Below are positions 1-64,000 of a stretch of DNA of 64,000 nt, one piece after another. A program made the position numbers and the translations under genes. This DNA is from an uncultured Acidobacteriota bacterium (GTDB lineage: Bacteria > Acidobacteriota > Terriglobia > Acidiferrales > UBA7541), in contig CAVUWC010000005.1 of the NCBI GenBank assembly GCA_963745095.1, positions 340,581 through 404,580 of the forward strand, read 5' to 3'. Under the pieces are notes generated by a model. The model did no database searches and was not told the DNA's origin. It worked only from the letters and a program-made list of their open reading frames with translations. Each line of letters opens with the position of its first letter. The stretch's first letter is position 1.

Positions 1-2
1 GC

Positions 3-179
3 GTGATGATCCTTGGCGTGGCCATCGCCGTCGCGCTACGGAGCTTGCCCGCACGCATCTTTGACGTTCGCCTGAGCTTGGTTTTCCTCCTTTCTGCCGC
101 GGTAGTCTTCGTGCGGTGCTATCCGCAGATGGCGCATTTAAATAGCCCATGGGATTGCATCTTCGGGTGTTGGCCGTAG
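3..179 (+). CDS. C-terminal fragment of a gene that starts upstream of the window (hydrophobic, membrane-like)
   Basis: Frame is open from the window edge to TAG at 177-179, translating to ...ILGVAIAVALRSLPARIFDVRLSLVFLLSAAVVFVRCYPQ.... Third codon positions are G/C-rich. It has no start in the window, so it is absent from the ORF track. Confidence 0.3.
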   Translation: MMILGVAIAVALRSLPARIFDVRLSLVFLLSAAVVFVRCYPQMAHLNSPWDCIFGCWP

Positions 180-727
180 AGCGTGCTTCCAATCCCACCA
201 GCGCGGCCTGTGTTCGCTTCCCAGCCAGTCGAACGTATGGGACCGCTATAATCTTCCGGCTGGACCGGTGTGCGCGACTGTTGAAAGTGCCCACCAGGCA
301 AAACGGTTGATGTAGCGCCCTACCGTCTGCCCCCCCAACGCATCAGTTCGATGAGGCCTAAGCCAACCGCTGCTAACGCGATTCGTTTGTAAGAAGTTGA
401 CCCGTGCCGTCCTACATGGGTCGCGACTATTTGCGATCTTGCGTGAGGCTCAATGTTGGTCGAGCCTCAATCATTCGCAATGCCCTAATCGTTCGTAGAG
501 CATTGAGTCGTTTTTGGAGACGCGCGAGCTTACTGCGTGATGGATGGACAGGGCCGGAAGCTCGACGCGGATGATCGGCAATTGAAAGAGCAAGGCCGCC
601 CTTCTTGTGACATCCCCGCGAGAGAACCTCGCTGTTATGTCTAAGAGGACGGCCTATTTCAAATCTCAAACTAAACTTACTGGCTAAACCTACTGAGCCC
701 TTCGGCCCAGGCTAATTCCGGCCAATG

Positions 728-2776
728 TTACCCAGGGATGATTCTAGGTGTCAGGAAGAAGAGCAATTCCTGCGCCTGGATGGAAATGGTTGTCCGTTTG
801 AACAGATTTCCGATCAGCGGCAAGCTTCCCACGATTGGAGTCTGCTGAATGTTGGTGTTCTGCGTGTTGACGATAATTCCGCCGATCACGACGGTACCAC
901 CATCCGGAACCAGCACTTTGGTCTGCGCTGACTGTGTATCCAATGCCGGGATACCCTGCACGCGCGGAATACCTTGATCGATCTGCGTGTTTTCAACGAG
1001 CACGTCCATAAAGATCGTGCCTTCGACCGTGATCTGCGGGGTCACTTCTAGTTGCAACACGGCGTCGATGAACTGCACCGAGATGGTGTTGTTGATGGTC
1101 GTCTGAATAGGCAGCTTGACGCCCTGCTTGATGACCGCCTTTTCGTTGTTCTGAGTCACGATGCGCGGCTTGGAGAGCAATTTGCCGACGCCTTTAGCTT
1201 CCGCAGCTGTGATAAAGAAGTCGATAGCGAAGTTTGGCGAGCGCTGCGAGAAGCCGAAGCCGCTCGTCGGAACGCCTGCGCCAAAGCTGGTAGCCAGCGG
1301 GATACCGGTCTGCGGACCACCACCGCTGGTATTCGTCGGCGCTACTATGAGAGGAGGCGGCGGAATTGTGTTGATCGGGCCAGGGCTGACGCCGACTTGC
1401 GGAGCGCCGCTATAGAGGCTACGGCCGCTCGTCGTCGTGCCGGCAAACCCAAGTTCCGTGCCAATGTCTTGAGAGAAAGCGCGCGAAGCTGAGATCACGC
1501 GTGCTTCGATCTCCACTTGCTGCGACTTTCGGTCGAGCTGGTTGAGAAGATTGTCGATAGTTGGGATGACTGACGGAATATCGCGAATGATGAGCTGGTT
1601 GGTGCGGTCGTCCGAAAGGATGTCGCCACGCGCGCTGAGAAACTTCTTTAGCGTGTCTTTCAACAGCGCTGCTTTTCCATATCTCAGCGTTCGAGTCACG
1701 GTCACGGGAGCAATGGCTTCGGCTTGAGCCTTTTCGAGATCGCGCTGCGTCTCCGCTTCCGTCTTCAGTGTGGTGCGGGTCGCGACGCGCAACACGTTTC
1801 CGTTGAGTTGTTTGTCGAGACCGTTGTTCTGGAGAACGATATCCAGAGCCTGATCCCACGGCACTTCATCCAGAACAATCGTCAGTGTCCCCTTAACCGC
1901 TGGGTCTAGCACGACGTTCAGCCCGCTGATCTCGTGGATCAACCGGAAAAAGTCGCGTAGATCGACGTCTTTCAAGTTCACTGAGATTGGCTCTCCCGTG
2001 TACTTTCCAACGGCAACGGGAGGTGGAGATGCCTGCGACTGCTGCGTCGTCACCGACGAAGCCGCCATTTTATTGGCGGCCGCGTTCGCTGCCTGCGCAG
2101 CTTGCTGCGCCGCATCTTGCGCTGTTGCCGGACGCGCTGGCTCATTCTTCCCGTTGAAAGAAGCGAGAGTGAATGAGGGCTGGGTCAGTTCGCCGGGCAA
2201 AGCGAAGCGAGGAGCAGGAATCTGCAACGAATTTGAGGGCCGAGTGGCGGTGTGTGGCGCTGCCGCGCTGTATTCGAACGCGGCTCGCGACTTCGGTTCT
2301 TGCTGCGAAGTCACCGTCTGAGGAGCCGATGGTGCTGCACCGGGAGTTTCTGGCTGCGCGTCAAAAAGGACCACAACCGCCGTTCCATCATGCGAAATCT
2401 GATAGGGCGAGACACCCGTCAGGTCGACGACCACGCGTGCAACGTTCGGGCGGTACTGCCCGAGCCGCACATCGCGTACGGGTTCCGATACTCCAGGAAT
2501 CACCGTCTTATCGACCGCCAGTCGTGCGCCGGAGAAATCCAGCACCAACCGATCTGGGTTCTGCATGCGCGAGGCATGGACGTCGAGACGCCCTTCGCCT
2601 TCCACACGCACACTGGCGCGTTGTGGCGCTTGCGTTATCGCCACGCTAGAGATCACCGCGGATGCCGCGGTCGCGCCTGCGGGCTCCTGCGTCTGAGCGA
2701 GCAGCGGGCTTGCGCCCAAAGCTGCGCTCGAGAGGATCAGGAAGCCGCACCGAAAGGCGGGCCAATTCGTCTTCAT
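728..2776 (-). CDS. pilQ: Type IV pilus secretin PilQ
   Basis: 682-aa ORF with a signal peptide (...AALGASPLLAQ) and an AMIN-like N-domain (VRVEGEGRLDVHASRMQNPDRLVLDFSGARL). A low-complexity linker leads to a C-terminal secretin domain ending ...VGSLPLIGNLFKRTTISIQAQELLFFLTPRII. It is the last gene of the pilMNOPQ order and overlaps pilP by 4 nt. Confidence 0.93.
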   Translation of the reverse strand: MKTNWPAFRCGFLILSSAALGASPLLAQTQEPAGATAASAVISSVAITQAPQRASVRVEGEGRLDVHASRMQNPDRLVLDFSGARLAVDKTVIPGVSEPVRDVRLGQYRPNVARVVVDLTGVSPYQISHDGTAVVVLFDAQPETPGAAPSAPQTVTSQQEPKSRAAFEYSAAAPHTATRPSNSLQIPAPRFALPGELTQPSFTLASFNGKNEPARPATAQDAAQQAAQAANAAANKMAASSVTTQQSQASPPPVAVGKYTGEPISVNLKDVDLRDFFRLIHEISGLNVVLDPAVKGTLTIVLDEVPWDQALDIVLQNNGLDKQLNGNVLRVATRTTLKTEAETQRDLEKAQAEAIAPVTVTRTLRYGKAALLKDTLKKFLSARGDILSDDRTNQLIIRDIPSVIPTIDNLLNQLDRKSQQVEIEARVISASRAFSQDIGTELGFAGTTTSGRSLYSGAPQVGVSPGPINTIPPPPLIVAPTNTSGGGPQTGIPLATSFGAGVPTSGFGFSQRSPNFAIDFFITAAEAKGVGKLLSKPRIVTQNNEKAVIKQGVKLPIQTTINNTISVQFIDAVLQLEVTPQITVEGTIFMDVLVENTQIDQGIPRVQGIPALDTQSAQTKVLVPDGGTVVIGGIIVNTQNTNIQQTPIVGSLPLIGNLFKRTTISIQAQELLFFLTPRIIPG

Positions 2777-3360
2777 TGCTGTTCTCCTGCACTGGAGTAA
2801 ATTCTTTTGTTCACTTGGCGTTCCACGGGCTTGCCAAACGCATCTTTCCCGATTTCATGGAACGAAACGCCATCCATCGCAATCTTTTCCACGCGTCCGT
2901 CGTACAACTGATCGCCTTCACGGAGAAAATAGGTCCGCGCCTGCGGATTGGTTACCACCGCAATCATGCCGTTCGGCGCTTTCACAATGCCGTCCAGCCG
3001 TAGCGTGCTCACTTGCAGACCCGCTTTGCCGGGAGGCAGCTGTGCCGTGGCATTCTTTTGCGCTTGCTGACGTGCCACCAAAGACTCGAACGGATCACGC
3101 CGCGCGGACTTGTCGTCGCCTTCCTTCGGCGCGTCTGGGTTCACCGCGGTCTCGACAGGCTTGGCTGGCTTGGGAGCCTTCGCCACTTTTTGAGTTGCGG
3201 ACTTTGCTGGAGGCTTTTTCGCCGCTGCCGGTGCTGCTGGTTTTCCTGGTTGCGCCGCAGCCGTGGAGGCCTGCGCACGCAGCCCAGGTGCGGCTGCCGC
3301 GAGCAAAATCCCTAGTACGAGAGTTAGTGCTGAACGCATAGATCGCTCATTCCCGCTCAA
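2773..3360 (-). CDS. pilP: Type IV pilus assembly protein PilP-like
   Basis: 195-aa ORF between pilO and pilQ. It has a signal peptide, an Ala/Pro/Lys-rich linker and a C-terminal beta domain (LRLDGIVKAPNGMIAVVTNPQARTYFLREGDQLYDGRVEKI). The call rests largely on operon position. Confidence 0.65.
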   Translation of the reverse strand: MSGNERSMRSALTLVLGILLAAAAPGLRAQASTAAAQPGKPAAPAAAKKPPAKSATQKVAKAPKPAKPVETAVNPDAPKEGDDKSARRDPFESLVARQQAQKNATAQLPPGKAGLQVSTLRLDGIVKAPNGMIAVVTNPQARTYFLREGDQLYDGRVEKIAMDGVSFHEIGKDAFGKPVERQVNKRIYSSAGEQQ

Positions 3361-3363
3361 GGG

Positions 3364-4014
3364 TTATTTCCCCGCCGGCTTGACTGCGGACTTCGCCCCT
3401 GGTGCTCCTGGGGCTGGACCGACGTCAGCTGGCTTGGTGAAGAAAGTCGTTGCCGTGAAAATTGCGGATACCGTTGTCCCCGGCCGTATCGGATACTTCG
3501 TGCCCTTGGACTTGTCTGGATCAGCAAACTCCAAGTCGCCCACGTTGATGATTCTCGAAAGCCTGCCCAACCGCCCAAAAAAGTCCATCAGGTTGAAGTA
3601 CGGCCCGTCCGCCTGCACTTCGAACGGCATTTCATAATGAAAGTCTTTCGGAACAATCGCCTCAGCCGTCAAGCGCCGGAGCTGCACATTCGACGAACTG
3701 GCTGCGCCCTGAAGCAGCCGGATAAACTCATCCGTTTCTTTTTCTTCGGGCACGATCGTCTTCAGCGTATCGAGCTGCTTCGAGAGTGCATCCATCTGCT
3801 GTTTCAGTTCGCCGTAACGCTGCCTATAAACTTGCAATTGCTGAACTTCTGTATTCAAGGTAGAGCGCTGCTGCACAGCCTTATCGACCGCGTCGCGTTC
3901 CTGTGCCACTGGAGAAAGCGGAATGTAAACTCCCAGGAGAAGCACCACGACCGCGATGGCGACTGCCACCAGGCCCTGCATGAACACCGACATGTCTCGA
4001 AACGGATTGGCCAT
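3364..4014 (-). CDS. pilO: Type IV pilus assembly protein PilO
   Basis: 216 aa with a single N-terminal TM helix followed by a coiled coil (LNTEVQQLQVYRQRYGELKQQMDALSKQLDTLK). It sits between pilN and pilP. Confidence 0.8.
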   Translation of the reverse strand: MANPFRDMSVFMQGLVAVAIAVVVLLLGVYIPLSPVAQERDAVDKAVQQRSTLNTEVQQLQVYRQRYGELKQQMDALSKQLDTLKTIVPEEKETDEFIRLLQGAASSSNVQLRRLTAEAIVPKDFHYEMPFEVQADGPYFNLMDFFGRLGRLSRIINVGDLEFADPDKSKGTKYPIRPGTTVSAIFTATTFFTKPADVGPAPGAPGAKSAVKPAGK

Positions 4015-4023
4015 GGTCGTCCC

Positions 4024-4677
4024 TTATCCCTTCTTCGCCGGAGTCGCGACTGGCGCGGCTTTCGTCGGCACGTTCGCCGGCTTCGCTTGCGCCGGTGAAG
4101 CTGCCACTGGCTGCGGCGGAGTGATCTCAGCGGACAACTGGAAATTGAAAGTCTGGATGGCGCTGGCTTTGTCGTCCTGCTTCGCGTCCTTAATTTCCAC
4201 CTTTTGGAAATATCCGGAACGCTTTAGAGCCGTAATAAAATTCGCTATCGCGTTAACGGAAGCGGAAGAACCCTCAATGGTCAGGTTCGACCCTTTCCGC
4301 GTCATGGTTGTCAGCCAGAGATTCTCTGTTCGGGAAACCGTGTTTGCCACCATATCCAGAAGATCTTGCCCGCCGGTCCGGTCGCGTTGCAGTTGTTCAA
4401 TGGTGGAAACTCTCTGCTGCAAAACCTGCTTCTGCTTATCGAAAGCCTCTACCTGTTGCTTGATGCTCTCGAGGTCGGTCTTCTGCGCCTGCAACGTCTT
4501 GATCTTGGCGTTCTCGGTATTCAGCTGCTGTTGCCACGAGTAATAAAGAAAGCCAAGAACGAGAACGCCGAGAACCAGTCCGGCGCCGATGAAGAGCACG
4601 GGAAGCGCGGCACCTGTATCGACTGGCCTCCGCGATGCTTTAGGCCGTATTTGTCCGAGAAGGTTTATGCGAATCAT
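4024..4677 (-). CDS. pilN: Type IV pilus assembly protein PilN
   Basis: 217 aa starting MIRINLLGQ (PilN-type INLL motif), with one TM helix, a coiled coil and an Ala/Pro-rich C-terminal tail. It lies directly downstream of pilM. Confidence 0.85.
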   Translation of the reverse strand: MIRINLLGQIRPKASRRPVDTGAALPVLFIGAGLVLGVLVLGFLYYSWQQQLNTENAKIKTLQAQKTDLESIKQQVEAFDKQKQVLQQRVSTIEQLQRDRTGGQDLLDMVANTVSRTENLWLTTMTRKGSNLTIEGSSASVNAIANFITALKRSGYFQKVEIKDAKQDDKASAIQTFNFQLSAEITPPQPVAASPAQAKPANVPTKAAPVATPAKKG

Positions 4678-4679
4678 GG

Positions 4680-5729
4680 TTAGTCAAAGCTCCTCAGTGC
4701 CAGACCCACCGCAATGGCCAGCCGCGGTGACATCTCGCGGATTTGGTCATCGCTGTGCCGGCTGGGATTGACGAGCACTTTCCGAAAAGGATTCAACTCC
4801 TCTACCGGCATCGCAAACTCTTCTCTGAGCAAGTCCACCAGCCCAGGTACGCGCGCCGTACCGCCCGCCACCACGATACGCTGAATATTTTCGCCGCTCG
4901 CCGTGGCACGGAAGAAGTCAAACGTCTTTTGAATTTCCAAGGTGAGAATGTCCGACACGCTGCGCAGAATCTGCTGTTTCTGCTCATCGGTCACGCTCGG
5001 AAGCGTATCGCCCTTCTTCAGGCGCTCCGCATCCTCGAAGCTCAAATCCAATTCTTTTTGCAGCGCGTCCGTATACTGGTTGCCGCCCACGCTGACGTCG
5101 CGCGTAAACAGCGGCACACCGCCGCGGACGATATTGATGTTCATAACGCTGGCGCCGATATTCAGCAACGCAACCGTCTGGCCTGCATCCGGTTCGTAAT
5201 TTACTTCAAAGCAGTTCTGCAAGCCGAACGCATCGATATCCACGACCACAGGCGTCTTGCCTGCCTGCGCCAGAACGTTCGTGTGGTTCAGAATCTTGTC
5301 CTTCTTTACGGCCACCAGCAGGACGTCCATCTGCGCGTCCATCGACTCGAGCAACTGATAGCTCAGGTTCACGTCCGCGATGTCGAACGGAATGTGCTGG
5401 CTGGCTTCCGAAGGAATCCGGTCATACAACTCTTCCTCGGTCATCAGCGGAAGCGGCACCCTCTTCACAATCACCGAGTGTCCTGAAACCGATGTCGCCA
5501 CGTTCTTCGTCTTTACGCGTTGCGCATCGAAAATCTTGCTGATCGCGTTGGCCACCTGCGGCGCGTCCATGATCGCGCCATCCACGACGGTGTCCTGCGC
5601 CAGCGATTCCATTCCAAAGCTTACAAGCTCGTAGCCGGCTTTCGTCGCCTTCAGCTCGACTGCCTTGATCGAGCTTGAGCCGATGTCCAGCCCTACCAGC
5701 TGTCTTGATTTTTTGCCCATTCCCAACAT
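4680..5729 (-). CDS. pilM: Type IV pilus assembly ATPase-fold protein PilM
   Basis: 349 aa with actin/FtsA-like motifs (VGLDIGSSSIKAVEL ... VVAGGTARVPGL). It is the first structural gene of the pilMNOPQ order. Confidence 0.92.
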   Translation of the reverse strand: MLGMGKKSRQLVGLDIGSSSIKAVELKATKAGYELVSFGMESLAQDTVVDGAIMDAPQVANAISKIFDAQRVKTKNVATSVSGHSVIVKRVPLPLMTEEELYDRIPSEASQHIPFDIADVNLSYQLLESMDAQMDVLLVAVKKDKILNHTNVLAQAGKTPVVVDIDAFGLQNCFEVNYEPDAGQTVALLNIGASVMNINIVRGGVPLFTRDVSVGGNQYTDALQKELDLSFEDAERLKKGDTLPSVTDEQKQQILRSVSDILTLEIQKTFDFFRATASGENIQRIVVAGGTARVPGLVDLLREEFAMPVEELNPFRKVLVNPSRHSDDQIREMSPRLAIAVGLALRSFD

Positions 5730-5762
5730 ATCGCGGCCTCTTTCGCCTTCAATATCGGCAAA

Positions 5763-5960
5763 CTATCGGCGCCTCGCATGCGCTTGGCTCATTTTGCGTT
5801 CCATCCAACGGTCCAGAATCGTCTTACGCAGTTTCCAACGATTACCTAGTTTGAACGCGGGAATTTCGCCCTCAGTGATGTAACGGTACAGGGTATCCGG
5901 AGAGATCCCCAGATACTGCGACGCCTGCCTCACATTCATCACTTCACGCGATTCATTCAC
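5763..5960 (-). CDS. Small helix-turn-helix DNA-binding protein (excisionase/MerR-like HTH)
   Basis: 65 aa containing MNVRQASQYLGISPDTLYRYITEGEIPAFKLGNRWKLRKTILDRW, the classic excisionase-family HTH pattern. It lies 33 nt upstream of pilM on the same strand. The start could instead be the internal Met at 5939. Confidence 0.75.
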   Translation of the reverse strand: MNESREVMNVRQASQYLGISPDTLYRYITEGEIPAFKLGNRWKLRKTILDRWMERKMSQAHARRR

Positions 5961-6283
5961 GAGGAACGTTACCCCGGCGTCCGAACTGACGCCAACCCCA
6001 CCACTGCCAAGGGCACCCCTGCTGCGCTGCGGATATTTCGAGGTGCGGCCCGTGCAAGCTTTATGACATTCAGAACCTCAGAGCGTCAAGGGATTCTCTA
6101 CCGGAGTTGCCTTATTACTACCCCTATTCATAGGCATTTCTGGGGTATTAGGGGAGGTTGATACTATAAATTGTGGATGCCTTTAGGGATAACCACAACT
6201 AATTGTATTTTTCTGCCATCCCAGCCTGTCCTCAGGGACGGTTATCCTTTGAAGTCAATCTCGCGCTTCTCATTCACGCGTTC

Positions 6284-7756
6284 TTACAATTGCAGCGTTT
6301 TCCAAATTGCGGCGACGCGCGCGCGCGTCGCTTCATCCATTTTAATTTCGTCAGGCCATGGGCGCGTAAATCCTTCTGTTTCCCACTTGCGCGTTGCATC
6401 GATTCCCATTTTTGAACCGAAGTCTTGCATTCTTTGCGCGTGGTCGAGCGTATCCACTGGTCCTAGAGAGAATTGCACGTCTCTTTCTGGGTCCAGCGCA
6501 CACAGCGATTTCCACACAACTTCATTGTAGTTGTGCACGTCTACGTCGTGATCCACCACCACGATTACCTTCGTGAACATCGCCTGTCCCAACGACCAAA
6601 TCGCGTTCATTATTTTTCGCGCGTGGCCCGGATACGACTTCCGTATCGCCACAATCATCAAATTGTGGAAGATTCCTTCGGCCGGCATCGCTACATCTGT
6701 GATTTCCGGGTATTGCATTTTCATCACCGGCAAGAATACGCGCTCCACCGCGTAACCCATGTAATAGTCTTCTTGCGGCGGAGGCCCTACCACGGTCGTC
6801 AGATAAATCGGATCCTTCTTGTGCGTCACGCATTCCACGTGAAATACCGGGTACTCGCCTTCCAGTGAATAAAAACCTGTGTGATCGCCGAATGGCCCCT
6901 CTGTCCGCATCTCGTTCAGGCTGACGTAGCCTTCGAGTACGATCTCCGCGTTCGCTGGTACTTCAAGATCGTTCGTTTCGCAGGTCACCATCTCCACCGG
7001 TTCGCGCCGCAGGAATCCCGCGAACATCATTTCGTCCAAATCCGGCGGAATCGGAAGCATCCCGGAAAGCGCAGTCGCGGGATCCGCTCCGATCGCGACA
7101 CTCACAGGAATTCGCCCGTCGGGATTCTTTGCCCGCGCCCGACGGAAATGTTCCGCGCCATGCTTTTGCGTCTGCCAATGCATGCCGGTGGTTCGCTCGT
7201 CGTAGACCTGCATGCGGTACATCCCGACATTTCGCTTCCCCGTTTCGGGATTCTTTGTGAACACCAGCGGGAACGTAATAAATCTCCCGCCATCCTGCGG
7301 CCAGCATTTTAAAATGGGGAAATCGAAAAGGTTTACATCTTTACCGTGATGCATTACTTCTTTGCAGGCACCGGTCTTCACGCTCTTGGGAAAGAATGAT
7401 CCCAGCTCCGCGAGCTTTGGCAGCATCTTGATTTTGTCAAAGAATCCTTGGGGAGTCTCCATTTTCAGGAAACCTTGAATACGCGCCGCCACTTCGTCCA
7501 GCTCGCCTACTTCAAGCGCCAGCGCCATCCGGCGTACGCTTCCAAACGTATTCACGAGTAGCGGTACGCGCGAACCTTTGGGCTTTTCAAACAAGAGGGC
7601 AGGCCCGACGCTGTCCGGCAGGCGGCTCTTGTCCCGCGCGATGCGTTGCGTTACTTCCGTGATCTCCAGAATGGGGTCAACTTCCGCGCGAATGCGCTTC
7701 AGTTCCCCTTCCTTCTCCAGTTTCTGGACAAACTCCCGCAAATCCCGATACGCCAC
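6284..7756 (-). CDS. UbiD-family (prenylated-FMN type) decarboxylase
   Basis: 490 aa with full-length UbiD-like architecture and motifs (FGDHTGFYS, VVGPPPQEDYYMGYAVERVFLP). Substrate specificity cannot be told from the sequence. Confidence 0.88.
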   Translation of the reverse strand: MAYRDLREFVQKLEKEGELKRIRAEVDPILEITEVTQRIARDKSRLPDSVGPALLFEKPKGSRVPLLVNTFGSVRRMALALEVGELDEVAARIQGFLKMETPQGFFDKIKMLPKLAELGSFFPKSVKTGACKEVMHHGKDVNLFDFPILKCWPQDGGRFITFPLVFTKNPETGKRNVGMYRMQVYDERTTGMHWQTQKHGAEHFRRARAKNPDGRIPVSVAIGADPATALSGMLPIPPDLDEMMFAGFLRREPVEMVTCETNDLEVPANAEIVLEGYVSLNEMRTEGPFGDHTGFYSLEGEYPVFHVECVTHKKDPIYLTTVVGPPPQEDYYMGYAVERVFLPVMKMQYPEITDVAMPAEGIFHNLMIVAIRKSYPGHARKIMNAIWSLGQAMFTKVIVVVDHDVDVHNYNEVVWKSLCALDPERDVQFSLGPVDTLDHAQRMQDFGSKMGIDATRKWETEGFTRPWPDEIKMDEATRARVAAIWKTLQL

Positions 7757-7847
7757 TTATTCCTCCTGGAGCATTTCTGCGACAGTCCGATGGAGGAAAA
7801 CTGTATCACGATCCGCAAGCGGCACTGCGAAAGCTTGCAGTTCCAAA

Positions 7848-9857
7848 TCACTTCGGCCCGGCCGCCTCGATACCGCGGAGCGCCGCCTGCTGTGAGTCGC
7901 CTTCCAACAGGCGGCTATAGAATTGGCTCACATTCTTGTGTTGGCCCGGCACGAAGAAATAGCCGGACACCCGAAACGTACGCATCATCCGAAGCAGGTT
8001 CCCATCCTTCCTGGATGAAAACTCGTAGTAAAAAGCCCCTTGGTCCGCTTTCGTATCCGCCGGCAGGGACTCCACATTCATTCCTGCTGGCAACTCGACG
8101 CGCACTTCCTCATACGATTCATGCGGGTACCCGAAGTAGATAGGGTAGGTTCGGTTGGGAGACGAAAAGGGATTTTTTTCATGCGCATGAAACACTCCCA
8201 CGGGCATTAGCAGCCTTTTCCCCGCCGGAACAGCAAAATTGGGGATATCCACTTCGAATTCAGCCCGCAACGGCACTTGCATATCATCCAAGCCCTCAAC
8301 CTTAAGCAATTTCACTGTCGCGCCTTGCACTAACGTACTCTTTAACGAATCTTCCAACTCCTTCCATCGTTCCGCTTCATCTTTCCGCATCGCATCCAAC
8401 CGCACGCTCAACGCTTCCTGGCCAAAGAAACGGACTGCGACTTTCCCGCTCAGCCCTCCGTCGCTGTTCATTTTTAAATCCGCCTCACGCCTCACGATGG
8501 CGTCCTTGCTCTTGGAGAGAGGCGTAGCCCAAAGCTTTGGTCGCTGGCTATCCACCACCACACCTCCCGCATCCGCTTCCTCCCAGGGCAATAATCCATA
8601 CGGGCAGAATCTCGTCGCGGGATCCAGGTACACAAAGCCCTGCGCTGTACGCACTAGGACAACCATCGCATTTAGCTGCTGCTCGTTGGGATAGCCCTTC
8701 ATGAAAAACGCCTGTTTCCGCGAACTGACCATCATCGGCATGGCATCGAACCCGGCTGCCCTCGCCAACGCCACAAACAATAAATTGATTTGATTCGCAT
8801 ACGCGTACCCGTGAACGAGCACGTCTTCCGCGCTGTTGTTATCTTTCAGATTCTCTTGCCTCTTCTCCTTTTCCGTTTTCGCTTCTTCAAAACTCACAGC
8901 TCGAATCTGCTGGACCCGCGCGTAGATCTGGCGCAGCTTTGTTTCCTCGGGGTCGTTCGGATTCACCAATTTCGCCGCTTCCGCCTGAATTGCCTTCGAT
9001 TTACCGACGAACTTCTCAAGCACTTCTGCCCTGCGTGTCGCCACTCCCGCCCAATACGCGTCCTCGGTGAAATACCCAACCACGTAAAACAGGTTCGCGC
9101 GAATCTTCAGATTTTCTTCGGGCGGCGAATATTCTTCCTCCACGTAGGCCGGGATATTGTCGACGTCAATTTGGATCGTGCCGTCGGCGGACTTCCGTGG
9201 ACTCACGCCACTCGGGAGCGACACATAATAATCTTCGATCCGCCCGCCCTTTAGTCCATGCAAAGTGAAGCGTCCATGACGCACAAATAAGCTTCGCTGG
9301 ATGTCCCACTGCGCAGCCGGATAGGCATCCGCGAACCTGAACAAATATTCTCCCGGGTGGCGGAGGGCATCTGGAAATTTTTCTTTGTAGTGCAGGCGGT
9401 AGGAATACTCAATGATGGTGCCAACTTGAACGTCGGGAAGTGTCAAGACTTTCGCGTTTACGCGCAACTTCTTCGCCCTCATTATTTCCCGGTCGTAAAT
9501 CTGATCCTTGAACTCCGAAGTCTTGCCGTCCGGCCCCACGGTGCGCGCCCGAATTTCCTCCACTACGGTCGCTTTGTCATAATAAGGAATCTCGATGTTT
9601 GCGTATTTCCGTCCGTCGTCCTGAAACACCTTGATTCGTATCGACTCTGTTTCCGTGGATTTTGTGTTGTCGGTCTCGACCGCGCAATAGAGGATCATCG
9701 CCGGCGCCCCAGGCGCCGCCGGATTATCCTTCAATGCCAAATCCGCTGGAGTGATCGCCGGCAGGTTAGGGAGCTCTTGCGCGCCGGCAAAAGGGACCGC
9801 GGCCATCGTCCAGATAAAACTGATCGCAACGAGGAAAAAGAATTGGATGCGCTTCAT
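7848..9857 (-). CDS. Secreted DUF3857 / transglutaminase-like / DUF3858-type protein
   Basis: ORF 7848-9941 trimmed to the ATG at 9857, which yields the signal peptide MKRIQFFFLVAISFIWTMAAVPFAGAQ. The centre has a transglutaminase-like core (HGYAYANQINLLFVALARAAGFDAMPMMVSSR), but I see no Cys at the usual nucleophile position. Confidence 0.55.
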   Translation of the reverse strand: MKRIQFFFLVAISFIWTMAAVPFAGAQELPNLPAITPADLALKDNPAAPGAPAMILYCAVETDNTKSTETESIRIKVFQDDGRKYANIEIPYYDKATVVEEIRARTVGPDGKTSEFKDQIYDREIMRAKKLRVNAKVLTLPDVQVGTIIEYSYRLHYKEKFPDALRHPGEYLFRFADAYPAAQWDIQRSLFVRHGRFTLHGLKGGRIEDYYVSLPSGVSPRKSADGTIQIDVDNIPAYVEEEYSPPEENLKIRANLFYVVGYFTEDAYWAGVATRRAEVLEKFVGKSKAIQAEAAKLVNPNDPEETKLRQIYARVQQIRAVSFEEAKTEKEKRQENLKDNNSAEDVLVHGYAYANQINLLFVALARAAGFDAMPMMVSSRKQAFFMKGYPNEQQLNAMVVLVRTAQGFVYLDPATRFCPYGLLPWEEADAGGVVVDSQRPKLWATPLSKSKDAIVRREADLKMNSDGGLSGKVAVRFFGQEALSVRLDAMRKDEAERWKELEDSLKSTLVQGATVKLLKVEGLDDMQVPLRAEFEVDIPNFAVPAGKRLLMPVGVFHAHEKNPFSSPNRTYPIYFGYPHESYEEVRVELPAGMNVESLPADTKADQGAFYYEFSSRKDGNLLRMMRTFRVSGYFFVPGQHKNVSQFYSRLLEGDSQQAALRGIEAAGPK

Positions 9858-9975
9858 GGTTGCTCCGTCAGGAGTACTCATTGCGCGCAGCTTAAGCCTG
9901 GCAGGAAGGATATGGCAAGCGACAAAGTACGACGATGGCACGAAATCGTGTCGTTAGTTTAGGGCGCGATTTAAC

Positions 9976-11472
9976 CTACTGAACGTGGGCGTCGAAGACG
10001 CCAGTCTGGACTTGCCCCGCGCGTTTGACTTGCACAAAAATCCGATACTCACCGGCCTTCGGGAATCCGTAGGGGAAACTCACCTCTGGCGCCAATGCCG
10101 CCGGCTTCATCGACATCGCCATGGACATACTGCCCTGCATGGCCGCTCCGCCAGGACCTTCCGCGTCAGGCCCCGCACTCGCCAATCCCAGCGCCGCCAT
10201 CGAAACCGACCCTGCTGGATGAATATGCGCGAACACGCTCATGTCCGAACTCACGAACTCCGCGTGCCCGGCCATTCCCATGTACGGTTCCATGTCTTGA
10301 ACCGGCTTTCCATCCTTGTCCTCAACATGGAACTTGAAAACCATCGATGTATTTGCGACCAGCGGTGCGCTTCCCTTTTCCCAAACAATCCGTCCACCAT
10401 CCGCTAGCTGAGCGACGCTAACATCCGCCGCCTGCGTGGCCAGCGGAGATCCAGTCCACGAAGAGTCATCTCCAGCAAGCGGTTTCCCACTTATCTGCGG
10501 AAGATCTACCTGCCCCACCAGCGTCCACGGAAATCCCGCTTTGTCTACGATGTCCGCAAAAACTTCGTAATGCCCCGCCGGCATGCTCGGCAAATCATCC
10601 ATAAACGCTCCGCCATCCCCGCGCTCTGGATGCAGGTGCCACATGCGGTCCATTCCCGGTGTGCTGATCAAAAACAGATGCATCAGATGATTGTGGTCGG
10701 GAATCACGTCTTCCATATTTACTTCTTTCGACCACGCCGGATCCTGTCCCTTCGCTCGAATTACCAGCCGATTTCCGTTTTGCAGTTCCGTTTCCGCTAG
10801 CGGCGGCTTGAAGAAACTAACCGTTCGTCTGTAGTTTGTGGCTTCCGCGCCCCACCAAGCTTTTCCGAGAAAAAGAATCCCGACCACAACGACCGCTGCA
10901 ATCGCCATCACAATTCTTGCTCGCCTCTTCTTCGCCGCCGACGGCTTTTCGCCGGGCTCCAGATTTCCCTCGCGCGCCGCAGCTCCTGCGATGAACACCA
11001 GTCCCACCGCGAGAAACACCATTAAGAATCCCAGCAATCCCCCCAGCGAACGTTCCATCGGCAACGTTCTCTGCGCAAACGCCGGCACCGGCACAGCCAG
11101 CTCGCCCTTCCCCTTGCTTCCCTGCACGGAAACGCGCACTTTCAGCGCACCGGATTCCATCAGCCATAAACTTCCCGTGAAAAATTGCGGGTCCTGCTTC
11201 GACCGCTCCGCCACGTCAGGAGTCGGAGGAAAGTTTGACCCCGCCCCGCTCAACCTCATTGGCACAATCTCGATCTTCTCGACATCATTCAAAGCACTTC
11301 GTACCTCAATCTCCGCGATTCCCGGAATCACTTGCGGCACGCGCACCGTCACATAAAGGTGATACGGCCCGGCGTCTCCCTCAAAAAACACATCCGAACT
11401 TCCAACGTGGGCGCTCACCGAAAGCGCCACCACCAACACCAGTACAAAAATCCCCGCCATCCGTCGACGCAT
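9976..11472 (-). CDS. Exported/membrane-anchored protein with Met/His-rich Ig-like domains, putative metal (copper?) binding
   Basis: ORF 9976-11610 trimmed to the ATG at 11472, preceded by AAGGAG 6 nt upstream. It has a signal peptide (MRRRMAGIFVLVLVVALSVSAHV) and two internal TM helices. Metal-ligand-like motifs include HNHLMHLFLIS..MWHLHPE, MGMAGHAEFVS..FAHIHPAGS and MQGSMSMAMSM. The C-terminal beta-sandwich-like end reads YRIFVQVKRAGQVQTGVFDAHV. The function is inferred only. Confidence 0.55.
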   Translation of the reverse strand: MRRRMAGIFVLVLVVALSVSAHVGSSDVFFEGDAGPYHLYVTVRVPQVIPGIAEIEVRSALNDVEKIEIVPMRLSGAGSNFPPTPDVAERSKQDPQFFTGSLWLMESGALKVRVSVQGSKGKGELAVPVPAFAQRTLPMERSLGGLLGFLMVFLAVGLVFIAGAAAREGNLEPGEKPSAAKKRRARIVMAIAAVVVVGILFLGKAWWGAEATNYRRTVSFFKPPLAETELQNGNRLVIRAKGQDPAWSKEVNMEDVIPDHNHLMHLFLISTPGMDRMWHLHPERGDGGAFMDDLPSMPAGHYEVFADIVDKAGFPWTLVGQVDLPQISGKPLAGDDSSWTGSPLATQAADVSVAQLADGGRIVWEKGSAPLVANTSMVFKFHVEDKDGKPVQDMEPYMGMAGHAEFVSSDMSVFAHIHPAGSVSMAALGLASAGPDAEGPGGAAMQGSMSMAMSMKPAALAPEVSFPYGFPKAGEYRIFVQVKRAGQVQTGVFDAHVQ

Positions 11473-11498
11473 ACCACTCCTTAGTACCATCGCCATCT

Positions 11499-11522
11499 GT
11501 AGGGGCGGGGCTTGCCCCGCCC
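11499..11522 (+). repeat. REP-like palindromic element, class A (GTAGGGGCGGGGCTTGCCCCGCCC)
   Basis: A GTAG head is followed by a perfect 8-bp stem (GGGCGGGG/CCCCGCCC) with loop CTTG. It is intergenic and identical to the copy at 56556-56579. Confidence 0.75.
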
Positions 11523-11576
11523 TTCGATCCGCCGCACACCCAAGCGTTCCCTCACGGTAACTCTCCGGTTTCACTC

Positions 11577-12251
11577 TTATCTTCTCATCCGCCTCATCCA
11601 ATCGCCCCACGCCAATCCCAGCCGCGCCGTAATCACACTAAATACCATCGCAAACGCCATCAGTTTCCAAAAAAGGGGGCCCGCTTCTCCACCGTTAAAT
11701 TTGTATGGATCATAAAGAAAATTCGCAGGGTCAAAATACGCAAAGTACCCCATCCCGAAAATCCAATTCCGAGCCCCGGGCGACATCAGAAAATCGGCAA
11801 ATGGCCATTGCGCCGCCAGAAAAGTCAGCACAAATATCGGCCCCGTGATCGCCGCAAGTTTCCATCTTCCCGACTCTCCCGTCTTGCGCCACAAGAGATC
11901 CAGCACAATCGCCGGCACAATCAGCAGCAGCGGAAAATGCAGCGGCACCAAATGCGTGATGTGCTGATAGACCGGACCCAGCTTCGGTTCCGCGGGAAAG
12001 AGCGGCAGAATCCACTCAAACGCCAGCAATATTGCCGTATAGATCCCCGCCACCGCCGTACAGCCCCATCGCCACTGCGACGCCCATGCAGGCGCAATCA
12101 GCACCGCCGGGACCGCAATCGCCACCGCCAGATAGCACGCCGCTTTGTGCATCTCGCTAGGCCAAGTGCTCGTCGTCAGAATCGTTCCCATCTGCGCGAC
12201 GCAAGTTGCCCCAACATAGAGCAATAGCCATCTCAGCGTTCGTCGCCACAC
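11577..12251 (-). CDS. Polytopic membrane protein, distal part (possibly the 3' half of a frameshifted gene)
   Basis: 224-aa ORF with a GTG start at 12251, containing several TM helices. Its reading frame is open back to 12266 and overlaps the upstream ORF by 95 nt. An alternative independent start is the ATG at 12152 (MHKAACYLAVA...). Confidence 0.55.
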   Translation of the reverse strand: MWRRTLRWLLLYVGATCVAQMGTILTTSTWPSEMHKAACYLAVAIAVPAVLIAPAWASQWRWGCTAVAGIYTAILLAFEWILPLFPAEPKLGPVYQHITHLVPLHFPLLLIVPAIVLDLLWRKTGESGRWKLAAITGPIFVLTFLAAQWPFADFLMSPGARNWIFGMGYFAYFDPANFLYDPYKFNGGEAGPLFWKLMAFAMVFSVITARLGLAWGDWMRRMRR

Positions 12252-12801
12252 TTTCCGACGCGCGGCTCACCAACCCCGCCATCAGCGCCATCAACCCAAT
12301 CTTGATCGTCAGCGAACCCAACGAGAGCAGCGTATGCGGCGGACTCAAAATCTTCACGTCCAGCCCATACGCGTTGTGCCACCAATTGTCGAACGGCGCC
12401 GACGTCAGCATCGCAATGCAGCCCCATACGGCAATGAACGCCCCAAGTGGCCCGCGGAAACCCCAAATCTTCACCGACGTTTCCTGTGTCGCCGCGTTGT
12501 GCCCAAACGTGGTCGTCAAAATCATGTAAGCGCATGCAATTCCAACGAGCACGCCCGTCAACTGAATCATGATGTGCGCCGGCGTCCAGAACGTGTCGCG
12601 CCCAATCGACATATGCCAGGCAATATCCCACGGCCCGCCAATCATTCCGCACGCCACGCCCGCAACCATGCACCAAATCGTCCACGGTACAGATTCCACT
12701 CGGGCCACGGAACCAACCCGCGCGGCCATCGGCGGTCTCGCAATATGTTGTCCAAAAGGGATGGATTGTCCCATCGCTCGCCACTCCTCTGCCGCCACCA
12801 C
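12157..12801 (-). CDS. Polytopic membrane protein, proximal part (repeated WH..G.D..W.P.H motifs)
   Basis: 214-aa ORF with TM helices and the motifs PWDIAWHMSIGRDTFWTPAHIM and WWHNAYGLDVKILSPPHTLL. Its last ~30 residues (VATNAEMAIALCWGNLRRADGNDSDDEHLA) look non-membrane and overlap the next ORF. Confidence 0.55.
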   Translation of the reverse strand: MVAAEEWRAMGQSIPFGQHIARPPMAARVGSVARVESVPWTIWCMVAGVACGMIGGPWDIAWHMSIGRDTFWTPAHIMIQLTGVLVGIACAYMILTTTFGHNAATQETSVKIWGFRGPLGAFIAVWGCIAMLTSAPFDNWWHNAYGLDVKILSPPHTLLSLGSLTIKIGLMALMAGLVSRASESVATNAEMAIALCWGNLRRADGNDSDDEHLA

Positions 12802-13022
12802 TGGCGGTATTTTCTCAGCCTTGCGGCGAGTCTACACCCCGCCGTCCATTCTGCAAACCACCAGCCCGCAACGCCGTCACCCACATTCCCATTACGTAAT
12901 AATCTCCATTTTGTTGCGTCTTGAAACTAGATGGAACATTCAGACCGCTTCTTCGTCTTTCATAGTGCGGGCTATGCCGACAATCTCATTTTTGTATCGC
13001 TCAGCCCCAGGGGACACCGTCC

Positions 13023-15494
13023 ATGCGAACTTTCTTAGCTCATCTGAAGCAAGTCTTCCGCCGCCTGGCTCACGCCCCGCTATTCACCGTCATCACGCTA
13101 ATCACGCTGGCGGCCGGCGTCGGTGGCAACACAGTGGTCTTCAGCGTTCTCGAGGGCGTCCTCCTCAAGCCGCTTCCCTATCCGAACCCCAACGAACTGA
13201 TCGGCGTCTGGCACTCCGCCCCCGGTATCAACATCACCGACCTCAACATGGCGCCCTCCAACTACTTCATCTATCGCGAGCAAAATCAAACTTTTGTGGA
13301 CATTGGAATCTACAACCGTGACGCCGTCAGCATTACCGGCGTTGCTGAACCCGAGCGTCTCTCCGCTCTTGACGTTACCGACGGCACGCTTCCTTTGCTC
13401 GGCATTGCTCCAATGCTGGGGCGTTCCTTCACGCGCCAGGACGATTCACCCGGCGCCCCGGACACTGCGGTCATTACGTATGGTTTTTGGAAAAAGAAAT
13501 TCGGTGGCTCCAGTTCCGTCATCGGCCAATCCATCACTTTGGATGGCAAGCCGCGCGAAATTATCGGTGTCCTTCCTCAGCGCTTCCACTTTCTTGATTG
13601 GGACGATCCCGACGTACTCCTCCCCTTGAAATGGGACCGTAACAAGACCTTCCTCGGCAATTTCAGCTTCGAAGGGATTGCCCGCCTTAAGCCTGGCGTC
13701 ACCATGGAACAGGCCAGTGCGGACATCGCTCGCATGTTGCCGATTGTTTCGCAAACGTTTCCCGCCCCTCCCGGATTCAGCGCCAAGATTTTTGAGCAGG
13801 CACGCATTGGCCCGAATCTCCGCCCGTTGAAAACGGACGTCATCGGCGACGTTGGCAGCACGCTCTGGGTACTTATGGGCTCTATCGGCCTCGTCCTGCT
13901 CATCGCATGCGCGAACGTTGCGAACCTCCTCCTCGTCCGCGTCGAAGGCCGCCGGCAGGAATTGGCCGTTCGCTCAGCCCTAGGCGCCAGCCCGTACCGC
14001 ATCGCCGGCGAACTACTTCTTGAAAGTATTACGCTTGGCTTTCTAGGCAGCGCGCTCGGATTGGGGCTTGCTTACGCAGCCTTGCGCGTTCTGGTTCTCG
14101 TTGCGCCTGACGGCCTTCCGCGCATCAATGAAATCGGCATCGACGGTCCCGTTTTGCTATTCACTTTTGCCATTTCGATTCTTGCAAGCGTGCTGTTCGG
14201 CTGTATTCCCATTTTCAAATATGCCGGCGTGCGCCTCAGCACTGGCATTCGCCAAGGCGGCCGCGCCAATAGCGGCAGCCGCGAGCAACACCGCGCCCGC
14301 AGCATTCTCGTCGTCGTGCAAGTCGCCCTCGCGCTGGTTCTTCTGATCTGCTCGGGCCTGATGATCCGCACGTTCCGCGCGCTCACCCACGTCAATCCCG
14401 GCTTCTCTCAGCCCGCACAACTGCAAACCTTCCGTATCGGCATTCCAGACAATCAAGTCAAAGACAACGAAAGCGTTGTTCGCGCATACGAGGCGATGCG
14501 GAGCAAAATCGCCGCAATTCCCGGGGTTTCAGCAGTCACCGTTTCCACCGCGTTCCCCATGGACGGCAACGGCAGCAATGATCTCGTCTTTGCACAGGAT
14601 CGCCCTTACTCCGAAGGACAAATTCCCCCCATTCGCCGGTTCGTATTCGTCATTCCAGGCTTTTTCTCAACCCAAGGAACTCCCTTGGTTGCGGGGCGTG
14701 ATTTTACCTGGACCGACATCTACAAGACACTTCCTGTCGCTATCATTTCTGAGAATTTCGCACGCGAGTATTGGGATTCTCCCGCCAACGCCATCGGCAA
14801 ACGCATTCGCGTCGCCAGCACGGACGACTGGCGGGAAATTGTGGGCGTCGCCGCGAATGTTTATCAAGATGGAGTCGCCAAGGATCCTCCGTCCATGGTC
14901 TATTGGCCCATCATGCGCGTGCGCTTCGAGGGCCAGGCGCAAGACGTCGCGAACTATACAGCTTTCGGCATTCGCAGCCCGCGCGCCGGCTCGGAATCTT
15001 TCTTAAAGGAAGTCCGCGAAGCGGTCTGGTCCGTGAATCCCAATCTTCCACTCTCGCGAATGAATACCCTCGGCTATTACTACACGCATTCCATGGCACG
15101 CACTTCGTTCACTCTCATCATGCTCGCCGTCGCCGGAGGCATGGCTCTACTCCTCGGCGTCGTCGGCATCTACGGGGTCATCGCCTGCTCCGTCTCGCAG
15201 CGCGTCCGCGAAATAGGCATCCGCATGGCTCTCGGCGCTCAGCATCAGTCCGTCACCCGCATGTTCATCCGCCACGGACTCATCCTCACTGGCATCGGTG
15301 CCGCTTTCGGACTGGTAGCCGCCGCCATCGTCATGCGCCTGATGTCTTCGCTGCTCTTCCACGTAAATCCGGTTGACCCTATAACCTACGCCGCAGTAAC
15401 CCTCGGCCTCATCTTCACCGCCTTCATAGCCAGCTATTTACCCTCGCGCCGCGCCGCCACGGTCGATCCAGTCGAAGCCCTCCGCGCCGAATAG
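13023..15494 (+). CDS. ADOP-type duplicated FtsX/MacB-like ABC permease
   Basis: 823 aa made of two MacB-like periplasmic domains, each followed by an FtsX-type 4-TM module (...REIGIRMALGAQHQSVTRMF...RRAATVDPVEALRAE). This is the architecture typical of acidobacterial duplicated orphan permeases. There is no adjacent ATPase or PadR gene. Confidence 0.88.
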   Translation: MRTFLAHLKQVFRRLAHAPLFTVITLITLAAGVGGNTVVFSVLEGVLLKPLPYPNPNELIGVWHSAPGINITDLNMAPSNYFIYREQNQTFVDIGIYNRDAVSITGVAEPERLSALDVTDGTLPLLGIAPMLGRSFTRQDDSPGAPDTAVITYGFWKKKFGGSSSVIGQSITLDGKPREIIGVLPQRFHFLDWDDPDVLLPLKWDRNKTFLGNFSFEGIARLKPGVTMEQASADIARMLPIVSQTFPAPPGFSAKIFEQARIGPNLRPLKTDVIGDVGSTLWVLMGSIGLVLLIACANVANLLLVRVEGRRQELAVRSALGASPYRIAGELLLESITLGFLGSALGLGLAYAALRVLVLVAPDGLPRINEIGIDGPVLLFTFAISILASVLFGCIPIFKYAGVRLSTGIRQGGRANSGSREQHRARSILVVVQVALALVLLICSGLMIRTFRALTHVNPGFSQPAQLQTFRIGIPDNQVKDNESVVRAYEAMRSKIAAIPGVSAVTVSTAFPMDGNGSNDLVFAQDRPYSEGQIPPIRRFVFVIPGFFSTQGTPLVAGRDFTWTDIYKTLPVAIISENFAREYWDSPANAIGKRIRVASTDDWREIVGVAANVYQDGVAKDPPSMVYWPIMRVRFEGQAQDVANYTAFGIRSPRAGSESFLKEVREAVWSVNPNLPLSRMNTLGYYYTHSMARTSFTLIMLAVAGGMALLLGVVGIYGVIACSVSQRVREIGIRMALGAQHQSVTRMFIRHGLILTGIGAAFGLVAAAIVMRLMSSLLFHVNPVDPITYAAVTLGLIFTAFIASYLPSRRAATVDPVEALRAE

Positions 15495-15585
15495 GCACCC
15501 AACGCTGCTCTGCGGCACGTCCCTTATTCGAGGTGGGTGACCCTCGCCCTCCAGTGCGCTTTCGCTGTATCCTCCGAACAGCCCC

Positions 15586-16806
15586 ATGAACCGCGTTTAT
15601 CTCGATTACAACGCTACGACTCCCGTCGAGCCTCAAGTCCTCGACGCCATGCTTTCCTATTTCTCCGCCGATTTCGCGAACGCTTCCTCCATCCACACGC
15701 CCGGCCAACGCGCCCGCTCTGCCGTCGAAACCGCTCGCGAACAGGTCGCTGCCCTCATCGGAGCCAAGCCCCAGGAAATCGTCTTCACCAGCGGCGGCAC
15801 CGAATCCGACAACCACGCCATCTTCGGTGTTGTCGCCGCCAAGGTGGGACAGGCATTCCTGCCTGTCTCCCCTGTCTCTGACTCCTTTGCTACCAACGCG
15901 CCACACATCGTCACCATCGCGATCGAACACGAAGCCGTGCTAAACGCGTGCCAAGCCGCAGAGAAGCAAGGGGTCGACGTTACGTATCTTCCGGTCGATC
16001 GCGACGGGCGCGTCGATCCCGAAGCCATTCGCCAATCGATCCGCCCCGAGATCGCTCTCATTACCGTGATGCACGCCAACAACGAACTCGGCACCATCCA
16101 GCCGCTCGAAGCAATCGGTCGTATCGCCAAAGAACACAAAGTCTATTTCCACACGGACGCGGTCCAGTCCGCCGGAAAAATTCCGATCGACGTAAACGCA
16201 CTTAACGTAGATCTGCTTTCCCTCTCCGGCCACAAGCTCTACGCCCCCAAAGGCATCGGCGCTCTCTATGTCCGAAGCGGAACTCGTTTGCGCCAATTTC
16301 TCTACGGAGGCCACCATCAGCGTGGCTTCCGCCCCGGGACGGAAAACGTCGCGGGAATCGTAGGACTCGGCAAGGCAGCGGAGCTCGCACAAACCTCTCT
16401 TGTGAGCGATGCGCAGCTAGTCTCAACCCTGCGCGACAAACTCGAACGCGGCTTGCTCGATCGCGTGCCGCAGGTTGGTGTCAACGGCAGCGGCGCTTCG
16501 CGCACTCCCAACACAACAAACCTCATGTTTTCAGGCATCGATGGCGAAGCTTTGGTCATTGCCCTCGACTTGAGGGGCCTAGCCTGCTCGGTCGGCGCAG
16601 CCTGTTCCTCCGGAGCCGTCGAGCCATCGCACGTCCTCACCGCCATCGGCCTCTCCCAAGAAGAAGCCAAATCCAGCCTGCGCTTCAGCCTCGGCCGTCA
16701 CACCACCCAGTCCGAAATCGACTTCGCGCTGGAAGTCATTCCAGCTGCCGTAGCTCACCTGCGCACGTTCTCACCCACCTACCAAAAGGCCGCCTCCCAT
16801 GTCTAA
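15586..16806 (+). CDS. Cysteine desulfurase (NifS/IscS family)
   Basis: 406 aa with the PLP-lysine motif SLSGHKLYAPKGIGALYVR and the active-site loop SVGAACSSGA. It lies immediately upstream of mnmA. Confidence 0.92.
   Translation: MNRVYLDYNATTPVEPQVLDAMLSYFSADFANASSIHTPGQRARSAVETAREQVAALIGAKPQEIVFTSGGTESDNHAIFGVVAAKVGQAFLPVSPVSDSFATNAPHIVTIAIEHEAVLNACQAAEKQGVDVTYLPVDRDGRVDPEAIRQSIRPEIALITVMHANNELGTIQPLEAIGRIAKEHKVYFHTDAVQSAGKIPIDVNALNVDLLSLSGHKLYAPKGIGALYVRSGTRLRQFLYGGHHQRGFRPGTENVAGIVGLGKAAELAQTSLVSDAQLVSTLRDKLERGLLDRVPQVGVNGSGASRTPNTTNLMFSGIDGEALVIALDLRGLACSVGAACSSGAVEPSHVLTAIGLSQEEAKSSLRFSLGRHTTQSEIDFALEVIPAAVAHLRTFSPTYQKAASHV
15844..15867 (+). repeat. REP-like palindrome (GTGG-headed: GTGGGACAGGCATTCCTGCCTGTC) embedded in frame in the cysteine desulfurase gene
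   Basis: A GTGG head is followed by a perfect 8-bp stem (GACAGGCA/TGCCTGTC) with loop TTCC. It encodes ...KVGQAFLPV... within a segment that looks like an extra loop between the conserved TESDN..AI and HIVT..IEH blocks. Confidence 0.55.
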
Positions 16807-16919
16807 CCCCGCGTCTCTTCTCTGCGAATCCTCTGTGAGCTCTGCGTCTCTGCTTTATCTTTTCTCTTTGCCCGTCCCGTGCGCCCCATCGCCGAATCCG
16901 GTAAACTAGAATCATCACA

Positions 16920-18071
16920 ATGAACGCCGCAACTGAATTCGACACGCTTCCAACGCGCGAGGAAACGCAGCGCGGCCTCGTTGCTATTGCCATGTCAGGC
17001 GGCGTAGATTCCTCCGCCGTCGCGGCCGTCCTCCAGGAACAAGGACGCCCCATCGTTGGCCTTACCATGCAACTCTGGAATCAGCGCCGCCTCCCCGAAC
17101 TTCAAGGCGAAGGCCCCAAGCAGCACCGCTGCTGCTCGCTCGACGATGTCTACGACGCCAAACGCGTCGCGCAGCATCTGAATTTTCCGCATTACGTGGT
17201 GAATTTCGAGGAGCAGTTCGAGCGGCGTGTCGTGCGCCCGTTCGTCGACCAATACCTCGCCGGCCGCACCCCCATCGCATGCACCAACTGCAACACCGAC
17301 GTAAAGTTTGAGCCGTTATTGCGCATGGCGCGCCAGATCGGCGCTGAGCGTCTGGCCACCGGCCACTACGCGCGCATTCACAAGAACGACCACACCGGCC
17401 GCTGGGAACTCTTGCGCGCTCGCGATGACAGCAAGGATCAATCGTATTTTCTTTGGGGGCTTTCGCAGGAACAGCTTTCGCGCAGCGAATTCCCGCTAGG
17501 CGAGTTGACCAAGGAAGAAGTCCGCGAACTCGCCCGCCGCACAAATCTTCCCGTGGCCGAAAAGCCGGAAAGCATGGAGCTTTGCTTTGTTCCTACCGGC
17601 AACTACGTTCAGTTCATCCAGGCCTATTCAAGGGACGCCGGAATTTCTTTTTCGAAAAGCGAAGGCGAGATTGTTACGGAAGATGGCGCCGTCGTCGGCC
17701 ATCACGATGGCGTCCACAATTTCACGATCGGACAGCGCAAAGGTCTTGGCTTCTCCGCGGGCAAGCCGCTCTATGTGCTCTCCATCGACCCGAAGAAAAA
17801 TCGGGTGGTAGTCGGCGATGACGACGCGCTTCGCACAACGTCGTTTGAAGTAAGCGGCGTAAATTGGGTTTCGATCGAACAGCCCTCAAGCCCCGTCCGC
17901 GCAACTGTAAAAATCCGGCACAAGCACGAACCCGCAGCCGCAACTGTCGAGCCGCTTGAATCAACAACCGCCAGAATTACCTTTGATGCCCCCCAGCGCG
18001 CCATAACACCAGGCCAAGGCGCAGTCTTCTACGATGGCGACCGCGTCCTCGGCGGCGCCTGGATTAAATAA
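16920..18071 (+). CDS. mnmA: tRNA 2-thiouridine(34) synthase MnmA
   Basis: 383 aa with the PP-loop AMSGGVDSSAVAA and MnmA-like sequence along its full length (CCSLDDVYDAKRVAQHLNFPHYVVNF...). Confidence 0.93.
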   Translation: MNAATEFDTLPTREETQRGLVAIAMSGGVDSSAVAAVLQEQGRPIVGLTMQLWNQRRLPELQGEGPKQHRCCSLDDVYDAKRVAQHLNFPHYVVNFEEQFERRVVRPFVDQYLAGRTPIACTNCNTDVKFEPLLRMARQIGAERLATGHYARIHKNDHTGRWELLRARDDSKDQSYFLWGLSQEQLSRSEFPLGELTKEEVRELARRTNLPVAEKPESMELCFVPTGNYVQFIQAYSRDAGISFSKSEGEIVTEDGAVVGHHDGVHNFTIGQRKGLGFSAGKPLYVLSIDPKKNRVVVGDDDALRTTSFEVSGVNWVSIEQPSSPVRATVKIRHKHEPAAATVEPLESTTARITFDAPQRAITPGQGAVFYDGDRVLGGAWIK

Positions 18072-18078
18072 GTGATAC

Positions 18079-18099
18079 CCGGCTCAGATTCCGAGCCGG
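18079..18099 (+). terminator. Stem-loop just after the mnmA stop
   Basis: CCGGCTC-agattcc-GAGCCGG forms a 7-bp stem beginning 8 nt after the stop codon. There is no clear T-tract. Confidence 0.4.
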
Positions 18100-18216
18100 C
18101 GAGCCAACAGAATGAAGTTAAGAAGTACCGAGGTAATGAGAAGACAGAAAAAAGGAATCCCTAAACCGGGATACCTAACAAAGGTCCGCAAAAAAGAACG
18201 CCCAACAAGGGAAGAG

Positions 18217-18316
18217 GAGTTTCGAGTTTCGAGTTTCGAGTTTCGAGTTTCGAGTTTCGAGTTTCGAGTTTCGAGTTTCGAGTTTCGAGTTTCGAGTTTC
18301 GAGTTTCGAGTTTCGA
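18217..18316. repeat. Perfect heptanucleotide microsatellite, (GAGTTTC)x14 plus 2 nt
   Basis: Counted directly: 100 nt of uninterrupted 7-nt periodicity. It lies in the convergent intergenic region between mnmA (+) and the 18342-18851 gene (-), ending 25 nt beyond the latter's stop. Confidence 0.97.
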
Positions 18317-18341
18317 CTGTTAACAGCCGACTGTCGACTTC

Positions 18342-18851
18342 TCAAATAAACAGTTCTTCTTCTTGCTCGAGCGGCTCATCCGGCCGACGGCGCTCGCGCC
18401 GCGCCCGCAATAGATCAAGACCAACTTTAATTCCCTGCACCAACGCGGAAGCTTTCTGCATCGGACGCCAAACGGTGTTCTTAAATTGGGTCCCGGCATC
18501 TTCCACGGTTTCAAGCGCGCCAGTCAAAATGCGGTCGGCGTGATTCAACTGTCCGCGCAGACGGTCGCTGGCATCGGTAATCACTCGGTCCATCTTCTGT
18601 GCTTGCCCGCGTGTCAGATAAACAATGTGCGCCGCATCCGCCACCATGGCAGAGATTTTCGGCTGCGTATCGTCCAGCAGAATTTGTGCGCGCGTGAGAA
18701 TCGGACCCACCCGCGTGTGTAAGTCCGTGACTAGCCCGTTCACTTTTTTGCTCGTCTGACGAGCTTCGACGAACAACGCGATAAGCATCGCGCCCTGAAC
18801 CACAAGAGCGATCGACGCCACTATGCTGAAAATCATCAGCCAAGTTTCCAT
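18342..18851 (-). CDS. Membrane-anchored coiled-coil protein (DUF948-like)
   Basis: 169 aa with an N-terminal TM helix (METWLMIFSIVASIALVVQGAMLIALFV), a long helical region and an acidic C-terminal tail. It is paired with an upstream YtxH-like gene. Confidence 0.55.
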   Translation of the reverse strand: METWLMIFSIVASIALVVQGAMLIALFVEARQTSKKVNGLVTDLHTRVGPILTRAQILLDDTQPKISAMVADAAHIVYLTRGQAQKMDRVITDASDRLRGQLNHADRILTGALETVEDAGTQFKNTVWRPMQKASALVQGIKVGLDLLRARRERRRPDEPLEQEEELFI

Positions 18852-18941
18852 ACTCGCCCCACGCGTCCTCTCAGGAGGACGGAATCATGCCGTGCCGAGC
18901 TTCACTGCTTCAAGCCTTTGCCGCTCCGAGACGCCGCAGTT

Positions 18942-19232
18942 TCAAGACTTCGAAGCTTCGCGGCGATACGCCTCACGCGCACCTTCGACGGCCGCGGAGA
19001 TCGAATCCTTGCCACGCGTTGCGGCATCCTTGCTGCGCTCAATCAGGTCGTCCGCGCGCTCGCGAAGTTCTTTTGCCTTGCGCTGCGCGAAGTCGCGGCC
19101 CTCATCAGCCTTTTGAGAAAGAAATTCCCGCGTCTCTTCTCCGGACTTCGGAGCAAACAAAATACCCACCAGCGCGCCAACTCCGAGACCCACGAGGAAA
19201 TATGTGACTTTGGAACCTACATTGTCCGCCAT
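18942..19232 (-). CDS. YtxH-domain protein
   Basis: ORF trimmed to the ATG at 19232. The sequence MADNVGSKVTYFLVGLGVGALVGILFAPKSGEETREFL... is the characteristic YtxH N-terminus, followed by a charged helical region. Confidence 0.75.
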   Translation of the reverse strand: MADNVGSKVTYFLVGLGVGALVGILFAPKSGEETREFLSQKADEGRDFAQRKAKELRERADDLIERSKDAATRGKDSISAAVEGAREAYRREASKS

Positions 19233-19297
19233 GAGAACCTCCACAAAAACCGTAGCATAGCGCCAAGTCGCGCGCAATACGGGCTAACCGCTATGTG

Positions 19298-21217
19298 CTA
19301 CTCACTCCGGTTATCCGGCTTTTCCTCAACAGATTGCAACGTTCCTAGTTCGTCGTGTAGTTTTTCGGCAGTTTTTCTCGGAATAACTTTGCTCAATTTT
19401 TCGATACTGGCGCGACGGACATTCGAAACGCTACCGAATTCACGCAGAAGCTTTTGCGCCGTGCGCGGGCCGATGCCAGGGATGCCATCGAGGGCGGATT
19501 TTGTCTGGCGAACGGCGCGCCGTTGACGATGGAACGTGACTGCAAAGCGGTGCGTTTCGTCGCGGACTTGTTGAATCAGGTGAAGAACCGGGGAGTGATG
19601 TTCAAGAACAATTGGCTCATCTTCCTGGCCGAAGACATAAAGAATTTCTTCCTTCTTTGCGATGCTCGCTAACGGCTGATTGATGATTTGCAGCGAATCC
19701 AGAGCTTGCGCGGCCGCATGGAGCTGGCCGATGCCGCCGTCAATGAGAATTAGACTGGGCAGCGGCTTTTTTTCTTCTTGCAGGCGCCGGTAGCGGCGAG
19801 TCACCGCTTCGCGCATGCTGGCAAAGTCGTCGTTCTTCGATACTGGCACTGCGGCGCCGCGCAGCACAGGGAGTGGCGAGGCGTTGTTCGAATCTTCAAC
19901 GCGGGCTTCGTCAATGCGCCCTTCGTCCCCACGAATAATGAATTTTCTGTAGTCGGCCTTTTTCATGCGGCCATTTTCCCAAACGACCATCGAGGCAACC
20001 GTGTCCGTACCCTGGATGTGGGAAATGTCGAAGCTTTCGATGCGGTGCGGCTCTTCCGGAAGATTCAGTGCGTTTTGCAGCGCTTCGCCGATCGCTTTCG
20101 AGCTCGGCTTCAGAACCCGGAAGCGCTGTTCGAACGAGTGCTTGGCGTTGCTTTCGACGAGGTCCAGAAACGAACGTTTGTTACCGCGCTGCGGCGTGAA
20201 GATTTCCACTTTGTGCCCAGCGCGCTCGGCAAGCGTTTCTTCGAGCAGTTCGCGGTCTTCAAAATCAATGGGCACATGGATGGCTTTCGGCAGATACTCA
20301 GCCTCCAGATAAAGCTGTTTGAGAAGGGATGGCACGAATTCCTGCGGATCGAATTCTTCGAGGTCTTCCCAATAAAATTCGCGGCGATCAACGACGCGCC
20401 CGCCGCGCAAATGGAAAAGATTGGCCGCGACGAGCGGCGGTTCGGCATAGTAGGCGAGCACATCCGTGTCATCGCCCTGAGCCGCGGCGATGCGCTGGCG
20501 ATCTTCAATATCTTCGAGCGTGCGGAGGAGATCGCGATAGGCCGCAGCTTGTTCGAATTGCTCTTTTTCGGCAGCGGCCATCATGCGCGCTTCCAGGCTT
20601 TTTATGAGGTCTTGCCGCCGGCCTTCGAGAAATAGTCGGACATCGCGGGCGGCTTCGGCGTAACGCTCGTCAGTGGTGAGGTCCGTCACGCAAGGACCGA
20701 GGCATCGCTTGATGTAATACTGCAAACAGGGGCGCGGATGGCTGCGCGTAAGATCGACCGTGCAACTCGGAACAAGAAAACGCTTGTGAACGAAATGAAG
20801 AATGCGGCGCGCAAGGCCTGCTGGAAAGTACGGCCCAAAGTACAACGAGCCATCTTTCTTGATGCGGCGCGTGAAATAAACGCGAGGATATTTTTCCGCG
20901 GCAGTGAACTTGATGTACGGGTAGGTCTTGTCGTCCCGCAGCATGACATTGAACTTCGGACTGTATTTCTTGATGAGATTGTGTTCGAGAGCCAGCGCTT
21001 CGCGTTCGTTCCCGACGAGAATGGTTTCAAGATCGGCGATCTCGCGCGCAAGAGAACCGGTCTTTGCATTCACCCAGCTCGATTCGAGAAAATAAGATCG
21101 CACGCGGCTGCGCAGCGACGCGGCTTTGCCGACATAAAGGACCGTACCCGCGGCATCTTTGAACAGGTAGACGCCCGGACTCTCGGGCAGCAACGCGGCT
21201 ATTTCTCGGGGTTCCAT
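19298..21217 (-). CDS. uvrC: Excinuclease ABC subunit C (UvrC)
   Basis: 639 aa with an N-terminal GIY-YIG domain (PGVYLFKDAAGTVLYVGKAASLRSRVRSY), a UVR domain and a C-terminal endonuclease plus (HhH)2 region (GIPGIGPRTAQKLLREFGS). Confidence 0.95.
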   Translation of the reverse strand: MEPREIAALLPESPGVYLFKDAAGTVLYVGKAASLRSRVRSYFLESSWVNAKTGSLAREIADLETILVGNEREALALEHNLIKKYSPKFNVMLRDDKTYPYIKFTAAEKYPRVYFTRRIKKDGSLYFGPYFPAGLARRILHFVHKRFLVPSCTVDLTRSHPRPCLQYYIKRCLGPCVTDLTTDERYAEAARDVRLFLEGRRQDLIKSLEARMMAAAEKEQFEQAAAYRDLLRTLEDIEDRQRIAAAQGDDTDVLAYYAEPPLVAANLFHLRGGRVVDRREFYWEDLEEFDPQEFVPSLLKQLYLEAEYLPKAIHVPIDFEDRELLEETLAERAGHKVEIFTPQRGNKRSFLDLVESNAKHSFEQRFRVLKPSSKAIGEALQNALNLPEEPHRIESFDISHIQGTDTVASMVVWENGRMKKADYRKFIIRGDEGRIDEARVEDSNNASPLPVLRGAAVPVSKNDDFASMREAVTRRYRRLQEEKKPLPSLILIDGGIGQLHAAAQALDSLQIINQPLASIAKKEEILYVFGQEDEPIVLEHHSPVLHLIQQVRDETHRFAVTFHRQRRAVRQTKSALDGIPGIGPRTAQKLLREFGSVSNVRRASIEKLSKVIPRKTAEKLHDELGTLQSVEEKPDNRSE

Positions 21218-21395
21218 GGGAGTGCAGCGCGGAATTTATGCTTAAGCGCCAACTTCCATCATACTAGAATTGTAAAGACGGGCTGGGAGGCGTGGCCCGT
21301 GCTCCGTGGCCCGTGACCCGTGAAAGACCTTTGGTCGTCGGTGATCAAATAGAGCTAGCATCAGGCGGCGTGAAGGGGAGCATCCAACGAAACCT

Positions 21396-21884
21396 ATGCG
21401 ACGTGACTTTCTGAAAACGATTTGCTTGGCGATGCTTGGTATCGCGCTGCTCGCTGCGCCAATACGCAGTCTTGCGCAAGATCCGCCGCCACCTCCGCCG
21501 GACAATCCCCCGGCTCCAACAGACAAACCGCAGCCTGCGAAACCGAATGCGGACACCGCTGCTCAGGACGCGCCGGATCAGCCTAAATGGGACCCGCTTC
21601 GAGCGGAAAGAGATATGCAGGTGGGCGAGTTTTATATGCATAAGGGCGACATCGATGCGGCCATCGACCGTTTCGAAGACGCCGCTCTGGCCAAGCCCGG
21701 CTATGCACTTCCCTACCGCTACCTCGGCGAAGCGCAAGAAAAAAAAGGGATGAAGAAAAAGGCCATCCAGTCCTACAAACGCTATCTGGATTTGTATCCG
21801 AAGGCCGAAGACAAAGACAAGATCCAGAAAAGAATCGACAAACTTTATAAAGACGTAGAGAAAGAAAAAAAGTCAATGAGTTAG
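21396..21884 (+). CDS. Small secreted TPR-like protein
   Basis: 162 aa with a signal peptide, a Pro-rich linker, TPR-like helices (GDIDAAIDRFEDAALAKPGYALPYRYLGEAQEKKGMKKKAIQSYKRYLDLYP) and a Lys/Glu-rich tail. Confidence 0.7.
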   Translation: MRRDFLKTICLAMLGIALLAAPIRSLAQDPPPPPPDNPPAPTDKPQPAKPNADTAAQDAPDQPKWDPLRAERDMQVGEFYMHKGDIDAAIDRFEDAALAKPGYALPYRYLGEAQEKKGMKKKAIQSYKRYLDLYPKAEDKDKIQKRIDKLYKDVEKEKKSMS

Positions 21885-21986
21885 ACTTGGATCCGATTCC
21901 ACCTAACAAGGAGTGACCCCGCGTTGCTGACAAACCTGTATGGTGGTCAAGGTGAAACTCTTCTTAAGCGGCAAATTCTCGAAGTG

Positions 21987-22790
21987 TTAGTCCAGCTTCA
22001 CTAGACCCTCGGTAGACCGCAGTAGAGAGTCCATTACCTGAAGAATTCGTTTGATGTTTTCCGGTTCCAGCTGTTTTTTTGAATAGTGGCGGAGCACCGC
22101 CGTCAAACCCGACCTGGAAGCGCCGAGTTCAATGTTTCCTGGGTATTCAATTCGAGTTGCCAGGTAGTCGACACCACAGGATTGAAACAATATATCGAGC
22201 CCCAGCAGGGTCTCACCGCGCTGTAGCCACGAAGCCAACCTCCTCTGTAAACCAGACTGCAAGTCGCTGGAACTCCTGGAACTTCCGAATAGCCACCGGG
22301 ACAGACCTACAGCCGTCAATGTCATCAACTCAGTAATACGATACTTCTTGTCAAGATCTCTGTTGCCGGACTTCACGACACATCCTCTTTGGATTTGGCT
22401 CACCATGCCGAATAGAATTTTTCTCTGCACGGATATGACAAAGGGGGCTGTTGCTTGGCTTCCCAGCACAATCCGAAACAGCGGCGACTCGTGGCCCTGC
22501 ACGGGCTCTCTTACTGAAAATACCACCTCACGGCCCTCGAAATGGCCGCGCACATGGTCTTCGCCGCCGCTTATCGGTCCTGCAACTTGCATTTCGCCGG
22601 ACTGTTCGTCAAACAACGGAGTTAGCGTTGCCAGCATTGCGCGGTGTCTTGCCCCGCGAAAGTACCAAATCAAAAAAAGCCCAATGAATCCAGCGATAAC
22701 CAGGATAGGCTCGGTAAGACCATCTCGAACGAAAAAATACTCTCCCGTGCCTGCGGTAGGGAGGAAACTCGCGGAGGTCATCGAGAGCAT
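21987..22790 (-). CDS. Hypothetical protein with one N-terminal TM helix (orphan, compositionally atypical)
   Basis: 267-aa ORF in which I recognise no motif. By eye it has lower G+C and weaker third-position G/C bias than its neighbours (not computed). Confidence 0.45.
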   Translation of the reverse strand: MLSMTSASFLPTAGTGEYFFVRDGLTEPILVIAGFIGLFLIWYFRGARHRAMLATLTPLFDEQSGEMQVAGPISGGEDHVRGHFEGREVVFSVREPVQGHESPLFRIVLGSQATAPFVISVQRKILFGMVSQIQRGCVVKSGNRDLDKKYRITELMTLTAVGLSRWLFGSSRSSSDLQSGLQRRLASWLQRGETLLGLDILFQSCGVDYLATRIEYPGNIELGASRSGLTAVLRHYSKKQLEPENIKRILQVMDSLLRSTEGLVKLD

Positions 22791-22871
22791 GGGAAGAGTT
22801 TATGAGTTCTTCATGCCTTGGTCATCAGCGCAAAGAACTCGCCGTTCGCCGTAGACACCGCTCCCAGACAA

Positions 22872-22894
22872 GACGGGACAAGCTCCGCCCCTAC
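22872..22894 (-). repeat. Degenerate REP-like element, class A
   Basis: The reverse complement reads GTAGGGGCGGAGCTTGTCCCGTC, which has 3 substitutions relative to GTAGGGGCGGGGCTTGCCCCGCC. It is intergenic. Confidence 0.4.
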
Positions 22895-22955
22895 AACGTT
22901 TTCGCACGTTAGAGACCGCAGTTGGCGACCACAGACCGCCCCAACGCCTTCGAAG

Positions 22956-23783
22956 TCAGCGGGCGAGGTGGTCGAGGATGCGCCGCGCGCGGGCGAAATC
23001 GGCGAAGAGTTTTTCTTCGGCGCGGAATTCGGGAGAATGGGAGACAAGGCTGCAGCCGGAGCGGCGCGTGGGATGTTTGACGTGGAGCATCTCGTGGTAG
23101 AGGACGTATTCGACGGCGACCTGCGGGACGCCGGGATGATCCATTCTGCGATTTAAGAGAATTTGATTGGGGCCGGGATCGTAACAACCGAACTGGCGGC
23201 GCCAGCCTCGTGTGCTCCAGCCGATGTGAGGCCGTCGCAAACTTCCAGAAAAATATTTTTCGTTAAGTTGTTCGAACATTTGCTCGAGGTCGAACTGGCG
23301 GCCACGCGGGCCAGCCGAGGCCAACCGCACGCGCCCGCGACGCATGCGGCTGATGCGGCTGCGCGTACGGTTGGAGCGGGCGTAGTTTAGATAAGGTTCG
23401 ACGAGGGCGCGAGGCGCCTTGCGCCGGTAGACGCGGGACAGCAGAAGCGCGGCCGCTCCTTCGAGGACGGGCAACGGAGCGCGCTGCAACAGGTCCGAGA
23501 ATCGCACGAACACAACATCTTCACGACGACGAATCGTTAGCACGAGGCTTGCATAAGGATAAAACTCGACTCGAAAGCGCGGCGGGCGTCCGTCGCAGCC
23601 GAGCCTGGTGAAAACGCGCTGAAAAAGCGCGGGGCCACCTGGGACCGGAGAGCTAGCTCGACGCGACGCACGGAGTTTCTTTTTTGGGGCAGCTTGCTTC
23701 GCGCGAGTGAGCTTAGTCGGCGCAGCCGCGTCCATCACCAAGCTCAATTGCTGTGCTGGATGAATCTGCGGTTCAGCGTTCAT
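22956..23783 (-). CDS. HExxH zinc metallopeptidase, SprT-like/DUF45 (YgjP)-like, with basic N-terminal tail
   Basis: 275 aa. The C-terminal motif is VEYVLYHEMLHVKHPTRRSGCSLVSHSPEFRAEE. The N-terminus has no signal peptide and is very basic (TKLTRAKQAAPKKKLRASRRAS). The ATG overlaps the upstream stop as ATGA. Confidence 0.6.
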   Translation of the reverse strand: MNAEPQIHPAQQLSLVMDAAAPTKLTRAKQAAPKKKLRASRRASSPVPGGPALFQRVFTRLGCDGRPPRFRVEFYPYASLVLTIRRREDVVFVRFSDLLQRAPLPVLEGAAALLLSRVYRRKAPRALVEPYLNYARSNRTRSRISRMRRGRVRLASAGPRGRQFDLEQMFEQLNEKYFSGSLRRPHIGWSTRGWRRQFGCYDPGPNQILLNRRMDHPGVPQVAVEYVLYHEMLHVKHPTRRSGCSLVSHSPEFRAEEKLFADFARARRILDHLAR

Positions 23784-24301
23784 TTCTTTCGCCGGACGGG
23801 AGGCGGCGCGACATTTTTCTTGGCAGCATCGGCTTCTTTGGCGGCGTCCTGCGTGCCTTCCATGGCGTCATCCAGATTGTCTTTATAGAGCTCCGCGCCC
23901 GGCGCATCGGTAGGAATTTTTTGCAAAATCGCGAGGAAGTCTTTCGTCCGCGATGCCATCAAATCGATACCCTTGCGAATATTCTGCTGTTTCTCCATGC
24001 CTAGCTGGATGAGGTCCGCTGCATCATCGACGCATCCGACGTAAGCGTTTAAGAGTGAATTCACCATCTCCACGTGCCTATTTTCGGACGGATGTTCCAA
24101 TTCGTACTGAAGCTTCTTGATGCGGTCATCCGCGAAAGAGAGAAACAGGGTGATGCGCTGGTTGGGCGTTTCGGCCTCGCGGATTTTGTCGGCCTCGATG
24201 GAGGATAAATAATCTTTCTGGGTCTGCGCACCCGCGTGGGGGAGTAAGCCGCCGTAAAAAAACAGCGCGGTTAGAAACAAAATGCGGAGACGAAGTTTCA
24301 C
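23780..24301 (-). CDS. Secreted helical hypothetical protein
   Basis: 173 aa with a GTG start overlapping the upstream stop (GTGA). It has a signal peptide (MKLRLRILFLTALFFYGGLLPHAGAQ) and predicted helical, charged sequence. Confidence 0.55.
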   Translation of the reverse strand: MKLRLRILFLTALFFYGGLLPHAGAQTQKDYLSSIEADKIREAETPNQRITLFLSFADDRIKKLQYELEHPSENRHVEMVNSLLNAYVGCVDDAADLIQLGMEKQQNIRKGIDLMASRTKDFLAILQKIPTDAPGAELYKDNLDDAMEGTQDAAKEADAAKKNVAPPPVRRKK

Positions 24302-24840
24302 GGGTGCACCTGCTGCGGTTCAGGCGGAGCACCCGCTGGAGCACCAGGCACCGGCGGTTTGTTCTCGTGCTTTTTTGGAAAGAGAATCCTGAGCAATTCA
24401 TCGTCAAAACTCAGAAGATCCGTTCGAACCAGCTCCAGAGGCGGCTTGTATTCATCGGGTGCAACCAGCAGGATTTCGTCCACTTGGCGCAAACCCTTTT
24501 GAACGTGCATTTCGAGCTGCCGGTAGCCATTAGAATTGTGCTCGGCTTCGGGCTTGTCCTTCTCTAGAACTTGCGAAGCCACTCGAACGTTGTCCCTGTA
24601 TTTCTCCATGATCAGGTCAACAGTAGCGTAGTCACCGGACTTCTCCGCCCGAATGGCCTCCTCGAATTCGGCATCGCCAAGTCTCTGAAGCATTCTTGCT
24701 TTGTGCACTCCCTTTGTTTCGCTGTCGAATCGCGATTGCAGCTCGCTGAGCTTGTCCCCGGCGACAACAGTTCCAGCGACGCCGCATAACGCCGCCAGAA
24801 CGATCGGCAATGCCACGCGTTTCGCCGCCCGGGGCCTCAT
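24298..24840 (-). CDS. Secreted helical hypothetical protein
   Basis: ORF 24298-25005 trimmed to the ATG at 24840, which is 4 nt after the upstream TPR gene's stop. This gives MRPRAAKRVALPIVLAALCGVAGTVVAG. The protein has a Pro-rich C-terminal tail. Confidence 0.55.
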   Translation of the reverse strand: MRPRAAKRVALPIVLAALCGVAGTVVAGDKLSELQSRFDSETKGVHKARMLQRLGDAEFEEAIRAEKSGDYATVDLIMEKYRDNVRVASQVLEKDKPEAEHNSNGYRQLEMHVQKGLRQVDEILLVAPDEYKPPLELVRTDLLSFDDELLRILFPKKHENKPPVPGAPAGAPPEPQQVHP

Positions 24841-24844
24841 GCGA

Positions 24845-26197
24845 TTACCTTTTCTGGTCCAGCATACGACGCAAGACCTTGCTGCGCTGCTGCGCTTGCC
24901 AGACCTGATCTGGATTCTTGTCCTGGTCGAGTTCGAGAAACTTCTCGTAGGCTTCAAGCGCAGGCTTGGGCTGGTTAAGTTTATCGTAGCAGAGAGCGCG
25001 GACAAACCACTCGCCCGCTCCAGGAGTTTCCACCTTGGCGATCAAGTCCTGCACCGAGAGCGTCGCCGGAAAGTTTCCTCCCAGATAGTATGTGGTCCTG
25101 AGGTCCTTCCAATAGACAAGATTGGTTTTATCTAGTTGCAGCGCGGCTTTCAGCTCTTTTTCAGCGGAGGCAAAATCGCGCTTCTGAAGGTAGACCCGGC
25201 CCAAGCCCCCGTGCAGTTCAGCGTCGTTGGGAGCGAGGGCGACGGCTTTGCGAAGCGTAACGATGGAATCGTCCCATTTTTTCTGTGCAATTTGGATGTC
25301 GGCGCGGGAACGGAGCGAGTCCATCGTTGGGGGCTTCCCGGCATCCACGCGGTCGAGTTCGGCAAGCGCGGCATCGTATTGCTTTTGCTCAATCAGAAGA
25401 TGGATCGCTCGAGACTCCGCGCCTGGTGTGTTCGGTTGCACGGCGAGATAGTCGCGATAAGCGGCCGCGGCTTCGGGTTTTTTCTGTGCGTCGAGCGTTT
25501 GCGCCAGGCCGAGGAGCGCTTGCGGAGATTTCGGCTCGAGTTCGAGCGCGGCGCGGAATTTTGTTTCGGCTTCGGGATATCGCTTTAGGCCCACGTAGAG
25601 ATTGCCGAGGTGAATCACCGTTTCAACGTCCCGTGGATCGAGGCGGAGAGCGGCTTCGTAGGATTCGACGGCGGCAGGAATATCGCCGGAGCGCTCCAGC
25701 GCGTGGCCGAGAAGAAAGCGCGGCCTGCTCTGCGCGGGAAGAAGCTCGACGGCTCGACGGAGAGGCGCGACGGCAGCGGCGGCGTCCTTTTCGGTGAGGA
25801 GAATCCCCAGATTCAGAAAGGCTTCAGACATTTTGGGATCGAGCGTCGTGGCGCGTTCGTATTCGGGGCGGGCTTCGTCAGGGCGCTTCAGGGCCGTATA
25901 AATGTACGCGAGTTGGAAATGGGCCCAGGCGATATCTGGTTTTTCGGCGAGGAATTTCTGGAGAGGAACGAGTGCGGCTTCGAATTGATTGGTGTCGATG
26001 TCGTGTTGCGCTTCGTCGAGGAGGTCGTTGAGAGGGTTGGCTAGTTTTTGCGTGCGCGTCTGGGATGGATTGGATTTTTGCTGAGAGGTGGCTCGGGTCG
26101 GAGGAATAGAAGCGTCAACCAAGACGGGCACGGCGTGCCGTGCCCCTACGAGTAAGATCGCGACTACCGTAAGTCTAGCGAAACTTGGAAGATTCAT
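24845..26197 (-). CDS. Secreted multi-TPR repeat protein
   Basis: 450 aa with many consecutive TPR units (for example AWAHFQLAYIYTALKRPDEARPEYERATTLDPKMSEAFLNLGILL). Its ATG overlaps the uvrA stop as ATGA. Confidence 0.85.
   Translation of the reverse strand: MNLPSFARLTVVAILLVGARHAVPVLVDASIPPTRATSQQKSNPSQTRTQKLANPLNDLLDEAQHDIDTNQFEAALVPLQKFLAEKPDIAWAHFQLAYIYTALKRPDEARPEYERATTLDPKMSEAFLNLGILLTEKDAAAAVAPLRRAVELLPAQSRPRFLLGHALERSGDIPAAVESYEAALRLDPRDVETVIHLGNLYVGLKRYPEAETKFRAALELEPKSPQALLGLAQTLDAQKKPEAAAAYRDYLAVQPNTPGAESRAIHLLIEQKQYDAALAELDRVDAGKPPTMDSLRSRADIQIAQKKWDDSIVTLRKAVALAPNDAELHGGLGRVYLQKRDFASAEKELKAALQLDKTNLVYWKDLRTTYYLGGNFPATLSVQDLIAKVETPGAGEWFVRALCYDKLNQPKPALEAYEKFLELDQDKNPDQVWQAQQRSKVLRRMLDQKR
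26126..26149 (-). repeat. REP-like palindrome, class B (GGGCACGGCGTGCCGTGCCCCTAC) inside the 5' end of the TPR gene
   Basis: A perfect 8-bp stem (GGGCACGG/CCGTGCCC) with loop CGTG is followed by CTAC, the reverse complement of a GTAG head. It encodes ...VGARHAVPV... within the signal-peptide region. Confidence 0.65.
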
Positions 26198-29100
26198 TGT
26201 TCGGGCGGAAGATTTCCTGCGCCATTGGCGATTGTACCTGAAGGCATCGTGGACTTGGATGCGCCGTTGGCCGAGCGCTTTGCCTGGCCGTTACCGTTGA
26301 GGACACGGGCCAGATAGCGGCCGGTGTGGGAATTCTGATTGCGGGCCACCTGTTCGGGAGTGCCGGTGGCGATGATCTTGCCGCCTTGGTCGCCGCCTTC
26401 GGGACCGAGGTCAATCAGCCAATCAGCGGATTTGATTACCTCGAGATTGTGTTCGATCACCAGAAGCGAAGCTCCGGACTCGAGAAGCTTGCGAAACGCA
26501 GAGAGTAGTTTCGCGATGTCGTCGAAATGCAGGCCGGTGGTGGGCTCGTCGAGGATATAGAGAATGCCCTGGTTTTCGGTGCGGGCTAAGTGCGCGGCAA
26601 GTTTAAGGCGCTGCGCTTCCCCACCAGAAAGCGTGGTGGCGGATTGACCAAGCCGCAGGTAGCCGAGACCGATTTCATTCAGAATGCGCAGCTTGGAAAC
26701 GACTTTCGGCACGCCAGTGAAAAACGCGAGTGCTTCTCGCGCGGTGAGCTGGAGAACTTCGTGAACATTTTTGCCGCGATAGCGGACATCGAGCACGCTG
26801 GTTTTGAAACGAGTGCCTCGGCACTCTTCGCAGACCAGCTCGACATCCGCGAGAAATTGCATTTCCACCGTGACGGTGCCATCGCCCTGGCACGTCTCAC
26901 AACGCCCGCCGGGCACGTTAAACGAAAAATGGCCGGCCGTAAATCCCCGGCGCTTAGCGTCGGGTGAAGCGGCAAAGACTTCGCGAATCGCGTCGAAAGC
27001 CTTGAGATATGTAGCTGGATTCGAACGCGGAGTACGGCCGATGGGCGACTGATCGACTATAACCACTTCTCGTATGTTCGCATCGCCTTCAAGTCGATCG
27101 CAGAATTCCTTGACACTTCCACCAGTGCGTTTCGCGGCGAGCGCCCGGTAAAGCACGTCGTGAATCAGGGTGGACTTGCCTGACCCGCTGACGCCGGTGA
27201 CCACGGTGAGAGTGCCGAGGGGAAGCGTCAGATCGATATTTTGAAGATTGTGAAGCGTCGCTCCGTAGAGGCGGAGAAATTTGCCGTTGGGTTTGTGGCG
27301 ATTATTAGGAATCGGAATGGTAAGTTCGCCGCTGAGGTAGCGCCCCGTTATGGACTTCTGGTCGGCGAGCATGCCCTCGTACGTGCCCGCGAAGAGGAGT
27401 TTGCCGCCAAGTTCTCCAGCGCCTGGGCCGAGATCGATAACGTGATCCGCTGCGCGAATGGTGTCCGGGTCGTGCTCGACGACCAGAACCGTGTTGCCGA
27501 GGTCGCGCAGTGATTTGAGGATGTCGATGAGGCGCTGCGTATCGCGTGGGTGAAGACCGATGGAAGGCTCATCAAGCACGTACAGCGCGCCGACGAGATG
27601 TGACCCAAGCGACGTCGCGAGTTGGATGCGCTGCGATTCGCCGCCCGAAAGAGTCGAGGTGAGGCGATCGAGCGTAAGGTAGTCGAGGCCCACTTCATCC
27701 AGAAATTGCAGGCGGCTGCGGATCTCTTCGAGGATTTTCTCAGCGACTTTGGCCTGCAATTCGGAAAGTACGAGCGTCGAGAAAAAAGTGCGCGCTTCTT
27801 TCACCGTGAGCTTGGTAATTTCGGTGATCGAGCGGCCGGCTACGCGGACGGCTCGGGCTTCCGAACGCAGGCGCGTGCCACTGCACTCCGGGCAGGTTGC
27901 GTAACCGCGGTAACGGCTCAAAAAAACGCGAACATGCAATTTATATTTCTTGCGCTCGAGCCAGTTAAAGAAGCCCTTCACGCCATCGAAATCGTTTCCA
28001 GGGTCGCCTTCGAGAACCAGGCGGCGCTGCTCGGCGGCGAGTTGGCGCCACGGTACGTTGAGCGGAATACCTCGCCCGCGAGCCCATTTCTTTACGTCCT
28101 GAAGTAGGGCGCGGAAACGCGGCTTCGTCCAGGGTTCGATCGCGCCTTCATCCAGCGACTTGCTGGAATCGGGAACGACAAGATTTAGGTCGAAGTCGAT
28201 GGTGTTGCCGAAACCCTGGCAGCGCGGGCACGCTCCATAAGGATTGTTAAAGGAAAAGAGCCGGGGCTCCGGCTCCTGATAAAGCGTGCCATCTTTTTTG
28301 CATTCGAACCGCTCGTTAAAAGTGAGGCGCTCGGCGCGATTTCCTGCTGAATCGGCAATGAATTCAAGAATGGCCTCGCCGCCGCCTTCGCGATAACAAA
28401 TCTCGATGGAATCGGTGAGTCGCGAGCGCGATTCAGGATTGACAGCGAGGCGATCGACCAAGACGTAGACGGGCTTCGCGAAGTCCACATCAAGAAGCGT
28501 TTCCGGCGACGAAAATTCATGGACGCGCCCGTCTTGATAGAGCCGGTTGAACCCGCGTTTTTGCATGTCGCCAAGGGCTTGCTTGAGCGATTCTTGCGGC
28601 GGCGCGGGAGCTTTTTTCTTCGGGACGCGGCGCGCTCCACCGGTGGCCGCTTGTGGCACTGCGATTCGAAGCGGGTACATGACGTAGAAGCGGCGGCCCG
28701 CCGCGAACGACAAGACGCGTGAGGCGATTCCCTCAGGGCTATCGCGGCGAACTTCCGTTCCGCATTTGATACAAAAGGTTTGTCCGCAGCGCGCAAAGAG
28801 GAGCCGGAGGTAGTCGTAAATCTCCGTCGATGTAGCAACCGTCGAGCGCGGATTGCGCGTGGAATTTTTCTGACGAATGGCAACGGCAGGCGCGATCCCT
28901 GAGATTTCGTCTACGTCAGGCTTCTCCATTCGCTCAAGGAACTGGCGCGCATAGGACGAGAGAGATTCGACGTACCGCCGCTGCCCTTCGGCATACACGG
29001 TATCAAAAGCAAGCGAAGACTTCCCTGAGCCGCTGACGCCAGTGACCACAGTGATGGCATTGTGAGGAATTTCGACGGTGATGTTGCGCAAATTATGAAC

Positions 29101-29241
29101 GCGGGCGCCGCGGACGCGGATAGCCTCTTGTTCGCTCAGCACGGGCGTGAGTTCTTTGGTCGCCAAGGGTAAGCCTGCACAGTGCGCTCGGAGAGCACTG
29201 CTCAAACTTCCGATTATACGACTAGGGGAAAATGGGAGCAA
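26194..29241 (-). CDS. uvrA: Excinuclease ABC subunit A (UvrA)
   Basis: 1015-aa ORF with two ABC ATPase modules (Walker A motifs GVSGSGKSSLAFDT and GVSGSGKSTLIHDV) and zinc modules (CPRCQGFG, CPECSGTR, CETCQGDG). The start is uncertain: 29241 is a TTG, with alternatives at TTG 29166 and GTG 29145. Confidence 0.95.
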   Translation of the reverse strand: MLPFSPSRIIGSLSSALRAHCAGLPLATKELTPVLSEQEAIRVRGARVHNLRNITVEIPHNAITVVTGVSGSGKSSLAFDTVYAEGQRRYVESLSSYARQFLERMEKPDVDEISGIAPAVAIRQKNSTRNPRSTVATSTEIYDYLRLLFARCGQTFCIKCGTEVRRDSPEGIASRVLSFAAGRRFYVMYPLRIAVPQAATGGARRVPKKKAPAPPQESLKQALGDMQKRGFNRLYQDGRVHEFSSPETLLDVDFAKPVYVLVDRLAVNPESRSRLTDSIEICYREGGGEAILEFIADSAGNRAERLTFNERFECKKDGTLYQEPEPRLFSFNNPYGACPRCQGFGNTIDFDLNLVVPDSSKSLDEGAIEPWTKPRFRALLQDVKKWARGRGIPLNVPWRQLAAEQRRLVLEGDPGNDFDGVKGFFNWLERKKYKLHVRVFLSRYRGYATCPECSGTRLRSEARAVRVAGRSITEITKLTVKEARTFFSTLVLSELQAKVAEKILEEIRSRLQFLDEVGLDYLTLDRLTSTLSGGESQRIQLATSLGSHLVGALYVLDEPSIGLHPRDTQRLIDILKSLRDLGNTVLVVEHDPDTIRAADHVIDLGPGAGELGGKLLFAGTYEGMLADQKSITGRYLSGELTIPIPNNRHKPNGKFLRLYGATLHNLQNIDLTLPLGTLTVVTGVSGSGKSTLIHDVLYRALAAKRTGGSVKEFCDRLEGDANIREVVIVDQSPIGRTPRSNPATYLKAFDAIREVFAASPDAKRRGFTAGHFSFNVPGGRCETCQGDGTVTVEMQFLADVELVCEECRGTRFKTSVLDVRYRGKNVHEVLQLTAREALAFFTGVPKVVSKLRILNEIGLGYLRLGQSATTLSGGEAQRLKLAAHLARTENQGILYILDEPTTGLHFDDIAKLLSAFRKLLESGASLLVIEHNLEVIKSADWLIDLGPEGGDQGGKIIATGTPEQVARNQNSHTGRYLARVLNGNGQAKRSANGASKSTMPSGTIANGAGNLPPEQ

Positions 29242-29309
29242 ACGCCGCGTGCGACCTCAAAACCAGCGCTCTACAGAACTCTAGAGAGGACGGCATTCTC
29301 GTACGCAAA

Positions 29310-31031
29310 TCATGGCTTTGCGGATTGCCCGGCTTCTTTGGCCTTGCGAGCACGATCGATCTTGTCACGCAGGGATTTATTCGAAGGCTCGGCATCCAAA
29401 CCGAGTTGATACTCCTTGATGGCGTTGTCGAATTCACCGTTTTCGAAGTACAGATCGCCAAGAGAACTTGTAGCGCTCACTTTTTTGGAGCGTGCCGCTT
29501 TTTCTTCCGCGCTCAACGACGACACGGAGTCGCCACCCGCCCCCTTTGGTTGGGAGGCTGTCGCTGCGGGTTGCGATGTTCCAGACGGAGCGCTGGCTGG
29601 CTGCTCACCGCTCGCTCCAACGCCGGTGGGCGAGATTTGTGGGGAGGCCGGTTGCGTACCGCCGGGCTGCTCGCCGGCCGTAACGCTCCCCGTGTTCTGA
29701 ACAGGAGCGTTTTGCCTTCCGTCGCTAGAAGAACGATGGAAGTAATACCAGCCGGCACCGGCCACGAGTAAGAAAATACCTATCCGAATCAGGACGGCCG
29801 CGCGCGACGGAGAACTTTCGTTCCTCGGCACGGGAGCATTCGCGGCCGAGCTTGATGCAGGCGCTGGATCAATTGCCGATAAAGGCGAAACTGGCGCAGC
29901 AGGAACCGCAGGCACCCGATTTGGTTCCGTTCCAACGTAAGTGGGACTGGCCGGTTCACTTCCGAACGTGGTCGCGCTCGGAACGTGAGCCGTACGCGGG
30001 AATCGTGCGGGCGTGTCGGCAACAGTCGTGCTCTCTGAAAAATTCTGGCTGGATGGCGAGTGCGACGCAGCCGCCTGCGCTTTTTCGCAAAGCTCCAATT
30101 CTTCGATCAGTTCCCTGCCCGATTGGGGACGGCGTGCCGGATCCTTCTCGAGACATTTCATCACCACCGTACCTACAGCGTCGGAAATTCTAAGGCCAGG
30201 CCGTGCCTGCTGGATCGGTGTGGGAGGCGTCTGAATTTGCGCGAACAGCATGTCGAGAGGAGTGTCGCCCTTCAGCGGAAGAATTCCCGTCAACATCTGA
30301 TACATCACCACGCCGAGCGAGTAGATATCGGAGCGCCCATCGATTCCCTCACTGTCCGCGCCTCTCGCTTGTTCCGGAGACATGTAGGGCGGAGTGCCAA
30401 TGACCATGCCCGTTGCAGTAAGCGACATGCCGGTAGCATTCGTGTTCGCACCCCGGATTTTTGCAATTCCGAAGTCGAGAACCTTGGCAACCTCCTGGCC
30501 ATTCGAGACAACCAGCACAATATTGTCCGGTTTAATGTCGCGATGAATCAACCCCAGTTGATGCGCCGCATCGAGTGCAGCGGCGGCCTGTTTTATGATC
30601 GAGCAAGCTCGCGCCACTGGCAAAGGGCCCGCCGCGGTCATGAGACTCTTCAAGCTCTGCCCCTCGATGTACTCCATCACGATAAACGGGCGGCCGTCTT
30701 CCGTTTCGTCAAAATCCTCAACCTTCACTGCATTTATATGCCGCAACTTGCGCGCGATGATCGCTTCACGGCCGAACCGTTTGACGAGTCCGGCATCATT
30801 CGCCAAGTTCGGCGCCATCACTTTCAGCGCGCAGGCTTCGTTGAAGTGCATGTGCATCGCTTTGTAGACGGCGCCCATGCCGCCTTCGCCGATTTTTGCC
30901 ACGATGCGATATTTGCCCCGGATGACCGTTCCTTCCGACCATTCCAGAGGTTCCGTAAGGCGCGCACCATCCTGCGGGCAGACTACAAAGGAAGTTGGAT
31001 AGCTGCGCTGGCAATCGGGGCAAATCTTCAT
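29310..31031 (-). CDS. Ser/Thr protein kinase with N-terminal zinc-ribbon, TM segment and C-terminal TPR
   Basis: ORF trimmed to the ATG at 31031 (MKICPDCQRSYPTSFVVCPQDGARL). Kinase motifs are present (HRDIKPDNIV, DFGIAK, MSPEQ), followed by a low-complexity linker, a TM helix and a terminal TPR-like unit. Confidence 0.9.
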   Translation of the reverse strand: MKICPDCQRSYPTSFVVCPQDGARLTEPLEWSEGTVIRGKYRIVAKIGEGGMGAVYKAMHMHFNEACALKVMAPNLANDAGLVKRFGREAIIARKLRHINAVKVEDFDETEDGRPFIVMEYIEGQSLKSLMTAAGPLPVARACSIIKQAAAALDAAHQLGLIHRDIKPDNIVLVVSNGQEVAKVLDFGIAKIRGANTNATGMSLTATGMVIGTPPYMSPEQARGADSEGIDGRSDIYSLGVVMYQMLTGILPLKGDTPLDMLFAQIQTPPTPIQQARPGLRISDAVGTVVMKCLEKDPARRPQSGRELIEELELCEKAQAAASHSPSSQNFSESTTVADTPARFPRTAHVPSATTFGSEPASPTYVGTEPNRVPAVPAAPVSPLSAIDPAPASSSAANAPVPRNESSPSRAAVLIRIGIFLLVAGAGWYYFHRSSSDGRQNAPVQNTGSVTAGEQPGGTQPASPQISPTGVGASGEQPASAPSGTSQPAATASQPKGAGGDSVSSLSAEEKAARSKKVSATSSLGDLYFENGEFDNAIKEYQLGLDAEPSNKSLRDKIDRARKAKEAGQSAKP

Positions 31032-31324
31032 GGCCGGGACTGATCCTGTGCAACGACAATTTTCGACGAGCGAGAATTGTACACCTGAGATGCCGCGCCA
31101 AAACAGAGCGATCGCAATAGCAGGTACCGAAACTGCCGATAGTTTCAGAAGTTGCGTCTGATCGAAATTCGAACGATAAAGCGATGGGCAATCCGACTTA
31201 TTCCACGCTATGCTTTTTGCGAAATCCAGACCATAAGAACACGCCCACACCGAACAGAAGAAGTGAGAAAATGCGGCGTGTACGGTGCCTTTTGCCGGTG
31301 CAATTTCAATAGGAGTCCCCAGCG

Positions 31325-32053
31325 ATGAGCTTGAGAAAAAGCATAGCGATCCTGCTGCTAGTAGCCGCCATGGCCACGCTTGGATGGGCGCAGGACCAGA
31401 AGGCGCTGACCAATAAAGACGTGATGGACATGGTAAAAAAAGGTCTGAGCGATTCCGTCATCGTGAAAGTAATTCAGGCGAGCGACACCAATTTTGATAC
31501 CTCTCCGGACGCTATGACGCAGATGCAGAGCGGCGGAGCCACCGTAAAAGTCATGGGCGCGATGTTGAAGGCGCAGACCAACAAGAAGAAGGCTGAGGCA
31601 GCCGCACCGCCAGCGGTCCCTGCACCCGCCCCCGCAAGTGCGACACCGGCCGATCCAAATGCCGGGAAATATCTTCTAAAGGAAGGAACCCAAGTGCCGC
31701 TGAAATTTGCGGCAGATGTCAGCTCAAGATACGCAACACCAGGCGACAAAGTGGAACTTACGTTAGTCAGTGACATCACAGTTGGTGACGTGGTGGTCGT
31801 CAAACAGGGCGCAAAAGCCTTTGTCGTGGTGACCAATGCAAAGAAAGCCGGAATGTTGCCAGGCAGCGTTGGTGAGCTGAGCCTCCATATGGAACATATG
31901 ACCAGCGAAGGAAACCGCATCCGGCTGCGCGGGGCGAAAGGCAGCGTGCTCGGGGCCGTCGGGAAAATGAAGCACGGAAACGTCGAAGTGGATGAAGGAA
32001 CCCCGTTGATGGGCTACGTTGACGAAGAGATTTGGCTTCCGCCCGCGAAATAA
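31325..32053 (+). CDS. Secreted hypothetical protein
   Basis: 242 aa with a signal peptide (MSLRKSIAILLLVAAMATLGWAQ), an Ala/Pro linker and a beta-rich C-terminal domain. I recognise no family. Confidence 0.55.
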   Translation: MSLRKSIAILLLVAAMATLGWAQDQKALTNKDVMDMVKKGLSDSVIVKVIQASDTNFDTSPDAMTQMQSGGATVKVMGAMLKAQTNKKKAEAAAPPAVPAPAPASATPADPNAGKYLLKEGTQVPLKFAADVSSRYATPGDKVELTLVSDITVGDVVVVKQGAKAFVVVTNAKKAGMLPGSVGELSLHMEHMTSEGNRIRLRGAKGSVLGAVGKMKHGNVEVDEGTPLMGYVDEEIWLPPAK

Positions 32054-32101
32054 ACTTCACCACAAAACAGATCCACTCCGCATTGCGCCCGCTCACCGAC
32101 C

Positions 32102-33067
32102 TTACTGCTCCTGAGTAAGCGTGATCGTCCCGACGCCGCCCGACACCTTGACGTGCACCGTTACGGGAGACTTGCCGTAGAGCTCATTGGTGTACTCGTC
32201 GCCGTCATGCTTGAGGCCATGCGCGCTAATCGTGCCCAGTCCACCCGACGCGTTCACGATCACGCCGACGTTTCTCGGCAAGCGAATGTTGGCTTGCCCG
32301 ACGCCGCCCTCAATATCGGCAGTGAGATCGTTTTTGCGATCACCCGTTAAATCCACGTCGACTTGTCCCGCGCCCATATCCAGATTGAGCCGGGTCACAT
32401 CGATGTCTCGCAGCCGCAGATTGCCGCGGCCTGCGCCCATGTTGATTTTTATTTCCAGCGGAATGTCGTTGGCGAAATGCAGCGTCCAGTGATTATCCGT
32501 GGTCGTGCGTATATGACTCTCGGAATCGTCTTGCGAGATGCGCAGGTCGCCGACCGTCCCTGAGACGGAATAATCTACTCTGGGCGAGCCGGAAGAAGAC
32601 CGATACTCAAAATCAGACTCAAGCAGATGGCTTGAGCCGCCGCTCAAGTTGAGCTCACCTGCGCCCATATCCAGACTCGCGCGGACCGTCTTGGCGTCTT
32701 GCAGGTCGACGGTGTGCGATTGATGTTGCATCGCGTAGACCGTGCCTCCGCGCCAACGGTTGAATCTCCGCCCATGCGAGAGCAGCACCACCAACACAAT
32801 CACCAATGCGATCGCGGCAATCGTACCTCCCACGGAGGTGCTCAATTGCGATTCCGGATGATTGCGGCGCTGCCAACTGTCAAAAATCTTCCCTAGCCCA
32901 ACGAAGATGAGAATCAGTGGCCAATAATTCAGAAAAAAGGGCCATGCATCAAACTCTGGATGCCAGTTCGCGTAGAGAAAGATCCCGCCGATCGCAATCA
33001 GGATGATGGGACCGAATAGAGACACACGCCGAGGAGCGCCTTCTTGAGCCATCACACACCTCTTCAA
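32102..33067 (-). CDS. LiaF-like membrane protein with C-terminal toastrack (DUF4097/DUF2154-like) domain
   Basis: 321 aa. N-terminal TM helices (LFGPIILIAIGGIFLYANW...WPLILIFVGLGKIF) are followed by a repetitive beta-solenoid-like region with recurrent MGAG..L motifs (LDMGAGELNLSGG, INMGAGRGNLRL, LDMGAGQVDVDL). Confidence 0.6.
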   Translation of the reverse strand: MKRCVMAQEGAPRRVSLFGPIILIAIGGIFLYANWHPEFDAWPFFLNYWPLILIFVGLGKIFDSWQRRNHPESQLSTSVGGTIAAIALVIVLVVLLSHGRRFNRWRGGTVYAMQHQSHTVDLQDAKTVRASLDMGAGELNLSGGSSHLLESDFEYRSSSGSPRVDYSVSGTVGDLRISQDDSESHIRTTTDNHWTLHFANDIPLEIKINMGAGRGNLRLRDIDVTRLNLDMGAGQVDVDLTGDRKNDLTADIEGGVGQANIRLPRNVGVIVNASGGLGTISAHGLKHDGDEYTNELYGKSPVTVHVKVSGGVGTITLTQEQ

Positions 33068-33281
33068 CCTGTACTACGCACAAATTCAGAAAAAAGTTCA
33101 GCAATTGAGAAATAAACTGTCGGTTGTGAACAATACTGTCCCTTCCTGGGATGGTCAACGACCGAAGCGATTCATCCAGCTGCATAAGCGGCCTCTACGC
33201 TTGTGCTAGAGTTCGGCGAACAACCAAGCCCTACAACGAAGGATAGGACCGATCTTCTACAAGCCAGTACAAGGAACTGCG

Positions 33282-34481
33282 ATGGCAAATTTTGAAAGAG
33301 TCATCTGGATTGTTTTGGATAGCGTAGGTATCGGCGAGTTGCCCGATGCGGCGGACTACGGCGATGTCGGCCGCACTACGCTCGGACACATCGCCGAATC
33401 GCGGCCGCTGCTGTTGCCAAACCTGCAGACGCTTGGGCTAGCAAATATTGCGCCTCTCGCGCATCTGGCTCCCGCTGCATCGCCGATTGGCGCATATGGC
33501 AAGGGCGCAACGCACTCCCCAGGCAAAGATACGACCACCGGCCACTGGGAGATGGCAGGAGTTTGGCTGGATCAGGCATTCCCTACATATCCGCACGGCT
33601 TCCCACAAGAATTGATCGCGGAATTTGAAAAGCAGATTGGGCGAGGAACACTCGGAAACAAGCCCGCATCGGGCACGGAAATTATCAAGGAACTCGGCGA
33701 AGAGCATGTGCGCACTGGCAAGCCGATCGTTTACACCTCGGGCGACAGCGTCTTTCAGATTGCCGCGCACGAAGATGTGATTCCGATCGCTGAGCTTTAT
33801 CGCATGTGTAAAATCGCGCGGAAATTGCTCGATGGCCCAAATCGCGTGGGGAGAGTGATCGCGCGTCCCTTTGCCGGCGCCGTTGGACATTTTGCGCGTA
33901 CGACCCGGCGGCACGATTACGCGGTCGATCCGCCGAAGCCCATGCTGTTGGACGTGCTGGCAGACAGCGGCGTCTCTGTGTTTGGTATTGGAAAGATTCA
34001 TGACATCTATAACGGCCGCGGCGTGCAGAAATACGTCACGACAACGGGCAATGCGGACGGAATGGCGAAGCTGACCACAGCCCTGCTGGAACAGAAGGAC
34101 GGCCTGATTTTTTGCAACCTCGTCGATTTCGACATGCTCTACGGACACCGCAAAGATGTGGAAGGATTCGCGGAGTCGCTCGAAGAGTTCGACCGAGTGC
34201 TGGGACCATTTATGAAATTGATGAGCGCTTCGGATCTGCTGATCATCACGGCGGACCACGGGTGCGACCCCGATACCCGCTGGCCGACAACTGATCACTC
34301 CCGCGAATACGTCCCGATTTTGGCGTATTCGCCGGGATCCGCAGCAGGCGTGAACCTCGGCATCCGCCAAACTTTGGCGGACATGGGCCAGACTATCGCC
34401 CAGAATTTTGGAACGGAGATTCCTCACGGGAAAAGCTTCCTGGCCGAGATCAGCCACGACAACGGAGCTTCTGCAAGCTGA
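33282..34481 (+). CDS. deoB: Phosphopentomutase (DeoB)
   Basis: 399 aa with an N-terminal metal-site motif ([13 protein letters not shown]) and a C-terminal ITADHGCDP motif typical of the alkaline-phosphatase-superfamily phosphopentomutases. Confidence 0.92.
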
Positions 34482-34518
34482 GAGATTTCAGCTCGACCGT
34501 AGGCGCATCAGCTGACAC

Positions 34519-34541
34519 GTAGTGGCGCGGCATGCTTACCC
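34519..34541 (+). repeat. Degenerate REP-like element, class C
   Basis: GTAGTGGCGCGGCATGCTTACCC compared with the class C consensus GTAGTGGCGCAGCATGCTGCGCC. The distal stem arm has decayed. It is intergenic, downstream of deoB. Confidence 0.4.
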
Positions 34542-34787
34542 TGCTTGCCTTGAGCAACGAAGGGAGCCTCGAAGGGCTGTGCCCACCCGATCAGGCATCG
34601 CTCCTGGAGCCGACCGAGGTTGTAATTTTAAGTTCCGCCCGGACGTACTAATAGACGAGCTGACTGACCGGGATTGGGTGCGAAACTACCTATTTTCTTT
34701 AGCTTAGCGCATCATGACTTCCTAACGTGGTAGGTGCCAAACTAACAGCGCAGAGTGGAAGTGGTCTCTCGCGGAGGGAGCAACGGT

Positions 34788-35750
34788 ATGGATATGTTCA
34801 GAAAAGGCGGCGATGCCGAGTTCGAAATGAAAAGAGCCGCTCCGTTTTTGAAGTTGGGTGTTGTTGCGATTGGCGTGATTCTCGTGTTGCTGGTCATGGG
34901 GCTGTTCCTACTTCGCGTGACGCGGATTGAACCAGGACACGTCGGTGTTCAAATCAATCTGGCGGGAAACCAGCGCGGCGCGTCTGAGATTCCGGTACGC
35001 ACGGGCTGGGTAGTCTATTCTCCACTCAGCACGGAGATCATCGAGTTCCCCACCTACGTGCAAACCGTGAAATGGACTAAGGACACCAACGAGGGGCATC
35101 CCATCAACGAAGAGATGGGCTTCAACTCCAAGGAAGGCATGGAAATTTATGTGGACGTTTCGCTGTCTTACGCGATCGAGCCCTCGAAAGTCCCGGATTT
35201 CTACGTGAAGTATCGCGTCTCAGACATGGATACCTTCACGCACGGCATCCTGCGCGATGTGGTACGCAATTCGCTGAACGAAGTAGCGTCCACCTACGCG
35301 GTGGAAGACATCTATGGGGAGAAAAAAGCGGAGTTTCTGCGCAAGGTACAGTCGCAAATCGAGCAAAAAATGGCGCCGGTAGGTGTGAGCGTGCAGCAGT
35401 TCGGCTTCATCGGAGCTCCCCGCGTGCCGTCCGTGATCGCGGCCGCGATAACCGCAAAGGCGCAAGCCATTCAAAAGTCTGAGCAAGCCAGAAACGAACT
35501 GGCGACAACGCAAGCCGAAGCCGCAAAAAAAATCGCGGAAGCAGAAGGCGATGCCAAATCGCTGGTAACGCGTGCGCAAGGCGAAGCCGATGCCAATCGC
35601 ATCCGTCAGAATTCGCTAACGCCGCAGCTCCTGGAATTACGGCGCATCGAAAACAGCCGCGCGCTGATCGACAAATGGAACGGTCAGCTGCCCACAGTCG
35701 AAGCAGGTCAAGGCAGCGGGATGATCCTGCAGCTTCCAAAGCCACAATAG
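34788..35750 (+). CDS. SPFH/band-7 (prohibitin-like) domain membrane protein
   Basis: ORF trimmed to the ATG at 34788, preceded by GGAGGGA 7 nt upstream. It has an N-terminal TM helix, an SPFH-like core and a C-terminal Ala/Glu-rich coiled coil (AQAIQKSEQARNELATTQAEAAKKIAEAEGDAKS). Confidence 0.82.
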   Translation: MDMFRKGGDAEFEMKRAAPFLKLGVVAIGVILVLLVMGLFLLRVTRIEPGHVGVQINLAGNQRGASEIPVRTGWVVYSPLSTEIIEFPTYVQTVKWTKDTNEGHPINEEMGFNSKEGMEIYVDVSLSYAIEPSKVPDFYVKYRVSDMDTFTHGILRDVVRNSLNEVASTYAVEDIYGEKKAEFLRKVQSQIEQKMAPVGVSVQQFGFIGAPRVPSVIAAAITAKAQAIQKSEQARNELATTQAEAAKKIAEAEGDAKSLVTRAQGEADANRIRQNSLTPQLLELRRIENSRALIDKWNGQLPTVEAGQGSGMILQLPKPQ

Positions 35751-35765
35751 CCAAAGCGCGGGATC

Positions 35766-35791
35766 ACCCGATAAACACACCCATATCGGGT
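35766..35791. terminator. Stem-loop in convergent intergenic region
   Basis: ACCCGATA-aacacaccca-TATCGGGT forms an 8-bp stem 16 nt after the SPFH gene's stop. A second small hairpin, GTCGCC-aac-GGCGAC, lies further on. Confidence 0.35.
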
Positions 35792-35894
35792 TAATGATCC
35801 GGCTGGTCCCGCGATCCACCACACACACAGAATGTACCGTCGCCAACGGCGACAGCAGGGGCAAATCTGTCTAAGTTCTCGCAGCGCGCTTCAA

Positions 35895-36860
35895 CTAATT
35901 CGTCTGTCGAGACACCGACGTCTGGTCACCAGACCGCACAGCGCCCGTGATTTCGGATGTCTTGCGCCAATCTACGTCATTGACGTCGACTCCGCCCTTG
36001 CGCCCCTGCGTGTCCACAAACATCAACAAGTCACCGTCTCTCTGGTACTTAGTCACCTCATAAGTTTCGTTGGACTTCAGCACCAGCACGGTAAGTCTTT
36101 CAATCGTCTGACGTTCGCCGGGTTGCGGCACAATGACCTGAACGCTTTCCGCGCTTTTGCTAGCGGTCGTGGGTTCAGTCGCCGTCGTCGCACTTGTGGG
36201 ACTCACACTCTGGACCGCGGCAAGTTGCATCACGTTTGCCTGAGGCTTTGCACTATAGGAGTACGAAGCCGGCCGCGAACTAGCGGCGTACGACGGGCGG
36301 TCTGGATGCATCACGCTTTGCGGCAGGACGATGTCATCCATCAACCGCAACTCCAGCGGCTCCTCACCCTTCAACGTCGGCCTCGGCCCGCGGAAGGGCA
36401 AGCTGATCACCTTCCACGGCCACATTGGCGGAATCATCCACTCCACGGTGTCGCGTGTGGCATGCCCTTTGCCATCGATGTCACCTTGTTTATCTACCTT
36501 GTACCCGCGAGCCTGAATCACCTTTGCCGGTAAAGGCAGGTCACCGTTGGGCAGCACTATCCTGTCAAACGTAATCCTCAGGTAGCCTTTTCCAACGAAG
36601 TGCCCTGGCTCCTTTTCGGCTTCCAGGTGTCCTCCCAGCATGCTGCCCCTGGGGAACATCGGCTTGCCAAACTCCTGCATGGTTCTCAGGTGGCACAGCA
36701 CGGGGTCACCAACTGCAGCCGTCGCCGAAGAAAAATTCGGCTCGTCCAAAGTACATTGCAATAGCGTCCCGGCCGGAACGAGTTGATCCTGAGCACGGAT
36801 CACCGTTGCCGACGCCAGTAGCGCCGTCGCACCCACCAAACTTCCGATGAGGCGTTTCAT
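35895..36860 (-). CDS. Secreted hypothetical protein
   Basis: ORF trimmed to the ATG at 36860 (MKRLIGSLVGATALLASATVIRAQ). It has a beta-rich N-domain, a Ser/Thr/Ala-rich linker and a small C-terminal domain. I recognise no family. Confidence 0.55.
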   Translation of the reverse strand: MKRLIGSLVGATALLASATVIRAQDQLVPAGTLLQCTLDEPNFSSATAAVGDPVLCHLRTMQEFGKPMFPRGSMLGGHLEAEKEPGHFVGKGYLRITFDRIVLPNGDLPLPAKVIQARGYKVDKQGDIDGKGHATRDTVEWMIPPMWPWKVISLPFRGPRPTLKGEEPLELRLMDDIVLPQSVMHPDRPSYAASSRPASYSYSAKPQANVMQLAAVQSVSPTSATTATEPTTASKSAESVQVIVPQPGERQTIERLTVLVLKSNETYEVTKYQRDGDLLMFVDTQGRKGGVDVNDVDWRKTSEITGAVRSGDQTSVSRQTN

Positions 36861-37300
36861 GTCATCCTCCAGCTTGTAGTTGTCTTCAAGCGGCAAGGCG
36901 AGCTAGCCGCTTCCGCCGACGGAAACGTCCGAACGTTTCCAACAGGACACTCAGAGATCTCCCCCGGTTGTCGGACCCCAACCCAGGGGGATTTAGAAAG
37001 TCGCTCAGAAAATGCTGTCTTCCTTAGGCGTGGGGCATTCTCTACGCGTTTTCTTCCAAGGCTGCCAAGTGATTTAGTCCCGGGTCTTGCCAGACCCGGT
37101 GAGACCCGCCTTAGCAAATTCTGTGGAAAACCGCCTTCGCGAGCTTATCCATCTATCGCCATCATACGAAAGGAGTTGTGCGTTGCGGTCACGTCTAAAA
37201 TCGCCCATATCGCTCTGTATTCGTCCAATCGAGTTGGACACCGGGCGCCCCAAGAGGTAAGATGGGGTTGTCCGTTGTGCCCCCAACCCTAAGGAGTGTC

Positions 37301-37576
37301 ATGAAACGCTTAGTTCCAATACCTAAGGGCCTTACCGACCACATGAAGCGAGCCGGAGAGACCGGCATAGGCTATCAGGTCGTTTCCGTAGAGCTCCGAG
37401 ACGGTCGAGCATTCGATCAGGTCGTAACAAGCGAGGGCTGCATCATCGAAGTCCGCGGGTTCAAGGAAATTCCCTTTGCCCCCGAGGAAGTAGCCGCGGT
37501 GAACGTGAACCACAAGCGTTGGAATTTCCGAGCTGGTTCAGAAGTGCGCCCCAAAGCTCGCGCAGCGACCGCTTGA
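37301..37576 (+). CDS. Small hypothetical protein
   Basis: The ATG at 37301 is preceded by AAGGAG 5 nt upstream. The 91-aa product (MKRLVPIPKGLTDHMKRAGETGIGYQVVSVELRDGRAF...) matches no family I recognise. Confidence 0.45.
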   Translation: MKRLVPIPKGLTDHMKRAGETGIGYQVVSVELRDGRAFDQVVTSEGCIIEVRGFKEIPFAPEEVAAVNVNHKRWNFRAGSEVRPKARAATA

Positions 37577-37669
37577 TCCTGCCGTTCCTCTATTGCCTTT
37601 CAATCCAAATTCCTCTGCGCTAACATCGCTGCATTTTGCGAAAGCCAAATTAGACTGGAAGACCCAATC

Positions 37670-39094
37670 GTGGCGAATCGTGTGTCAATGCGATGGTTTG
37701 GCGGCATGCTGGTGCTGACATTTTTTTTCCAGCTCATGACCATCGACACTGGCGTGGCGCGTCAGCAGCCGAATCCCTCAACTCCCCCCGTGCATTTGAC
37801 CGCGGAACAAGATCATCAGCGAACCATGGATGCGCTGCACATCGCTACCCTGCGTCGTGGCGCCGACGGCGATCCGAAATCCCCCAATGCCGCGAACTAC
37901 GATGAGGAGAAAGCCAAACCCGATCCCAAATTGCCCGACCCGCTGACGCTGAATGACGGAAAAAAGGTGGCAACGGCCAAAGTATGGTGGGATGTGCGCC
38001 GGCCCGAGATTGTCGAGTATTTTGCCCGTGAAATCTATGGCCGCGCCCCGAAGGTAACTCCGAAAGTCACCTGGGAAGTAACAAGCACGCTCCGCGAATT
38101 GAACGGCGATGTTCCGGTTGTCACCAAGAAGCTTGTCGGCCACGTAGACAATTCCTCCTACCCCGCCATCAGCGTCGATATTCAACTCACCTTGACCACG
38201 CCGGTAAACGCACTCGGCCCGGTGCCGGTAATGATGGAACTGAGCTTCAGCCCTGAGTTTCTGGCCGCAATCGCGAAGCGCTATCCAGAGATGACCGCCG
38301 CCGGCACCAAGGGGCCGACTTGGCAGCAGCAAGTCTTAGCAAAAGGCTGGGGCTATGCCGTTCTAATCCCCACCAGCGTCCAAGCCGATAAGGGCGATGG
38401 ACTAACAGAAGGCATCATCGGTCTCGTAAACAAAGGCCAGCCGCGCAAGCTCGACGATTGGGGCGCCCTCCGCGCGTGGGCTTGGGGTGCAAGCCGCGCG
38501 ATGGACTATTTCGAGACAGACAAAGCTGTCGACGCTCATCAAATCGGCATCGAAGGCCATTCTCGCTATGGCAAAGCGGCGCTGGTGACGATGGCCTACG
38601 ATCCGCGGTACGCGATTGCTTATGTGAGTTCTTCCGGAGCAGGCGGAGCCGCTCTCTGGCGCAGGAATTTTGGCGAGCAAATCGGCAACGTCGCAGGCAT
38701 CGGCGAATATCACTGGATGGCGGGAAATTTCTTGAAGTATGCCGGGCCGCTCACACCCAACGACTTGCCGATCGACTCGCATGAACTGATCGCGCTCGCC
38801 GCGCCGCGCCCTGTATTTATCGGCGCAGGCGCGACGCAAGGCGATGGCTGGGTGGACGCCCGCGGAATGTTCCTGGCCACAGCTGCCGCAGGACCGGTCT
38901 ACGTTCTTCTCGGGAAAAAAGATCTGGGCACTTCAGAATTTCCGCCGATCGAAACTCCGCTCATCGACGGCGACCTTGCCTACCGGCAACACAGCGGCGG
39001 CCATACGCCCGCCCCCAATTGGCCCACATTCCTCACCTTTGCCAGCCGCTACATCAAAGGCCCCGGAGTCTCGGCTACGGCAATACCTGAGTAA
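37670..39094 (+). CDS. Secreted alpha/beta-hydrolase, glucuronoyl-esterase (CE15)-like
   Basis: 474 aa with a signal peptide. The nucleophile motif IEGHSRYGKAAL resembles the CE15 G-C-S-R-x-G-K signature, and there is a C-terminal HSGGHT motif. The start (GTG 37670 or ATG 37688) is uncertain. Confidence 0.55.
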   Translation: MANRVSMRWFGGMLVLTFFFQLMTIDTGVARQQPNPSTPPVHLTAEQDHQRTMDALHIATLRRGADGDPKSPNAANYDEEKAKPDPKLPDPLTLNDGKKVATAKVWWDVRRPEIVEYFAREIYGRAPKVTPKVTWEVTSTLRELNGDVPVVTKKLVGHVDNSSYPAISVDIQLTLTTPVNALGPVPVMMELSFSPEFLAAIAKRYPEMTAAGTKGPTWQQQVLAKGWGYAVLIPTSVQADKGDGLTEGIIGLVNKGQPRKLDDWGALRAWAWGASRAMDYFETDKAVDAHQIGIEGHSRYGKAALVTMAYDPRYAIAYVSSSGAGGAALWRRNFGEQIGNVAGIGEYHWMAGNFLKYAGPLTPNDLPIDSHELIALAAPRPVFIGAGATQGDGWVDARGMFLATAAAGPVYVLLGKKDLGTSEFPPIETPLIDGDLAYRQHSGGHTPAPNWPTFLTFASRYIKGPGVSATAIPE

Positions 39095-39164
39095 TTTTCA
39101 CGGAAGGGACATCAAAAAAAATTAGTTTTGCGACTCGCTCCATTTTCACCGGCTCGCAAGCGCA

Positions 39165-41792
39165 TCAATGCTTTTTAAGCTCCGCAGTCCAATTGTCCAG
39201 CAGCGTCAACGGCGACGAATTGTCGGAGACCAGCGAATTGATCACGAATCTCCCGTCGGGGGTCACATCGTACTGGGTACTGACGAAAGTAGGCGCAATA
39301 ACCCGCGTCTGAAACAAGACGCGTGGCGCGCTCGCCGACTTCTTCTCTGCATCAAAAGCGACGCTCATCAACTTCCTGTCTGGCGCAATGTATGTAATTT
39401 CCCGGCCATCTCGGCTCCAGACCGCCTGTGAACCGCCGCCGCTCGATATCTGAATCCGTCCACTCGAACCTGGGAACGGCTGTACGGCAATTCCATCGAA
39501 ACCCGTGTAAGCGATCCATTTGCCATCTGGAGAGAATCGAGCCTCCGCCCCGGGAGACGCAATCTCTGAGACCTGATGGTCTGCGTGCGAGTAGACCCAG
39601 AGTGCCGCTCGCCGTTCAAGATTCAAGTAGGAAATATGATTGTCTGGCGACCAATCGAGATGGCGCATCTTGGCCCCTTTTACGAGAAGCTGAGGAGCAG
39701 AAGATCCATCTAATGGAACCTCGTATAAATAGGAAACGTTTCCCGTTCCCGTTACATACGCGATTCTCTTTCCGTCGTGCGACCAAGTGGACTCCTCTTC
39801 GCTTCCTCCATCGGTGACGGGCGTGGAAACGCCTCTCTCCAAGTCGTATACCTTCAGAAAATACTTTCCATTCCTCGCGTCATCAGAAGAAACCAGCAAC
39901 TTCCGGCCATCCGGCGACACTCTCGGATAACTATACCCGCTCACCGGGATCTGACTCAGTTCCTTGCCCGCCCTGTCAAACCAAATGAGCCGGGTATTCG
40001 CGTCCGCTGCAGACTGAAACACCAGCAAACCGGTCTGCGATATCGAAAACCCAGAATGCATGAATCCCGTATCTGTTGACATCTCTTGTTCCACGACGGG
40101 CTCGATAGTTCCGCTGAGTTCCATTCTCCCAGCATCGAATGGTTGCGCCATCAAGCTGCGGTCTCGGACAAAGAGCAAATGCCCGGAGGCAAATGCCACG
40201 TTGCTCAGTATCTCTGTGGAAACCAGTTTCGATTCCCCAGTACTAAGCGATCCAGCGTAGATCCCATTGCTCTGGGTAACCGCGGGGCCGCTCCAATCGA
40301 CAAGGTACAAAAAGTGGTTGCCATCCGGCAGAAAATAAGGCCACCGGTGCCCCTCGCCACTCCCTTCGCGAGCAGTCTTTGTCACCTGCCTGGCTTCTCC
40401 ACCGCGGTCCGCAACCTCATAAAGCGGTCCAGTGATCGCCGGAGCAAACAAAATGTCTCCACCCCGGTTCCATGTGCCGCCACGGCCCGTCGGCGCGCCG
40501 CAGAGTATCTTCAGGGCGCCGCTTTCTGGGTCGAGTATTCTGAGCTTCCCATCTGCAAAGAATCCCACACGACGGCTATCTGGCGACCAGAAGGGATACA
40601 TCGCGCCCTCGGTTCCGCTAAACTCCTGCGCGCTGGCAACCGAGAGCGAGCGTACCCAAAGCGTGCTCTTACCCTCTTGGCTCACCGCGACAAACGCAAG
40701 GCGCGTGCCATCTGGGGACACAGCGAAATTGTGAGCCTCATAAGACGAATTCGAGGGCGGCAACAATGACGATCGCACAGTGTGCGCCGTCTCCGTCGCG
40801 CTTCGGCTGTAGCTCCAAATCAATACCACCACAGCAAGGAGCAGCCCCGCCGACCATGCCAGACGTTCCCACATCCTTGACGTCGCCGGCACCGCAGCTG
40901 ACGCGTGTGCCTCCGTGCTCGGATCCTCGATAGACTTCAGCCTGAGCTTTACGTCGTGCGCGGACTGCCATCGCTCCTCGGGGTCCTTTGCGAGGCAATC
41001 GCGCACCACTTGCTCCAGCGCCACGGGGCTTACCGGCTGAAGCTTCGAAATGGGCGCGGGGTCCGAGGTTAGGATCGCCGCGATCAGGCTCGCCTTTGAC
41101 TTCCCCGAAAAGGCTGGCACTCCCGTCGCCATCTCATATAGCACTTCGCCGAAGCCAAATAGATCCGTCCGCGTATCTGCTTCTTTTCCTTCCAGTTGCT
41201 CCGGCGCCATGTAGCGGAATGTCCCTACGATAGTGCCCTGTTCCGTCAGTTTCCCCGGCGACCCTGTCAAGGTCTTCAGCGTTTCCGCTTCCGACGCGCT
41301 CCCGCCACTCCACTTCGCCAAACCGAAATCCAGCAGCTTCGCCCCAGACTTGGTCAGCATAATGTTGGAGGGTTTCAAATCGCGGTGGATCACCCCGCTG
41401 CGATGGGCTTTCTCTAGCGCTTCTGCAATCTCAATCCCATATCGCAGCAACAATTTCGTCGGTAGTGGCCCCTTTTCCAGCCGTTTCTCAAGCGTATCGC
41501 CTTCGACATACTCCAAAACAAGATACTCAACGCCATCCTGATTTCCCACGTCGTACAACGCACAAATGTTCGGGTGATTTAGTGAGGAAATCGTCCGCGC
41601 TTCGCGCTCGAATCGCTGCCGTCTTTCTTCATCCAGGGGAATGTTTGCGGGAAGAACCTTGATCGCTACGTCGCGGCCAAGCCGTGTATCCGTAGCGCGA
41701 TACACCTCTCCCATCCCGCCCGCGCCCAGCGGGGCGACGATCTCGTAGGGTCCCAGTTTCGTGCCTGGAGAAAGCGCCATCGTTTGTTGCAA
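39165..41792 (-). CDS. Ser/Thr protein kinase fused to a TolB-like (PD40/WD40-like) beta-propeller
   Basis: 875 aa with kinase motifs (GAGGMGEVYRA, HRDLKPSNIM, DFGLAK, MAPEQ) and one TM helix. A long region of repeated F/WSPDG blades follows (SPDGTRLAF, WSPDSRRVGF, SPDGRKLLV, SHDGKRIAY, SPDGKWIAY, SRDGREITY). Confidence 0.9.
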   Translation of the reverse strand: MQQTMALSPGTKLGPYEIVAPLGAGGMGEVYRATDTRLGRDVAIKVLPANIPLDEERRQRFEREARTISSLNHPNICALYDVGNQDGVEYLVLEYVEGDTLEKRLEKGPLPTKLLLRYGIEIAEALEKAHRSGVIHRDLKPSNIMLTKSGAKLLDFGLAKWSGGSASEAETLKTLTGSPGKLTEQGTIVGTFRYMAPEQLEGKEADTRTDLFGFGEVLYEMATGVPAFSGKSKASLIAAILTSDPAPISKLQPVSPVALEQVVRDCLAKDPEERWQSAHDVKLRLKSIEDPSTEAHASAAVPATSRMWERLAWSAGLLLAVVVLIWSYSRSATETAHTVRSSLLPPSNSSYEAHNFAVSPDGTRLAFVAVSQEGKSTLWVRSLSVASAQEFSGTEGAMYPFWSPDSRRVGFFADGKLRILDPESGALKILCGAPTGRGGTWNRGGDILFAPAITGPLYEVADRGGEARQVTKTAREGSGEGHRWPYFLPDGNHFLYLVDWSGPAVTQSNGIYAGSLSTGESKLVSTEILSNVAFASGHLLFVRDRSLMAQPFDAGRMELSGTIEPVVEQEMSTDTGFMHSGFSISQTGLLVFQSAADANTRLIWFDRAGKELSQIPVSGYSYPRVSPDGRKLLVSSDDARNGKYFLKVYDLERGVSTPVTDGGSEEESTWSHDGKRIAYVTGTGNVSYLYEVPLDGSSAPQLLVKGAKMRHLDWSPDNHISYLNLERRAALWVYSHADHQVSEIASPGAEARFSPDGKWIAYTGFDGIAVQPFPGSSGRIQISSGGGSQAVWSRDGREITYIAPDRKLMSVAFDAEKKSASAPRVLFQTRVIAPTFVSTQYDVTPDGRFVINSLVSDNSSPLTLLDNWTAELKKH

Positions 41793-41975
41793 GTATACAG
41801 ATTCGCCAGCCCAGAGGGCCTATAAGAGTAGGAACTAAGCCGAATCTGCAAATGAATACGCCGGAATGGCCGATCGAGGCGATAAACGAATACTCGCGCC
41901 TTAGCCTATTTCGCTTAACGGAAAGGCAGGATGTTACATCCAGTCGGGCGAATCACCCGAGATTCTATATTTCAA

Positions 41976-43025
41976 CTAGTTCCCCGAAGCGGACGCCGGA
42001 CTGCCCGGCGCGTAGTACCCGTTGCGGGTGCGCGCCACTAGCTTGCCGCGGCCACGCGGCGGAATCACCTGCACACTCACCGTGCGGAACGTTCCATCTT
42101 TCTTGGTGTTCGAAGGATAGTAGGCCAGCGTGTACTGATTGCGAATGTCATGGGCTACCTGCTCGCAGATGGCGTGCACGTCATCAACGCTTTCTGGAAA
42201 AAATGCCAGTCCGCCCGACGCTTCGGCGATATGCCTTAGCGCTTTCATCGCATTATTCTTGTCTTTTCTCTTTTCCTCGCCGAGCAGCCCGATCGTATAG
42301 ATCACCGTGTCGGTCTTCTGAATTTCGCGAATGGTCTTTTCCAGAGAGTTGTGGCTCGCGTTGTCTTCTCCATCCGTAACCACAAGAAGTACGCGCTTGT
42401 CTTTGCCGGCTTTCTTCAGATGATCGATCGAGCCGATGATCGCGTCATAGAGCGCCGTACTGCCTCGCGAATCGATGCGCTCCAGCGCTTCCTTCAATTC
42501 CGGAATGTTGTTGCTGAAATCCTTATCAAGGTCCAGATAGAAATCGTCGTTGAAGTTCACCACGAAAGCTTCGTCCTGCGGGTTGCTGGACTCCACCAGC
42601 GTCAGCGCCGCTTCGTTCACGCGCGGCCGCTTGTCGCGCATGCTCCCGCTATTGTCGATAACGAGCCCCATACTGACAGGAACATCCTCGCGCTTGAAAA
42701 CAGTAAGCTTCTGCTCAACTTTGTCTTCGAAAATGCGAAAATTCTCGGCCTTCAAACCGTCCGCGAACTTGTCGCGATCATCCAGCACGCTGGTGTGCAG
42801 CACCACCAGCCCAACGTCCACCTTGATGACCGAACCCTGTTTCCCTGCATTGGGATCTTGCCCTGGAGGAAGCGGCTGCGCACTCGGAATGGGAATTTGT
42901 GCAATCGCCGGCGAGAGCAAAAATCCCGCCGCACAAAGAAGCACAAGAAGACGTGATAACGAAGAAATGCTCAAGAACGAAACGTTAGTGGCTGGGCGCG
43001 TAATACCCTGTCTTGGAGAAAACAT
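41976..43025 (-). CDS. Secreted VWA-domain protein (acidobacterial VWFA-related type)
   Basis: MIDAS motif VSMGLVIDNSGSM, and a C-terminal end (...NGYYAP) paralogous to the upstream gene. The start is uncertain: ATG 43025 overlaps the upstream gene by 41 nt, and TTG 42974 is an alternative. Confidence 0.78.
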   Translation of the reverse strand: MFSPRQGITRPATNVSFLSISSLSRLLVLLCAAGFLLSPAIAQIPIPSAQPLPPGQDPNAGKQGSVIKVDVGLVVLHTSVLDDRDKFADGLKAENFRIFEDKVEQKLTVFKREDVPVSMGLVIDNSGSMRDKRPRVNEAALTLVESSNPQDEAFVVNFNDDFYLDLDKDFSNNIPELKEALERIDSRGSTALYDAIIGSIDHLKKAGKDKRVLLVVTDGEDNASHNSLEKTIREIQKTDTVIYTIGLLGEEKRKDKNNAMKALRHIAEASGGLAFFPESVDDVHAICEQVAHDIRNQYTLAYYPSNTKKDGTFRTVSVQVIPPRGRGKLVARTRNGYYAPGSPASASGN

Positions 43026-44157
43026 TGAGCGGCGGCAGCCCTTTCGGAGCCCGCAGCCGTATCTTGATTTTTCTCCATCGTGCATCATGCGCTTTATTGC
43101 TCGGCCGATATCCCAGGACATATTGATTTCGCAGCTCCATGCCAATTTTTGAGGCAATGTCCGGAAGGTCTTCTAACCTCTCAACCGGGAATACGCGGCC
43201 CCCCGTCATCTCCGTGATTTCAGAAAGCAACGATGGACCGTTCAGTTCTTCCGGCGTCCGGTTCCGATATCCAAGCGCGTCAAAGATGCCGACTGCATAG
43301 AGCTGGGTGTCCGCTTCCTTCACCAGGCGCTTGATATCGCTCTCATTGTAGCGGCTATGATTATCTCCTCCATCGGATAAGATGAGCAAGGCGCGTTTGC
43401 CGTTGTGTGCACCCCTCATTTGGCTCAACCCGAGGTAGAGCGCATCCAGCAATGCTGTGCGGCCCTTCGCGGACGTCAGCATCAGGCTGCTCTGCAAATC
43501 TTCCACGCTGTTCGTGAACGCGCTTGTCAGCTCTGCCCGCTCGTTGAAGCTCACCAGGAAAAATTCGTCCTGCGGATTGGCCGTCTTGAAGAATTGCACC
43601 GCGGCTTCCCGCGCTTTCCCAACCTTATTCGCCATGCTCCCGCTGAAATCAAAAATCACGCCAATCGAGATCGGCACGTCTTCGGCGGAAAACGTCACCA
43701 CTTCCTGTTCCACGTTGTCTTCGAAGACACGAAAATTCTCCATCTCCAGGCCCGTCACCAAGCGATTGTAAGGATCCGTAACGGTCACGTTGACCAGCGC
43801 GAGGTCCACGTCCATTTTCAAAGTTCGTCCAGGCTTCAGCACTTGCCCAGGCGTGTTCTTCTTTACGCTATCCTTGGGCTTCTTCTCATTCTGCTTGTCT
43901 GGATCTTGCTTGGTGTCGTCGGCGGGAGATTGGGGCGGAGGTGGGGCCTGGGGTTGCGCTGGGGATTGCGCACCGAATTGCGCTTGTTGCGCGGCTAGAA
44001 TTGCCGTGTGAGACACGACAAGGCAGGCAAGTACCAGCACTACAACGGAAAATATAAAAACGCGAAAACTGTGCCTATCGCGTTTCACGGCACCCCCATC
44101 GTTCCGGTTACCCGAAACGGCCGCGCGGCTCGGACTACGCGTGATTCTACCACTCAT
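42985..44157 (-). CDS. Secreted VWA-domain protein (acidobacterial VWFA-related type)
   Basis: 390 aa with a TM/signal segment, a Pro/Gln-rich linker, the MIDAS motif ISIGVIFDFSGSM and a C-terminal ...KTGYYAP. It is a tandem paralogue of 41976-43025. Confidence 0.8.
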   Translation of the reverse strand: MSGRITRSPSRAAVSGNRNDGGAVKRDRHSFRVFIFSVVVLVLACLVVSHTAILAAQQAQFGAQSPAQPQAPPPPQSPADDTKQDPDKQNEKKPKDSVKKNTPGQVLKPGRTLKMDVDLALVNVTVTDPYNRLVTGLEMENFRVFEDNVEQEVVTFSAEDVPISIGVIFDFSGSMANKVGKAREAAVQFFKTANPQDEFFLVSFNERAELTSAFTNSVEDLQSSLMLTSAKGRTALLDALYLGLSQMRGAHNGKRALLILSDGGDNHSRYNESDIKRLVKEADTQLYAVGIFDALGYRNRTPEELNGPSLLSEITEMTGGRVFPVERLEDLPDIASKIGMELRNQYVLGYRPSNKAHDARWRKIKIRLRAPKGLPPLNVFSKTGYYAPSH

Positions 44158-44357
44158 ACATCCGAAGACAAGGCCAATCCTGTACCAACTCGCCGCTGGG
44201 ACTCGCCAGCTCAGCCCATCGCCGGTCTCCGTTCGGCAGACCAGCCATCGGCTCGATGGGTAACGAACAGCTTGGGAATTCCCCAGCTTAAAGACTAAGG
44301 CCAGTGCCCAAATATTCCCGAATGTGCGAGACTCGGAGCCTTAGGAGACCACGCTGC

Positions 44358-45104
44358 ATGAGTTCGGCTAATCCAGAAGTCGTCATCGTCATTCCCGCCC
44401 GCTTTGGGTCCACACGTCTGCCAGGCAAACCTCTCGTCTCACTCGCTGGCAAGCCGATGATTCAGCACGTCTATGAGCGGTCCAAGCTAGCCACTCGATC
44501 CAGCCGTGTCATTGTTGCCACCGACGATGAACGCATTGTGAAAGCCGTCGAAAGCTTCGGCGGCACCGCCCGCATGACCCGCCACGACCATCGCACCGGC
44601 ACCGAGCGTGTCGCCGAAGTCGCGGCCCACGAAAAGGGCGACATCTTCGTGAATGTTCAGGGAGACGAACCGCTCCTTGACCCCGTCTCCGTCGATACCG
44701 CGATCGAAGCCCTTCTCGAAGAGCCCGCCGCCTCCATCGCGACGGTAGCCACCCCGATCAAAACTCCCGCCGACATCATGGACCCCAACGTCATAAAAAC
44801 CGTCCTCGATTTCGACAACAACGGTCTCTATTTCTCGCGCGCGCCAATTCCCTGGGTGCGCGACACTGCCAGCAAAATTCAGGTCCGCCACCTGAAGCAC
44901 CTCGGCCTCTACGTCTTCCAGCGCGACGCCCTCCTCGAATATCCGACCCTCCCGCAGGGCGAACTCGAACGCATCGAACAGCTCGAACAGCTTCGATGGC
45001 TCGAAAACGGCTGGAAAATTCGCGTAGCCGAAGTCGAACACGACGCGGTAAGCGTGGACGTCCCGGATGACGTCGCCCGCGTCGAAAAGCTCCTCCAAAA
45101 ATAA
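44358..45104 (+). CDS. kdsB: 3-deoxy-manno-octulosonate cytidylyltransferase (KdsB)
   Basis: ORF trimmed to the ATG at 44358, preceded by AGGAG 10 nt upstream. The N-terminal motif is VVIVIPARFGSTRLPGKPL, and the sequence is KdsB-like along its full length (NVQGDEPL). Confidence 0.92.
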   Translation: MSSANPEVVIVIPARFGSTRLPGKPLVSLAGKPMIQHVYERSKLATRSSRVIVATDDERIVKAVESFGGTARMTRHDHRTGTERVAEVAAHEKGDIFVNVQGDEPLLDPVSVDTAIEALLEEPAASIATVATPIKTPADIMDPNVIKTVLDFDNNGLYFSRAPIPWVRDTASKIQVRHLKHLGLYVFQRDALLEYPTLPQGELERIEQLEQLRWLENGWKIRVAEVEHDAVSVDVPDDVARVEKLLQK

Positions 45105-45106
45105 AA

Positions 45107-45132
45107 CCGCCCGGCTCGCGAAAGCCGGGCGG
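45107..45132. terminator. Bidirectional stem-loop between convergent kdsB and lipoprotein genes
   Basis: CCGCCCGGCT-cgcgaa-AGCCGGGCGG forms a perfect 10-bp GC-rich stem starting 3 nt after the kdsB stop. Confidence 0.6.
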
Positions 45133-45163
45133 CTCTACTCCTGCCTGTTTGCTTGAAACGAAA

Positions 45164-46696
45164 CTACGGCGTCTGCGGCGTCAGCACACCAGCAACGATT
45201 CGCGTAGTTTGAGCCGACACAAACAGAATGGTGTTATTAGCAGCCACGTAAGCAAACGCCGGTATCGGCGCAGCCGCCGCAGTTGCCAGGTTTACGGTAA
45301 GTGTGTTGTGCCCCGTCCCGTCCCCGCTGAGCTTCAGTGATCCCCCTTGCGTGACGCCCGTATTCGTGGCCCCGCCTTCGTTGAGGTCGATGGTGCCGGT
45401 GAGAACAGTGGTCGCCAACGTCGTGGCTCCAACGAGATCTTCTTCGCCTGAAGCGTTGGTCACCCCGCTCCAGTTCATGGCATAGTTTCCATTCAGCGAG
45501 GCATTACTGATCGTGCCCGTTCCCTGCGCCAGCATCGAGCCATCCTCGACAATGTTGAGGCTCTGATCCTGGATGACCGCTTGCGTGGGGGAGATGAGAT
45601 AAAAGACGTAGCTAAAGCTATCCGTCAATCCGGCAACTTTGAACGTTACGGTTCCGCGTCCGTTGCCTGAAGGATCGACGGTATACGTTCCGGTGCTCGC
45701 AGCGTTGCTCGAGAGCTGGCCACCGTTGTTGTTATCCACAAGGATCGTGGTAAGGTTTCCGCCGTTTGTGGTGAACCTGCCGCCACGCGTCAAGGGGTTA
45801 GCCACCGCGACTGTCGAGCCACCCATCACGTAAACAAAGCCGCCGCTGATCCCCGCCGCCGTCGTTGGAATGTTCGACTGGGAAAGTGAATCCCCTGCAA
45901 GCGTGCCGCCAGAGGAAGTCTCCAGGAACTTCACCTGGTTGGGTCCGACGATGTAGAATATGCCCGTGATTCCGCCTATGGCGAACTGACCGCGCCCAAA
46001 CGTTGCCAAATCGCCTGGGTGCGCCCCGTCGGGCCCATAGGACCCGGAAATCGTCGCGGCCCCCGCTACGCCACCATTGACGGTGCCTGCGTCATTGTCG
46101 TCCGCGAACCCCGAAAACCCCCCACCGCTATTCGATTTAAGCTGGCCCACCACAGATTCCGCGGCACCGCTCGGATCAACGCCAGAAAAGTCGAAGGCAT
46201 AATTGCCCGCAATCCCGGAAATCTGGAACGAAGCCGGGTTTTGTTTCACAAAGCTGCCGTTCCCTGCGGATTGTCCATCGGCTGGCATGTCCACGAAGTA
46301 TCCATTTGTCGACGAAGTCAGCGTGATACTAAACGTCAGTATCCCGGTGCTATCCGTCAAACTCAGTGTGCCTCGCCCATCTCCGTTGACCGTGTAGCTG
46401 CCGGCACTAAAATCGAATTCATTGCTGCCGTTTTGGAAGATAGTGATGTCCTCGGCCCCACCCGTAATGTTTCCCTTTCCATCCGCGATAAAAGATCCCA
46501 CTCGCGTGTAAGGCTCAGTGGCGAGATTCCCAGTGTTGGCGGTCGTACCCGTCATGGAAAACGCATATTGTCCTTGCAGGTCGCTGTTCGAGAACCCAAT
46601 AGGCGGAGGCGGAGGCGTTATCGATCCGCCGCCGCTGCTGCAAGCGCCCGCCCACAATGCGAGAGCGCAGACGCCAAGAACCAGCGCGCGCTTCAC
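45164..46696 (-). CDS. Lipoprotein with internally repeated Gly/Thr/Ser-rich beta domains
   Basis: 510 aa with a lipobox-like signal (LALWAGAC). Recurrent motif pairs are G.YAF/M..SG (QGQYAFSMTG, AGNYAFDFSG, NGNYAMNWSG) and GSY/GTY..(D)..GRGT (GSYTVNGDGRGT, GTYTVDPSGNGRGT). Confidence 0.65.
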   Translation of the reverse strand: MKRALVLGVCALALWAGACSSGGGSITPPPPPIGFSNSDLQGQYAFSMTGTTANTGNLATEPYTRVGSFIADGKGNITGGAEDITIFQNGSNEFDFSAGSYTVNGDGRGTLSLTDSTGILTFSITLTSSTNGYFVDMPADGQSAGNGSFVKQNPASFQISGIAGNYAFDFSGVDPSGAAESVVGQLKSNSGGGFSGFADDNDAGTVNGGVAGAATISGSYGPDGAHPGDLATFGRGQFAIGGITGIFYIVGPNQVKFLETSSGGTLAGDSLSQSNIPTTAAGISGGFVYVMGGSTVAVANPLTRGGRFTTNGGNLTTILVDNNNGGQLSSNAASTGTYTVDPSGNGRGTVTFKVAGLTDSFSYVFYLISPTQAVIQDQSLNIVEDGSMLAQGTGTISNASLNGNYAMNWSGVTNASGEEDLVGATTLATTVLTGTIDLNEGGATNTGVTQGGSLKLSGDGTGHNTLTVNLATAAAAPIPAFAYVAANNTILFVSAQTTRIVAGVLTPQTP

Positions 46697-47160
46697 TGGG
46701 CACCTCCCAAAATCGAACGCGTCTTCACCGGTCCTTCAAGCCGCGGTGCCAGCGGAAGACCCTTCGCATTCCGCAGCGTGACCGTTTGATTCCCCTTCTG
46801 CAAAATTCGCGCAAGAAATACATTTCCATTTCCATAATTGTGGTTCGCGCCGACGATCTTCACCGAATCGCCAGCCGCCAGGGACACGTTATTGATCTTC
46901 AGTCTGTCCGCATTCCCAAGTTGCACGTCAACCATCCCGGAAGAAGTCTTAATGGTTGCATGCGGTCCGATCGGTGCAACCTCGGAACCGCGCGTGAACG
47001 ACACCACTGTTCCCTGAATTTGCGTCTCGCGGCTCGAATCGTAAGAAAAACTGGCCTGCGAAACCACCGCCTGATTTTGCTGCGCGCCAGTAAAAGATGC
47101 GGATAGAAGAGCTACGGCAAATGCGGCACTGCCCAAGTACAATCGTTTTTTCAATTTCAT
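46693..47160 (-). CDS. Small secreted hypothetical protein
   Basis: 155 aa with a signal peptide (MKLKKRLYLGSAAFAVALLSASFTGAQ). Its stop overlaps the start of the downstream lipoprotein gene by 4 nt. Confidence 0.55.
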   Translation of the reverse strand: MKLKKRLYLGSAAFAVALLSASFTGAQQNQAVVSQASFSYDSSRETQIQGTVVSFTRGSEVAPIGPHATIKTSSGMVDVQLGNADRLKINNVSLAAGDSVKIVGANHNYGNGNVFLARILQKGNQTVTLRNAKGLPLAPRLEGPVKTRSILGGAQ

Positions 47161-47494
47161 TAGCCTTTCTCCACGCTAGAAAAAACTTCGAAGAACCCTC
47201 GGAATCGCTACACCGCCCTTAACTCGCGGCACTACGCAGATGTACCACTGTTTGGATGTTGAAAGACCGCAAACAGTTCCCCCAGAAAAACATTTTGTTC
47301 AAATCGACAACACTTCCGTTCCCAACAGGAACGCGCACAAGCTCCGCCCCACAAAAAGCAAACCCGCGCCACCCAAAAAAGTTTCGCGGCATTCATTTCT
47401 GATCGCGCCACCCGCGGGCGCACTCCCGCATCAATTCCAGTTCCCCGCTTTGAATTTACAAGTTCCCTTAATTTATCGGATTCATTCTTCGATT

Positions 47495-49264
<1,770 letters not shown>

Positions 49265-49282
49265 TCCATCCTTTCGGCCTGT

Positions 49283-49306
49283 GTAGGGGCACGATTCATC
49301 GTGCCC
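49283..49306 (+). repeat. REP-like palindrome, class B (GTAGGGGCACGATTCATCGTGCCC)
   Basis: A GTAG head is followed by a perfect 8-bp stem (GGGCACGA/TCGTGCCC) with loop TTCA, 19 nt after the pyrG stop. It may double as a terminator hairpin. Confidence 0.7.
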
Positions 49307-49546
49307 GCCTGTGCAACACCCTCACCACTGCTTGCAAATAGTCTGCATCTCAATTTAAAACCAATTCATCTATTCGGTGCGAGTCGAGCGAATAGCACTT
49401 CCTAAGCATCGATTCCTCGCGCGGGCCCCTTAACCGGACTTACCGATTTTGCTGCGCTTGGTGCTTCCTCCAGGCCACTGCGCTCAGCCGAATTGACGGG
49501 AGTTCTTCAACCCTAATCAACGTAATCAAATTCATGGGAGGAGCTT

Positions 49547-50086
49547 ATGAAACGGTTTGCATTTTTGCTGATTGCAGTCGCAGCCCTGGCCGCCGTTCTC
49601 GCCTACATGCCCAACGCATCCGGACAGTCCGATGGAGACGCCTCCCCGATCTATGGAGTCAAAGTTCCCGCCGGATACCGCGATTGGAAAGTGATCGCCG
49701 TGGACCAACTTCTAGTACCCGGAAAAACCGACCAGTTGCGCGCTCAACTGGGCAACGACATAGCGATCAAGGCCTTTAAGGAAGGGACTCTCCCGTTCCC
49801 AGACGGTAGCATCATTGCCGCGATTCATTGGACTCGTGTCTTGTCGGAAGACAACAACAAAGCCCTGGCCTCTAAATTCCCCGGCGCTCAATCTTTCCTT
49901 GTCGGATCCCCCGTGAATGTCCAATTCATGGTCAAGGACTCAAAGAAGTACGCCGCGTCAGGCGGCTGGGGGTTCGCTGACTTTAAGGACGGAAAGCCTG
50001 GCGACAAGGCGCTACACGAACCCTGCTTCTCCTGTCACATCCCTGCGAAAGATCATGACTATGTCTTCACCCACTACGCACCTTAA
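49547..50086 (+). CDS. Cytochrome P460-family protein
   Basis: 179 aa with a signal peptide, a single C-terminal heme motif CFSCH and P460-like spacing (YRDWKVIAV...IAAIHW). An SD sequence (GGGAGGAG) precedes the ATG. Confidence 0.72.
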   Translation: MKRFAFLLIAVAALAAVLAYMPNASGQSDGDASPIYGVKVPAGYRDWKVIAVDQLLVPGKTDQLRAQLGNDIAIKAFKEGTLPFPDGSIIAAIHWTRVLSEDNNKALASKFPGAQSFLVGSPVNVQFMVKDSKKYAASGGWGFADFKDGKPGDKALHEPCFSCHIPAKDHDYVFTHYAP

Positions 50087-50161
50087 ACGAGGAAGGAATG
50101 GCATTGACGGTCCCAGCGACCGCCATCAAACACTGGGTGAGCAGCAAAGGAGTCCTCGCGC

Positions 50162-51253
50162 GTGAAGCGTACTCTGTCTTTTGTGATTTGGATCCGTCGA
50201 ACAGTTTGGGTGGCGGCGCTTTTGGGAGTCTTCATCGTGATATTGCATTCACAAAAACCCGTTGTCTCAACAGCGAACGCCGCACTCGTCGACGAGGGTC
50301 CCATGCCGAGCTTGGATGGAGCCGTTGGCTGGCTCAACTCCACTCCTCTGAATCGGAAGTCACTCCGCGGAAAGGTTGTGCTGGTCAATTTTTGGACCTA
50401 TACCTGTATCAACTCTATCCGGCCCCAGCCGTATATCGAGGCTTGGGTGACAAAGTATAGCGACGAAGGGTTTGTAGTGATCGGCGCACACACCCCGGAA
50501 TTCTCGTTCGAGAAGGTACGCGAGAACGTGGAAACCGCCGTGCGCGATTTGAAGATTACCTATCCAGTGGCCATTGACACCAACTACGAGATTTGGCGAG
50601 CGTTCAACAACGAAGCTTGGCCTGCTCAATATCTCATCGATGCAAAAGGACGAATTCGCTACCACCACTTCGGGGAAGACAATTATGCCGAAATCGAGCG
50701 CGTCATCCAGGAGCTCCTGAAAGAAAACGGCACCACTGGTCTCGCTTCTGTCGCGACGAGCGTTTCCGCCGTTGGAATCGAGGCCCCTCCCGACTGGAAG
50801 GATGCGCGATCTCCCGAAACTTATATCGGATATCGCCAGGCCGAGAATTTCGCCTCGCCCGAAAAATTGCACAAGGATTCAGTCCAGATATTCAGCGTGC
50901 CCGCGAAGCTCTCCTTGAACCATTGGGGATTGAGCGGTTCGTGGAACGTCAATGCCGAGAGCGCCGTACTTGAGAAAGTGCCTGGAAACATCGTGTTCCG
51001 TTTCCACAGCCGCGACCTGCACTTGGTGCTTGCAGGCGCGATGGACGCCAAACCAGTCCGCTTCATCGTACGATTGGATGGTTCTGCCCCCGGCGAAAAT
51101 CGCGGCGGGGACATTTCCCCGGACGGCTCCGGCGAAATTCGCGAGCCTCGTCTCTATCAGCTGATCCGGCAAAAAGGTCCAATTGTTGACCGAACCTTTG
51201 AGATCGAATTCCTCGATCCAGGTGTTCACGCTCTGGACTTCACGTTTGGTTAG
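50162..51253 (+). CDS. Membrane-anchored thioredoxin-fold protein, DipZ C-terminal-domain-like
   Basis: 363 aa with a GTG start and an N-terminal TM helix. The redoxin domain reads GKVVLVNFWTYTCINSIRPQPYI...IGAHTPEFSFEK...YPVAIDTNYEIWRAFNNEAWPAQYLID, followed by a beta-rich C-domain. The redox motif reads C-I-N-S rather than CxxC. Confidence 0.72.
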   Translation: MKRTLSFVIWIRRTVWVAALLGVFIVILHSQKPVVSTANAALVDEGPMPSLDGAVGWLNSTPLNRKSLRGKVVLVNFWTYTCINSIRPQPYIEAWVTKYSDEGFVVIGAHTPEFSFEKVRENVETAVRDLKITYPVAIDTNYEIWRAFNNEAWPAQYLIDAKGRIRYHHFGEDNYAEIERVIQELLKENGTTGLASVATSVSAVGIEAPPDWKDARSPETYIGYRQAENFASPEKLHKDSVQIFSVPAKLSLNHWGLSGSWNVNAESAVLEKVPGNIVFRFHSRDLHLVLAGAMDAKPVRFIVRLDGSAPGENRGGDISPDGSGEIREPRLYQLIRQKGPIVDRTFEIEFLDPGVHALDFTFG

Positions 51254-51332
51254 CGACTTCGAGTAACGAAACGATTGGCAACGCTCTTCCGTCACGGACG
51301 AAACAAAGGATGGCACGACCCAGGAGGCAACG

Positions 51333-51974
51333 ATGAGCACCGCCGCGGCAATTGACTTGAAGTTAGAGGTCGTCGTCATCCCTGTCTCGGATGTCGACCG
51401 CGCGAAAAAGTTTTACGCGCGGCTTGGGTGGCGCCTCGACGCCGACTTCCCTTTCGATAACGGCTTCCGGGTCGTCCAGTTCACGCCGTCCGGCTCCGGT
51501 TGCTCGGTCCAGTTCGGCACGAAGATCACATCGGCCGCGCCCGGCTCAGCCCAGGGCCTCTACCTGATCGTCTCCAACATCGCCGCTGCTCGTGCGGAGA
51601 TCCTCAGCCGCGGTGTCGCGATCAGCGACGTATTCCACGCCGGTACGCCAGGCGCTCAATTCCAACCCGACGCCACCAGCGGCCGTGTCAGCGGACCAGC
51701 GCCTGATCACGCCACCTACAGCTCCTTCGCCACGTTCAAGGACCCGGATGGAAACGGCTGGCTGTTGCAGGAAGTCACGACGCGACTACCCGGCCGCATC
51801 GACCCTGCCTCGACTTCGTTCGGCTCCGTAAGCGACTTGGCCAGCGCGCTTCGGCGTGCGTCCGCCGCTCACGGCGAACATGAGAAACGCATCGGCAAAG
51901 CCGATCCAAACTGGCCCGACTGGTACGCCGAATACATCGTCGCAGAGCAAGCGGGAACAAAACTTCCAAGCTGA
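51333..51974 (+). CDS. VOC (glyoxalase/bleomycin-resistance/dioxygenase) family protein
   Basis: 213 aa containing VVIPVSDVDRAKKFYARLGWRLD and FKDPDGNGWLLQE. An SD sequence (AGGAGG) precedes the ATG. Confidence 0.8.
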   Translation: MSTAAAIDLKLEVVVIPVSDVDRAKKFYARLGWRLDADFPFDNGFRVVQFTPSGSGCSVQFGTKITSAAPGSAQGLYLIVSNIAAARAEILSRGVAISDVFHAGTPGAQFQPDATSGRVSGPAPDHATYSSFATFKDPDGNGWLLQEVTTRLPGRIDPASTSFGSVSDLASALRRASAAHGEHEKRIGKADPNWPDWYAEYIVAEQAGTKLPS

Positions 51975-52185
51975 GCGGCGATCATGCACCACCAACCAAC
52001 GTCCGCGCGTCCAAGCAGTGAGAACGCCCCCCTCACGCCAATACCCAATGTCGAGCATTCGTGCGGGCATCCTGTAGCTTGCCCCTGCGCGTGATACACA
52101 TCAGTTCCGAAACTTTGAAGAACCTGCTCAAATACCATTCGGAAACTACTAACCCGCAGGACTACTTGGCTCCGGAAACGGTCGC

Positions 52186-52229
52186 TTGACTTCCGTGCGG
52201 CGCCGTCGTTTAATATGTTGCGCCGCCAC
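52186..52229 (+). promoter_or_regulatory. Candidate promoter and operator of the padR-ADOP operon
   Basis: TTGACT (52186-52191), a 17-nt spacer, then TTTAAT. An imperfect inverted repeat, GTGCGGCGC (52195-52203) and GCGCCGCCAC (52220-52229), brackets the -10 region. The ATG lies only 2 nt after the right arm. Confidence 0.3.
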
Positions 52230-52231
52230 AT

Positions 52232-52576
52232 ATGGACCAGACAACATCACAAGTGGAATGGAAAAAGGGCAGCGCCGAGATGCTCATCCTCTCGCTCGTC
52301 GAAGCCCGTCCGCGCCACGGCTACGAAATCAGCAAACTTATCGAGCAACGCTCTCGCGGCACTGTCCGTTTTCACGTCGCCTCGCTCTACCCGCTGCTCT
52401 ACCGTCTTGAACATCGCGGCTGGCTGAGCGGACGCTGGGTGGAAAAGGACGGGCAGCGCCGTCGCCGTTACTATCGCTTGACCCGCCAGGGCCGAAAAGT
52501 CCTCGCTTCGCAGCTTCGCGGCTGGCGCGAATTTGTAGCGGGTATCAATCGCATCACGGAGGCAGAAAATGCCTGA
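52232..52576 (+). CDS. PadR-family transcriptional regulator
   Basis: 114 aa with a winged-helix motif (LILSLVEARPRHGYEISKLIEQRS...ASLYPLLYRLEHRGWLSGRW). It overlaps the downstream ADOP gene by 8 nt. Confidence 0.9.
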   Translation: MDQTTSQVEWKKGSAEMLILSLVEARPRHGYEISKLIEQRSRGTVRFHVASLYPLLYRLEHRGWLSGRWVEKDGQRRRRYYRLTRQGRKVLASQLRGWREFVAGINRITEAENA

Positions 52577-55475
52577 ATGGAGACCGGAAATTCTTCGTAG
52601 GCTTGCTCCGCTGAGACTCGCGCCAGCGCGTGAGGCCGAAATTGCCGACGAACTCGCGCAGCACCTCGAAGACCGCTACCAGGAACTGCTCGCGTTCGGT
52701 ATTAGCAAAGAAGAAGCGAGCCTTACAGCCATAGAAGAACTTAAAGAGGAAGAGTTGCTCGCACGCGGGCTGCGGCCCGTCGAGACGGATTTGTATCGCG
52801 AACCTGTGACTTTGGGAAGGAGCGGCGCCAATTTTTTCTCCAGCATTCTTCAGGATATTCGTTACGCTCTCCGTATGCTTCGCAAATCTCCAGGCTTTAC
52901 CGTCGTCGCCGTGCTCACGCTGGCGCTGGGGATCGGCGCGAACACCGCCATTTTCAGTTTCATTAATGGAATTTTGCTTCGTTCCTTGCCGGTGAAAGAC
53001 CCTCAGCAACTCGTCGTCTTACGTTGGAGCTCACACACGCGTCCGAAATTAAAGGGTCACAGCGATTACGGCGACTGCTTGAATCTCTCGGGAGACTGCT
53101 CGTTTTCCCTCCCGTTTTTCAAAAATCTCCGTGACCACACCAGCGCTTTCTCCGGCATGGCCGCCTTCGCCGGCCCGCTCGACTATGATTTCAGCGGAAA
53201 TGGGCCTGCGAGTATGGCGCAAGGCCAGTACGTCTCCGGAGATTTCTTCTCGACTCTAGGCGTCAATGCAATGCTAGGCCGCCCTCTCGGCGTATCCGAC
53301 GATTCTCCTTCAGCGCCGCCGGCTATTGTGCTGAGTTTTTCTTATTGGCAACGCGCCTTTGGCGCGGACCGCTCAGCCGTCGGTCGCGCGGTGCGCTTGA
53401 ACAATATATCTACCGTGATCGTCGGCGTTGCCGAGCCCCTCTTCACGAATTTGACGCCTGGCAAAACCATTGATTTCTTCATGCCGTTTTCGGTCGCTGA
53501 TCGAATCCGGCCAGAGCATTGGGGACGCGGCGATCGCCTATCCGATGCGGGAGTCTGGTGGTCGGTCATTGTCGGCAGGCTGAAGCCGGGCGTTTCGCTC
53601 GAGCAAGCGCAGGCCGTCGCCACCACAATGTTCGTCAACGAAACAGCGCACGGCGCAAGCCCGTTTTTGAACGAAGCGGATGCTCCGGCCATCAAACTTC
53701 TTCCCGCGGCAGAGGGCCTGGATGGCGAGAGCAGCCAAATCGCACCAATGTTCTATCTGTTGATGTTTGCCGTTGGCCTCATCTTGCTGATTGCTTGCGC
53801 CAATGTCGCCGGATTGATGCTCGCGCGCTCGGCAACGCGTCAAAGGGAAATGGCCGTTCGTCTCGCACTGGGCGCGGGACGCGCGCGCATTGTGCGGCAA
53901 TTGCTCACGGAAAGCTTGCTGCTCTCCCTGGTCGGCGGCGCGCTGGGAATTTTTCTATCCCTATGGGGGATCAAGGCGATCGTCGTGCTCTTTTCCACTG
54001 GGTACGAAGCTTTTCCCTTCGAGATTGTCCCGGACGGGCGCGTGCTGCTGTTTACCGTCGCCGTCACCTTTGCCGTGGGGATTTTATTTGGTCTCGCCCC
54101 CTCCCTGCGCGGCGCGCGCATTGATTTGACTCCTTCGTTGAAGCAAACAGCTTCGTTGCTTCCCGGCAGTGCTGCGCACGGCGGGCGCTGGTTCCGTTTG
54201 GGAAACGCGCTGGTTGTGGCGCAAGTAGCACTCTCCATTGTTGTGCTCATCGGCGCGGGATTGCTCGTCCGCACGTTGCGCAATCTTCACAATTTGAATC
54301 CCGGCTTTGACACGCGAAGTATTCTGCTCTTGGGTCTCAATCCCACGGCCGCTGGATACACAGCCCAGAAGACCGCGCAGCTTTATAGCGATTTGCAGCA
54401 GCGGTTTGCCGCGCTCCCTGGCGTGATTTCCGTGAGCTACTCGGAAGATTCCCTATTGAGCGGAAATTGGTCTAGTGACGACGTGCACCTCGACGGCGCG
54501 CCATCAAAACAAAACGTCGAAGCCGCCAGGCTTACTGTTGGCCCGAATTTTTTCTCCACCATGCGCATTCCGCTATTTGCTGGCCGCACGTTCAATTCCG
54601 CGGATTTCGCTGTGGCCTCGGCGATCATTTCCGCGAGGACTGCCGCGGAAGAGGCAGCGAGCAAAGCGAAGGCGACGGACGCCGGTAATCATGCGACCCC
54701 GGCGGTACTCAAGGCGAATCTGGCGCCTCTTCCCGTCATCATCAATGAAACGTTCGCAAGACAGTGTTTCCCGAATCAGAATCCACTGGGCAAGCATTTC
54801 AGCGACCCGCAGGAAGACAACGAACCGCCCATCGGTCCGCATTCCGGATACTTGATTGTGGGCATCGCCGGCGACGCAAAATACAATTCCCTGCGTCGTG
54901 AAATCAAACCGACCATGTACATGCCGCTCGTTAGCAATAGCGCGCATTTCGAATTGCGCACCGCCGCCGACCCGCTTGCTTTGGTGACACTTGTGCACGG
55001 CATCGTTTCCAGTGTGGATGATAATCTTCCGCTGTTCGATGTGCGCACGCAAACCGAGCAGATCGACCAAACACTTTTTCTGGAGCGTCTCATGGCGCGG
55101 ATTTCGAGCACTTTCGCCTTGCTGGCCCTCGTCCTCGCGTGCATTGGCCTATACGGTTTGCTGTCCTACGAAGTGTCGCGCGGCACCCGCGAACTCGGAA
55201 TCCGCATGGCGCTGGGCGCGCAGCGCCGCGATCTGTTGCGACTGGTTGTCGGTCAGGGAATTTTACTGGTTCTGATCGGCGCAGCGATTGGAATTGCGGC
55301 GGCGATTGGCGTCACGCGTTTTATGTCCACGATACTCTATGGAGTTCACGCGGACGATCCGCTGACATTCGCGGGCGTTGCGATTCTGCTGACGCTCGTG
55401 GCACTCGCCGCATGCTACATCCCCGCTCGCCGCGCCATGCGCGTCGACCCCACGGTGGCCTTGCGTTACGAATGA
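52569..55475 (+). CDS. ADOP-type duplicated FtsX/MacB-like ABC permease (PadR-associated)
   Basis: 968 aa with an N-terminal helical extension (MPEWRPEILRRLAPLRLAPAREAEIADELAQHLEDRY) followed by two MacB-like/FtsX modules (...RELGIRMALGAQRRDLLRLV...RRAMRVDPTVALRYE). Confidence 0.9.
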   Translation: MPEWRPEILRRLAPLRLAPAREAEIADELAQHLEDRYQELLAFGISKEEASLTAIEELKEEELLARGLRPVETDLYREPVTLGRSGANFFSSILQDIRYALRMLRKSPGFTVVAVLTLALGIGANTAIFSFINGILLRSLPVKDPQQLVVLRWSSHTRPKLKGHSDYGDCLNLSGDCSFSLPFFKNLRDHTSAFSGMAAFAGPLDYDFSGNGPASMAQGQYVSGDFFSTLGVNAMLGRPLGVSDDSPSAPPAIVLSFSYWQRAFGADRSAVGRAVRLNNISTVIVGVAEPLFTNLTPGKTIDFFMPFSVADRIRPEHWGRGDRLSDAGVWWSVIVGRLKPGVSLEQAQAVATTMFVNETAHGASPFLNEADAPAIKLLPAAEGLDGESSQIAPMFYLLMFAVGLILLIACANVAGLMLARSATRQREMAVRLALGAGRARIVRQLLTESLLLSLVGGALGIFLSLWGIKAIVVLFSTGYEAFPFEIVPDGRVLLFTVAVTFAVGILFGLAPSLRGARIDLTPSLKQTASLLPGSAAHGGRWFRLGNALVVAQVALSIVVLIGAGLLVRTLRNLHNLNPGFDTRSILLLGLNPTAAGYTAQKTAQLYSDLQQRFAALPGVISVSYSEDSLLSGNWSSDDVHLDGAPSKQNVEAARLTVGPNFFSTMRIPLFAGRTFNSADFAVASAIISARTAAEEAASKAKATDAGNHATPAVLKANLAPLPVIINETFARQCFPNQNPLGKHFSDPQEDNEPPIGPHSGYLIVGIAGDAKYNSLRREIKPTMYMPLVSNSAHFELRTAADPLALVTLVHGIVSSVDDNLPLFDVRTQTEQIDQTLFLERLMARISSTFALLALVLACIGLYGLLSYEVSRGTRELGIRMALGAQRRDLLRLVVGQGILLVLIGAAIGIAAAIGVTRFMSTILYGVHADDPLTFAGVAILLTLVALAACYIPARRAMRVDPTVALRYE

Positions 55476-55656
55476 GCGACCACTGCAGACGCCGAAGAAC
55501 TCAGCCAGTTCCGGGCCGACCACCGGCCACTCAGAACTTGGCCCGGGCCAGAAATCCAGTTCTGGAAGAGTCGCGGCGAGCCAACTCCCGATAAATCACC
55601 CGAGCGGAAACCGGACCACTCCAGCCATCGAGCAATTCTCCAAAACAAACCCGCCT

Positions 55657-56517
55657 ATGCTATCTTCGATAACTTCGATGAATCCTGCTCACGACATTGC
55701 TCTTGGCTCGCTACGCCTCGGTATCGGCAACCCGCTGTTTCTGATAGCTGGACCTTGCGTGATTGAAAACGAAGGTCACGCCCGAAAAATGGCGGAAAAA
55801 GTAGCCAAGATTGCCTCCGACTGCGGCGTGCCCTACATCTTCAAAGCCTCTTACGACAAAGCCAACCGCTCCTCCGTGAAAGCCTTTCGCGGGCCGGGCC
55901 TCGCAGAAGGCTTGCGCATTCTCGGTAAAATCAAATCCGATTTGAAGCTCCCCATCCTGACCGACATTCACGAGCCCTCCCACGCCCAACTGGCCGCCGA
56001 AGTCTGCGACATTCTCCAAATTCCCGCATTCCTCGCCCGCCAAACCGATCTCCTCCTCGCCGCTGCCAAAACCGGCCGCATCGTCAACGTCAAAAAGCCC
56101 CAATTCGCCTCCCCATGGGAGATGGCCAATGTGGTCGAAAAAATCGCCAGCTCCGGCAACACAGACATCATCCTCACGGAACGCGGCGCGACCTTCGGCT
56201 ACCAAAATCTAGTCGTGGATATGCGCTCCTTTCCTATCCTCCAGAAGCTGGGCTATCCCGTCGTCTTCGACGTAACCCATTCCGTCCAGCTTCCGGGAGG
56301 TCAAGGTCACGCCAGCGGCGGCCAGCCCGAATTCATCGAACCGCTAGCCCGCGCGGGCGTAGCCGCTGGTGTTGACGGCATCTTTCTCGAGACTCACGAC
56401 AATCCCGCCGAGGCGCTTTCCGACGGCGCCAACGCCCTACCACTCTCGCAACTCCCCACTCTCCTAAAGCGCCTCAAGGAACTCTCAACAGTCGTCCGCC
56501 GCTGGAGCGTCCAGTGA
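55657..56517 (+). CDS. kdsA: 3-deoxy-8-phosphooctulonate synthase (KdsA)
   Basis: 286 aa containing FLIAGPCVIENEG, FKASYDKANRSS, PILTDIHE, VNVKKPQF and DVTHSVQLPGG. The start could instead be the internal Met at 55678. Confidence 0.93.
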   Translation: MLSSITSMNPAHDIALGSLRLGIGNPLFLIAGPCVIENEGHARKMAEKVAKIASDCGVPYIFKASYDKANRSSVKAFRGPGLAEGLRILGKIKSDLKLPILTDIHEPSHAQLAAEVCDILQIPAFLARQTDLLLAAAKTGRIVNVKKPQFASPWEMANVVEKIASSGNTDIILTERGATFGYQNLVVDMRSFPILQKLGYPVVFDVTHSVQLPGGQGHASGGQPEFIEPLARAGVAAGVDGIFLETHDNPAEALSDGANALPLSQLPTLLKRLKELSTVVRRWSVQ

Positions 56518-56555
56518 CCTCCACGAGCCTCTCTCTTTCCGGCCTCGTTCCCCCT

Positions 56556-56579
56556 GTAGGGGCGGGGCTTGCCCCGCCC
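56556..56579 (+). repeat. REP-like palindrome, class A (GTAGGGGCGGGGCTTGCCCCGCCC)
   Basis: Identical to the copy at 11499-11522. It lies 39 nt after the kdsA stop and may act as a terminator hairpin. Confidence 0.75.
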
Positions 56580-56735
56580 GTCTTACGAACTCCGATCGTG
56601 AGACGCCATCTTCAGCTGGAGTATTCAACGCGCAATCTCGCTCCAATCTGCGAGCCCACCCCCACAGTGAGCTTAAGTCCTTTAAACGCAACGCTTACGA
56701 AATACCAGGGGGGCCCCCGCACGCCGAACTCTCTT

Positions 56736-56758
56736 GTAGTGGCGCAGCATGCTGCGCC
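56736..56758 (+). repeat. REP-like palindrome, class C (GTAGTGGCGCAGCATGCTGCGCC)
   Basis: A GTAG head and then T are followed by an 18-nt perfect palindrome, GGCGCAGCATGCTGCGCC. It lies inside copy 1 of the 156-bp repeat. Confidence 0.7.
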
Positions 56759-56891
56759 CTCAACCCTCAGGCTTCTAATACTGACACGCTCAACAAACAC
56801 CCACCTCACGGGCCGACTCCCTGTGAGCCTAAACCCTTTAAACGCAACGCTTACAAAATACCAGGGGGGCCCCCGCGCGCCGAACTCTCTC

Positions 56892-56914
56892 GTAGTGGCG
56901 CAGCATGCTGCGCC
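56892..56914 (+). repeat. REP-like palindrome, class C
   Basis: Identical to 56736-56758 and exactly 156 bp downstream, in copy 2 of the tandem repeat. Confidence 0.7.
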
Positions 56915-57030
56915 CTCAACCCTCAGGCTTCTAATACTGCCGCGCTCAACAAACACCCACCTCACGGGCCGACTCCCTGTGAGCCTAAACCCTTTAAACG
57001 CAACGCTTACAAAAACAAGGGGGGTGCTCG

Positions 57031-57990
57031 TTGAGTCTTGACACCGCCCGACGCGTCTTGAAAATCGAAGCCCAAGCCATCCAAGACGTCTTCGCGCGCC
57101 TCGACGCCACCTTTGAAAAAGCCGTCGATCTCCTCTTCACCTGCAAAGGCCGCGTCGTCGTTACAGGCATGGGCAAATCCGGCCTGGTCGGGCGCAAAAT
57201 TTCCGCTACGTTCTCCAGCACCGGCACGCCTTCCTTTTTCCTCCATCCCGCGGACGCCCTCCATGGAGACCTCGGCATGCTCGCTCGAGGCGACTCCGTC
57301 CTCGCCGTTTCCTACGGCGGCGAAACGGAAGAAATCATCCGCTTGCTCGAAACCCTAAAGCGTCTCGAAGCTCCGCTCGTTACACTGACAGGCAAGATTC
57401 AATCGACTCTCGCTAAAGCCAGCGACGTGACTCTCGACGTCAGCGTCCGCGAAGAAGCATGCTCGCTCAATCTCGCGCCGACTGCCAGCACCACGGTCGC
57501 GATGGCTGTCGGCGATGCCCTGGCTGTCTCCCTGCTGGAACGCCGGGGCTTCCAACCACAAGATTTTGCCGACCTCCATCCCGCCGGACGACTTGGTAGA
57601 AAACTCCTGCGCGTTGAGAACACCATGCATGCTGGCGACGCTCTGCCTCGCGTTTCGTTGGACACTCCCATGCATGACGTCATCCATGAAATGAGCAGCA
57701 AAGGCCTCGGCATGACAACGGTTCTCGAATCCGACGGCCACCTTGCGGGGATCGTCACCGATGGCGACCTGCGCCGCTTGATGGAAAAACACCGTGGCGC
57801 CACGCTGGAAATGTCCGCAGCCGCGGCCATGACGCGAAATCCCCAAACCATCGGCCCACACGTCCTCGCTAGCGAAGCCCTAAATCAAATGGAGAAGCGC
57901 AAAATCACAAGCGTGGTTGTTGTCGACGAATCAAAAAAAGTTCTCGGGGTGGTACATCTTCACGATCTCTGGACCCTGGAGCTTATGTGA
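57031..57990 (+). CDS. kdsD: Arabinose-5-phosphate isomerase (KdsD/KpsF)
   Basis: 319 aa with a TTG start. The SIS domain contains GRVVVTGMGKSGLVGRKISATFSSTGTPSFFLHPADALHGDLG, followed by a C-terminal CBS pair. Confidence 0.9.
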   Translation: MSLDTARRVLKIEAQAIQDVFARLDATFEKAVDLLFTCKGRVVVTGMGKSGLVGRKISATFSSTGTPSFFLHPADALHGDLGMLARGDSVLAVSYGGETEEIIRLLETLKRLEAPLVTLTGKIQSTLAKASDVTLDVSVREEACSLNLAPTASTTVAMAVGDALAVSLLERRGFQPQDFADLHPAGRLGRKLLRVENTMHAGDALPRVSLDTPMHDVIHEMSSKGLGMTTVLESDGHLAGIVTDGDLRRLMEKHRGATLEMSAAAAMTRNPQTIGPHVLASEALNQMEKRKITSVVVVDESKKVLGVVHLHDLWTLELM

Positions 57991-58006
57991 CGGCGTGAAA
58001 GCCGTT

Positions 58007-58029
58007 GTAGTGGCGGACCTTTAGGTCCG
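58007..58029 (+). repeat. REP-like palindrome, class D (GTAGTGGCGGACCTTTAGGTCCG)
   Basis: A GTAGTGG head is followed by the stem CGGACC/GGTCCG with loop TTTA, 17 nt after the kdsD stop. Confidence 0.55.
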
Positions 58030-58060
58030 TGACGTTTCCAATCTCTACCGGGAGCAACCC

Positions 58061-58621
58061 TTGGCAAAAGGCATGATCAAAATCCCCGCGAACCTTGCGA
58101 AGCGCGCAAAGCAAATCCAAGTGCTTCTGATGGATGTGGACGGCACCATGACGGACGGCTCCGTCATTCTGCTCTCGCAACCCAACGGGACCGCCCTCGA
58201 AATCAAAAACTTTGACGCTCACGACGGCCAGGGCCTGACTCTCGCGCACACGGCAGGAATCCGCACAGGAGTCATCACCGGGCGCGAAAGTCCAGCGCTC
58301 TTGCGGCGCGCCAACGAAATGAAAATGGAGTTCATCTATCAAAAGCAGCCAACGAAAATTCCCGCGCTGGAGGATATTCTCAAGAAAGCTGGCGTGCCGG
58401 AGTCAGCGGTAGCTTATGTCGGCGACGATCTTCCGGACTTGCCAGTCATGCGTCGCGTTGGGCTGGCCGTCGCCGTGGGCGACGCGGTCCTCGAAGTGAA
58501 ACTCGCGGCGCACTACGTCACCAAAGCCGTTGCAGGAAGAGGCGCCATCCGCGAAGCCGTCGAACTCATACTCAAATCAAAAGGCATCTGGGACGAAATG
58601 ATTGAGAAGGCACGGGCCTAG
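58061..58621 (+). CDS. kdsC: 3-deoxy-D-manno-octulosonate-8-phosphate phosphatase (KdsC, HAD family)
   Basis: 186 aa with HAD motif I (LLMDVDGTMTDG) and YVGDDLPDLPVM. The start is either TTG 58061 or ATG 58073. Confidence 0.88.
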   Translation: MAKGMIKIPANLAKRAKQIQVLLMDVDGTMTDGSVILLSQPNGTALEIKNFDAHDGQGLTLAHTAGIRTGVITGRESPALLRRANEMKMEFIYQKQPTKIPALEDILKKAGVPESAVAYVGDDLPDLPVMRRVGLAVAVGDAVLEVKLAAHYVTKAVAGRGAIREAVELILKSKGIWDEMIEKARA

Positions 58622-58686
58622 CGCCGCACCGCGCTTGTAACACAACTCCTCCCGTTGTATGGTCCAGCCTCGAATCGGAGGCATGC

Positions 58687-59544
58687 ATGGCCCAGCCCGC
58701 GCGTTCTCGCGTTCAGGTCCTCACTTATCTCGTCATCCTTTTGGCGCTCAGCTCGTTTTTTTATTTCCTCATCATTCATTCCGGCAGCCTCGGCTACGGT
58801 CGCGGCATGTATGTCTTCGGTCTCATGTGGTGCCCCGCTTTGGCAGGCATGCTCACCTTGCGGCTGAATGGCCGGAGCATCGCTGATATTGGCTGGAAAT
58901 GGGGCGAAACCAAATATCAGATTCGTAGTTGGTACATTCCAATTCTGTACGCCTCTGTCGCCTACGCCATTATCTGGATTTTTCATTTCGGCGCGTTTGG
59001 CAATCCCGAGTACTACGATGCGATGACAAAGTCCATGCATCTGGGCGGCCCTCCATGGATTTCCGTCGTCCTGGGAATTTTTCTACTCGGCACATTCGGA
59101 ATGGTTCGCAGCGTTTCCGCCTGCCTCGGCGAAGAAATCGGTTGGCGCGGATTTCTGGTCCCCGAGCTTTCTAAAACCACATCTTTTACCGCGACTTCGC
59201 TTATCAGCGGCGTCATTTGGTCGCTCTGGCACTATCCCATCTTGATTTTCGCAGACTACAACGCCGGCACTCCCACTTGGTACGGCCTCAGCTGCTTCAC
59301 CGTGATGGTCGTTTCTATCAGCTTCATTTTTGCCTGGATGCGCCTCAAATCCGGCAGCGTCTGGACCGCCGCGATTCTCCACGCCAGCCACAACCTCTAT
59401 ATCCAAGGCGTCTTTACTCCGATAACGCGCGACACAGGGAAAACGAAGTGGTTCGTCGACGAATTCGGCTGCGTCCTTCCGCTGGTCGCCATCGCCTTCG
59501 CCATTTATTTCTGGACCAGGCGACGCGAATTGCCGACTGCGTAG
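58687..59544 (+). CDS. CPBP-family intramembrane glutamic endopeptidase (CAAX protease-like)
   Basis: 285 aa, polytopic, with motif 1 (GEEIGWRGFLVPEL) and motif 2 (AAILHASHNLY). Confidence 0.85.
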   Translation: MAQPARSRVQVLTYLVILLALSSFFYFLIIHSGSLGYGRGMYVFGLMWCPALAGMLTLRLNGRSIADIGWKWGETKYQIRSWYIPILYASVAYAIIWIFHFGAFGNPEYYDAMTKSMHLGGPPWISVVLGIFLLGTFGMVRSVSACLGEEIGWRGFLVPELSKTTSFTATSLISGVIWSLWHYPILIFADYNAGTPTWYGLSCFTVMVVSISFIFAWMRLKSGSVWTAAILHASHNLYIQGVFTPITRDTGKTKWFVDEFGCVLPLVAIAFAIYFWTRRRELPTA

Positions 59545-59552
59545 AAGAAAGA

Positions 59553-59576
59553 GGGCACGATGTATCGTGCCCCTAC
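59553..59576 (-). repeat. REP-like palindrome, class B (reverse complement GTAGGGGCACGATACATCGTGCCC)
   Basis: The plus strand reads GGGCACGA-tgta-TCGTGCCC-CTAC, starting 9 nt after the CPBP gene's stop. The stem is the same as in the 49283 copy, in opposite orientation. Confidence 0.7.
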
Positions 59577-59704
59577 GGGAGTTCCTGTCGCTACGCCCGG
59601 CAATCGTGCTACAGGTGTGCTCCTATAGTTTTTTGGCGTCCAGAGACTTTCCGGAGATAATAGGATGTAGCAATTTATGACACCATGACGAAGGATGTGC
59701 ACTG

Positions 59705-60262
59705 ATGCTCCACGCCTGGCATGATGTTTCACCAGGAGACGAACTTCCCCGCGATTTTCAAGCGGTGATCGAAATCCCGCTCGGCTCGAACGTGAAGTAC
59801 GAGTTGGACAAGCCCAGTGGCTTGCTGAAAGTCGATCGCATCATTCACTCGGCCGTTTTTTACCCTGCGAACTACGGGTTCATTCCCCAGACGTACGCGG
59901 AGGACAACGATCCTCTGGACGTGCTGGTTCTTTGCCAAGAGCCCGTCCAACCGCTCGCTCTCATTAAGGCGCGCGCCATCGGGCTGATGTCCATGATCGA
60001 CTCCGGCGCCAGCGACGACAAAATCATTGCAGTGGCCACTGGCGATCCGGAATTCAGCAGCTACATTGAGGCTCGCGACCTTCCGCCGCATCGCTTGCTC
60101 GTACTCCGGCGTTTCTTTCAGGATTACAAGCTGCTCGAGGGTAAAAAGGTGGAAGTCGATGAAATACGCCCGGCCTACGCCGCGCTGACCGTTATCGAAC
60201 GGTCTCTGGCCCGCTATAAAGCCGAACGAGAGCACCTATTGGCAAAAGATGCGCGGAAATGA
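59705..60262 (+). CDS. ppa: Inorganic diphosphatase (family I)
   Basis: 185 aa containing [34 protein letters not shown] and DDKIIAV. Confidence 0.95.
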
Positions 60263-60278
60263 CGACAGCGGCGTGCTT

Positions 60279-60300
60279 GCGCAGCATGCTGCGCCACTAC
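60279..60300 (-). repeat. REP-like palindrome, class C (reverse orientation)
   Basis: The plus strand reads GCGCAGCATGCTGCGCC-ACTAC, the reverse complement of GTAGTGGCGCAGCATGCTGCGC. It starts 17 nt after the ppa stop. Confidence 0.65.
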
Positions 60301-60476
60301 AAGGCTGACCTGGTTGCTAGTACAAAGACACTATTCATCTGCGTCGATAGGAATGCTACGTTTTGCCACCAGAATTCGGTGAAAACTGTTCGGCTCATCC
60401 AAAGAAGTGGCCTAGACTACGCGTTTCGGCCGCAAATATGTGTGCGTGTGCGAGCAGTCTGGGTGAATAACTAACG

Positions 60477-61223
60477 ATGACTCTCTTTTGGAAATGGGTA
60501 ATTGGCGGCTTTCTGGTCCTGTTGCTAGTGGCTTTTCTACTGCTTTGCAAAATGGCTGGCAGTCCCAAAGACGTCTACGGCATGGTCCGCTACGCCCTGC
60601 CTCATATGCACCGCGGCACGCTCAAAGTCGGCGACGACGCTCCCGACGCCCGCCTCCTGGACCTTGACGGTGCAAATCATTTCCATATTCGCGAACGCAC
60701 TGGCGCTCGCCCTCTTGTCGTCATCTTCGGCAGCTACACTTGACCGCCCTTCCGCCGCCACGTCGGTGACGTGGTGCAGATTTACAACGACTACAAAGAT
60801 CACGCCGATTTTCTGACCGTGTATGTACGTGAAGCGCATCCGACCGACGAGTGGCAAATGAAGTCCAACGTGAAGGATGACGTCTGCTACGCCCAGCCGA
60901 AAACTCTCGCGCAGCGAGTAGCGATCGCGAACGATTTCATCAAACGCTTCCACTACCCCATCGCCTTCGGAATCGACGACATCGACAACGCCGCCAATGA
61001 CGCCTACTCCGCATGGCCCGAGCGTTTCTACATCATCGACGAATCCGGCCGCATTGCATATCGGGGCGGCATGGGACCGTTTCATTACAATCCCGACGAA
61101 GTTCGCGCATGGCTGGCGTCACGGTATGGCGCGGTGAAGCACGATCCGCCCGCGACTCAGGCGACTACTCCTACTACGGCTACGTCGTCAACAACGCCGA
61201 CTTCGCCAACAGGTGGGAGCTGA
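60477..61223 (+). CDS. Membrane-anchored iodothyronine-deiodinase-like thioredoxin-fold selenoprotein (in-frame TGA = Sec at 60741-60743)
   Basis: ORFs 60477-60743 and 60771-61223 are in the same frame and are separated only by TGA. Read-through gives ...RPLVVIFGSYT-U-PPFRRHVGDVVQIYNDYKDHADFLTVYVREAHPTDEW..., the deiodinase active-site signature with TGA at the catalytic position. A hairpin lies 12 nt downstream. The protein has an N-terminal TM helix and a Thr/Pro-rich C-terminal tail. Confidence 0.8.
60756..60776 (+). promoter_or_regulatory. Candidate bacterial SECIS stem-loop
   Basis: CGCCACGU-CGGUG-ACGUGGUG forms 8 bp (one G-U pair) with a G/U-containing apical loop. It starts 12 nt after the in-frame UGA. 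Confidence 0.55.
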
Positions 61224-61355
61224 TCCATCCGAAGACATGAGATTTTCGCTGGCAAACATTGGGGTTTCTTCATGATAGAATTTTTCGCGATGACAGCTGT
61301 CGCTCCATCGTGTTACAAAGAGTTCTAGGCCAGCGAAAAACGGAGAGGACGACTT

Positions 61356-61586
61356 ATGGCGCTTGATTGGTCACAATGCCCCGCCGTGGAAAGCATTCCC
61401 GGTAAGGTGGGCGGGGCATGGGTTTTCAAAGGGACGCGAATGCCCGTCTCTGTTGTCTTTGAGAATTTGGAAGATGGGATGACCATTGAAGAACTTATGG
61501 AGCAGTTCCCTGTCTCGCGTGAAGAGGTCAAGGCGGTCCTTGAATTCGCGGCGCGTAGTCTGGATGCGCCTGTCTGCCGGCCCTAG
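61356..61586 (+). CDS. DUF433-domain protein (putative antitoxin-like HTH)
   Basis: 76 aa containing PGKVGGAWVFKGTRMPVSVVFENLEDGMTIEELMEQFPVSREEVKAVLEF, the typical DUF433 pattern. Its stop codon abuts the next ATG. Confidence 0.8.
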   Translation: MALDWSQCPAVESIPGKVGGAWVFKGTRMPVSVVFENLEDGMTIEELMEQFPVSREEVKAVLEFAARSLDAPVCRP

Positions 61587-61913
61587 ATGCGCGTCTTGCT
61601 GGACACCGGTGCTCCTCGCGGAATAGCTCCCGCCCTCCACGGTCATACAGTCACAGAGAGCAGGTCACTGGGTTGGGATGAACTAAAAAATGGCGATCTA
61701 CTTGACGCAGCGGAATTAGCCGGATTTGAAGTCTTCGTGACTACCGATAAAAATATCAGGTATCAACAAAATCTCTCCAAGCGGAAAATCTCAATTGTCG
61801 TGCTCGGCAGAGGCCGGTGGCGACTCATTCGGCCAATGCTCTCGCAAGTGGTAGCTGCTGTTGATGCCGCAAAACCTGGCAGCTTCAGAGAAGTGGGCAT
61901 TGCTGATGAATAG
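61587..61913 (+). CDS. DUF5615/Mut7-C-like PIN-fold protein (putative toxin)
   Basis: 108 aa starting MRVLLDTGAPRGIA and containing DLLDAAELAGFEVFVTTDKNIRYQQNL. The ATG immediately follows the DUF433 gene's TAG. Confidence 0.72.
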   Translation: MRVLLDTGAPRGIAPALHGHTVTESRSLGWDELKNGDLLDAAELAGFEVFVTTDKNIRYQQNLSKRKISIVVLGRGRWRLIRPMLSQVVAAVDAAKPGSFREVGIADE

Positions 61914-61921
61914 GGTTTCTC

Positions 61922-62680
61922 TTGCTCCCCAAAACGAATAGGGCAGGCCTGGCCCGCGCACTCTCCAAACTTGGCTTTTGCTCCCGAGGACAAGCCGCAC
62001 AACTCATTCGCGCGGGAAAAGTTCGTGTGAACGGCGGGGTGCGACGCGATCCGGAGACTCCCGTTAGACTTGGCAAAGATCGCATCGAAGTCGACGGACA
62101 ACAACTTAAAGCCGCGGCCAAAATTTATCTGGCGCTAAACAAGCCGCGCGGCATCGTCACCACCGCGTCCGATGAGAAAGGCCGCGACACCGTATACACA
62201 CTTCTGGACGCGAATCTTCCATGGGTCGCTCCGGTCGGCAGGCTCGACAAAGCAAGCGAAGGCTTGCTGCTGCTTACCAACGACTCGGAGTGGGGTGCTC
62301 GCGTCACCGCGCCGGAGACGCATCTCGACAAGACGTATCACGTGCAAATTGGAAAAATTGCGGATGCCTCGCTGATCGAGACTCTTGCTAAAGGCGTCCG
62401 AACAAAAGAGGGGGAAACGCTTCGGGTGAAGAGTGCTTCGCTGCTTCGTCAAGGGGAGCGGAATTCGTGGCTGGAAATTATTCTGGATGAGGGCAAGAAC
62501 CGGCACATTCGACGGATGCTGGAGGCTTTGGTTATTGACGTTCTGCGGCTGATTCGCGTGGCGATCGGTCCGGTCACGCTGGGCGATTTAGCCAAAGGCG
62601 CGGTTCGCTACCTCGGGACCGATGAGAAATTGGCGCTCGACCGCGCCATGCGCACGAACAAAATCGCGAGGAAGGTGTAG
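61922..62680 (+). CDS. Pseudouridine synthase, RsuA/RluB/RluE/RluF family, with S4 domain
   Basis: 252 aa with a TTG start. An S4-like N-terminus (LARALSKLGFCSRGQAAQLIRAGKVRVNG) is followed by the catalytic motif VGRLDKASEGLLLLTND. Confidence 0.88.
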   Translation: MLPKTNRAGLARALSKLGFCSRGQAAQLIRAGKVRVNGGVRRDPETPVRLGKDRIEVDGQQLKAAAKIYLALNKPRGIVTTASDEKGRDTVYTLLDANLPWVAPVGRLDKASEGLLLLTNDSEWGARVTAPETHLDKTYHVQIGKIADASLIETLAKGVRTKEGETLRVKSASLLRQGERNSWLEIILDEGKNRHIRRMLEALVIDVLRLIRVAIGPVTLGDLAKGAVRYLGTDEKLALDRAMRTNKIARKV

Positions 62681-62682
62681 CG

Positions 62683-64000
62683 CTACTTTTTCTTCGGGGC
62701 CTCAAGCTTGGGCTCAGCTGCAGGCTTTAAATCCTGCGCTGCTAGCTGCAGGCCGCTGATGACGACCGGATCCAATTGATATAGAGCGGGTTCGCCATCG
62801 CGTTTTGCGACGTAGTGGTCGCCATCTTTCGAGATCGATACCTTTTCAATGGTTTTTCCGCTGTTGGATGTTGCCGTCACTTCGAGTTCAGGCATGCCAA
62901 ATCCGGAGTCTACAAATTTACTGGAAGCGAGGTCGCGGACCTTCTCGACGAATCCTTGCGCGCCGATTGCGTCTAGTTTCTTTCCATCGGCGGCAAACCA
63001 ATCCGAGCCGCCTTTGGTCAAGAAATACGTCTTAGTCCCATCGTGGAACTCGATCTTGTCGGGATCGGTAAATCCCAAATCGAATAGTTTTTTGTTACGG
63101 AAATCGTCGACCGTCTTGTCGAGCGCGGTTCCCAGATCACTGCCTACTTTGTACGTGCCGTCTACCGCAGTCGACTTCGCGTAGTAGTCTTCTTTATTCT
63201 TGCGGACTTGCAACTCTTCCGTTCCGGAGGCGTCGGTCACTTTCGCAGTCGCCACTACCGTCCCGGAACTAAACGCTGCCGTAGCTTTCTTCTGGTCATC
63301 GTCCGACGCGCTCAGCTCCATCTTCGCGTCGCCCAGCTTCTGAATCAGCTCTTCGACTTTTGCATCATCGGCGCGAAATGGTTTGGGCTTCACAATTTGC
63401 CATTGGTCTTTGTTCCGGCCAAATTCGATGTCTTGTTTCTTGGCGGTTAGTTCCACGCGGCTAAGTTTGTCTTGTTCGAACAGCAGTAACCGCTTGTCCC
63501 GCAAATCCTTCGCACTTTTGTCCAGGCTGGTCTTGCTGGTGTTCGCCAGCGTAAAGACTCGAGGTTCGCCCGCCAGGGCGACGTACACGGCGTTCCCCGT
63601 CGGCGTGGTGTCCCCAATCAGCAACTTCTGCGTCTTGTTGTCTTTCTCCGTTAAATCTACAACGATCGATGGCTGCGCCAGCCCATACGCCGACAAGTCG
63701 CCGGCCTTCTCCTCGATCAACCGCTCCGAATTCAGCGAGGACAAAGTGGAGAGTACGCTTGCTACTTGATTCTGGTCCGCTCTCAGCGGCTTCGCGGCCA
63801 TAATCTGCCACTTCCCGGCCGCGTCCTTCGCCAGCGCCACTTCGTCTCCGTCTTTCCTTTTGATGTCGACTTTCGTGATGTCCGCTTCGGCAAGCGTAAG
63901 AATTTTCGGAGCCACGTCCGCGGTAACTTTCACCGTGGGCTCGGCAGACTTTCGCCGATTCGTCCAGTAGAGAGTTCCCGAGAGCGCCGCCAAAACAACG
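62683..64000 (-). CDS. DUF4340-like protein, 5' end beyond window
   Basis: The frame stays open to the window edge, where residues ...VVLAALSGTLYWT look like the end of an N-terminal TM anchor. The repetitive beta-rich body has the recurring pattern K..I..I.... (ITKVDIKRKDGDEVALAKD, LSRVELTAKKQDIEFGRNK, PDKIEFHDGTKTYFL). Confidence 0.6.
   Translation of the reverse strand, partial: VVLAALSGTLYWTNRRKSAEPTVKVTADVAPKILTLAEADITKVDIKRKDGDEVALAKDAAGKWQIMAAKPLRADQNQVASVLSTLSSLNSERLIEEKAGDLSAYGLAQPSIVVDLTEKDNKTQKLLIGDTTPTGNAVYVALAGEPRVFTLANTSKTSLDKSAKDLRDKRLLLFEQDKLSRVELTAKKQDIEFGRNKDQWQIVKPKPFRADDAKVEELIQKLGDAKMELSASDDDQKKATAAFSSGTVVATAKVTDASGTEELQVRKNKEDYYAKSTAVDGTYKVGSDLGTALDKTVDDFRNKKLFDLGFTDPDKIEFHDGTKTYFLTKGGSDWFAADGKKLDAIGAQGFVEKVRDLASSKFVDSGFGMPELEVTATSNSGKTIEKVSISKDGDHYVAKRDGEPALYQLDPVVISGLQLAAQDLKPAAEPKLEAPKKK

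Follow-up and report, generated by a model that had tools for sequence, protein, structure and literature searches.

The locus and its reading frame

The window (the whole stretch of DNA that was analysed, 64 kb in length) carries at 60477-61223 two open reading frames, one of 88 aa (60477-60743) and one of 150 aa (60771-61223), which share a single frame. The sole interruption of the frame between 60477 and 61223 is the TGA at 60741-60743, and read-through of this codon yields a product containing VVIFGSYT-[TGA]-PPFRRHVGD...FLTVYVREAHPTDEW. The ORF check bears out the earlier note, in which one gene was held to be split into an 88-aa and a 150-aa ORF by an in-frame TGA. Gene callers do split the gene, as that note foresaw, into products of 81-88 aa and 141-158 aa. 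The features of the locus are listed below, with the basis of the assignments in brackets.

60477-61223, + strand: complete coding sequence of the predicted selenoprotein, 248 codons (Sec at 89) followed by a TGA stop
60489-60551, + strand: N-terminal hydrophobic anchor, about residues 5-25, WKWVIGGFLVLLLVAFLLLCK (hydropathy; P0001 model)
60726-60752, + strand: active-site motif F84-G-S86-Y-T88-U89-P-P-F92 (translation, DIO alignment, orthologues)
60741-60743, + strand: in-frame TGA, assigned as the Sec codon U89 (conservation, alignment to DIO2/DIO3 and to the Cys homologue L085)
60756-60776, + strand: SECIS-type hairpin, arms 60756-60764 and 60768-60776, apical loop GGU at 60765-60767
60822-60854, + strand: loop-D edge motif Y116-V-R-E119-A-H121-P-T-D-E-W126 (DIO alignment; invariant in orthologues)
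60885-60887, + strand: codon of Cys137, within VCYAQPK (invariant in 27 subfamily sequences)
61143-61220, + strand: low-complexity Thr/Pro/Ala/Ser-rich C-terminal tail, D223-S248 (translation; orthologue comparison)
61221-61223, + strand: genuine stop of the gene, TGA again (ORF reading)

The core reading of the locus is supported, namely that the protein is of the deiodinase family, that TGA occupies its catalytic Sec/Cys position and that the TGA is followed by a SECIS of the bacterial type. TGA ends 18 of the 49 genes in the window, including the deiodinase-like gene itself; the code is therefore the standard one, and the internal TGA requires context-specific recoding. An alternative code, with TGA read as Trp or Gly, is ruled out by the same count. 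The scan of the 64-kb window for in-frame TGA codons listed 56 further candidates, judged to be off-frame noise; the one examined individually, TGA 37574-37576, proved to be the ordinary stop of another ORF, of 104 aa. No promoter or terminator consensus was found in a scan of 60200-61450.

Conservation of the internal TGA

Relatives of the gene are encoded in at least 208 species-level genomes, and the carriers of the orthologues are Candidatus Acidoferrum-type (gp2) soil and peat Acidobacteriota. The neighbourhood is constant in that lineage, with ppa upstream and a pseudouridine synthase gene downstream. All neighbours are housekeeping genes (kdsA, kdsD, kdsC, ppa, pseudouridine synthase), among which no functional link or clue was found. 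Comparative analysis covered 83 copies, namely the best 80 of the 208, the copy in the window and two further copies from contigs, one of these being the contig of a kept locus. The orthologues match the window protein over residues 1 to about 240, and the copies have diverged to about 70% amino-acid identity. TGA stands at the Sec codon in 83/83, always in the context FGS[YF]T-TGA-PPFR[RS][HQ]VGD and with the protein sequence conserved on both flanks. On both sides of the TGA the amino acids are conserved and synonymous change is free, with a relative codon entropy of about 0.65-0.71.

One explanation of the two ORFs is that the TGA is a true stop, which would make the locus a split or decaying gene, or a source of two separate polypeptides, a membrane peptide of 88 aa and a C-terminal fragment of 150 aa. 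Standard gene callers annotate two ORFs everywhere, in agreement with this explanation. However, a true stop should drift like the terminal one, which varies freely among the orthologues (TAA 35, TAG 30, TGA 17), whereas the internal codon is always TGA. Both halves are in one frame and conserved as protein in the 83 copies, and the start of the second ORF differs between gene calls, with no conserved restart codon. Termination at this point would also sever the thioredoxin fold, between strand beta1 and helix alpha1, with loss of the catalytic residue. We regard a true stop as very improbable. A sequencing or assembly error, the true codon being TGC or TGT, is more improbable still. It has in its favour the general possibility of error in metagenome-derived sequence, but it is effectively refuted by the same TGA in 82 other sequences, assembled independently in many projects and on many platforms, and the Cys relative P0001 differs at many other positions and lacks the hairpin described below.

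The codon-89 TGA of the window has its counterpart in Cys codons elsewhere in the family. Cys is found instead of TGA in P0001, P0005 and 39 of the 150 cluster representatives listed, in a family of 2,928 clusters, which confirms the expected TGA/Cys correspondence, and in the alignment the TGT of the Cys homologue L085 falls on the window TGA. Cys forms predominate among full-length members of the wider deiodinase-like family. Many database entries (hundreds) are C-terminal fragments, some of them with Trp at the TGA.

A SECIS-type hairpin under synonymous constraint

The hairpin CGCCACGU-CGGUG-ACGUGGUG at 60756-60776 begins 12 nt past the TGA. RNAfold adds one C-G pair, giving a 9 bp stem with a GGU loop, and a spacer of 21 nt separates the A of UGA from the first loop G. 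This geometry agrees with the published description of bacterial SECIS elements, in which the stem has 6-8 bp and the loop a conserved G at about 20 nt downstream of the UGA. In the single sequence the hairpin is moderately unusual: the 27-nt segment folds at -14.2 kcal/mol (z=-2.6), with 2/200 shuffles equally good, and the fold of the 66-nt context is non-significant (z=-0.9). The informative part is the 27-nt segment together with the comparative data.

Two hairpin registers are found in two clades, the H-type of the window (CCACGUC-GGN-GACGUGG) and the Q-type (CGYCGCC-AGGUN-GGCGACG), and in both the GG(U) loop lies about 20-24 nt from the UGA. In the H clade the hairpin is formed in 40/40 sequences and 96% of the cells are paired. 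The synonymous-site test considered 75 codons; 62 sites could be scored for the H clade, and 52 for the Q clade. Zero entropy occurs only at +5, +6, +7 and +10 in the former and only at +5, +6 and +8 in the latter, and in both clades the 6-codon stretch with the lowest entropy is +5 to +10. All four frozen sites of the H clade are positions of the hairpin stem. In the Q clade the frozen +5 and +8 belong to the stem, and the frozen wobble G of +6 belongs to the apical loop (AGGUN), beside the conserved GG. The Gly wobble of +8 is unconstrained in the H clade, in which it falls in the loop, and fixed as C in the Q clade, in which it is part of a pair; the Val wobble of +7 shows the reverse, fixed in the H clade and free in the Q clade. 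The hairpin is thus constrained at the RNA level, within codons that also specify the conserved R-R-H-V-G-D-V-V. Both the hairpin and the H/Q-V-G-D residues are missing from the Cys homologue P0001, whose codon is TGT. This pattern of synonymous sites is strong comparative evidence for a putative SECIS of the SelB type. The SECIS-like hairpin with a G/U-containing loop that had been noticed 12 nt after the TGA is upheld by its coordinates, its fold and the comparative constraint.

The signal differs in quality between the registers. Among the Q-type sequences the hairpin is often weak, with a mean of -9.2 kcal/mol and, in L001, a z of about 0, and 23/41 have a C-A mismatch in it. Since the region is GC-periodic, about 75-78% of the cells are still paired when the pairing is slid by -3 columns, and since the stem pairs are near-invariant within each clade, there is no classical compensatory covariation. 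Rfam at gathering thresholds matched no family and no SECIS model, bacterial or eukaryotic, anywhere in the window, and a permissive Rfam scan of 60650-60900 gave chance snoRNA-like matches only. The closest known arrangement is that of the E. coli fdhF-type SECIS, which SelB recognises and which is likewise a hairpin just 3' of the UGA within the coding sequence, with which the window element shares a stem of 6-9 bp, a small G-containing apical loop (GGU here) and a spacing of about 20 nt. Unlike the fdhF-type element, the window hairpin has no evident bulged U and no Rfam SECIS match, and its sister clades use two mutually exclusive registers. Animal deiodinases carry their SECIS in the 3' UTR, whereas the window element is an intragenic hairpin of the bacterial type.

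Decoding of the UGA

The Acidobacteriota phylum is known to include users of Sec. ARAGORN detected no tRNAs in the 64-kb window, and Pfam scans of the 59 window ORFs detected no SelA, SelB or SelD. Likewise, tblastn with E. coli SelA, SelB and SelD, together with ARAGORN, found no selA, selB, selD or tRNA-Sec in 1.5 Mb of flanking sequence taken from related genomes. This absence of Sec machinery from the window and the flanks counts in favour of another explanation, in which the UGA is decoded as Cys or Trp by near-cognate readthrough or by an opal-suppressor tRNA and the hairpin only slows termination. The UGA is followed by C, as at the window TGA, in what is a weak termination context, and Cys at codon 89 would still supply an active-site thiol, as in many Cys-type members. 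The suppressor could be an allo-tRNA or a selC*-type tRNA-Cys, kinds described in Acidobacteria and Deltaproteobacteria, and acidobacterial allo-tRNAs have been proposed in published work as nonsense suppressors. However, selC* tRNA-Cys were found in that work in other phyla and not in Acidobacteria, and none of the 84 tRNAs in the related flanks was flagged as a suppressor or has a UCA anticodon. Against decoding as Cys, the change from TGA to TGY is trivially easy, yet TGA is retained in 83/83. Against decoding as either amino acid, the hairpin has the loop G and spacing of the SelB type, and its stem is under synonymous constraint. Decoding as Cys or Trp is considered improbable.

In this soil acidobacterial gene for a membrane-anchored relative of the thyroid-hormone deiodinases, the internal TGA almost certainly stands for selenocysteine. 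The UGA of codon 89 would escape termination when the hairpin at 60756-60776, acting as a bacterial SECIS, recruits SelB-GTP-Sec-tRNA(Sec) to the ribosome, and Sec would then be inserted. The dependence on SelB is inferred. The lineage has evolved two alternative hairpin registers inside constrained coding sequence.

Deiodinase family membership and fold

For family searches, Cys was substituted at the TGA in the query protein. The protein belongs to the deiodinase family. Pfam T4_deiodinase (PF00837) is matched over profile positions 73-234 of 237 with 138 bits against a cutoff of 27 (E=4e-40), and the crystal structures of mouse DIO2 (9h48) and DIO3 (4tr3) are matched with E=1e-28 and E=4e-26, the TGA falling on their Sec-to-Cys catalytic residue. 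The alignment to both structures is unbroken through the deiodinase-specific insertion loop-D. A deiodinase active-site signature with TGA at the Sec/Cys position, the central claim of the earlier note, is supported by these matches. An AlphaFold model was available for P0001, a Cys homologue with 67% identity used as a proxy, and its best PDB matches are DIO2 (TM 0.82) and DIO3 (0.77). The window protein and vertebrate DIO1-3 share a single N-terminal anchor, a thioredoxin/Prx-like fold with loop-D, the motif S-x-T-Sec-P-P-F, and the conserved relay Ser, Thr, Tyr, Glu and His plus Trp. NCBIfam NF038285 (deiodinase_rel) is matched by the catalytic domain at positions 169-337 of 347 with 193.9 bits (E=5e-57), which falls short of the curated cutoff of 250. 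About 168 positions at the start of that model have no counterpart in the window protein, which upstream of its catalytic domain has only the membrane anchor and a short conserved helix.

The active site can be compared with Dio2 residue by residue. The proton-relay residues Ser127 and Thr129 have S86 and T88 as their counterparts, and Tyr157, Glu160, His162 and Trp167 have Y116, E119, H121 and W126. Five of the six Dio2 relay residues (Ser127/Thr129/Tyr157/Glu160/His162/His182) are kept, and the position of His182 is taken by the invariant Pro141. Residues proposed to contact the thyronine or its carboxylate are replaced: Dio3 Arg275/Dio2 Lys241 by M199, Dio2 His182 by P141, and Dio2 Phe224/Dio3 Phe258 by P181. 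Dio3 Cys168, beside the Sec, is replaced by Tyr87, and the distal mammalian Cys205 by F164. Thyroid hormones are not expected as substrates in a soil bacterium. Another cysteine, Cys137, is present in 27/66 truncated and 2/4 W-called representatives, against 2/39 of the Cys type, and is a candidate resolving cysteine, although its enrichment in Sec forms may merely reflect phylogeny.

A rival view of the function makes the protein not a dehalogenase but a periplasm-facing enzyme of the Prx/TlpA/ResA type, either a Sec-dependent thiol peroxidase or a thiol-disulfide oxidoreductase. The next structural neighbours of the P0001 model after DIO2/DIO3 are ResA, DsbE, Bcp and AhpE; the Redoxin Pfam just passes its cutoff (30.1 vs 26.6 bits), and there are weaker matches to AhpC-TSA (23.6 vs 26) and ResA (21.8 vs 170), both below cutoff. 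Ser86 stands three residues ahead of the Sec, as the Thr does in the Prx PxxxTxxC motif. The structure papers on deiodinases themselves describe a Prx motif and fold. Against such an oxidoreductase, the deiodinase profile gives 138 bits where Redoxin gives 30, and the TM of 0.82 to DIO2 compares with at most 0.81 for the others, which are much shorter targets with 12-20% identity. Loop-D and the relay residues specific to deiodinases are retained, and the active site S-Y-T-U-P-P-F contains no CxxC or UxxC, there being no second Cys within three residues. An enzyme of this oxidoreductase kind is judged unlikely, though less so than the alternatives concerning the codon itself.

Membrane anchor, tail and topology

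The best 19-residue window of the anchor has a mean Kyte-Doolittle value of 2.5 across 81 distinct proteins, and the P0001 model has a helix at residues 2-32. The N-terminal membrane anchor claimed earlier is thereby confirmed by hydropathy in these 81 proteins. The Thr/Pro-rich tail is likewise present (D223-S248), though variable: its length and sequence differ among orthologues, which are 212-295 aa in total, and in the P0001 model it has low pLDDT. Membrane-anchored thioredoxin-fold proteins of the TlpA/ResA type usually face the periplasm, which counts for the oxidoreductase just discussed. In mammalian deiodinases, which share this N-terminal anchor, the catalytic domain is cytosolic. 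The charges flanking the anchor of the window protein are balanced, and therefore the positive-inside rule gives no topology call. The proposal of an envelope-facing redox enzyme accordingly found no support in either direction.

Proposed mechanism and substrate

The whole reading, which we hold to be very probable, is that of one intact 248-residue selenoenzyme of the deiodinase family, N-terminally anchored and with a thioredoxin fold, whose UGA is recoded via a SECIS and whose catalysis is based on a relay. In the proposed catalysis the selenolate of Sec89, activated by the conserved deiodinase hydrogen-bond relay of S86, T88, Y116, E119, H121 and W126, would attack an electrophilic atom of the substrate. 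The resulting Se-X or Se-OH intermediate may be converted to a selenenylsulfide via Cys137, which a thiol reductant would then reduce.

The leading guess at the substrate, which is tentative, is a halogenated aromatic compound other than a thyroid hormone, undergoing reductive dehalogenation as in animal deiodinases; a hydroperoxide or another redox substrate is nearly as likely. A more specific proposal is that the Acidoferrum-type enzyme is a membrane-bound reductive dehalogenase of naturally halogenated phenolics in acidic organic soils, representing an ancestral, pre-thyroid activity, and this we consider doubtful. If the dehalogenase reading is true, Sec would have been kept throughout this abundant soil lineage because the acceptance of a halogen cation strictly requires the chemistry of selenium, and the two SECIS registers would show a SelB-binding hairpin migrating within constrained coding sequence.

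Relation to known selenoproteins and significance

The prediction of bacterial deiodinase-like selenoproteins goes back to the Sargasso Sea metagenome study of Zhang et al. (2005; PMC1088965), and the family is included in prokaryotic selenoproteome reviews of 2022 and 2026 (PMC9312934, PMC13188914). The literature agrees with the earlier note that the family has been predicted computationally in bacteria and has no known function; our search found no characterised bacterial deiodinase homologue and no paper tying the deiodinase-like family to Acidobacteria or Acidoferrum. The published family shares with the window protein PF00837, a UGA paired with Cys homologues and a SECIS right after the UGA. 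In contrast to the UxxC redox motif of the representatives given in the reviews (PMC9312934, PMC13188914), the window clade has U-P-P-F, as in animal deiodinases, and the distant invariant Cys137. The published examples are marine, whereas the window clade comes from soil and peat Acidobacteriota and has the Sec form in every copy examined.

The gene adds a new and well-supported member to a family of bacterial selenoproteins predicted since 2005. It overturns nothing, and a specialist in selenoproteins would expect such a gene. It is mis-annotated almost everywhere as two hypothetical ORFs, and its recognition corrects the annotation of a protein that a common soil lineage encodes in at least 208 species-level genomes. 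For a family whose function has been open since 2005, about 80 Sec orthologues and their close Cys relatives provide a natural comparative series, with testable handles in the relay residues, the candidate Cys137, the missing thyronine-binding residues and the two SECIS designs.

The reading frame and its family

The deiodinase-like gene occupies a 248-codon frame (60477-61223, + strand) whose sole interruption is the TGA at 60741-60743 (codon 89, U89). In the ORF listing of window positions 60300-61400 the same frame holds an 88-aa ORF (60477-60743) and a 150-aa ORF (60771-61223), and translation around the internal TGA reads VVIFGSYT-*-PPFRRHVGDVVQIY...FLTVYVREAHPTDEW. The listing and the translation bear out the claim of the earlier note that only this TGA separates the two ORFs. 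Its remark on standard gene callers also stands, as they split the gene everywhere, leaving products of 81-88 aa and 141-158 aa.

With Cys replacing the TGA, the window protein matches Pfam T4_deiodinase (PF00837; 138 bits, E=4e-40), and Redoxin, AhpC-TSA and Thioredoxin_8 score far below. The protein was also aligned with the mouse catalytic-core structures of DIO2 (9h48, E=1e-28) and DIO3 (4tr3, E=4e-26), whose crystallised constructs carry Cys for the catalytic Sec, and each time the TGA sits at that residue. Together with the PF00837 match, this supports the proposed placement of the TGA at the deiodinase catalytic position. As a structural proxy, the AlphaFold model of the Cys homologue P0001 was used (67% identical to the window protein, pLDDT 74). 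In this model a thioredoxin-type fold is accompanied by a long helix at the N-terminus and by a second conserved helix; the top PDB matches are DIO2 (TM 0.82) and DIO3 (TM 0.77), with ResA-, DsbE- and Prx-type proteins ranking behind. Membership in the longer NCBIfam equivalog deiodinase_rel (NF038285) was considered and rejected, because the match covers the C-terminal half alone and stays below the cutoff (194 bits vs 250).

Conservation of the internal TGA

A protein database search returned 775 relatives, the closest of which are mostly 136-182 aa fragments starting just past the TGA. At the Sec position, two relatives carry Cys and two JGI calls carry Trp, the residue that TGA-as-Trp gene calling would give. 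The expected correspondence of TGA with Cys in homologues was found in the two database relatives; the codon of the Cys homologue is TGT (locus L085). A scan of one genome per GTDB species revealed 208 stretches encoding a relative, and the best 80 of them belong nearly all to Candidatus Acidoferrum, Acidoferrales or Acidobacteria gp2 MAGs. These 80, two contig copies (one from the contig of locus L044) and the window give 83 copies, and the internal codon is TGA in all 83, in the context FGS[YF]T-TGA-PPFR[RS][HQ]VGD. At their genuine ends, these genes stop with TAA (35), TAG (30) or TGA (17). TGA also terminates 18 of 49 window genes, the deiodinase-like gene included, and the genetic code of the window genome is standard. 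On both flanks of the internal TGA amino acids are kept and synonymous sites are free (mean relative codon entropy 0.65-0.71). On these comparative grounds, both halves of the split gene are coding and the internal TGA acts as a constrained sense codon, unlike a stop.

Two observations concern the records themselves. In six database proteins (P0002, P0004, P0146, P0157, P0188, P0209) the Sec position itself is occupied by Trp (FGSFTWPPFR or a similar motif), the mark of TGA-as-Trp calls on short contigs, which masks selenoprotein genes. Six MAG records (L006, L028, L042, L046, L049, L079), titled Verrucomicrobiia, Betaproteobacteria, Udaeobacter, Saccharimonadales, Dormiibacterota and Elarobacter, carry the gene at 70-83% amino acid identity to the window protein; the other matches are nearly all titled Acidobacteriota, and the six odd contigs are probably mis-binned or mislabelled.

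The hairpin downstream of the TGA

The hairpin lies exactly where the earlier note had put it, starting 12 nt past the TGA, with 60756-60764 paired to 60768-60776 around a GGU loop. The 27-nt hairpin segment folds at -14.2 kcal/mol (z=-2.6; 2 of 200 shuffles equal or better), but in a 66-nt context z is -0.9, which is not significant, so the single sequence is suggestive and not decisive. Comparison of 81 distinct sequences separates two orthologue groups that differ in hairpin register.

Hairpin registers of the two clades (protein context; RNA consensus; mean MFE over 27 nt; first loop nucleotide counted from the U of UGA)
H clade, n=40, window included: ...R-H-V-G-D-V-V; CCACGUC-GGN-GACGUGG; -13.4 kcal/mol; +24
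Q clade, n=41: ...R-Q-V-G-D-V/I; CGYCGCC-AGGUN-GGCGACG; -9.2 kcal/mol; +16 to +20

Codon-choice entropy was calculated for every conserved-amino-acid site within 75 codons around the TGA. Counted in codons after the TGA, it is zero only at +5, +6, +7 and +10 in the H clade and only at +5, +6 and +8 in the Q clade, and +5 to +10 is the six-codon stretch of least variation in both. The most telling detail for selection at the RNA level is the swap between the four-fold degenerate positions +7 and +8. In the H clade the Val wobble at +7 is paired and always C (40/40), and the Gly wobble at +8, in the loop, varies freely (T 22, C 13, G 4, A 1). In the Q clade the roles are exchanged: +7 lies in the loop and varies freely (T 16, G 13, C 7, A 5), and +8 is paired and always C (41/41). 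This pattern argues that selection acts on the hairpin as an RNA element. The hairpin geometry agrees with published descriptions of bacterial SECIS elements, which give a stem of 6-8 bp and a conserved G in the loop ~20 nt past the UGA; a small G-containing apical loop is likewise described (Zhang et al., 2005; PMC1088965). In the Cys homologue with TGT (L085) the H/Q-V-G-D residues have been lost and such a hairpin is absent (-5.6 kcal/mol, z about 0).

Some features of the alignment are less clear-cut. The Q-type stem is weak, and 23 of the 41 sequences contain a C-A mismatch in it; no Rfam model matches the hairpin. Classical covariation is absent within either clade because the pairs hardly vary there, and a control pairing slid by -3 columns still leaves ~75-78% of cells paired because the region is GC-periodic.

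In addition, H-clade sequences are able to form most of the Q-type stem (window 60753-60771, columns 13-31 of alignment A3), with 83% of cells paired and a 4-bp core of CGCC/GGYG. This potential bistability suggests a route for the SECIS register shift between the clades.

Decoding of the UGA

Taken together, the comparative data make it very probable that the internal UGA is recoded as Sec. Sec-decoding Acidobacteria are on record in published surveys. The window holds no tRNA genes, and Pfam scans of 59 of its ORFs found no SelA, SelB or SelD. A search by tblastn with the E. coli SelA, SelB and SelD (NC_000913.3) and by ARAGORN found nothing in 1.5 Mb of acidobacterial flanks, a result that says little because all flanks share one chromosomal neighbourhood. 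Reading of the UGA by a non-Sec suppressor, e.g., an allo-tRNA, is disfavoured, since TGA is strictly retained although TGY would suffice, and the hairpin geometry is SECIS-like.

Genomic neighbourhood

The gene order is kdsB, pyrG, kdsA, kdsD, kdsC, ppa, the deiodinase-like gene and an S4/pseudouridine synthase gene, a housekeeping neighbourhood that gives no functional hint.

Other features of the window
728-5729, - strand: complete type IV pilus assembly cluster, pilM-pilN-pilO-pilP-pilQ (secretin)
15586-18071, + strand: class-V aminotransferase (cysteine desulfurase type) adjoining tRNA 2-thiouridylase MnmA
49547-55475, + strand: genes separating pyrG and kdsA, which are adjacent in related loci
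58687-59544, + strand: Rce1-like CAAX protease gene, between kdsC and ppa
61356-61913, + strand: DUF433 protein (76 aa, E=5e-15) and, immediately after it, a 108-aa ORF without Pfam match

The 61356-61913 pair lies between the deiodinase-like and pseudouridine synthase genes, which are adjacent in loci L001 and L086; because it is missing there, it looks like a small inserted toxin-antitoxin-like pair. The Rce1-like gene, missing from the kdsC-ppa spot in L001, L086 and L087 and present in L088, is a variable insertion in an otherwise conserved order. The 49547-55475 stretch encodes a cytochrome P460, a Redoxin + Thioredoxin_10 protein (363 aa), a glyoxalase-family protein and a MacB/FtsX-type permease (968 aa), and looks like an insertion of redox/detoxification flavour. 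The genes at 15586-18071 are sulfur-relay genes and not Sec-specific. The 90%-identity cluster of the window pyrophosphatase mixes 185-aa pyrophosphatases with proteins of 136-162 aa that bear the name 'iodothyronine deiodinase' or 'hypothetical protein'; this seems to be an oddity of clustering or bookkeeping in the protein collection.

Catalytic residues and membrane anchor

The window protein was mapped residue by residue onto mouse Dio2.

Residue map (deiodinase residue, role: window residue)
Ser127, proton relay: S86, kept
Thr129, proton relay: T88, kept
Tyr157, proton relay: Y116, kept
Glu160, proton relay: E119, kept
His162, proton relay: H121, kept
Trp167, stacks with His162: W126, kept
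His182, proton relay: P141, not kept
Lys241 (Dio3 Arg275), substrate clamp: M199, not kept
Phe224, gating residue: P181, not kept
Cys205, distal Cys: F164, not kept

Since the relay residues are mostly kept and the pocket residues replaced, the protein would retain selenolate chemistry and the proton relay but not the thyronine pocket. C137 (VCYAQPK, codon 60885-60887), at the C-terminal edge of the deiodinase-specific insertion loop-D, is invariant in the subfamily. Among 150 representatives of the wider family (P0121-P0270), the loop-D Cys (VCYxQPK) occurs in 27 of 66 truncated putative-Sec forms, 2 of 4 W-called forms and 2 of 39 Cys-type forms; this correlation, uncorrected for phylogeny, makes C137 a candidate resolving thiol that may be specific to Sec forms. 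Reductive dehalogenation of aryl halides is a tentative leading guess for the substrate chemistry, with a peroxidase or other redox role close behind. The predicted N-terminal membrane anchor was recovered (Kyte-Doolittle 2.5). The idea of an envelope-facing enzyme is unsupported, because the charges flanking the anchor are balanced (~1.8 K+R before; 2.0 K+R with 1 D/E after) and favour neither orientation.

Relation to the known bacterial family

Deiodinase-like Sec and Cys proteins with a bacterial SECIS were described from the Sargasso Sea, and the authors pointed out explicitly that their function must differ from thyroid-hormone metabolism (Zhang et al., 2005; PMC1088965). Later reviews of 2022 and 2026 (PMC9312934, PMC13188914) treat the family as functionally uncharacterised; these three papers agree with the earlier note's account of a computational prediction lacking an assigned bacterial role. 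An exhaustive HMMER search places the wider family at 2,928 clusters at 50% identity (E<1e-3), or 917 at E<1e-10, and its full-length members are mostly Cys-type (FG[SN]xTC[GP]PFR). Our literature search found no paper tying the family to Acidobacteria or Acidoferrum. Compared with the reviewed bacterial family, the window motif is U-P-P-F, whereas the reviews give UxxC; the host lineage is acidobacterial and from soil, every examined copy is a Sec form, the genomic neighbourhood is fixed, and there are two SECIS registers. The window gene thus joins a known bacterial family, in which it represents at most a distinct subfamily.
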